A stretch of 32,000 nucleotides of DNA from Candidatus Hermodarchaeota archaeon (lineage in GTDB: Archaea; Asgardarchaeota; Heimdallarchaeia; Hodarchaeales; Hodarchaeaceae): the NCBI GenBank assembly GCA_048886185.1, contig JBHLKY010000007.1, positions 195,383-227,382 of the forward strand, in the 5' to 3' direction. Positions 1-32,000 of this stretch are shown piece by piece; position 1 is the stretch's first letter, and each line of letters starts with the position of its first letter. A model generated the notes under the pieces. It did not search any database, was not told the origin of the DNA, and saw nothing but the letters and a program-made list of their open reading frames with translations. The position numbers and the translations under genes were made by a program.

Positions 1-402
1 CTTTTACCATTATATGTTAATAGAATGGAGTATATAGTTCATGGTAACGAAGTGATTGTTAAAAAAGGATTAATCAATAAAACAGTCAAGTATTGTCCTT
101 ATCGAACGGTTACTAATATCTCAACAACTGCTGGACCTTTCGATCGTCTTTTTGGTATAGGGTGTGTTAATATTCAAACTGCAGGTAAGGGTGGGGCAAC
201 TGGTCCTGAAGAAAAGTTGGAAGGCTTACCACTATATCATGAAATTCGTGATTATATTCTAAGACAGCTTCGAATCTATTATACAGCTATCTCGGGAGAA
301 TTAATACCTACCGCCAAAGAAACAGATTTATTAACAATACAACGAGAGATAATCAACGAATTGAGAGAGATAAAACAATTATTGAAAAATGAAAAGAATT
401 AG
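1..402 (+). CDS. bPH_2 (YdbS/DUF304-like) bacterial PH-domain membrane protein, paralog 1, 5'-truncated by the window edge
   Basis: Frame is open from base 1 (LLPLYVNRMEY...), so the ATG at 25 is probably internal. PH core Y..T..EVIVKKGLINK...PYRTVTNIS...GPFDRLFGIG.V.I.TAG matches paralogs 2 and 3. C-terminal amphipathic ELREIKQLL helix. Confidence 0.85.
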   Translation, partial: LLPLYVNRMEYIVHGNEVIVKKGLINKTVKYCPYRTVTNISTTAGPFDRLFGIGCVNIQTAGKGGATGPEEKLEGLPLYHEIRDYILRQLRIYYTAISGELIPTAKETDLLTIQREIINELREIKQLLKNEKN

Positions 403-410
403 GTGGTTAA

Positions 411-1088
411 ATGGTGAAAGAAAATACAATTCAAAATGGAAAACCATTCTATCCTGTTTCTGCATTCAGGAACAAATTATTCTTGTATATTATAACAACA
501 TTCGTTGCTATAACAGGCGTAATTATAACTTTTGGAGGAATAATTACATTTTTTGTGAGTCTAGATAATGATTCATCTGAGGATAACTTTGGAAAATGGC
601 TAGTAGAATACAGTCAAGATCTCATATTATTGTATTTAATCATCAGTATGATGTTGATGCTTCTTACTGCTATCTTAGTGGTATATTACGTACGAAATAT
701 AGAATATATTATTGATGACACTGAAGTTATAGTCAAAAAAGGAATCATCAATAAAACTATAACACATGTCCCGTTCAGAACGATTACCAATGTTAGCTCT
801 CGCTACGGACTCTATGATCGAGTTTTTGGAATAGGTACCTGTGAAATAGAAACCGCAGGAAAGTCAGGACAACAAACTGGTCCTGAAGAGAAAATTGAAG
901 GGATAGTTAATTTTAAGGAAGTAAGGGACGTAATTCTGAAGGAACTTCGTAGGTTTCGGGGACAATATGCAACTACGACTGAATTTGAACATCCAGATTA
1001 CCCAGAGGAGTCAATCGGAGATATTGTCCTTCAGAAGGAGATTCTCGACGAACTACGTCATATAAAAGAGATTCTCTCTAAAAGATAA
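411..1088 (+). CDS. bPH_2 (YdbS-like) membrane protein, paralog 2
   Basis: Two N-terminal TM helices, then PH core VIVKKGIINKT..HVPFRTITNVSSRYGLYDRVFGIGTCEIETAG. AGGTGG RBS-like motif about 400-405. C-terminal ELRHIKEIL helix. Confidence 0.9.
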   Translation: MVKENTIQNGKPFYPVSAFRNKLFLYIITTFVAITGVIITFGGIITFFVSLDNDSSEDNFGKWLVEYSQDLILLYLIISMMLMLLTAILVVYYVRNIEYIIDDTEVIVKKGIINKTITHVPFRTITNVSSRYGLYDRVFGIGTCEIETAGKSGQQTGPEEKIEGIVNFKEVRDVILKELRRFRGQYATTTEFEHPDYPEESIGDIVLQKEILDELRHIKEILSKR

Positions 1089-1099
1089 TTGATTGTTAG

Positions 1100-1777
1100 G
1101 TGATGAAAAATATGTATTCTGAAGAAATTGTAAAAGGAAAACCTTTTTATCCGCTTTCTGCTTTACGAAACAAGTTTATTCTTTATATATTGACCGCTTT
1201 CGTAATAATCACAGCAGTTATTGTGGGATTTGCTTTATTCATAGGATTTATGGGTGGATTTGACAGTGATCCCTCTGGGGATGATTTTGGACGTTGGATT
1301 TCAGCTTCTTGGCCAACAATTTTACTAGTTTATCTTCTTATATGGTTTATATTGATTCCAATTCTTATTGTCTTGGTAGATTATTACGTAAGAACAATGG
1401 AATTTACGATTCTTGACAATGAGGTTATCGTAAAGAAAGGAGTGATCAATAAAGAGGTAAAACACATCCCATTCCGCACTATTACAAATGTTAGCTCTCG
1501 CTACGGGCTCTATGATCGAATCTTCGGTATTGGTACCTGTGAAATAGAAACTGCTGGGAAATCAGGACAACAAATGGGTCCTGAAGCCAAGATTGAAGGA
1601 ATAAATAATTTTGTGGAAATCAGGGATCTCATTTTAAAAATACTTCGCCAATTTCGTGGTCAATATGCTACAACAACAGAACTAGAACCATCTTCTACAT
1701 TACCACCCTTACAAAAAGGATTTCATGGAGAAATGCTAGCTGAATTGCGGGAAATAAAGAGGATCCTTACTGATTAG
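1100..1777 (+). CDS. bPH_2 (YdbS-like) membrane protein, paralog 3
   Basis: Same architecture and length (225 aa) as 411..1088. 43/47 identical residues across the PH core (hand-aligned). AGGTG RBS-like motif at the start. Confidence 0.9.
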   Translation: MMKNMYSEEIVKGKPFYPLSALRNKFILYILTAFVIITAVIVGFALFIGFMGGFDSDPSGDDFGRWISASWPTILLVYLLIWFILIPILIVLVDYYVRTMEFTILDNEVIVKKGVINKEVKHIPFRTITNVSSRYGLYDRIFGIGTCEIETAGKSGQQMGPEAKIEGINNFVEIRDLILKILRQFRGQYATTTELEPSSTLPPLQKGFHGEMLAELREIKRILTD

Positions 1778-1945
1778 TTGGACTCTCCACTACATTCCGC
1801 ATTAATTCTCTTTAAAAATTAAAGATTTAAAACCTGAATAGAAAACCAAGAGTACTCAAATTCACCTTTATGATATTGTTATATGGTAGATTAACGAAAA
1901 AGGTTGATTCTCTCAAATAATGATAGTATAATTGGAGTGTAACAT

Positions 1946-2758
1946 TTGAACATCATTGAAATTGAAAATTTAACTAAAAAATTTAAAAATACCATAGCAC
2001 TTGATAATGTCTCTTTGACAATACAAAAAGGAGAGGTTTTTGGATTATTAGGGCCAAATGGAGCTGGTAAGACAACACTAATTCGGTTATTAATTGGTCT
2101 GATAAAACCAACCTCTGGTAATGCCCGTATTAAATACAATGGATTAGGGCCCTTTGACATTAGGAAAGACATAATGGATATCAGGAAAAAAGCAAGCTTA
2201 CTACCTCAGGAGGCTGAAGTATATGAAAATTTGACTGCAAAAGAGAATATTATGTATTACGGTCAAATTTACGGCAATGTACCTAATGGAGAAGTCCGAA
2301 GACGTACTGAAGAATTAATTGACATGATTGGTCTTCGGGGTCGAGAGAACGATGTCACAAAGGAATTTTCTGGAGGGATGAAAAGAAAAGTTCTGGTAGC
2401 TCGCGCTTTAGTGATGGATCCAGTTTTAATTTTTCTAGATGAACCTACTACTGGTATTGATATATTGGGGGCTCGTACGGTACGCAACCTAATTAAAAGA
2501 CTGGCTAAAGAACTGCACAAGACAGTTATCTTAACAACACATGATTTAACGGAAGTAGAAGAGCTCTGTGATCGTGTGGGTATTTTAGTTAAGGGAAGAC
2601 TTGCTGCAATAGGAACACCTGATGAACTTGAGGAACAATTTACAAAAGCTCACTTAGAGGATGTATTTATCGGATTAACAACAGGAGAAGGTGTTTTAGA
2701 GGAAGCTTTGGATGAGCCAAAAAGGGGCTTCTTTTCTAGTATTTTAAGGAGAAAGTGA
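1946..2758 (+). CDS. ABC-2 exporter ATP-binding subunit (DrrA/NatA-like)
   Basis: Walker A GPNGAGKTT, signature FSGGM, Walker B FLDEPT, H-loop TTH. TTG start preceded by GGAGTG. Confidence 0.95.
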   Translation: MNIIEIENLTKKFKNTIALDNVSLTIQKGEVFGLLGPNGAGKTTLIRLLIGLIKPTSGNARIKYNGLGPFDIRKDIMDIRKKASLLPQEAEVYENLTAKENIMYYGQIYGNVPNGEVRRRTEELIDMIGLRGRENDVTKEFSGGMKRKVLVARALVMDPVLIFLDEPTTGIDILGARTVRNLIKRLAKELHKTVILTTHDLTEVEELCDRVGILVKGRLAAIGTPDELEEQFTKAHLEDVFIGLTTGEGVLEEALDEPKRGFFSSILRRK

Positions 2759-4098
2759 AAAATATGAGTACAGTCAAGCAAATAATGGCTTTAGTTAAAC
2801 AGGAGTTACAAAGTGCACGACGTACACGATATGTGATCTTTACGTTTGTCTTAATGCCACTTTTTATGTGGGGTATGCAGGGTGGAGTACAGATGCTCCT
2901 AGGTTTTGTAATGGGCTCCTCCCAAGAAGGAGTGACTATTTATTTTGTCAATTATGATGAAGGAAATGCAACTTTTGATCTCAATCTTGGAGATCAATTT
3001 CTTGATAGACTTCTGAATTCTACCCAAACTAATACTTCTATTTTGTACAAGGCTAAAATCAATCATACAAAGTATGCTAATATGGACTATAATGATTTAT
3101 ACCAGAAAATCCACAGTTCTGAAACAGCTAGTGATTATACTCCATGTATTATAATTCCTAAAAACTTCACACAGGTATATTTGGACTTTAATATTACAGA
3201 GGGTGATATTCCTCCTGTTGTAGAGTTATACTCTCTTCCAGGTGGAATCCTTGGATCTTCTATGCTTGAAGCTGGTGTATATTCAATAGTTTCTCAATTT
3301 AATATTGTTGAATATCATAAACTTGTAGGTTTTGCCCCTTCGCCTGTTCTTTTCGCAAAAGAAGAGGGGGCTGCTTCTATTTATGGTATTGGATTTGTTG
3401 GAATGATATCAATTATGGTAGCTGTTATTGCGCCAGCTCCATTCGTGTCGACATCTTTTGCTGGAGAAAGAGAAAAGAAGACAATGGAATCACTTCTTGC
3501 TTTGCCTATTTCTCGTTTTAATATACTTTTCTCAAAGCTTCTTGCTGGAATGGCCCTTATTGCAGTTTTTTCATTAATGAATATTCTTGGATTGTTTTTA
3601 TTTTCAGCAATGATTGATGTTGCTTCGGGTTCTATTGGTTCAGAGGAATATTCCTCCATCTTTGCAGTCGAACCATCACCAATTCTGTTGGTTCTAGTCG
3701 TTTCTATGATGTTTCTTTCGGCGTTTGTTGCCATCGGGATAGGTATATCCTTGGCAAGTTTAACTAAGGATGTACGTTCCGCGGAATCTATGTACAACAT
3801 GTTCATGATGCTTCCTGCTATAGGGGTCGGTATGATTGCTATGTTTGGGGGAATCCCAGAACGAACTTTTGGTGGTGCTGGGATCTTTCTATACATCATT
3901 CCTTGGGCTCACTCAATTGCTATTTTGTCTAAGGGATTATATCCTCAAACTTATGCATCTAGTGCCTTAACACGTAATTTACCCGGAGGTGGAATTCCTA
4001 TGGATCTAGTTATCCACTTTGGATTCTTGGTCATAGTGATTCTAGTCTGCTTATTCATTGCGTCTAAAGTATTTGAGCGTGAGGGGATTCTAACTTAA
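2755..4098 (+). CDS. ABC-2 exporter permease with large extracytoplasmic domain (NatB-like)
   Basis: One N-terminal TM, soluble loop, then a multi-TM block with FAGEREKKTMESLLALPISR..ILFSKLLA (ABC-2 motif). 4-bp overlap with the ATPase. Confidence 0.92.
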   Translation: MKNMSTVKQIMALVKQELQSARRTRYVIFTFVLMPLFMWGMQGGVQMLLGFVMGSSQEGVTIYFVNYDEGNATFDLNLGDQFLDRLLNSTQTNTSILYKAKINHTKYANMDYNDLYQKIHSSETASDYTPCIIIPKNFTQVYLDFNITEGDIPPVVELYSLPGGILGSSMLEAGVYSIVSQFNIVEYHKLVGFAPSPVLFAKEEGAASIYGIGFVGMISIMVAVIAPAPFVSTSFAGEREKKTMESLLALPISRFNILFSKLLAGMALIAVFSLMNILGLFLFSAMIDVASGSIGSEEYSSIFAVEPSPILLVLVVSMMFLSAFVAIGIGISLASLTKDVRSAESMYNMFMMLPAIGVGMIAMFGGIPERTFGGAGIFLYIIPWAHSIAILSKGLYPQTYASSALTRNLPGGGIPMDLVIHFGFLVIVILVCLFIASKVFEREGILT

Positions 4099-4120
4099 TT
4101 CTCTTCCCCCTCTTTTTTTA
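4099..4120 (+). terminator. pyrimidine/T-tract terminator-like signal between convergent genes
   Basis: TTCTCTTCCCCCTCTTTTTTT directly after the permease stop. T7 run at 4113-4119, typical of archaeal T-rich terminators. Confidence 0.4.
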
Positions 4121-4133
4121 TATAGAAGAAAAC

Positions 4134-4901
4134 TTATTTTTTCTTCAAATAATTGTAAACAGCATCGAAAGCGTCGATCCATGCTGAAATTCCTTTTTGT
4201 CTAAGTAAAACGGTTAAACCATACTCAGTTATGCCTCCTGGAGTAGCTAGGGTGTCAAGTATTACATCTAGATCTTTGTTTGGTTCATTTAATGCCATGT
4301 TCACAGTACCTCGTACTGTTTCAAGTACTAAGTTTCTGGCTATAGATTGAGGTACACCTTTGAGAGCTACCCAAGAAATTGTTTCATTCAATAAAACAAA
4401 CATCCAAGCATAAAATGCTCCAATCACGCTTGCATGAGTAAATTCTGATTCATTTTGGAGTATATGAACTGTACCTAAAAGACTAAATATCTCTCGAGCA
4501 TATACATTGTCTGGAAAAAGTAATGTTGGACTCTGATTGATCGCAGCACAAGATATAGGTAATGCTCGAATAACTTTAGCTGGTATTGTTACGGATTCTA
4601 ACTTCTTAAGTGATAATCCGATTGCTACAGAGATTACTGTTTGATTAGTTCGAAATTTGAGGTTCTTTGCAACTTTTATGGTATCATCAGGACGAGTAGT
4701 TAAAATAACTATATCAGAACTATTAACAACTGATTCATTATTCTTTGCTACTTTTACTCCGAATTGGGTCGCTAATTTTGAGGAAATTTCTCGATTCCGA
4801 GGTGAGAGAATAATTTTGATGTCTTTTGATGCTTTCTTCAGACCTTCTACTAAATAGCTAGCTAGATGTCCTACCCCAATGATCCCAACCTTTTCAATCA
4901 T
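4134..4901 (-). CDS. divergent pyrroline-5-carboxylate reductase (ProC)-family NAD(P)-dependent oxidoreductase
   Basis: Rossmann VGIIGVGHLA and C-terminal LATPGGIT (ProC xSPGGTT). The usual RxMPNTP is replaced by RALPISC and SGSGPAY by IGAFYAW. ATGA overlap with the upstream mutase. Confidence 0.85.
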   Translation of the reverse strand: MIEKVGIIGVGHLASYLVEGLKKASKDIKIILSPRNREISSKLATQFGVKVAKNNESVVNSSDIVILTTRPDDTIKVAKNLKFRTNQTVISVAIGLSLKKLESVTIPAKVIRALPISCAAINQSPTLLFPDNVYAREIFSLLGTVHILQNESEFTHASVIGAFYAWMFVLLNETISWVALKGVPQSIARNLVLETVRGTVNMALNEPNKDLDVILDTLATPGGITEYGLTVLLRQKGISAWIDAFDAVYNYLKKK

Positions 4902-6667
4902 TTGTTAACTTCCTGAGCACATTCAATTAATATTTTTAACATATCCTCTATATGATGACAAACATGTACTCCTAAATCCTTCAATTGCTGTGTAACATCA
5001 ATTGGAATGCTTGTTTTATCATCATCAATAATTTGGTTTAGCTTCCCTCCTATAAAAATTGGGATATCTAATTCAATCAACGCCATCTCCTTGCATAGTG
5101 CCTGTGAATAGTCAAGGGCAATTCCGTTGTATGTACTGACGGCAATGAAGTCTGAATCAGCTTCTTTGGCTCGCTTGGCAAGAATATTGGGATCAACACT
5201 GACCCCAACGTCAATTATAGGAATTTTTAATCGTTTTAGGACTTCTACAAGAAGAATTTTTCCATATTCATGAACATCAGTACAAGCGACACAGATCTTA
5301 AATTGTGCCTCGTTTAATATAGCTTTGTCAGATGGATTTATGAGAGCGAGTAATTTTTTACTCTTCTCCTCCAATTCAGCTATTGTAGAAACTTTTACAA
5401 CGGGTTTTCGGTAACGCAACATGTGTTCATGGGGCTCTCCAGGACCAAACAATTCTTCTAACCGTTTGGCTCCAATTCGACGGATGGACAGAAGTAATTC
5501 GAAAGGGTCATTAATATCAATACCAGCTTTGCTCAATCCATCTAAAACTCGTTTTTTAAATTCTTTACCTGCCTTAACTAGTTGGTTTGTTATCCTATCC
5601 ACCCTTTTCATATCAAATAAGTCTTGAAATCCATCCGATCGGTGTATTAATCGGTTTGCAAAAAGATGTGCGTCGATAATTTCTTTAATTTCAGGGATCC
5701 TTTTTGCTTCTGTCACAGGAATAGGATTAATTCCATGGCCAGTTGGGAGTTTAAGTTGAGCAATGATATCGACTAATAAATAACTTGCAAGATTAGCATA
5801 ATTTTCAACTTCATTTTCAACAAAGATGGTTGTATTGCCATATATCATGCTTCCAGGTGTTTTTGTAACCTTATAAAGTGCCCTTTGGAACGCTAGCCGC
5901 TTTTTAGGATCTGAAAATGTGTGACCATAACAATGAGAAACCTGACCTCCAATAAGGTCCTCAATGATATGCCGTTCAATTAATACTGCCCCAATACTAC
6001 AAGCCATATCACAAAAGAGAGCAGCAAATCCATCATCCAGATTTGAATGAATCATAACTTCAACTGGTTGAGCTGCACATAGAGCTAAAGCCTTAATTGT
6101 CTCTACTGTTGTACTCACGTCATCATCCCACTTTGGCATACGAAAGGTGAAATATTGGCCAATATTCCCAATACTAGTTGATCCTGCTTTCAGAGCAGCA
6201 ATTGTATTCTCAACTGCTGCTGGTGTTCCAATAACAAAGTCTCCAAAATGAGGTGCAACTGGTGCAGAGTGAGTTAAATCAATGAAGCTTTCAGGTTTGC
6301 TTAGAATTAATCCTGTTCCTCGAGGCATGTTTTCTCGGAGATTTAATGGGTACCCCATACTCCAATCCAAACAAATTCCATAACGATCTATTCTATAACC
6401 AGCAGTAGAAATATGATTATAGATTTTCGTGTACGCTAATTTAGTCTTTGTAGGACTACGATATCCTATCTGTCCGTGAAGCATGATTGACCTTTCAGAT
6501 GTTTGCTGGCGCTTATAATCACTCTCTGATTGAACATCATATTTAGTTAAGAAAGGGCAAGAACCAACTGTTACTGACTGACTTAGTTGTTCTGCTTCCC
6601 CTAAAATATCATTTATATCAGGTAGCTCCTTTTCTGGAAGGATTTGAGTTCGTTCAAGATTTCTCAT
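4898..6667 (-). CDS. adenosylcobalamin-dependent mutase, 2-methyleneglutarate mutase (Mgm)-like, with fused TIM barrel and B12-binding domain
   Basis: C-terminal base-off B12 motif DVHEYG ... IAVSTYNG ... IFIGGKLN. Barrel segments NTIAALKAG, HSNLDDGF, PVTEAKRIP and AGIDINDPFELL align with my recollection of Eubacterium barkeri Mgm. Length 589 aa fits a single-chain mutase. Confidence 0.8.
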   Translation of the reverse strand: MRNLERTQILPEKELPDINDILGEAEQLSQSVTVGSCPFLTKYDVQSESDYKRQQTSERSIMLHGQIGYRSPTKTKLAYTKIYNHISTAGYRIDRYGICLDWSMGYPLNLRENMPRGTGLILSKPESFIDLTHSAPVAPHFGDFVIGTPAAVENTIAALKAGSTSIGNIGQYFTFRMPKWDDDVSTTVETIKALALCAAQPVEVMIHSNLDDGFAALFCDMACSIGAVLIERHIIEDLIGGQVSHCYGHTFSDPKKRLAFQRALYKVTKTPGSMIYGNTTIFVENEVENYANLASYLLVDIIAQLKLPTGHGINPIPVTEAKRIPEIKEIIDAHLFANRLIHRSDGFQDLFDMKRVDRITNQLVKAGKEFKKRVLDGLSKAGIDINDPFELLLSIRRIGAKRLEELFGPGEPHEHMLRYRKPVVKVSTIAELEEKSKKLLALINPSDKAILNEAQFKICVACTDVHEYGKILLVEVLKRLKIPIIDVGVSVDPNILAKRAKEADSDFIAVSTYNGIALDYSQALCKEMALIELDIPIFIGGKLNQIIDDDKTSIPIDVTQQLKDLGVHVCHHIEDMLKILIECAQEVNK

Positions 6668-6929
6668 ATTGTATTACCTTTATCACGATAGTTCGATTTT
6701 GAATTTTAGTGTTGTAGTAGTTTATTATCTTTTTATATTGAGGAATTTGATATATTAGAATAAGAGATAATTCTTATCATTTTTAACTTTCAAAACATTC
6801 TCTTGAAATTGACTTTTATTCTACAGGTTATGTTTGGTACAGATTGTAATCCTTCTGAGCTGTTCATGAACAACCATATCTCCCTTTATTAAGCTCATTA
6901 CTAATATCGCAAAGTAGAGTTTAATTACT

Positions 6930-8375
6930 TTGATCTATGAAAAGAAAATGAAATCACTACTTATTCTCCTGGTGAAAATCTTATTGAGAAAACTCCAATA
7001 TAAATCCATTATGTTCTTTGTTACATTTTTTGCTTTTTTATTATTTAATGTCCATTTAGGGAATTTAAAGACATCTTCACAAGCTGTTATTTCAGAGGCT
7101 TCCTCTGAACTTTACTTAATTCAATGGAACACAATCCTTATCATGAGAGATCTGCAAACTCCTCGTTCTCTTATCCAAACAAATGATGGAAATTATTTAG
7201 TTATTGGAAACAGGTACCCCACTCCGTCTGAATCATGTTGTCCTCTTCCTCAAAGTGATATATTCCTTATGAAAATAGCATCAAATGGGATGATAAAAGA
7301 AATCAACATCTATGGAGATGATAATATTGCTATTGATTCAGGTAACATCGTCATCGAAACAGAAAATGGATGGGTTATCGCTGGGCATACAAATGCACCT
7401 CCAGCAGTTGGAATGGATTTTATGCTTTTGAAAATTGATCTTGAAGGTAAACAAATGTGGAAACGTACTTATAACAGAAGTACGGAAGGTGAGATTCGTT
7501 CATTTATACGAACTGCGGATCAAGGTTTTGCTTTGTTGGGTTTATCCTCACCTAGGACTCCAATCCCTACTGATGAAACCATGTGGCTGCTTAAGACCGA
7601 TAATGATGGTGTAGTTCAATGGAATCGAACTTATGGTCAGAATTTTACTGAGTATACTAGTATGATTCAATCTGAGGATGGTGGATTTGTTTTTACAAGC
7701 TATGATGGATATCTAATGAAAACAGATATGAGTGGAGAGATTCAATGGCAGAAAGAGATTGGGGGAACCTTATTCTCTTTAACCAGTGTTGAAGATGGAG
7801 GTTTTGTCCTATTTGGTTCTAAATTTAATCATCCTTGGCTTATAAAAACAGATTCTTTAGGAATTATGGAATGGAATAAAACTCTCCCATTTAGTATTGA
7901 AGGTGAGTATGTATTTAGTAAAAATAGAACTAAAATATTGAATATTATTTCTTCTTCTGACAGTGGTTTTATATTAACAGGTACCAGTGTTCCTGTTCCT
8001 GATGGAGGGATTATAAATAATTCAAATGTATGGATAGCAAAAACTGATAGCAATGGAATCATAGAATGGAGTCATGTATTTGAAATAGAGTCTTTTGCTA
8101 GTATCCAAGCTGTGATTCAGAATAATGAAGGCGATATCGTATTGACAGGTGAAAATAAGCGCTATCCTTGGATTATAAAGATTGACCTTCCCCCATTTGC
8201 GCCTATTAATCCTTCTGAAACAGTTAATATTGCACCAACGATCTCTCTAGATATTGATCATCCAACAACCACTAGTACAAATCTGAAATCTGCAACAATC
8301 TCATTCCCAGAGATCTATCTTATTCTTTTAGTTGTTAGTATCATTGGGTTTTGGAAAAAGAACCACAAGGTTTAA
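6930..8375 (+). CDS. cell-surface beta-propeller-like repeat protein with Thr-rich linker and C-terminal membrane anchor
   Basis: About 7 repeats of type (W/F)LLKTDxxGxxQWxRT(Y/F)G. N-terminal hydrophobic signal-like stretch, PTTTST linker, C-terminal TM plus WKKNHK tail. The true start may be ATG 6947 or later. Confidence 0.8.
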   Translation: MIYEKKMKSLLILLVKILLRKLQYKSIMFFVTFFAFLLFNVHLGNLKTSSQAVISEASSELYLIQWNTILIMRDLQTPRSLIQTNDGNYLVIGNRYPTPSESCCPLPQSDIFLMKIASNGMIKEINIYGDDNIAIDSGNIVIETENGWVIAGHTNAPPAVGMDFMLLKIDLEGKQMWKRTYNRSTEGEIRSFIRTADQGFALLGLSSPRTPIPTDETMWLLKTDNDGVVQWNRTYGQNFTEYTSMIQSEDGGFVFTSYDGYLMKTDMSGEIQWQKEIGGTLFSLTSVEDGGFVLFGSKFNHPWLIKTDSLGIMEWNKTLPFSIEGEYVFSKNRTKILNIISSSDSGFILTGTSVPVPDGGIINNSNVWIAKTDSNGIIEWSHVFEIESFASIQAVIQNNEGDIVLTGENKRYPWIIKIDLPPFAPINPSETVNIAPTISLDIDHPTTTSTNLKSATISFPEIYLILLVVSIIGFWKKNHKV

Positions 8376-8548
8376 TATCTTCTTAGAAATAATTATTTTC
8401 ATTAATGGCTCAAATTTTCAGAAGATCTTTCTAAATGATCAATTTGGCAACATAGATTTTCCTAAACGGCTTTATTATTTGTGTTAATTCTAAAGACTTT
8501 TATTAATAAAGTAATGATAAAAAAATTGTTCAATGGTCGAATCTGAGG

Positions 8549-8716
8549 TTATGCATAATTCTCTATTCTTTTTCTAACTTCCCGTAATTTTTCAAAACTA
8601 TAACTGGTAATATTATGTTTTAGGTTGTCGTGTGATTGAATTTTTTTTATTGCTTCGTCCATTGAAGGGGCGATTATATTTCTTCCACACATATTACAGT
8701 GGTATATTTTTGCCAT
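8549..8716 (-). CDS. 55-aa C2H2 zinc-binding small protein, DUF1059-like (absent from the ORF track)
   Basis: Hand translation MAKIYHCNMCGRNIIAPSMDEAIKKIQSHDNLKHNITSYSFEKLREVRKRIENYA*. C-x2-C-x18-H-x4-H spacing, intact ATG to TAA in a very AT-rich gap. Confidence 0.75.
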   Translation of the reverse strand: MAKIYHCNMCGRNIIAPSMDEAIKKIQSHDNLKHNITSYSFEKLREVRKRIENYA

Positions 8717-9055
8717 TCTTTAATCTCATCTTCTGGAGAGTGATATCTCCAAATTAATAGGTATTAATTCATGTATAAAAATCTTTCCATTAATGAAATT
8801 GGGTGAATAACAGATTCCCATTATTATAAGAAATTTTTATACTGTAAATTAAATTATATATTAAATTATAGCTTTTAGATAAAAAATAGGGAAATTTATC
8901 AGTTTATAACAGTTATTTCATTTTTGGATTGAATTTCCTATTTCCTCATTTATTTTCAACCTCCTTAATATGTCTTTAATCAACCCCTTATGTTTGTAAA
9001 GAGAATTAATAGAATTAAAGTTAGTTGATATCATTTAATCCAACAAAAAATCATC

Positions 9056-10405
9056 CTATACCAAATTTTGTTTAGTAATTTTTTCGATTAAATCGATGAA
9101 GAATTGGCTTTCAATTCCTAGGTCTCCTAGTTCTTGGATGAGTAATCTATATGTTGGATGATTTGGCTTGAAAAGACCATTCAATCTTTGAAAAAGCTTC
9201 TTCGAGATAAATAACGACAAATCAGAGTCTATTAAAGCATTATGCAGGTTTTTAATTGCTAGAGTAACCCCATTAATTAGTTGAACCTGATTTGTTCTTT
9301 TCATAATGTATGTGACCTTTTTACTTCTTGTAATAGCCCATCCTGGATATTTAGGGTTTCTAAAGGGAGATTTTTGTCGTTCGGAGTCCTCTAAATTTGA
9401 CTTGGACAATTTATAAAAGCTTGGTTGAAACAAACCAAAGTCAATTTCCTTTAATGTCTTTTTGTGTGCATAAGATACAATTAGATAATTTCCACAATGA
9501 CGATCCCAAGAGCCACAAACGGAGTCAAACACCAACATTCTACCAAGATTTTCGGCATCATCTCTGATCAATTCTTCAATGTCATTTCTTGTTACTGCGC
9601 AAAAACTTATACATGCAGGAGTAAGTGGTTCAATCAGAAGATCCGAATTTTTAGCAAAGGATTGAAAAATAGATGAGCGATTGTTAAAAAGTAACAAAGC
9701 ATGTCGAGGAACATTTAATCCAATTATTTTTCCGATCTGTATTATTTGCAACTCTAGATTAGGATTATCTATATATTCTTTCTTTGGTAATGCTTTTACA
9801 AATAATCCTTGGTTCTTAAGAGATGAAAATAAGAAATAAGTCGGATGAAAACTATCCTTATTTTCTCTGAAAAACAGTAAACGAGAATGCTTCCTCGAAG
9901 GGATTAAGGATGAGACTTTTTGAAAGAAAAAGATGATACTTTGATAATAACTTAGTGATTTTTGACGCATACTTAAAACAAGGTAAGAGCCAATATATCC
10001 ATGAATTAAATTATATTTTTTAAAAATAGTCATGTCGTGTGCAGAAATATGATTCATATCAAGAAATAATGCAAAAAAGGAAGAATAACTGCTCCATTGA
10101 ATAGCAAAATGTAGATTTTCCTTGGTTTTCTTCCCTGAAACTTCATTGAGAGTCAAAAATAATTTTTTTCGAAAATATCTTTTATTGGTTAAAGGATTAC
10201 TGTTTTCAATTCTCATGCTTGTTGATATCTTTTGGGGGATGGAGATATTTTTCAACTTCATAAAAATGCCTTTAGCTTTGATGTTTGATAGAAAACCCTG
10301 AGTATTTTTTTCAAACTCTGTTTCCCTCATTAAATTTTTCATTTGATTTTTTTCTATAGAACGATCCATAGGGCACAATGGTTTTTGTTTCACCCCAATA
10401 TCCAA
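9056..10405 (-). CDS. PI3K/PI4K/HipA-superfamily atypical kinase domain protein with unknown N-terminal region
   Basis: LFVK (beta3 Lys), NLELQIIQIGKIIGLNVP (alphaC Glu plus GLxVP), catalytic FDSVCGSWDRHCGNYLI (9488-9505 for DRHCGN) and IDFG (9434-9445). Start codon uncertain. Confidence 0.75.
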   Translation of the reverse strand: MDIGVKQKPLCPMDRSIEKNQMKNLMRETEFEKNTQGFLSNIKAKGIFMKLKNISIPQKISTSMRIENSNPLTNKRYFRKKLFLTLNEVSGKKTKENLHFAIQWSSYSSFFALFLDMNHISAHDMTIFKKYNLIHGYIGSYLVLSMRQKSLSYYQSIIFFFQKVSSLIPSRKHSRLLFFRENKDSFHPTYFLFSSLKNQGLFVKALPKKEYIDNPNLELQIIQIGKIIGLNVPRHALLLFNNRSSIFQSFAKNSDLLIEPLTPACISFCAVTRNDIEELIRDDAENLGRMLVFDSVCGSWDRHCGNYLIVSYAHKKTLKEIDFGLFQPSFYKLSKSNLEDSERQKSPFRNPKYPGWAITRSKKVTYIMKRTNQVQLINGVTLAIKNLHNALIDSDLSLFISKKLFQRLNGLFKPNHPTYRLLIQELGDLGIESQFFIDLIEKITKQNLV

Positions 10406-11259
10406 TAAGCCTTTTATATTTATTTATTTGCTTTACAAGCACTTTTGACTGTCCTACCTTAAGAATTACAGGCTAATTATTATTAGATTAATTTATCCAT
10501 TATTTTGTGGGAAACTGCCTTTTATTTTGTTCTTATTCCGATGAAAATTTATTTATTCTTGAAAATTTCTAATTAAAACAGTCATCCTTGATAATGTACA
10601 TGGAATACTAATCAGTAATACAAGTAATCCGGTTTACCGCTTATCCCTATTAAGAATATACTACTATTATTGAACATAAATATTTCTTACTTAAAATCAT
10701 GTCTAAATCCCACTCTAAATTGATCATATAAATAATAGGAAGAATAATTCGATGAAATCATTATTAAAACACTGATAAAAATAATGATCCAGCTCAAAAG
10801 AGAATAGGAACGGCTGTATTTAGAATTTATAATGATGAACCTTTTTTTAATCCTGGAACAATTCCTATTTACATTTTATTTATCATGATTATAATTATAT
10901 TTTCTTTTATTAGGATTGTTTTATTCATAGAATTCAGATAAATTTATAGGTTAATATCCTGAAAGAATTTAACTATAGGTTGGATTAAATGTTGATTAGA
11001 TCAAGAAAAGCATTTGCTGGGGTATATATTGTTATCTCAGACTTATGATTTCATTGCCTTTACTTTCTATTTTCACTTTTTGATTTAAAAAGCCTGAATG
11101 ACAATAATCTTTCATAAGTCTTCTTCTTTTCTATAATAGGCTGCGGTTGTTCTAAATATAAGTTCATAAGATGAGTAGAATCCTTTAATCTCTACCAACC
11201 TCCCTTTCTATCAGAGTGAATACACGAGAGAACCCAACCATTGAAATTGCCATTAATTT

Positions 11260-12117
11260 TCATATTAGTGCATCAAACACAGTTGTAGGTCGTCCAGTGT
11301 GACTTCTCTTCTCTTTATATTCAACTACAAATCCTTTCGCTATCAATCGTTGTAAGCTATCATAGATTGAGCTACGTGCAATGCCTGTTAATTGAACCAT
11401 TTCAGGACGAGTAAGCGGGCCATAAGCGACTAAAATCTGAAATATATCCTGATCTAAGTCTTTTGTTATTTTTAGTTGTTCTTGGGCTTGTGAAACTTTT
11501 TGTTTAGTTGATGTTAAATTAAATAACAGAACTTTAAGAATAAGAGAATCAGGACCAATTCCTAGCGATGCTAATTCTTGCAGAGATTGCCTTTTAATCA
11601 TGGTTATAATATCTAGCATAGGTGTTGTTTCAGGTAATTTAAAGAATTGACGTAGGGTATTTATTTCAATATAAAGCTGATATAATCGTTTAAAATCAAT
11701 CTTTATTTCCTGTATTGCATCCTCTGTAAGCTTTTTTGCTTCTTTTTCCTTAGTTCCTAAGCGTGATATCGAATCAGAGGCGTATTTCAGTTTTTCACTG
11801 GCATTCTTTAGATTTTTTTCTTTGATATCCGATATTGCGTCGTCGATGATTTTTTTGATGTCTTCCTCGTCCGCAGCAAAGGAAAGATTTACAACATTTT
11901 GAATCTCTATTAATTTTTGAAGGAAATAATAGTGCTGCTTAATGGGGTATAAGGAGGGAAGTCCTAAATCTTCCTGCATTTTTTGAAGAGATTTCCATGT
12001 TGTAAGAACATTTTCTTCAGAATCCATACCTTTTAAGCTTAACAGGTTTTTTAGTTCTTCCAGTTCTTTATCAGACGATTCATCAGATTCTGATGATACG
12101 ATTATGTTACTGGGCAT
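11260..12117 (-). CDS. coiled-coil protein with C-terminal TrmB-type winged helix-turn-helix
   Basis: C-terminal IFQILVAYGPLTRPEMVQLTGIARSSIYDSLQRLIAKGFV...GRP..VF is a TrmB-like wHTH. The N-terminal ~220 aa are acidic and helical. Confidence 0.8.
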   Translation of the reverse strand: MPSNIIVSSESDESSDKELEELKNLLSLKGMDSEENVLTTWKSLQKMQEDLGLPSLYPIKQHYYFLQKLIEIQNVVNLSFAADEEDIKKIIDDAISDIKEKNLKNASEKLKYASDSISRLGTKEKEAKKLTEDAIQEIKIDFKRLYQLYIEINTLRQFFKLPETTPMLDIITMIKRQSLQELASLGIGPDSLILKVLLFNLTSTKQKVSQAQEQLKITKDLDQDIFQILVAYGPLTRPEMVQLTGIARSSIYDSLQRLIAKGFVVEYKEKRSHTGRPTTVFDALI

Positions 12118-12844
12118 GATTTCGCATCTACTTCAGATTTAGGCCATATTATCTTCTCAAAATAATGCAACAGGACTTTCAAGGAATGGTATAGAAATGA
12201 CTATAATAAAATTTTCTTTTTAAAAGGTTGTCTTTACCCAAAATTAATAGGGTATCAAACTGTTGTTTCATTGATTGCAAAATATGAAAATTTAAAAAAA
12301 GCAATAAAGAAACGACAGCTCTACTTGTAAATGAAAAATTGTGAAAAATGTAATCCAAACCAAATTACTGAGTGAAAAGGGATGGAAAAAGGAAATAATA
12401 GGCTAGTAGTTCCCCTTATTTATATAGAGTGATTTCTATCTTCCACTAATGTAATTAGGTAGGGAAGTTTTGTTTTTTCTGTTTTTAGCCTCATAATCGA
12501 TCCTTTGGTTTAGTTCGTGCACTTTGTGTTTAAGGTTTTACCTTTACGATGATTATATTATTTTTCTCACCCGGCTTAGTCTTATTTTTTTTGTTACAGT
12601 GATGGGGTGTGTTTCACTGTTTTTCTTTTTTGAGGTTGTAAGGAAAATGAAGAAATAGAAGTAGCAACTAAACTAATTCTTATGTTACAGATCTACAATA
12701 ATCTACGTTTAACGCAAAAAAAAGTTCACATATGTCGTTCCAATCTCTTTTTACTACTTTAAAATGGAAAAAATAAATCTATAGAACATCCATTAAAAGT
12801 ATTTAGTGTGTACTCAAAATATTAAATGAAAAAAGGTTAAAATT

Positions 12845-13747
12845 ATGTTTGAAATAATTGATGGTTTTAAAAAGGGATTTGAAACCTGGAAACTAGTTTG
12901 GGTTAGACAAATATTTGTCCAGATGATTCTAGGTTTTTTAGCATTTTTTATAATTACACCTTTTGGTTTTTTAATAGCAATATTTGGTGCAAATGAAAGT
13001 TTTAGCTTGACTGTAGAGAAAGGTACCTTCATAATCCCTGTTTTTATCGAGCTGCTGATGGAGAATATAGGCTTTTGGGTCTCAGTTTTCTCAACATTCT
13101 TTGTATTAATAATTATTGCAACAATTATAATTGGTATAATTCAAAATACAGCTCACCAAAGAACAGAAAAAGACGATGTTAGGTTTGAAGATAATTTTAA
13201 GGAAATTATCCCATTAATCGTCCCATTAGCGATTGTTGCTTTCGTGATGATCATTGTCATCGGAATTCCATTACTAATTACTAGTGAGATTTATCACTTA
13301 CTTGATGATCCTAATGCACCTATAGTATATAGTTTTCCATTATTTGATTCAAGTGTGGATCTTACTCTTTTAGATATCATTGCTGAATTAGCATTTCTTG
13401 TTTTAATCATTCTATTAATTGGTCCTTACTTTCTTGCAATTAGTAAAGTTGTCATAGATAAAGCAGGAATAAACAGTATAGTTGGAAGCTGGAAATTATA
13501 CTTTCAGAAATTCATTACTGTTATAATTGCAATGATTCTTGTTTTAATTATTGGTTTAATTTCCTTTGTTGTTATTCTCTTACCTGTAAACGGTATTGTT
13601 GTAGCAGGTAACACAACACCAACAGATCTACCATTACTTTTTTCTAGTATCTTCTTGATGATGATATTAGGTGTTGTAATACTATTTATTGTCACCAACT
13701 GGCTTGTTACATCGTTATACTGTTTTTACAAGGAACTTACAGAATAA
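12845..13747 (+). CDS. polytopic integral membrane protein of unknown function
   Basis: About 6 hydrophobic segments. GFKKGFETWK and SIVGSWKLYFQKF repeats resemble generic archaeal membrane families. Confidence 0.75.
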   Translation: MFEIIDGFKKGFETWKLVWVRQIFVQMILGFLAFFIITPFGFLIAIFGANESFSLTVEKGTFIIPVFIELLMENIGFWVSVFSTFFVLIIIATIIIGIIQNTAHQRTEKDDVRFEDNFKEIIPLIVPLAIVAFVMIIVIGIPLLITSEIYHLLDDPNAPIVYSFPLFDSSVDLTLLDIIAELAFLVLIILLIGPYFLAISKVVIDKAGINSIVGSWKLYFQKFITVIIAMILVLIIGLISFVVILLPVNGIVVAGNTTPTDLPLLFSSIFLMMILGVVILFIVTNWLVTSLYCFYKELTE

Positions 13748-14206
13748 CTACCGCGAATGAAGAGTAACAACTGAATATTAAATGTAACTGAAGTAAGATA
13801 CAATAGGGAGCCATCTTAACTTCCACGTGGGAGTATACCATCATAAGGAAAGGTTGGATAAATGGTTATCCCATATTTTCTTCTTAAGATGAAATATAAT
13901 GGTGCAATTAATTTTATTTTTGTTTCATGTATTCATTAATAAAAATAACTTCATATCTCCCCGAATACATTTCAGTGACTATTTTACATCCTTTATATTA
14001 AAAAACAAAGCTTCATAACTGCTAGTGTCCTTATTCAGTTGGCCCTAAATTACTTAAGCTAAGAAGAAATAATAAATTAATAAATTATTGAATAGAGTTA
14101 CATTTCTTAAGAAGAATCCCAGACAATTATAGGGAATTTGAATCAAACAAAAAAAATATGTTCATTTTCTTTTATTAATCTAGATTGAAATCAGGTGTTG
14201 ATATAT

Positions 14207-15241
14207 TTGAGGTATTTGAAACTTCCCAACCAGAATGTCTATACTTTTCTTGAAAAATTAAGATCCCACGGTGAATTTTTCGGGCCAATTAAAATCTCTG
14301 AAAAATTCTATGATTTTAGAGAAGTTGAAGATGTTAGTTCAGTCGAATTACACTACAATCGAACAATCACACCTCCACGAAAATACTTTCATCCACCACA
14401 AGAAAAAATGTTCTTCTTTAATAGAGAGAATGTTGAATTGCAAGATATTTTTCAACCTACAACTAAGAAAATAGTTTTGTTTGGTCTTCATCACTGTGAT
14501 ATTGTTGGATTACGGATAATAGACACTAGGTTCATTGATGATCAACCTGATCCATATTATCTTCAACGTCGAAAAAATGGAATTATTATTGGATTATCCT
14601 GCTTACCTGATGAATACTGTTTCTGTAATGTACGAAGAGTGGATTTTGTAGATATTGGATTCGATCTTTTTCTCCACGAAGTTCCAGACGGCTTTCTTTT
14701 AAGAGTCGGGTCTGTACGTGGACATAAAATTGTTGATCCAATTGAAGAGTTGTTTCAAAAAGTTTCAAAAAGTGACGTCGTGAATTTAACACTTTTTGAG
14801 CAGAAAAGGGAATCTCTTTTCACTTTAAAGGGCAATTGGGACAATCTAAGATACTTGCTCGAATTGAAGGCAGACCATTCCTTATGGTCCAGAGAAAGTG
14901 AGTCCTGTGTTGGATGTGGAAATTGCACCCTTGTATGCCCAACCTGTCGCTGTTACGATGTAAAAGACATTCCAAGTTTAGATGGAAAAACAGGTGAGAG
15001 AATAAGATTTTGGGATAGTTGTCAATATAGATCACACGGATTAGTAGCAGGGAACCATAATTTTCGGGAGACAAAAATAGATCGTTTTGAAAATCGTTAT
15101 ATGTGTAAAAACGCGTATTGTAAGGAACTCACAACTGCCTATTGTGTGGGGTGTGGTCGTTGCACATTTTTTTGTCCCACGGGGATTAACTATAAGGAGA
15201 ATTTAGTTGAAATTAGATCGTCTATTGAGGATGTACATTAA
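14207..15241 (+). CDS. hydB: group 3b [NiFe] sulfhydrogenase beta subunit (Fe-S)
   Basis: Two 4Fe-4S motifs CVGCGNCTLVCP and CVGCGRCTFFCP, and RFWDSCQ. TTG at 14207, 9 nt after AGGTG, gives MRYLKLP, matching the N-terminus of Thermococcales SH-I beta as recalled. Confidence 0.93.
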   Translation: MRYLKLPNQNVYTFLEKLRSHGEFFGPIKISEKFYDFREVEDVSSVELHYNRTITPPRKYFHPPQEKMFFFNRENVELQDIFQPTTKKIVLFGLHHCDIVGLRIIDTRFIDDQPDPYYLQRRKNGIIIGLSCLPDEYCFCNVRRVDFVDIGFDLFLHEVPDGFLLRVGSVRGHKIVDPIEELFQKVSKSDVVNLTLFEQKRESLFTLKGNWDNLRYLLELKADHSLWSRESESCVGCGNCTLVCPTCRCYDVKDIPSLDGKTGERIRFWDSCQYRSHGLVAGNHNFRETKIDRFENRYMCKNAYCKELTTAYCVGCGRCTFFCPTGINYKENLVEIRSSIEDVH

Positions 15242-15243
15242 AG

Positions 15244-16104
15244 ATGACTCAAATCTTAAAAAATCCATACCAAACCTACAAGTCACGGTTATTACGTGTC
15301 TATAATCTTACAGAACATGAAAAACTCTTTCTCTTTAGATTCGAGGATGAAAAAATTGTACTAGATTTTCATTTTTTACCTGGTCAGTTTGTTGAATTTT
15401 CCTTACCAGGATTAGGTGAAGTTCCGATTTCAATCTGTTCGTCACCAATGAGAGTTGGATTCTTTGAGTTGTGCATTCGTAAAACTGGTAGAGTCACTGA
15501 AAAAATACACGAATTAAAGCCAGGAAATCTAATTGGTATTCGTGGACCCTATGGAAATGGATTCCCAATGGAACAATTCTGGGATCGAGACTTATTACTT
15601 GTGGCTGCTGGTCTTGGCATGGCTCCTCTGCGGTCAATTTTCCTTTATGCGATTGATAATAGGTGGAAATTCGGTAATATCACAATTATTAACTCCGCAA
15701 AACTAGGGAAAGACTTACTTTTTAAGAAAGAACTTGTGGCAATGAGGGACATTGCGGAAGCTGAACAAATACAGATAATTCAAACAACAACCAGGGATGA
15801 TTCTTGGACTGGTTTAAAAGGTCGTGCGTCTGAACATTTGGAAGGAGTGAATATTAATCCTAAAATATGTTCAGTGGCATTATGTGGGCCACCAAAAATG
15901 TACAAATCAATGTTTGAAAAAATGATTGAACTTGGATATAATCCTAGGCGTATTTTTGTGACTCTTGAACGAAAGATGAAGTGTGGGACAGGGAAATGCG
16001 GACATTGTAACATCGGTAATGCTACATCATGGAAATATATTTGCAAAAATGGCCCAGTGTTTGATTATTATGACATAATTTCAACCCCGGGGTTGTTAAC
16101 ATGA
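15244..16104 (+). CDS. hydG: group 3b sulfhydrogenase gamma subunit (FAD/NAD(P)-binding, 2Fe-2S)
   Basis: PGQF, GEVPISICS, RGPYGNGF, AAGLGMAPLRS, CGPPKMY and MKCGTGKCGHC...CKNGPVF. Confidence 0.95.
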   Translation: MTQILKNPYQTYKSRLLRVYNLTEHEKLFLFRFEDEKIVLDFHFLPGQFVEFSLPGLGEVPISICSSPMRVGFFELCIRKTGRVTEKIHELKPGNLIGIRGPYGNGFPMEQFWDRDLLLVAAGLGMAPLRSIFLYAIDNRWKFGNITIINSAKLGKDLLFKKELVAMRDIAEAEQIQIIQTTTRDDSWTGLKGRASEHLEGVNINPKICSVALCGPPKMYKSMFEKMIELGYNPRRIFVTLERKMKCGTGKCGHCNIGNATSWKYICKNGPVFDYYDIISTPGLLT

Positions 16105-16919
16105 AGATTTCTCAAGATACACAAGTAAAACTGAAGTTTGGGATTTATTCTCTTACTTCATGTTATGGTTGTCAATTAAAGATCGCGACACTTTCACGAA
16201 TACTTGATGTTGTTAATTCAGTTGATGTTAGATGTTTCTATATGTTGAACTCTGATAGTTCTATCAATGAATCGGTGGATATTGCGGTCGTTGAGGGATC
16301 AGTAAGTACAGAAAAAGATCTGGTAGAATTAAAGGAAATTAGAAGTAATACAACAAGATTGATAGCAGTTGGCGCTTGTGCAATAAATGGGGGAGTTCAA
16401 AGTTGGGTGCATAATGAAAAATCTTATGCAGATTTATATAACTGTGTCTATGGGGAAGCTCGGATCAAATATCAAGGATTAAAAGCCCATCCTATCGATA
16501 ACTATGTAAAAGTGGATTTCTATTTACCAGGATGCCCTCCAGAAGAAGGAGAAATTATGTATTACCTTAGTACTTTTCTTTTCGGTACATGGCCAGAAAC
16601 AAAGGATTATCCAGTATGCCATGAATGTCGTGTCGCTGAGAATCCCTGTATATTGATAGAAAGTGGAGAACCCTGCCTTGGGTCTATTACAGTGGCGGGT
16701 TGCGGAGCTAGGTGTATTAAATACAATATCCCTTGTGTAGGATGCCGTGGGCCAGTTCCTCATGATAATGCGTGGTTTGATTCTTTAGCACGAACCTTCA
16801 AAGAAAAAGGATATTCTGAAGAATATATTTACGATCGAATAGCGATTTTTAGTTCACACGAACCAAATTTTAAAGGAAGGCTGGCCAATTTTTCCAAAAA
16901 AGGTGTAAAATATGACTGA
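16101..16919 (+). CDS. hydD: group 3b sulfhydrogenase delta (small) subunit
   Basis: LTSCYGCQL, VEGSVST, GACAINGG, LPGCPP and C-terminal Cys cluster CHEC...PCLG...CGARC...PCVGCRG. Confidence 0.95.
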   Translation: MKISQDTQVKLKFGIYSLTSCYGCQLKIATLSRILDVVNSVDVRCFYMLNSDSSINESVDIAVVEGSVSTEKDLVELKEIRSNTTRLIAVGACAINGGVQSWVHNEKSYADLYNCVYGEARIKYQGLKAHPIDNYVKVDFYLPGCPPEEGEIMYYLSTFLFGTWPETKDYPVCHECRVAENPCILIESGEPCLGSITVAGCGARCIKYNIPCVGCRGPVPHDNAWFDSLARTFKEKGYSEEYIYDRIAIFSSHEPNFKGRLANFSKKGVKYD

Positions 16920-18225
16920 TCAGATAAAGATTACGAAACCCCTCAAGACCGATCATATTGCACGCATTGAAGGAAAAGCAGGTCTCGAGATCAAAGTTAA
17001 AAACAATAAAATCCAAGATATCAAGGTAAATGTAGTTGAAGGTCCACGTTTTTTTGAAGCAATAACAATAGGTAAACCACTTGAAGAAGCTGTCTCTGTT
17101 TATCCAAGAATTTGTTCTTTTTGTTCTGCAGCTCATAAAATCACAGCAATAGAAGCTGCAGAAGCTGCTTTGGGACTAGAGGCAACAGATCAAACAAAAA
17201 AGCTTCGAGAATTGATGTATATTGGGGATCACATTGAGTCTCATACTTTACACCTATATTTTCTATCCTTGCCGGATTTTTTAAATTATCCCTCTGCTAT
17301 GGATATGGCAAAAGATTATCCAGCAATAATATCCGATGCACTTATCTTAAAGGATATAGGTGCTGATATCCAGAAGAATATTGGGTCTCGTTATATACAT
17401 CAAGAAAATGCTTTAATAGGGGGTTTCGGTAAACTTCCATCAAGAGACTCATTATTAAAATTAGTCCAAACACTTGAGTCATTCAAAAAATTACCTGAAA
17501 ATGCATTAAAAGCTTTTTCTCGCCATTCTCTCTGGTCAGAAGTGGCACGTGAAAGAGTTCATCTTGCATTAAAACCTTATACCGACTATGGGATTTTTGG
17601 AGATACAATAACGATTAATAATGGAAAATCATTTCCAATAAATCGTTACAAACATAATCTCATAGAAAAGGTTGAAAATCATTCATTTGCAAAACATTAT
17701 TTTTACAATGATCATTCGTTCATGACTGGTGCCCTGTCAAGAATAACACTATTTGGAGACAAGATGTTTGGTCGTGCGAAAGAGCTATTTAACTCTCATA
17801 AAGAATTTCTTGATCCTGCAAATCCGCTTTCTAATAACTACGCTCAAGCTATTGAATTAATATATTTTCTTGAAAAAGCAAATATGCTTGCTGAAGATCT
17901 GGCGTCAACATTAAACGAGAATGAACCTCGTATAAAACCTAGTTTTAAAAATATTAAGAACAACTCAACAGGGATTTCGGTTACAGAGGCACCAAGAGGT
18001 CTATTAATATACACATTAGGAGTTGATAAAAAAGGAATAATTACTACAGCTGATATTATTACTCCAACAGCAATGTTTTTAGCAATTCTTGAAGAAGATG
18101 TTAAGCAAATGGCCCATGCATTAAACCAAAAAGAAAATACAGATCAAAAAATAGAAAGTATTAGTCATAAACTTGAAATAATTGTCAGATCATATGATCC
18201 TTGTATTTCTTGTAGTGTCCATTAA
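16912..18225 (+). CDS. hydA: group 3b [NiFe] hydrogenase alpha (large) subunit, ending at the L2 His
   Basis: ARIEG, L1 RICSFCSAAH, EAPRGLL, L2 RSYDPCISCSVH followed immediately by TAA. Confidence 0.96.
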   Translation: MTDQIKITKPLKTDHIARIEGKAGLEIKVKNNKIQDIKVNVVEGPRFFEAITIGKPLEEAVSVYPRICSFCSAAHKITAIEAAEAALGLEATDQTKKLRELMYIGDHIESHTLHLYFLSLPDFLNYPSAMDMAKDYPAIISDALILKDIGADIQKNIGSRYIHQENALIGGFGKLPSRDSLLKLVQTLESFKKLPENALKAFSRHSLWSEVARERVHLALKPYTDYGIFGDTITINNGKSFPINRYKHNLIEKVENHSFAKHYFYNDHSFMTGALSRITLFGDKMFGRAKELFNSHKEFLDPANPLSNNYAQAIELIYFLEKANMLAEDLASTLNENEPRIKPSFKNIKNNSTGISVTEAPRGLLIYTLGVDKKGIITTADIITPTAMFLAILEEDVKQMAHALNQKENTDQKIESISHKLEIIVRSYDPCISCSVH

Positions 18226-18289
18226 TGACACGAACTCTCTCATTCCTGTTGGTATTATTCTAAAAAGCCCATTTTTAGAAAGTGCATTT

Positions 18290-18552
18290 TTACTACCTAT
18301 AGCTTCAATTTTACCTGCAAGCTCATGCCCAGGTATAGGTTGTCTTTGTTTTCTAAGACCAAATATTATTCGTACACCCATTCAATACAGGGAAGGAAAT
18401 GAACCACTACTTCGAGCTATCACACCCCCTGCTGTTACCGTTGTAGCAAATATTTTGATAAATACTTCATTATTCTTAGGAGTGGGTTTTGCTACTTCTT
18501 GAAGCTGAAGAACCTCTAGTGGTTCTTATTTTGTCCATAAAATCGCTTTCAT
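18290..18552 (-). pseudogene. truncated NAD(P)-dependent MDR alcohol dehydrogenase/quinone oxidoreductase remnant
   Basis: From ATG 18552: MKAILWTK*EPLEVLQLQEVAKPTPKNNEVFIKIFATTVTAGGVIARSSGSFPSLY*MGVRIIFGLRKQRQPIPGHELAGKIEAIG. In-frame TAA (18526-18528) and TGA (18382-18384). Similarity ends after about 86 codons. Confidence 0.85.
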
Positions 18553-19069
18553 AAGTTTTCTTCAATTTTGATATTAGATAGACACGAAATAAATTGTTCC
18601 CTAATAAAAAACAATGATTTTTTAATAAAGGTGTTAATCCAGCCTAAAAAATAAAAATTAACGGTAGATTTGCTTAATCATTTATAAACTATTGATTTCC
18701 CAATGCTTCATTTTGATTGATTTGTCGTCTATGAACGATTAGATGAAAATTATTTTAGTTCTTTTTATTTAACTCACCCGTGTTGATTAGTGGTTTGGAT
18801 TAAAAATGAATATCCCAAAGTCCTATCTATTATCCGCTAAGAAAGAAAAGTTTATATAGCCATATTGTATCTGAATTCAGGAGTACCACAATATTGGAAA
18901 ACATCAATCGTCTAGGTAAAGAAAATTAGAAGAGAGGAGGTATATAGACCCTAAAGGTTTCTATTTAATTTTTCACCCAAAGAGACCATATAACGAAGAT
19001 TTCTGCAAATCCTCTCTCTTTATTCAAAATCTTTGAAGACGATATTTAACAGCAAAATAAGGATGATTA

Positions 19070-21061
19070 GTGGATGGGATTGAAATGAAGCAAAAAAAAA
19101 TAATGTCACACTTATTTATAATCCTATATCTAGCAATATGCTTTTTACTATATCCAATTAATATTACCCCAATTCAAGCAGCTTATTGTACAGTAACCAT
19201 TGATAGTCTTTATGTTTCACAACTTCCGTCTGGAATCATTTCTCCTAATCAATCAGTGACAATAAATGTCTCAGGTGCCGTTAGTATAGATGGATTGTTT
19301 ATTGGATCAGGTGTTGGAGCAATTTTGATTTATCGTATTAATAATGGATTTGATCGCGATATAGATATGGGTTATGAGTGGGAAATTCAAATTGAACATT
19401 ACAATTATTCATTTTCTGCAGATATTGGACCATTTAATTTAGGTGATACCATAGATTACCGAGTTGGAGTCGGAGTAGGTGCTATAGATATAGCGGGAGA
19501 AGCTGTTGAAGAATTACGTTTAAGTAGTGTTTATAATTTCACAGTTGATGATGTTCCTCCTACAATCACAGATGAAATCCGATTTCCTTCCACTCCTGAC
19601 AACGTAAAACCTGTTACTATAAGAGCTACAGTTATGGATAATCAATCTGGTGTTAATAATGTGATTCTTCATTACTGGGCAAATAATAACTGGAATTCTA
19701 TTGCCATGATTGCATCAGGTAGTAGGTATACTGGTGTTATTCCAACACAAGCTTATAATACTAATGTAGACTATTACATCCAAGCTACAGACAATGTTGG
19801 GATTGTACAAACATGTGATACTTTTAGTTACTCAATCAGTGATGGTTTGGGCCCGAAAATTTCTGCTGTTACTCAAAATCCAGTAAATGCTGATAATAGT
19901 CAACCTACTATCATCAGTGCCACTGTAACGGATGATGAAACTGGAGTTGCTTCTGTTACTCTCTATTATCAACTTAATAATGGTACATGGCAACCAACCT
20001 CGATGAGTGGTTCGGATATCTTCACAGGGACGATCCCTAACCAAACTTACAAAACTCAAGTTCGTTATTATATCGAAGCAATTGATAATAGTAATAATAC
20101 GGGATTATATTTTAATCCTTTATTGAATGGTAATTTTGAATCTGGTTCTTTTACACCTTGGATGGGTGGAGCAAGTGTAACAACTGATAGTTATCATATA
20201 CATAGTGGAGCTTATGGGTTAAGCTGTGACATATATGACAGCTACTCTCTTCAATATTTACCTACCTATATACAACAGGATGTTTTTATCCCAGTTGACC
20301 TGCTTGAGGAATTTACATTTTATATGAAATCAAATGAAAGTCAAGTAAACGTTATTATTACTTATGATGATGACACACGTAACAACATCACCTTTGATTC
20401 AAGCAGTTCTTGGGTTCAACGTGTTTTTTCTCAAGAAAATCTTACATCTGGTAAAGTAATAATTAATGTCAAATTTGAACGACTCGGATCCCCTATTAAT
20501 TCTACAACTGCAATCGATGATATTTTAATTTCTTCGTCATTTATTAACTATGTTGTCAATGATGGTTTATCACCTGTAATCACTGATATTATTCACAATC
20601 CTGATAACCCAGAAGACAATCAAAATGTTACAATTTCTGCAATAGTCACCGATGCTGACAGTAGTGTTGATACAGTTATTTTGTATTACCAAGTTAGTGG
20701 TATAAACACCTGGCAAACTGTTATCATGAGTGAATCTGACAATACCTATACTGGAGTTGTGCCAGGTCAATCATATAATATGGTTGTATATTACTATATT
20801 GAAGCTAATGATATGGCAGGGAATTCCATTCAATCTGGTATTTCTAGTTTCACCGTTGGTGATGACATTGTTCACACAACTGATTCAGAAACTTATACAG
20901 TAGAAACCACCATTACACCTTCAACAGAACCTACAACTATTACTACATCAACAGCGGAAGGAACAACCACAACCACAACGGAAGAGACTCCTGCGTGGAC
21001 TTTCGTCATTGTCTTCTTTTCTTTCCCAATTCTATTCTTCTTCAGAAAGAAGGGAAAATAA
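19070..21061 (+). CDS. cell-surface protein: signal peptide, Ig-like repeats, CBM-like jelly-roll, Thr-rich linker and C-terminal anchor
   Basis: Three ~90-aa repeats (D..P.I......P......V.I.A.V.D..SGV..V.L.Y....W....M......YTG.IP.......V.YYI.A.D). LLNGNFESGSFTPW CBM4/9-type start. TTTTTTEETPAW plus TM plus RKKGK. ATG 19085 is a possible start. Confidence 0.85.
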   Translation: MDGIEMKQKKIMSHLFIILYLAICFLLYPINITPIQAAYCTVTIDSLYVSQLPSGIISPNQSVTINVSGAVSIDGLFIGSGVGAILIYRINNGFDRDIDMGYEWEIQIEHYNYSFSADIGPFNLGDTIDYRVGVGVGAIDIAGEAVEELRLSSVYNFTVDDVPPTITDEIRFPSTPDNVKPVTIRATVMDNQSGVNNVILHYWANNNWNSIAMIASGSRYTGVIPTQAYNTNVDYYIQATDNVGIVQTCDTFSYSISDGLGPKISAVTQNPVNADNSQPTIISATVTDDETGVASVTLYYQLNNGTWQPTSMSGSDIFTGTIPNQTYKTQVRYYIEAIDNSNNTGLYFNPLLNGNFESGSFTPWMGGASVTTDSYHIHSGAYGLSCDIYDSYSLQYLPTYIQQDVFIPVDLLEEFTFYMKSNESQVNVIITYDDDTRNNITFDSSSSWVQRVFSQENLTSGKVIINVKFERLGSPINSTTAIDDILISSSFINYVVNDGLSPVITDIIHNPDNPEDNQNVTISAIVTDADSSVDTVILYYQVSGINTWQTVIMSESDNTYTGVVPGQSYNMVVYYYIEANDMAGNSIQSGISSFTVGDDIVHTTDSETYTVETTITPSTEPTTITTSTAEGTTTTTTEETPAWTFVIVFFSFPILFFFRKKGK

Positions 21062-21237
21062 TAGTGACTTGATGACGGTGTAAACTTTTGAAATTTAAAC
21101 CAGCCTTTTACGACTTTCTGAATTTATAAAACAAGTTTAAGAAATAGTGAATTAATCAACTTTAGTTTACTCACATAATGAGTATAATTTATGGCAGTAA
21201 GCTCGAAGAAGATTTATTATTAATGGATTAATTATAG

Positions 21238-21273
21238 AAAAAAATTGTGAGAAGAGTCCAATTCTCTTTCTCA
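21238..21273 (-). terminator. hairpin plus T-tract downstream of the second ABC-2 operon
   Basis: Minus strand GAGAAAGAG-AATTGGA-CTCTTCTC (one bulge), followed within a few bases by TTTTTTT, about 12 nt after the permease stop. Confidence 0.5.
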
Positions 21274-21285
21274 ATACAATTTTGC

Positions 21286-22035
21286 TTACAAAATAGCTGT
21301 TTTTCGTTGAAATAGGATTACTCCGATGATCACTCCGACAATACCCCAAAGTAGAGTCAATATTAAATTTTGGCCAACAACATCAAAAGAGACGATTCCG
21401 TGTGTCATTACACTCTGCATTGCTTCTACAGCCAGTGAAGTTGGGAGAAAGTCTACAATAGGCTCATCTGAAAAGCTACCTCCCAAAAACTGAAGGGGTA
21501 ATATGATAAACCAGGCTAAACCTGTAGCTGAACTGCTACTCTTCACAAAAGATGCCAATATTAACCCAAATCCAAGTGAGGTAAAAGTAACTAAGAACGG
21601 AATGACGAATAGTAGTGGAATATTCACATCAGGATGAAAATACACTCCAAATAAAGCTGCCATAATAATTAAAATAACTATTTGAATAGCTCCTACCATT
21701 AATTGCGAGAATAACCCTGAAAAAAGAATCGTTAATCTTGAGACTGGCGTTGTCGTTAAACGTTGAAGTGTTCCTAATTCCTTTTCTTCTGCGAAGTGTG
21801 ATGCGAGCTGTGAAATTATTACTATAGGCCCAGTAATTAGAAGGCCTGGTCCCATGATTTTGAGTACCTCGGATCCATAAGCTACTGATAAAAGACATAT
21901 AAATAGCATAGGATATCCAAATAACCAGATTAGCTGCGATTTTTCCCGTATCATTGATTTAAAATTTTTAATCACTAAGTACCATAGTTGACGACGTTCT
22001 TGTGTTATAAAAATTCCTGAATTCATTAATGCCAT
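21286..22035 (-). CDS. ABC-2 exporter permease
   Basis: FAEEKELGTLQRLTTTPVSR..ILFSG ABC-2 motif, about 6 TM helices. TAATG overlap with the ATPase. Confidence 0.92.
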   Translation of the reverse strand: MALMNSGIFITQERRQLWYLVIKNFKSMIREKSQLIWLFGYPMLFICLLSVAYGSEVLKIMGPGLLITGPIVIISQLASHFAEEKELGTLQRLTTTPVSRLTILFSGLFSQLMVGAIQIVILIIMAALFGVYFHPDVNIPLLFVIPFLVTFTSLGFGLILASFVKSSSSATGLAWFIILPLQFLGGSFSDEPIVDFLPTSLAVEAMQSVMTHGIVSFDVVGQNLILTLLWGIVGVIIGVILFQRKTAIL

Positions 22036-22973
22036 TAGTTTCTTAGCCTCCTGCCAGTTATATCAATAAACACATCTTCTAAAGTGTTCTCTCGGACTGA
22101 TATGTCCTTCATCTCGACCTTCACCACATCCATTATTTCTGAGATTCGTCGTAAACCATCGAGAGTATTTAGGATGATCCGTTGTTTTCCAAGCTCTTTT
22201 CCCCAGCGTACAAAGTCTAATGTCCTGGTTCGTTCAATTATCTCTGCTCTAAGTTCTGGATGGCTGACCTTAAATTCGATATTATCACCCTCGCCTAATC
22301 TACCTTTTAATTCACTTGGAGAACCTCTAGTAATGATTTTCCCATAATCAATTATTACCAACTCATCTGAAAGATCATCCGCTTCTTCCATATTGTGAGT
22401 GGTTAGAATTATTGTACTATCATTTGCCTGAAATCCTTTAATAAAATCCCAGACAACTCGTCGTGACTGAGGATCTAATCCCGCAGTAGGTTCATCAAAA
22501 AAGATTAATTCAGGTTCATGAATTACCGCCATCAAAACATTTAATCTCCTTTTCATTCCTCCTGAAAAAGTCTTTGAAAGGTCATTGGCTCGTTCTAATA
22601 AATTCATCCGTCCAAGTAAATCATCAGTTCGCTCTTTATAGTCCTTTCTTGAAAGACCATGCATCTGTGCGATTAAGTGTATGTTTTCTCTTGCTGACAA
22701 ACGTGGGTAAATAACCAATTCTTGTGGACATACTCCTATTTTCCTTTTTAGAGCATATCCATTTTTTTTCAAATCCATCCCTAATACAGTAACTTCTCCG
22801 TCTGTGGGATATAGAATACCTGACAATATTTTGATAATTGTTGACTTTCCTGCTCCATTTGGTCCAAGCACTCCATATAAGGATCCTTTTGGAATTTTTA
22901 AGTCAATACCATCAACTGCTTGTATTTTTCCGAAGTGTTTTTTCAAATCACTTGTTTCAATTGCGTATTCCAA
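22035..22973 (-). CDS. ABC-2 exporter ATP-binding subunit (DrrA-like)
   Basis: GPNGAGKST, FSGGMKRRL, FDEPTAGLDP, TTH and C-terminal LEDVFIDITGRRLR. Confidence 0.95.
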   Translation of the reverse strand: MEYAIETSDLKKHFGKIQAVDGIDLKIPKGSLYGVLGPNGAGKSTIIKILSGILYPTDGEVTVLGMDLKKNGYALKRKIGVCPQELVIYPRLSARENIHLIAQMHGLSRKDYKERTDDLLGRMNLLERANDLSKTFSGGMKRRLNVLMAVIHEPELIFFDEPTAGLDPQSRRVVWDFIKGFQANDSTIILTTHNMEEADDLSDELVIIDYGKIITRGSPSELKGRLGEGDNIEFKVSHPELRAEIIERTRTLDFVRWGKELGKQRIILNTLDGLRRISEIMDVVKVEMKDISVRENTLEDVFIDITGRRLRN

Positions 22974-23142
22974 TTTTTTTTCTTCCTTGAATTTTTTAGT
23001 GATCTTTTGATCTGAATAACACTAGAATTTCCCTCCTTAAAAAATAGGACTAGTTGGTGCTTTTCCAAGCAATTTACAACGCAAATATCTTTGGATTTCA
23101 AACCGCTTTGTAATACAAGCAATATTAAGAGTTTAAAAACTA

Positions 23143-23850
23143 ATGAATCTAAATCTACTTATGAGCGAAATCCCTATCTCCAAGGAGGAAATCAAACAAT
23201 TACTCCTATTTATGAACCGTATCAAGGTATTTGAAAAAATATTCATTATTCAAAAAGATTCCATGACTAGATTAATATGGGGGTTGTTTCTTTTTGGAGC
23301 AGGTTCGCTTAGTTATGTTATTACCGAAATGGTTTATCAAACAGAAAGCTTCGGAATATTAACGATTGTACCCTGGATTTTAGCGATTTTTTCAGGTTTA
23401 ATCATCCAGATATTTTCTGATAGACATATAGTCAACATTTATAGTTGGGAGAAACCTAAAAGAGAGGCTAGTAGTGATACTCTTTTTCTAATTCTCGGAT
23501 TTGTTCTAATGGCTGTATTAATTTCTTTCTATAATATAACTGCATTGCATGTTCTCACGTTTCCATCCGTAGCTTTGATTTCTGGTTTCATGGTGTTAGT
23601 TACGGATCGAAAATATTATGAAACAAACAAAGAGATTCTAAATAATAAACTATTCCTTATAACTCCTGTATTTTGCTTATTAGCAGCAAGTTTAATGATT
23701 TTATTAGTCTTAATAGACGAATCCATTTTTATTTTCCACAGTGTGATCTTTGGGACTGCTTTTGGGGGAAGTTTTTGTATAACAGCTTATTGGAACAGGA
23801 AAAACATTGACAGTTTCCTTGAAAGGGGAGATCTACCTTCCAACAGCTAA
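23143..23850 (+). CDS. polytopic membrane protein, partner of the downstream wHTH regulator
   Basis: About 6 TM segments after a short N-terminal helix. Divergent from the ABC operon. Confidence 0.75.
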   Translation: MNLNLLMSEIPISKEEIKQLLLFMNRIKVFEKIFIIQKDSMTRLIWGLFLFGAGSLSYVITEMVYQTESFGILTIVPWILAIFSGLIIQIFSDRHIVNIYSWEKPKREASSDTLFLILGFVLMAVLISFYNITALHVLTFPSVALISGFMVLVTDRKYYETNKEILNNKLFLITPVFCLLAASLMILLVLIDESIFIFHSVIFGTAFGGSFCITAYWNRKNIDSFLERGDLPSNS

Positions 23851-23889
23851 AACATAAATACATAGGATTGAACATGCGTTCTGATTGCT

Positions 23890-24222
23890 TTGACTCCCGA
23901 GATCCTCGAAAATGATAGTTTTAAGGCAATATTAGAACTTGACAGTGATATTCACAATCCCGCACGTATGTCTGTTTTAATGTATCTTCTTCCAAGAGGA
24001 CGTGCCACCTTTACTTCAATACAAAAATGTCTTAACCTAACTTCAGGAAATTTATCTTCACATATTAAGAAATTACAAAGTAGAGGCTTAGTTGATGTTA
24101 AAAAGACGTTTATTGATTTAAAACCCACTACTGAAGTGTATATTAGTTCTAAGGGGAGAGATTCTATTATTGACTATGCTAAAAGTCTTTCAAATGTTTT
24201 TCAGAGAATGCTTAAAGAATGA
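23890..24222 (+). CDS. winged-helix transcriptional regulator (HTH_34/MarR-ArsR-like)
   Basis: IHNPARMSVLMYL...F..IQKCLNLTSGNLSSHIKKL...G.V...K.F....PTT.V.IS.KGR. Confidence 0.9.
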   Translation: MTPEILENDSFKAILELDSDIHNPARMSVLMYLLPRGRATFTSIQKCLNLTSGNLSSHIKKLQSRGLVDVKKTFIDLKPTTEVYISSKGRDSIIDYAKSLSNVFQRMLKE

Positions 24223-24661
24223 AGATTCTCTGTATTACATGACTCAAACCTCAAAAATTATTGATCTACTTTACCTATTTTCATTATCATGTTCTTCAGA
24301 TTCTACTAATATTTTCTTATTATTTATCAATCCAGCCTTTTACGACAATTATCAATAGAGTTTTAACAAATATACAGAAAATCACCATTTGTCATAATAA
24401 TACTTTTTGAAAATTACCCCATTTTTTCTTTACCCGTCCTTAGTGGCGTCTATTAGCGTTTTCCTGATTCTAATGAGAGAAAATGTTAAACGGGGAAAAT
24501 GAAAAAAAACCTAATTTTCTTGAAGAAGCCATTAGATTCAAGATTGACTAGTTGCTCAATGTAAATCAGGGGAAGGAGGGGGGAAATTGATTGAAGTTGT
24601 ATAACTCCTGTTAAACGACATGGATCATATATAAATATTTGATAAAGATTCAGAATCAGAC

Positions 24662-24693
24662 ATCGTTGGTATTACACACGAACCTCCGTATGT
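24662..24693 (+). repeat. 32-bp direct repeat, copy 1 (attL-like candidate)
   Basis: ATCGTTGGTATTACACACGAACCTCCGTATGT, 31/32 identical to 31237-31268. Confidence 0.9.
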
Positions 24694-24816
24694 CCACATA
24701 ATTTTAAATTTGAATCACATTTCTGAAGTTAAGAATTCTGTGGGTGTTTGAATCCCATATCTTTTTAAAAGTGAGCGGAAAATTTTTATCAAAGATAATC
24801 AATGTAGGTATGTATT

Positions 24817-25389
24817 ATGAAATCATCAATTCGGGATATATCTGATGAAGCGCCAATAATCTTAAAACCCAAATTCCTAACATCAGTTGTATTTTTAAAG
24901 GCAATACCTGGAGCTGTCTTTCTGGCTATTTTTGGGGGGATAACTGTGATGATGTTGTCCCCTATGGTGACTGGTATTATCACCGTCGGTGATGATGCCG
25001 ATATTAACACGGCAGTGATGATGTTTGCTGTGGGTGCGTTAACCTTTTTTATATTACCTCTGATTCTAGTCATTTGGTATAAAAAAACAGCACTTAGTCA
25101 TATCGAGTACCGTATTTTTCCTAATCGTATTGAGTATTTTGAGGGGTTCTTTACCGTGGAACAAAAAACCATCAAATTTATCGATGTTATTGAGATCTAT
25201 TTACGAAAAGGGATGCTGCAAAAACGAAATAACTTAGGGTCAATTTTTTTAATGTCAAAGGGCATGATGGTTCCTATGCTTGGGATGATGAAAGGAGGGA
25301 TGCCAGGAGCAATGATTCTCCGTGATATTGAAGATCCCGATGCGATTTATCAACAGCTCAAACAACTCAAGGATACAGAACAAGCTTAA
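24817..25389 (+). CDS. bPH_2 (YdbS-like) membrane protein, fourth and more distant copy
   Basis: Two TM helices, then IEYRIFPNRIEYFEGFFTVEQKTIKFIDVIEIYLRKGMLQK...LGSI and LRDIEDPD.IY. Confidence 0.85.
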   Translation: MKSSIRDISDEAPIILKPKFLTSVVFLKAIPGAVFLAIFGGITVMMLSPMVTGIITVGDDADINTAVMMFAVGALTFFILPLILVIWYKKTALSHIEYRIFPNRIEYFEGFFTVEQKTIKFIDVIEIYLRKGMLQKRNNLGSIFLMSKGMMVPMLGMMKGGMPGAMILRDIEDPDAIYQQLKQLKDTEQA

Positions 25390-25935
25390 CGCCGTGATTT
25401 GTAGAGTGATATTTTCATCCATTAATGAATTCGTCTCTACTCATCCTTTATGAATTTTAGAATAATTAATCTCATCACATTCGTATTTTAAACAATTTAA
25501 AGGATTGTCCCGAGTTTAAATGTTGTCATCTTCAAATAGAAAAAGAAATCTAGTTAGAATTGATGACAATGCTATTAGATTCACGTAGATATCTTAAAAG
25601 AAAGGTTTTACAATTTGATTTAAAGTGTCAATTTCGGCAAAAGATCGCACTTCCCTGTAAATATCAATTGTTGGATCTTGTTACGTATGAAAATCGCGTG
25701 CTTTTGAATGTATTAGTTGAAAAATTGAAATGGGGACGTCTAATGTTGGTATTTTTCTGTTACTGACAGATGAATTAATGTTTGCATATCAAGATGAATC
25801 AGATGTGCATTATACATTCTACATTTTTTACTTTCTTGAAAACAATAGTGATAAGTGATTTGGGAGTTAAATTTAATTAGTTATTATATTATAATACTCT
25901 ATATTTGTAAAACACTAGATAGGAGGTTTTTGGTT

Positions 25936-25977
25936 CAATTGTTTTATCCAATTGTTTTATCCAATTGTTTTATCCAA
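25936..25977 (+). repeat. perfect 13-bp tandem repeat x3.2 (CAATTGTTTTATC)
   Basis: Units at 25936, 25949 and 25962 plus CAA. Each contains the palindrome CAATTG. Confidence 0.95.
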
Positions 25978-26038
25978 CTTGGTTATACGTAGAAAGTTTG
26001 CCCAATCGGTTAAGGAGGCGTTTTCTATGAATTCAGTT

Positions 26039-26067
26039 ACTTACTTAACGATAAGTAAGTTTATAAA
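26039..26067 (+). promoter_or_regulatory. perfect 9-4-9 palindrome (probable TetR operator) abutting a TATA box
   Basis: ACTTACTTA-ACGA-TAAGTAAGT (26039-26060), then TTTATAAA (26060-26067), about 33 nt upstream of the TetR ATG. Confidence 0.75.
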
Positions 26068-26099
26068 TATCTCTACTATTATAATAAATGGACTAGCTT

Positions 26100-26729
26100 A
26101 TGAAGACCACGCGCGAAAAGATTGTCGAAGAAGCATTAAAAGGTTTCTTAACGGAAGGATACGAGAGGACATCATTGAGAACGGTATCTGAATCCGTTGA
26201 AATCTCAAAACCTGCCATTTATCATTATTTCCGCGACAAGAAGAAACTTTTATTCACGGTACAGGAATTCTTGTTGAAAATTTTCGACCAGCAGTATGAA
26301 CAGCTGTTTCAACAGGAAATATCGCTTGAAGAAATATTGGAGTATTTCTTTACATCCGTGAAAAATGTTCAGCTAATGTTTCAGGAATTAACAGGATTCA
26401 AGATTCAAGATAGGTTCAATTACCATCGGTTTTTCTTCGATTGTGTCGATAAGGGTGGTGCTCCGCTTATTGAAAAATCCTATCGAGAACAGGAACGTCT
26501 ACTCGCGGAAAAAATTAAAGATGCGCAGGAACTAAAACAGGTTTCAAAGGAGTTAGATGCAGAATCCCTTGCATTTACTATCATTGCACTACTTGAAGGC
26601 ACGTATCTCTTGTCTCTTTACCTCCCTTCACTGGATATTGATATAATGGCTCAAAAAATGCTCGTGAACGCGAAAAGGATGATCTTCATAAGAGATCAGG
26701 AGTATTCCAAGAAATTAAACGCACGGTAA
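26100..26729 (+). CDS. TetR/AcrR family transcriptional regulator
   Basis: TREKIVEEALKGFLTEGYERTSLRTVSESVEISKPAIYHYFRDKKKL HTH and C-terminal ligand-binding helices. Confidence 0.95.
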   Translation: MKTTREKIVEEALKGFLTEGYERTSLRTVSESVEISKPAIYHYFRDKKKLLFTVQEFLLKIFDQQYEQLFQQEISLEEILEYFFTSVKNVQLMFQELTGFKIQDRFNYHRFFFDCVDKGGAPLIEKSYREQERLLAEKIKDAQELKQVSKELDAESLAFTIIALLEGTYLLSLYLPSLDIDIMAQKMLVNAKRMIFIRDQEYSKKLNAR

Positions 26730-26764
26730 TCAATTGAATACAACCTGGATATGGTGATTCAGAA

Positions 26765-27664
26765 ATGATTGACAGCACTAAAGAACCAGAATTTCTAAAA
26801 TTGAAAGATGGTAGAAATCTTGCATATAACATTTACGGGAATCCTCAAGGATCCCCCGTTTTCTATTTCCACGGGTGCCCCGGGTCTAGGTTAGAAGGAC
26901 TTCACATGGATGAACCTGGAAAAAAGTACAGGTTTATGATCATTGCACCTGACAGACCCGGAATGGGAAGATCTGACTACCAGAAAAAACGAAAATGGCT
27001 TGACTGGCCAGAAGATGTTCTCCAGCTAGCCACTCATCTCGGATTTGAAAGGTTCAGTATTATGGGTGCGTCAGGTGGCGGACCACCAGTTCTAACTTGT
27101 GCTTTCCAGATACCAGAAAGAATAGATATCGCTATTGATATGTGTGGTTGGGCACCCAACATAGGAGGTAAACTGTACAAGCATCTCGCTCCTATGGACA
27201 GGTTTTTTAGCCGATTAACACCGGTACCGCTAATTTTCCGCTTTTTTTTCAGTATGATGGGTTTTACTGTTAAACACCGGTCGGGAAAAAAGCTAATGAA
27301 GACTTTTGAGAGTTCAATGTGTGATGCGGACAAAAAAATGATGGAAGACGAAGAGGCAGCAGTTTTTTTCGCGAATGATGTGAAAGAATCATTCAGACAA
27401 GGATCAAAGGGCCCAACACTCGACGCACTGATCCAGTACCGCAAATGGGATTTCGAACCAGCTGATATTTCCATACCTGTTCATTTCTACCACGGAACAG
27501 AAGACAGGTTCGTTCCTCACATTTTTTCGGAAACCCTGCAAGGAATCATCCCGAATTCAACGCTGAAATCTTATCCAGGAGAAGGACATTACTCACTTAT
27601 CAACAAGGGGGAAGATGTTTTCAGAGATATGAGGTCAAAGCTAGATCAAAGTGTTAATCGCTAA
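26765..27664 (+). CDS. alpha/beta-fold hydrolase
   Basis: FHGCPGSR oxyanion loop, PDRPGMGRS, nucleophile GASGGG, HGTEDRFVP (acid) and GEGHYS (His). Confidence 0.95.
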   Translation: MIDSTKEPEFLKLKDGRNLAYNIYGNPQGSPVFYFHGCPGSRLEGLHMDEPGKKYRFMIIAPDRPGMGRSDYQKKRKWLDWPEDVLQLATHLGFERFSIMGASGGGPPVLTCAFQIPERIDIAIDMCGWAPNIGGKLYKHLAPMDRFFSRLTPVPLIFRFFFSMMGFTVKHRSGKKLMKTFESSMCDADKKMMEDEEAAVFFANDVKESFRQGSKGPTLDALIQYRKWDFEPADISIPVHFYHGTEDRFVPHIFSETLQGIIPNSTLKSYPGEGHYSLINKGEDVFRDMRSKLDQSVNR

Positions 27665-27718
27665 CAATTCCTGCTGAAACCTCTCTAGAGAAATTCTTTC
27701 TGTACCTCGAGGAAAACA

Positions 27719-27946
27719 ATGCCTATTCGGTGGGCTTTTTTCTTGACTGCTTTTAAAATCTTGCTGGAGCTTTCAACACGGATCGAGAGAGAAAGTGATG
27801 CAATCATTCTTACCCTGAATGGACAGCAAGATGCATCAGGAAACGATTTCATGGCATCCGTGAAAGAACTTGAAGACCTCGTTGGTTCCCGTCTCGTGAT
27901 TGAAAAGAGAGATGCTAGAAGGGTTAAACTATCGCCCTTAGAGTGA
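27719..27946 (+). CDS. short hypothetical ORF, possibly a fragment with weak LysR-HTH-like tail
   Basis: 75-aa ORF continuing the TetR/hydrolase strand. VKELEDLVGSRL...RRVKLSP loosely resembles the LysR wing, but the preceding recognition helices are not evident. Confidence 0.3.
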   Translation: MPIRWAFFLTAFKILLELSTRIERESDAIILTLNGQQDASGNDFMASVKELEDLVGSRLVIEKRDARRVKLSPLE

Positions 27947-28145
27947 TTTTCAAGGTTTGTTCCCTTTTTCTATGTTTATACTCTCGTAAACTCCCTTCCT
28001 GAAATTTCCGCATCACGAGAAATGAACAGATGGTTTTCTCTGATTACTGAAGAAACTACAGTTGATGACCCGTGATTCTATTGCTTGTACATCCGTTTTC
28101 ACTTTCCCTTTTTTGTTGTTTTTTTTTGGTAGTTATGATTATGAT

Positions 28146-28228
28146 GGAATGGATGCCCCTACACACCCATTCCTTGGGAAAGTGATTTCACGAACAGTAG
28201 GGGTGGGCTAAAAACTGTTCGTTCTCAC
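28146..28228. other. two adjacent GC-rich hairpins with complementary loops
   Basis: GGAATGG(28146-52)/CCATTCC(28167-73) and ACGAACAGT(28190-98)/ACTGTTCGT(28214-22). Loop 1 GCCCCT can pair with loop 2 AGGGGT. Confidence 0.6.
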
Positions 28229-28229
28229 T

Positions 28230-28577
28230 TTATGTTTGGTTTTTTATGGGTTTGCAATTCCGTTCGATGTTTTTCTTCCATGTTTCATAGTCTAAGTCTG
28301 ATTCGATTAAAGTTCTTACTGTGTTTTCGTCCATTGACATGATAATCGATGATTTAGATATGTCAATTTCGAATAATTTTTCATTTTCTTTTGTTGAAGG
28401 GATAACAACATATTGTTTATTTCCTTTTACTAGACATAACATGGCTATTCCATCTTTAGGGCCGATTGTGATAGCAGAAAAATCAATTCCGTTTACTCTC
28501 ATAGAATATTTTCTATTTTCTTTTTTGGCCAATGCAACGTCTCTGTCTATTTTTACAAATGAATTCATTTTATTCAC
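28230..28577 (-). CDS. hypothetical protein (115 aa)
   Basis: Clean ORF, 4-bp ATGA overlap with the upstream Zn-ribbon gene. No recognised motif. Confidence 0.65.
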   Translation of the reverse strand: MNKMNSFVKIDRDVALAKKENRKYSMRVNGIDFSAITIGPKDGIAMLCLVKGNKQYVVIPSTKENEKLFEIDISKSSIIMSMDENTVRTLIESDLDYETWKKNIERNCKPIKNQT

Positions 28578-28774
28578 TTTTCTTCTTGCTTCTCATTCCA
28601 TCGCCTTGAACCACATTTTGGACATTTTTTCGGGAGTCTTTCCGTTCTTCTAATCCACTCTTCCCCACATTTTTGGCACACAAGCTCAAAATCTTTAGTA
28701 GTAAAAACAAGTGTTTTTTTTACCGTCTTCATCTTTTGTCTTCCCAATTTTACTATGATTGTTTTTGTCGTCAT
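28574..28774 (-). CDS. small C4 zinc-ribbon protein of the type common on archaeal plasmids/viruses
   Basis: CQKCGEEWIRRTERLPKKCPKCGSRRWN, i.e. CxxCxxxWxxRxxxxPxxCPxCxSxxW. Confidence 0.8.
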   Translation of the reverse strand: MTTKTIIVKLGRQKMKTVKKTLVFTTKDFELVCQKCGEEWIRRTERLPKKCPKCGSRRWNEKQEEK

Positions 28775-28784
28775 CTTGAAGAAA

Positions 28785-28835
28785 TATCAAAGTTTTTTCA
28801 ATTTGATAACCAGCAAACAAAACTTATTTATAAAT
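28785..28835 (-). promoter_or_regulatory. inverted repeat between a TATA-like box and the Zn-ribbon start
   Basis: TATCAAA(28785-91)-10 nt-TTTGATA(28802-08). Palindromic ATTTATAAAT at 28826-28835. Confidence 0.45.
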
Positions 28836-28910
28836 GTTGGGTTAGTAAATAACTCCTTTCTTTATCTATATAGCGTACATGAAAATAAAACATTTTTTAA
28901 TCATTCTATT

Positions 28911-28970
28911 ATCATTAAATAAAAAAAGAAAAGAATTAATATCATTAAATAATAAAAAAAATGAATTAAT
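28911..28970 (+). repeat. imperfect 30-bp AT-rich tandem duplication
   Basis: ATCATTAAATAAAAAAAGAAAAGAATTAAT then ATCATTAAATAATAAAAAAAATGAATTAAT, 27/30 identical. Confidence 0.85.
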
Positions 28971-29093
28971 ATAGTCGGCAGCTAGAGTGTATTCATAGCT
29001 ATTGACAGGCCCAGATGAAAAAATGAGAATATGCAACAAATTGCATATTCTAGTAAAAAACTTGAAAAACGAAAAGAGAAGAAAATCAATCAT

Positions 29094-29261
29094 TTATTGC
29101 TGTCTCTCCTCCTTCTCTTCTTCTAACTTTTCGATTCGTTTTTCTAGTTCTTCTACTTTCTTTTCTAAATTTTCTAGTTTTTCTAATTTAACAAATATAT
29201 GCTGAAATGCATCTAACTCAGCTCGCTGTCTTTTAGATAGTGACAATTCATAAACAACCAT
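29094..29261 (-). CDS. 55-aa coiled-coil micro-protein (absent from the ORF track)
   Basis: Hand translation MVVYELSLSKRQRAELDAFQHIFVKLEKLENLEKKVEELEKRIEKLEEEKEERQQ*. Clear heptad pattern, GGAG just upstream. Confidence 0.65.
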   Translation of the reverse strand: MVVYELSLSKRQRAELDAFQHIFVKLEKLENLEKKVEELEKRIEKLEEEKEERQQ

Positions 29262-29520
29262 ACTCCAGTAAGTTTTCTCATTTTATGATTATATTCAATT
29301 CATGTCTAACATCTCGAGTATATAAGTCGCACGGTCTAATAAACCGACCTTTGAAGAAAAAATAATACGTTCATTTTTGAAACGAAAAACTCATCTTCTT
29401 CAAGAGGAAAAATGATCAACGTATGTGTCTACACCACAAAATTTCGGGTGTATATATTTCAATCAAGATTTATAAACTCGGTGTATACATTTAGGGATAG
29501 TACGTTGGTTATACTCAAAA

Positions 29521-29542
29521 ATGACTTCAAAAGTGAAGTCAT
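29521..29542. promoter_or_regulatory. perfect 9-4-9 inverted repeat
   Basis: ATGACTTCA-AAAG-TGAAGTCAT. Confidence 0.5.
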
Positions 29543-29946
29543 AATTTTTGAAAAGTCCTATAAATTCTTCTAATCCTTTTAAATTTGTTTACAAATGCCA
29601 ACACTATACTAAATAGGTATATCAGAATATTAATAACTATCACTAGTTTTCTTGCTTCTTTTTTTTATTTGGTTAATTAATAAGCTGTCAGTGAACGTTG
29701 GTTAGTAATTGGGACAATATAATAGTATAGCACCGATTCTTGTACCGATAGACCTCGAAAGGAAATACCTTTAGTTGGATTTTTCTTATTGTTTTGATTA
29801 ACCATTGATATTCGTGAAATGATTTGAGCTTGTAAGTACTGAGCTAGAGTATGTTCAAGCACAATAAATTAATTCTTGCAGAAATGGAAGGATATATATA
29901 TAACAATTATAGTTACAATAATAGTTTGCATAATAGAGGTTGTCAA

Positions 29947-30300
29947 TTGAATCTTATTGAGAAATGGCAGGCAGCTTATCGCAAAGGATTTGCAAAGCCA
30001 ATTATCCTAAATATTCTTTATAATGAGGTAGAAAGCTATCCATATCGAATAACTAAGCAAATATCCGCAAATACTCATGGACAATTAACAATTGCGCCAT
30101 CCAATATTTATCCAATTCTTAAAGAGATGGTTCATGAGGATTTGATATATGAAAAAGGTGTTGATGAAAGAAGGATTATTTACAGTATTACTAAGCGAGG
30201 AAGAGCATTTTTTGAAGATCTTAGTAACCATCTGTGCGAATTTTTGTCTGCAATGCAGAAAAATTTTGACAATCCCAAAGAGTTGAAGAAGGATGAATAA
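29947..30300 (+). CDS. PadR family transcriptional regulator
   Basis: KG...IILNIL...ESYPYRITKQI......IAPSNIYPILKEM...L...RIIYSITKRG. TTG at 29947 after GAGG preferred over ATG 29851. Confidence 0.9.
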   Translation: MNLIEKWQAAYRKGFAKPIILNILYNEVESYPYRITKQISANTHGQLTIAPSNIYPILKEMVHEDLIYEKGVDERRIIYSITKRGRAFFEDLSNHLCEFLSAMQKNFDNPKELKKDE

Positions 30301-30934
30301 AGAAATGGAATTAATAGATGATTATATTCAAGAAGTTAATATCTGGTTACCATATCCAATGAATTTGAAATCTAAGATTCTAGAAAATCTCAAATCTGAT
30401 ATTCTAGAAACTATTAAAGATACAGGTGAAAAAAATCCAGTATTAGCCTTTGGTGATCCCTATCATGTTGCTAAAAGTATTAGTAAAGGTCAAGACTGGG
30501 GAACAATTCGTGCAGATTATGGAACGCGTTTTTGGGCTTATTTATTTGACCAAGTTATTATTTTTCTAGGAATACTGATTGGTATTTATCTATATATCAG
30601 CATCTCCCTGAGATCAGGGTTCAACTCATTATCCTTATTTTTTACTGCATTTTTTGTGCTGCTTCCATATACCCTTTTCTGGATATATGGTTATTTCGTT
30701 ATCTTAGAAAAAATATTTGCTGCAACACCTGGAAAACGACTATTAGGTTTATCAGTTTGTGATGAATCAGGGGTTCGTATAACGTGGCTTCAAGCAATAA
30801 TAAGAAATATTACGAAATTTGAAACTACATTATTGTTGTTAGATACTATAATTGCACATTATCAAAAAACAAATTACCAGCGATTAATGGATACTGTGGC
30901 CAAAACCATTGTGGTTAGAAGAATTAATTTTTAG
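30293..30934 (+). CDS. HAAS (DUF1700-like) signalling domain fused to an RDD-family membrane domain
   Basis: N-terminal IDDYIQEV...L......ILENLKSDI......FGDPYHVAKSI (HAAS). RDD hallmarks TRFWAYLFD, TPGKRLLGL.V, AIIRN and QRLMD..AKTIVV. 8-bp overlap with PadR. Confidence 0.88.
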   Translation: MNKEMELIDDYIQEVNIWLPYPMNLKSKILENLKSDILETIKDTGEKNPVLAFGDPYHVAKSISKGQDWGTIRADYGTRFWAYLFDQVIIFLGILIGIYLYISISLRSGFNSLSLFFTAFFVLLPYTLFWIYGYFVILEKIFAATPGKRLLGLSVCDESGVRITWLQAIIRNITKFETTLLLLDTIIAHYQKTNYQRLMDTVAKTIVVRRINF

Positions 30935-31236
30935 ATCATGATAATTGCTTAAATCGGTTAACACACTATCCGAAGGATTTTAGCTCGAATAAACGGTTGA
31001 ATAAGCAACAGCTGGAATTTAGGTGCTTAATTATAGCTTACTCCTGTGATGATCTAGCACTGATTTTTGGATAGAGTAATCTATATAGAACGTTCATTTA
31101 TCATTGATATACAATATTCAAATGTCGTCAAGCAAAAATTATAATTGTTAAAGCCAGCTTTTGAGAAATTTTGACTTGTATATATCAGAATTTGTCGTTT
31201 AAGTTGGTTATATTCAAATGTCATAAAATGTCATTG

Positions 31237-31268
31237 ATCGTTGGTATTACACAAGAACCTCCGTATGT
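31237..31268 (+). repeat. 32-bp direct repeat, copy 2 (attR-like candidate)
   Basis: ATCGTTGGTATTACACAAGAACCTCCGTATGT, one mismatch (C>A) to copy 1. Confidence 0.9.
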
Positions 31269-31951
31269 TTATCCAATATGAATCCCTGATTGTAGAGAAC
31301 AATATTGATCTGACCTCATTTTTTTAAATTTATGGAAATTATCGACAATATTAATCCTGAAAATATTCAAATCCTCAAGGAATTGCAAGAAACTTTAAAA
31401 TTTGAATCATTACCATGAGAAGATCAGAGCTGGACACTTTCATAGGTCCCTAGAAAAATCCCTTTCTTCTAGAATCAATATTCTCTCCCTTATTCATATA
31501 AAGTTATCTTGTACCACAGTAAGTCATTTTAGGTTAAGAATATGTCGGAATCAAACCACCAGATAAATTCTGGTGAAGAATCGAATTAGATAAATGGGCG
31601 AATTTAACAGAAAGAAATGCCCTTTTCAGAGATTGAATCGAACAAGCTTAAATTAAAAATTATCTTAAAGAAGCCCAGGAGATTGTACGATTTGGAAGGT
31701 GAGTGTTAATTCAGATCAAAGAGTTAGATCATTTTTATGATAGAAATTTCTTGTTGAAATCGAAGAGGGGTAGTGGAGAGGATCTGTTTTCCATTCTCTA
31801 ATGTTAAGGATTTTATTTTGTCAAAAATATCCAAAAAATCATTCATTGACAAAATGCGAGTATCTCAAGAAGTTCCGTAATATTAGTGCTTAAAAGGAAG
31901 AATAGAGAATGATATGGTTGGTTATGTCTGTTAAAGAAAGTGGATTTTACC

Positions 31952-32000
31952 ATGAATGAATCAAAAGAAAATAGAGAAAAGAATAAATTTTGGTTTAAAG
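31952..32000 (+). CDS. possible start of a gene running off the window
   Basis: ATG AAT GAA TCA AAA... is open to the edge (MNESKENREKNKFWFK). Too short to assess. Confidence 0.3.
   Translation, partial: MNESKENREKNKFWFK

Follow-up and report, generated by a model that had tools for sequence, protein, structure and literature searches.

The stretch of DNA analysed here (the window, 32,000 nucleotides from a Candidatus Hermodarchaeota archaeon) carries two overlapping genes, and the features within them all lie on the minus strand. The upstream gene (P0001, 4898–6667, stop codon included) encodes a 589-residue protein that its translation, AF2 model and fold match mark as a putative single-chain cobalamin enzyme. 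The downstream gene (P0002, 4134–4901, stop codon included) encodes a predicted ProC-like, NAD(P)-dependent reductase of 255 residues. Both frames are as an earlier note on this DNA had described them, and so is the ATGA overlap through which they share 4 nt (4898–4901): read from the sequence, the junction is ...AAC AAA TGA, with the following ATG overlapping the stop (AAATGATTG). This stop/start overlap presumably couples translation of the two genes, and of 50 pairs found adjacent elsewhere, 30 have an inferred −4 spacing, based on approximate start codons. The mutase gene is separated from a divergent beta-propeller gene by an AT-rich stretch (6668–6929) that is presumed, from sequence only, to hold the promoter. 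Because hundreds of full-length homologues exist for each protein (50–73% identity for the mutase, 31–69% for the reductase), the features of the pair are not a product of chance. No RNA data sets were listed as holding the stretch; four sediment-metagenome DNA runs do, all from one study that is perhaps its source.

In the AF2 model of the 589-residue protein (pLDDT 88.6, pTM 0.88), the fold of the whole chain resembles AdoCbl mutases, the closest solved fold being that of glutamate mutase GlmE. The structural alignment, for which only end residues were reported, spans residues 14–472 of the model and residues 1–467 of GlmE. The predicted GlmE-like (beta/alpha)8 barrel covers residues ~61–345 (5633–6487) and is connected by a helical linker, assigned from the secondary structure of the model and inside the GlmE-aligned span (residues ~346–454; 5306–5632), to a Rossmann-type cobalamin-binding domain with S511 and G540-G541 (residues ~455–589; 4901–5305). 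The DxHxxG motif of this domain, which forms the His-on lower-ligand loop, reads DVHEYG (residues 464–469, with D464, H466 and G469; 5261–5278) in the translation, and D464 and H466 are invariant throughout the superfamily alignment. A barrel of this kind and a His-on Rossmann domain with DxHxxG and GG are two features of class I AdoCbl carbon-skeleton mutases of the glutamate-mutase type. The B12 motif and single-chain mutase architecture claimed in the earlier note are therefore borne out by predicted fold and B12 motifs, and on this model the protein would bind AdoCbl and act as a radical isomerase.

The C-terminal ends of the barrel strands carry family-invariant polar residues, namely H64/Q66/R70, D94/R95, C99/D101/W102, H140/D143 and N168/Q171, followed by H207/S208/D211/D212, H245/C246/Y247/H249, Y276/N278/T279, H311/N314 and E320. 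Asgard archaea and Proteobacteria share roughly 30 residues of the pocket without change. The P-V-T-E-A-x-R-I-P segment of the family, which includes E320, may resemble the GlmE segment around the ribose-binding Glu, a likeness not used as evidence here.

At the level of sequence, the barrel matched no Pfam model in 43 members at E ≤ 10. Neither phmmer with the protein nor profiles of 28 barrels or of the strand-8 segment found a mutase barrel in the PDB, and the 28-barrel profile hit zero PDB chains at E ≤ 10. The cobalamin domain is matched most strongly by methionine synthase, and the B12-binding_2 cap (PF02607) ahead of the Rossmann domain is absent in 43 of 43 members at E ≤ 10. Whereas glutamate mutase (GlmE/GlmS or MutE/MutS; PDB 1CB7, 1I9C, 6H9E) consists of two subunits, the present protein is one fused chain whose pocket is lined by other residues, rich in His and Cys. 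Structurally aligned, it shares only 8–9% identity with GlmE, and neither P0001 nor the 43 members hit the GlmE family PF06368 at E ≤ 10. Its partner is ProC-like, in contrast to the methylaspartase of the glutamate mutase system, and no gene for the accessory protein GlmL/MutL turned up in this genome (96% complete) or in near-clade loci. Distant relatives of the mutase do adjoin GlmL/MutL reactivase genes (TIGR01319, 304.9 bits) or are fused to them, which points to adenosylcobalamin radical chemistry. The genome has a CobA-type adenosyltransferase gene; no PduO-type adenosyltransferase was found in it, and no GlmE except for a 16.5-bit match in a different gene. Because the barrel has no sequence link to characterized enzymes, our catalytic assignment draws on the predicted fold and on the neighbors of these distant relatives.

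The 255-residue protein has the ProC architecture, with matches to PF03807 (F420_oxidored, 54.8 bits) and PF14748 (P5CR_dimer, 51 bits), and its best PDB matches are P5C reductases (E 4e-20). Against TIGR00112 it scores 117 bits (116.5 in the genome scan), below the ProC equivalog cut-off of 196.75, while a canonical ProC encoded elsewhere in the same genome (gene at G000:C2) scores 272 bits. Like ProC (TIGR00112; PDB 2AHR, 2RCY and PYCR1), the protein has a Rossmann and a P5CR dimerization domain, a GxGxxG/A dinucleotide-binding loop (GIIGVGHLA, residues 6–14; 4860–4886; G6, G9 and G11 invariant) and the S/T-P-G-G-x-T loop, retained as TPGGIT (residues 220–225; 4227–4244), which we take from P5CR structures to bind carboxylate. 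Unlike ProC, its subfamily has PISCAAIN-SPT and AFYGW motifs and is without one loop insertion. Alignments to P5CRs in the PDB and to the organism's own ProC place the subfamily motif RALPISCAAINQSPT (residues 112–126; 4524–4568; RALPISCAA in place of MPNTP) where ProC has R-x-MPNTP, and ASVIGAFYAW (residues 157–166; 4404–4433; IGAFYAW in place of GSGPAY) where it has SGSGPAY. The canonical MPNTP and GSGPAY segments are thus absent, as the earlier note had read them, and their substitutes are conserved subfamily-wide: R112, P115, S124, P125 and T126 are kept in the first, and A157, A162, Y164 and W166 in the second. Judged by these motifs, the protein is a distinct P5C-reductase subfamily. Because a canonical proC lies elsewhere in the genome, we dropped a housekeeping identity for it, and the previous suggestion of a substrate-shifted paralogue finds support in both its motifs and that separate gene.

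The mutase family is present in no fewer than 474 species genomes, mainly bacterial (209 representatives at E ≤ 1e-30), and is common among aerobic marine Proteobacteria. The Asgard sequences group as a single clade, itself nested within bacterial sequences; the four genomes that carry them, out of 201 in the phylum, belong to one genus. Conservation of the pair, for which a check had been proposed, is extensive: the reductase gene lies directly downstream of the mutase in 51 of 76 loci, and every one of the 201 phylum genomes has both genes (the same 4) or neither (197). About a quarter of loci have no reductase nearby, and in one genome (G001) the sole ProC-type match is low-scoring at 107.9 bits. 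We considered whether such loci encode a different enzyme and dropped the idea because their pocket residues are identical to the rest and four of five such genomes have the paralogue elsewhere. Prediction of a complex between mutase and reductase, both given as alignments, returned a score of 0.00, a 'no answer' that is neutral either way. Homologues are currently labeled 'cobalamin-dependent protein' or, wrongly, 'methylmalonyl-CoA mutase cobalamin-binding subunit', and the literature searched held nothing relevant on a B12 mutase paired with a P5CR or on a link between cobalamin and methylproline. The interpretation in the earlier note is thus partly supported. No characterized function covers the pair, whose barrel has no sequence-level match to described families, but to speak of a new mutase chemistry in an archaeon overstates the archaeal angle, given a mainly bacterial family in which the Asgard clade is nested.

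Neighborhoods beyond the pair are not conserved, and for this reason the substrate class is drawn from heterogeneous bacterial contexts. Genes for imine-processing proteins, RidA and a Pyr2C/Pip2C reductase, are among the bacterial neighbors, and in Pseudemcibacter the pair adjoins genes of saccharopine-pathway type. HemL-like aminotransferases, a group that produces amino-aldehydes, are repeatedly encoded next to unlinked ProC-like genes and to distant homologues of the mutase. Together, these bacterial neighbors point to ornithine-, lysine- or proline-type amino-acid and cyclic-imine metabolism.

We therefore propose, with a probability of roughly 0.55, that the pair is a two-enzyme module in which a His-on AdoCbl radical isomerase works with a ProC paralogue acting on a Delta1-cyclic imino acid of ornithine-, lysine- or proline-type metabolism. 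The large protein would be a single-chain fusion of a GlmE-like barrel with a GlmS-like cobalamin domain. Breakage of the AdoCbl Co–C bond would give a 5'-deoxyadenosyl radical. The invariant pocket, rich in His, Arg, Asp and Cys, would bind a small substrate with a carboxylate and a nitrogen at the top of the barrel, and the radical would abstract hydrogen from this substrate. The product of the ensuing 1,2-rearrangement, or its spontaneously cyclized form, would be a Delta1-cyclic imino acid, which the co-translated ProC paralogue would reduce with NAD(P)H or, running in reverse, would supply from a cyclic amino acid. Because a specialized relative of the proline-forming reductase is gained and lost with the mutase, the pair probably performs as yet undescribed B12 chemistry on an amino-acid-derived ring compound. 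P5CR homologues are known to reduce substituted cyclic imines on the way to methylproline, for example in nostopeptolide and griselimycin, sometimes beside an Fe/2OG hydroxylase. These share with the present protein a ProC fold dedicated to an imine other than P5C. However, those pathways consist of a hydroxylase and a dehydrogenase without a B12 enzyme, in natural-product clusters, whereas here a free-standing two-gene unit lies in catabolic-looking contexts.

In an unlikely alternative, which follows the earlier note, the mutase would act directly on the cyclic imine or on its open amino-aldehyde, with the C=N or C=O carbon as the sp2 migrating group, as in conversion of Delta1-piperideine carboxylate to methyl-Delta1-pyrroline carboxylate, while on one side the ProC paralogue would turn imine into cyclic amine or the reverse. 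Carbon-skeleton mutases require a pi-system on the migrating group, which C=N or C=O would provide, and the imino-acid carboxylate loop of the reductase and the RidA, Pyr2C/Pip2C reductase, saccharopine-type and HemL-like neighbors are consistent with such a substrate. On the other hand, we know of no precedent for imine migration by a B12 enzyme and of no methylproline sink or source in the carrier organisms, and other orders of the steps fit the contexts equally. Doubtful, likewise, is an undescribed AdoCbl rearrangement whose radical substrate is a cyclic imine, or an amino-aldehyde, of lysine, ornithine or proline origin. Piperideine-carboxylates and methylpyrroline-carboxylates, for instance, could be interconverted by contraction or expansion of the ring, and the ProC paralogue would fix or supply the imine.

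An eliminase resembling ethanolamine ammonia-lyase is unlikely. It would act on a basic amino acid hydroxylated by PhyH (5-hydroxylysine, a vicinal amino-alcohol, is an example) to give a keto-amino acid that cyclizes to a ketimine for the ProC paralogue to reduce. In its favor, a co-oriented gene for a PhyH-family Fe/2OG dioxygenase, matching no specific equivalog, immediately precedes the mutase gene in about 10 of 80 loci, several times abutting or overlapping the called mutase ORF, and HpaB-type oxygenase and FMN reductase genes adjoin other family members. However, PhyH is missing from the Asgard and most other loci, and known B12 eliminases are base-on with a different subunit make-up, in contrast to the His-on DxHxxG domain found here.

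A diamino-acid aminomutase that depends on PLP, like ornithine 4,5-aminomutase (OraSE) or lysine 5,6-aminomutase (KamDE), is very unlikely. Both known aminomutases anchor PLP through a Lys 11 residues past the Co-ligating His, and this position (477) is L, M, F or I in 73 of 73 sequences. Neither P0001 nor the 43 members match PF09043 (Lys-AminoMut_A) or OAM_dimer. Furthermore, OraSE and KamDE are followed by NAD(P) dehydrogenases of the Ord/Kdd-type, whereas the partner here has a P5CR fold.

Orthology of the mutase to one of the known free-acid mutases, with 2-methyleneglutarate (2-methyleneglutarate mutase, Mgm) or glutamate (glutamate mutase) as substrate and the reductase incidental, is highly improbable. 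The same general architecture and the closest fold, GlmE, favor this reading, as would a size near that of Mgm. The Mgm of Eubacterium barkeri is reportedly a single chain of ~600 residues, with a barrel and a C-terminal B12 domain, that serves nicotinate fermentation; the likeness proposed in the earlier note would thus be one of architecture. Against it, as noted above, PF06368 is without a match among the 43 members. PF04303 (PrpF/methylitaconate isomerase, Mii) was not found in the whole genome, and families of the nicotinate pathway are absent from the annotated ORFs of the window, in line with the earlier note, and from the homologous loci examined. Methylaspartase genes occur in none of the contexts seen, and aerobic marine Proteobacteria commonly carry the family. 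Neither pathway would have a role for a tightly linked ProC paralogue, and Mgm is not among the names attached to the homologues listed. Literature mentioning Mgm gives no sequence relations for it; the survey by Zhang et al. reports it as undetected in the genomes surveyed (Zhang et al., 2009; PMC2667541). Equally remote is a corrinoid methyltransferase with a methyl donor or acceptor barrel fused to a methyl-cobalamin carrier domain, which the methionine synthase matches and one homologue adjoining and divergent from an MttB-family methyltransferase gene would suit. The helical cap (PF02607) that precedes the Rossmann domain in methyl-corrinoid proteins and B12 methyltransferases is, as noted, without a hit in the 43 members.

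To our knowledge, AdoCbl isomerase reactions number only a handful, each a model for radical enzymology. Here, a large and strongly conserved family with the full AdoCbl-isomerase architecture is without a name, a Pfam model for its barrel or a known reaction, and its obligate-looking reductase partner narrows the likely chemistry to cyclic imino acids. Cultured carriers exist, for example Pseudemcibacter aquimaris, Tistlia consotensis USBA 355 and Pacificispira spongiicola KN72, and the question is therefore directly testable. Finding the reaction would supply a function for proteins now vaguely or wrongly labeled, close a gap in B12-dependent metabolism and account for some of the B12 that microbes of the sea and of sediments require. 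If true, rearrangement of an imine or amino-aldehyde would be a new class of B12 reaction and, in marine bacteria and certain Asgard archaea, would open a new branch of basic-amino-acid metabolism.

The two genes lie on the minus strand where the earlier note had placed them: an ORF at 4898-6667 (-) encodes the 589-aa putative cobalamin mutase (the large protein), and an ORF at 4134-4901 (-) encodes the 255-aa ProC-like reductase (the small protein). They share the ATGA overlap that the note had read, which lies at 4898-4901: on the minus strand ...AAC AAA TGA closes the first gene, and its stop shares bases with the start ATG of the second. The motifs described there also stand. The large protein carries the DVHEYG B12 motif at residues 464-469, and the small protein keeps TPGGIT at residues 220-225 and has lost MPNTP and SGSGPAY; residue-by-residue alignments against solved P5C reductases and the same genome's own ProC place RALPISCAA at R-x-MPNTP and IGAFYAW at GSGPAY. 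The G+C content of the window is about 33%, and the closest relatives of both proteins in homologue searches are labelled Promethearchaeota, Hodarchaeota or Heimdallarchaeota, which makes a sediment-dwelling Asgard archaeon the likely source.

Nothing functionally suggestive was found around the pair in Asgard genomes. At 1-4098 (+), bPH_2 membrane-protein genes stand in tandem, two of them complete and accompanied by a partial ORF where the window begins; an ABC ATPase gene and an ABC-2 permease gene come next. This block adjoins the pair in related Asgard genomes too (loci L002, L008-L012 and L026), and a divergent 481-aa beta-propeller protein at 6930-8375 (+), with weak SBBP and Beta-prop_ACSF4 matches, has a counterpart upstream of the pair in a Heimdall-labelled relative. 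The flanking beta-propeller, ABC-2 transporter and bPH_2 genes are mere synteny among close relatives; the bPH_2/ABC block is not a functional link. Elsewhere, a four-gene operon at 14195-18225 (+), possibly extending to 18502, encodes a Fer4_22 iron-sulfur protein, an FAD/NAD-binding protein with a DHODB-type Fe-S domain, and NiFe-hydrogenase small (Oxidored_q6) and large (NiFeSe_Hases) subunits; its make-up suggests a cytoplasmic hydrogenase of group 3 (sulfhydrogenase-like). Two ORFs had no significant match in the Pfam scan, one of 449 aa at 9056-10405 (-), which has no NCBIfam match either, and one of 663 aa at 19070-21061 (+).

The C-terminal cobalamin-binding domain is the sole region of the large protein known to Pfam and NCBIfam (PF02310, scoring 30.5 bits when the protein was scanned and 33.9 when the genome was), and its first ~450 residues match neither. 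None of 43 family members matches the mutase-barrel families PF06368, PF09043 or PF01642, even at E<=10, and a profile of 28 barrels found no solved chain at that threshold. In the predicted structure, residues 14-472 of the model align to residues 1-467 of the glutamate mutase subunit GlmE, with fold-table values of 26.7 and 26.6 over 359-373 residues (rmsd 3.8-3.9), compared with 22-24 for lysine 5,6-aminomutase, about 20 for ornithine 4,5-aminomutase and 17-18 for methylmalonyl-CoA mutase. The C-terminal domain scored 15.5 against GlmS, and methionine synthase rows about 14-15. From these comparisons the large protein is, as modelled, a single chain in which a helical linker joins a GlmE-like barrel to a GlmS-like His-on cobalamin domain. 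The same genome encodes a second odd cobalamin protein (P0241, 574 aa; G000:C3, L090:1375-3099 (-)) with the reverse domain order: its B12-binding domain is N-terminal, with CVHVAG lacking the Asp of DxHxxG, and its C-terminal region has a 16.5-bit match to the GlmE family.

About 30 polar residues are invariant in the alignment of the near family: H64, Q66, R70, D94, R95, C99, D101, W102, R111, H140, D143, E153, N154, N168, Q171, H207, S208, D211, D212, D220, H245, C246, Y247, H249, Y276, N278, T279, H311, N314 and E320. TIM-barrel active sites lie at the C-terminal strand ends, and in the predicted model about two-thirds of these residues are at, or a few residues from, such ends of the eight barrel strands, with R111, E153, N154, D220 and E320 further from any. 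The set is essentially identical, with or without an adjacent reductase gene, in 73 sequences spanning Asgard archaea, Chloroflexota, Acidobacteriota, Gemmatimonadota, Alpha- and Gammaproteobacteria and one Bacteroidota MAG. Across the wider superfamily (22-48% identity) the fixed core is G68, G90, G162, G167, D212, D220, G248, A263, N289, G310, E320, E404, D464 and H466 plus a GG motif; the His/Cys/Arg set is restricted to the near clade. We infer that the core comprises cofactor and scaffold residues and the near-clade set substrate (or metal) ligands.

The small protein has ProC architecture (PF03807 and PF14748) and scores 117 bits against TIGR00112, where the cut-off is 196.75; a canonical proC with RIMPNMP, GTGPAY and SPGGTT lies elsewhere in the genome (G000:C2:200778-201554, 272 bits). 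Alignment of 37 partners yielded the subfamily motifs VRAMPISCAAINxSPT, ASVIxAFYGW, LATPGGIT and W241, and a loop of canonical ProC is absent from the subfamily. Such conservation fits a selected change of specificity rather than decay. In P5C reductases the substrate carboxylate is held by the S/T-P-G-G-x-T loop, and because the small protein retains this loop, a cyclic imino acid would be the most likely substrate class.

Conservation of the pair across genomes, a check proposed in the earlier note, was borne out. Among 80 loci from species-representative genomes, 76 had room downstream; 51 of these 76 have a ProC-like gene immediately after the mutase gene in the same orientation, and 5 more have one within 8 kb. 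With start codons approximate, the inferred spacing is -4 for 30 of the 50 adjacent pairs and -8 for another 8. The identities of both proteins to the window copies co-vary (Spearman 0.86, among relatives that are not independent). A sample of 201 genomes from the window's phylum includes 4 with the mutase; the same 4 carry the ProC-like subfamily, adjacent in each, and the other 197 carry neither. The four carriers are all from a single genus, and both genes are missing from 6 of its 9 other genomes. Where bacterial genomes hold a lone mutase, a ProC-like paralogue occurs elsewhere in 4 of 5; these unlinked paralogues score 216-265 bits with the subfamily profile versus 67-108 bits for the same genomes' other, lower-scoring ProC-type matches. 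Adjacency, spacing, co-variation and co-occurrence therefore show that the two genes are gained, lost and kept as one unit.

A profile search of 1.84 billion representatives returned 209 relatives of the large protein at E<=1e-30 and 469 at E<=1e-10, and a pattern scan found such a relative encoded in at least 474 species genomes. In a maximum-likelihood tree of the 73 sequences, eight Asgard rows form one clade (support 100/95) nested in a 100/99 clade otherwise of Chloroflexota, Acidobacteriota, Gemmatimonadota and one Emcibacteraceae row. This nesting and the patchy presence in the phylum fit transfer between bacteria and one Asgard lineage, in a direction that the tree does not show because it is only midpoint-rooted.

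The neighbours in bacterial loci, where ORF calls are crude at high GC, differ yet hold to one theme. Amidase, LysR or GntR regulators and OYE-plus-flavin reductases recur. An Acidiferrobacterales-type locus has an HpaB-type oxygenase, RidA, PhyH and DUF1028, then the pair, with an ArgE-type deacylase ahead of it (552.6 bits), an agmatinase-family ureohydrolase (452.7 bits) and a nearby Pyr2C/Pip2C reductase (331.4 bits), all three above cut-off. In Pseudemcibacter aquimaris a LysR gene precedes the pair, and after it come a peptidase gene of family M17 and two genes of the saccharopine-dehydrogenase type; an SSF transporter gene is close by. A HemL-like class-III aminotransferase gene precedes each of two unlinked ProC-like genes, and the same type adjoins distant mutase homologues in an Anaerovorax-type Clostridia clade, whose loci also hold aldehyde dehydrogenase, Fe-ADH, SSF transporter, hydantoinase-A-like ATPase and sigma-54 activator genes. 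These contexts point to basic or cyclic amino-acid (Arg/Orn/Lys/Pro-type) and imine metabolism, without naming a substrate.

In two alphaproteobacterial genomes whose mutase has no adjacent reductase (L109:6770-8092 and L111:6863-8206), the ProC-like paralogue directly follows a HemL/GntE-like class-III aminotransferase, which scores ~393-397 bits with NF000818 and narrowly misses the cut-off of 398. This arrangement suggests that the mutase, the aminotransferase and the reductase form a three-part association. The Anaerovorax-type contigs (L091-L093) carry two paralogous distant homologues 6 kb apart, each followed by a 33-34-aa ORF, with the sigma-54 activator between them; one is accompanied by the hydantoinase-A-like ATPase, a HemL-like aminotransferase and Fe-ADH, the other by aldehyde dehydrogenase, SSF transporter, FMN reductase and a HemL-like aminotransferase. 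On a metagenome contig (L006), a homologue of 64% identity (P0064) has GroES/GroEL downstream instead of a reductase, is divergent from an MttB-family methyltransferase gene, and lies near SDR, GntR, Glu-dehydrogenase-type and Asp/Glu-racemase genes.

Taking sequence, predicted structure and gene neighbourhoods as the basis, we give a probability of about 0.55 to a reading in which a small substrate bearing a carboxylate and nitrogen would undergo an AdoCbl-dependent radical 1,2-rearrangement in the barrel, coupled to a cyclic-imine step in which the ProC paralogue would use NAD(P)(H) to interconvert a Delta1-cyclic imino acid with the corresponding cyclic amine. Beyond fold and motifs, we infer every mechanistic step. 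By default, an acyclic amino or diamino acid would be rearranged and its product would become the cyclic imine. The version in the earlier note, direct rearrangement of a cyclic imine or amino-aldehyde, ranks second and seems doubtful. Third, and less probable again, is an eliminase-type reaction for which the PhyH neighbour would supply a hydroxylated amino acid as substrate; a gene of this Fe/2OG dioxygenase family, with no specific equivalog, lies directly upstream in about 10 bacterial loci.

The preferred AdoCbl radical class is favoured over a methyl carrier or a PLP aminomutase by GlmL/MutL links of distant members, the lack of a detectable cap domain and the lack of Lys at the PLP position. 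GlmL/MutL proteins are accessory factors of glutamate mutase and the ornithine aminomutase system. A distant full-length member (P0277) is directly followed by a GlmL-family gene (PF13941; TIGR01319 304.9 bits, cut-off 204), then an amino-acid permease and a class-III aminotransferase, and another (P0285) carries a fused MutL domain. The window's own genome encodes a CobA-type adenosyltransferase; PduO-type adenosyltransferase and MutL were not found in it. A methyltransferase role is very unlikely, as the cap domain typical of methyl-corrinoid proteins was not detectable in the 43 members at E<=10. So is a PLP aminomutase: in the two known PLP-dependent B12 aminomutases the PLP-binding Lys stands 11 positions past the cobalt-ligating His, whereas 73 of 73 family sequences have L, M, F or I there, leaving the large protein without their PLP anchor. 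True Mgm or Glm function is equally remote; the nicotinate-pathway partners, which the earlier note did not see in the window, are absent, with no PrpF/Mii family gene found in the 96%-complete genome.

The large protein thus appears built like glutamate mutase, and in the preferred reading would work like it, but by sequence it belongs to none of the described barrel families. Homologues are labelled 'cobalamin-dependent protein' or 'methylmalonyl-CoA mutase cobalamin-binding subunit' in databases. No description of a B12 mutase paired with a P5C reductase was found in the literature searched, and there is a real chance that the pair carries out new chemistry.
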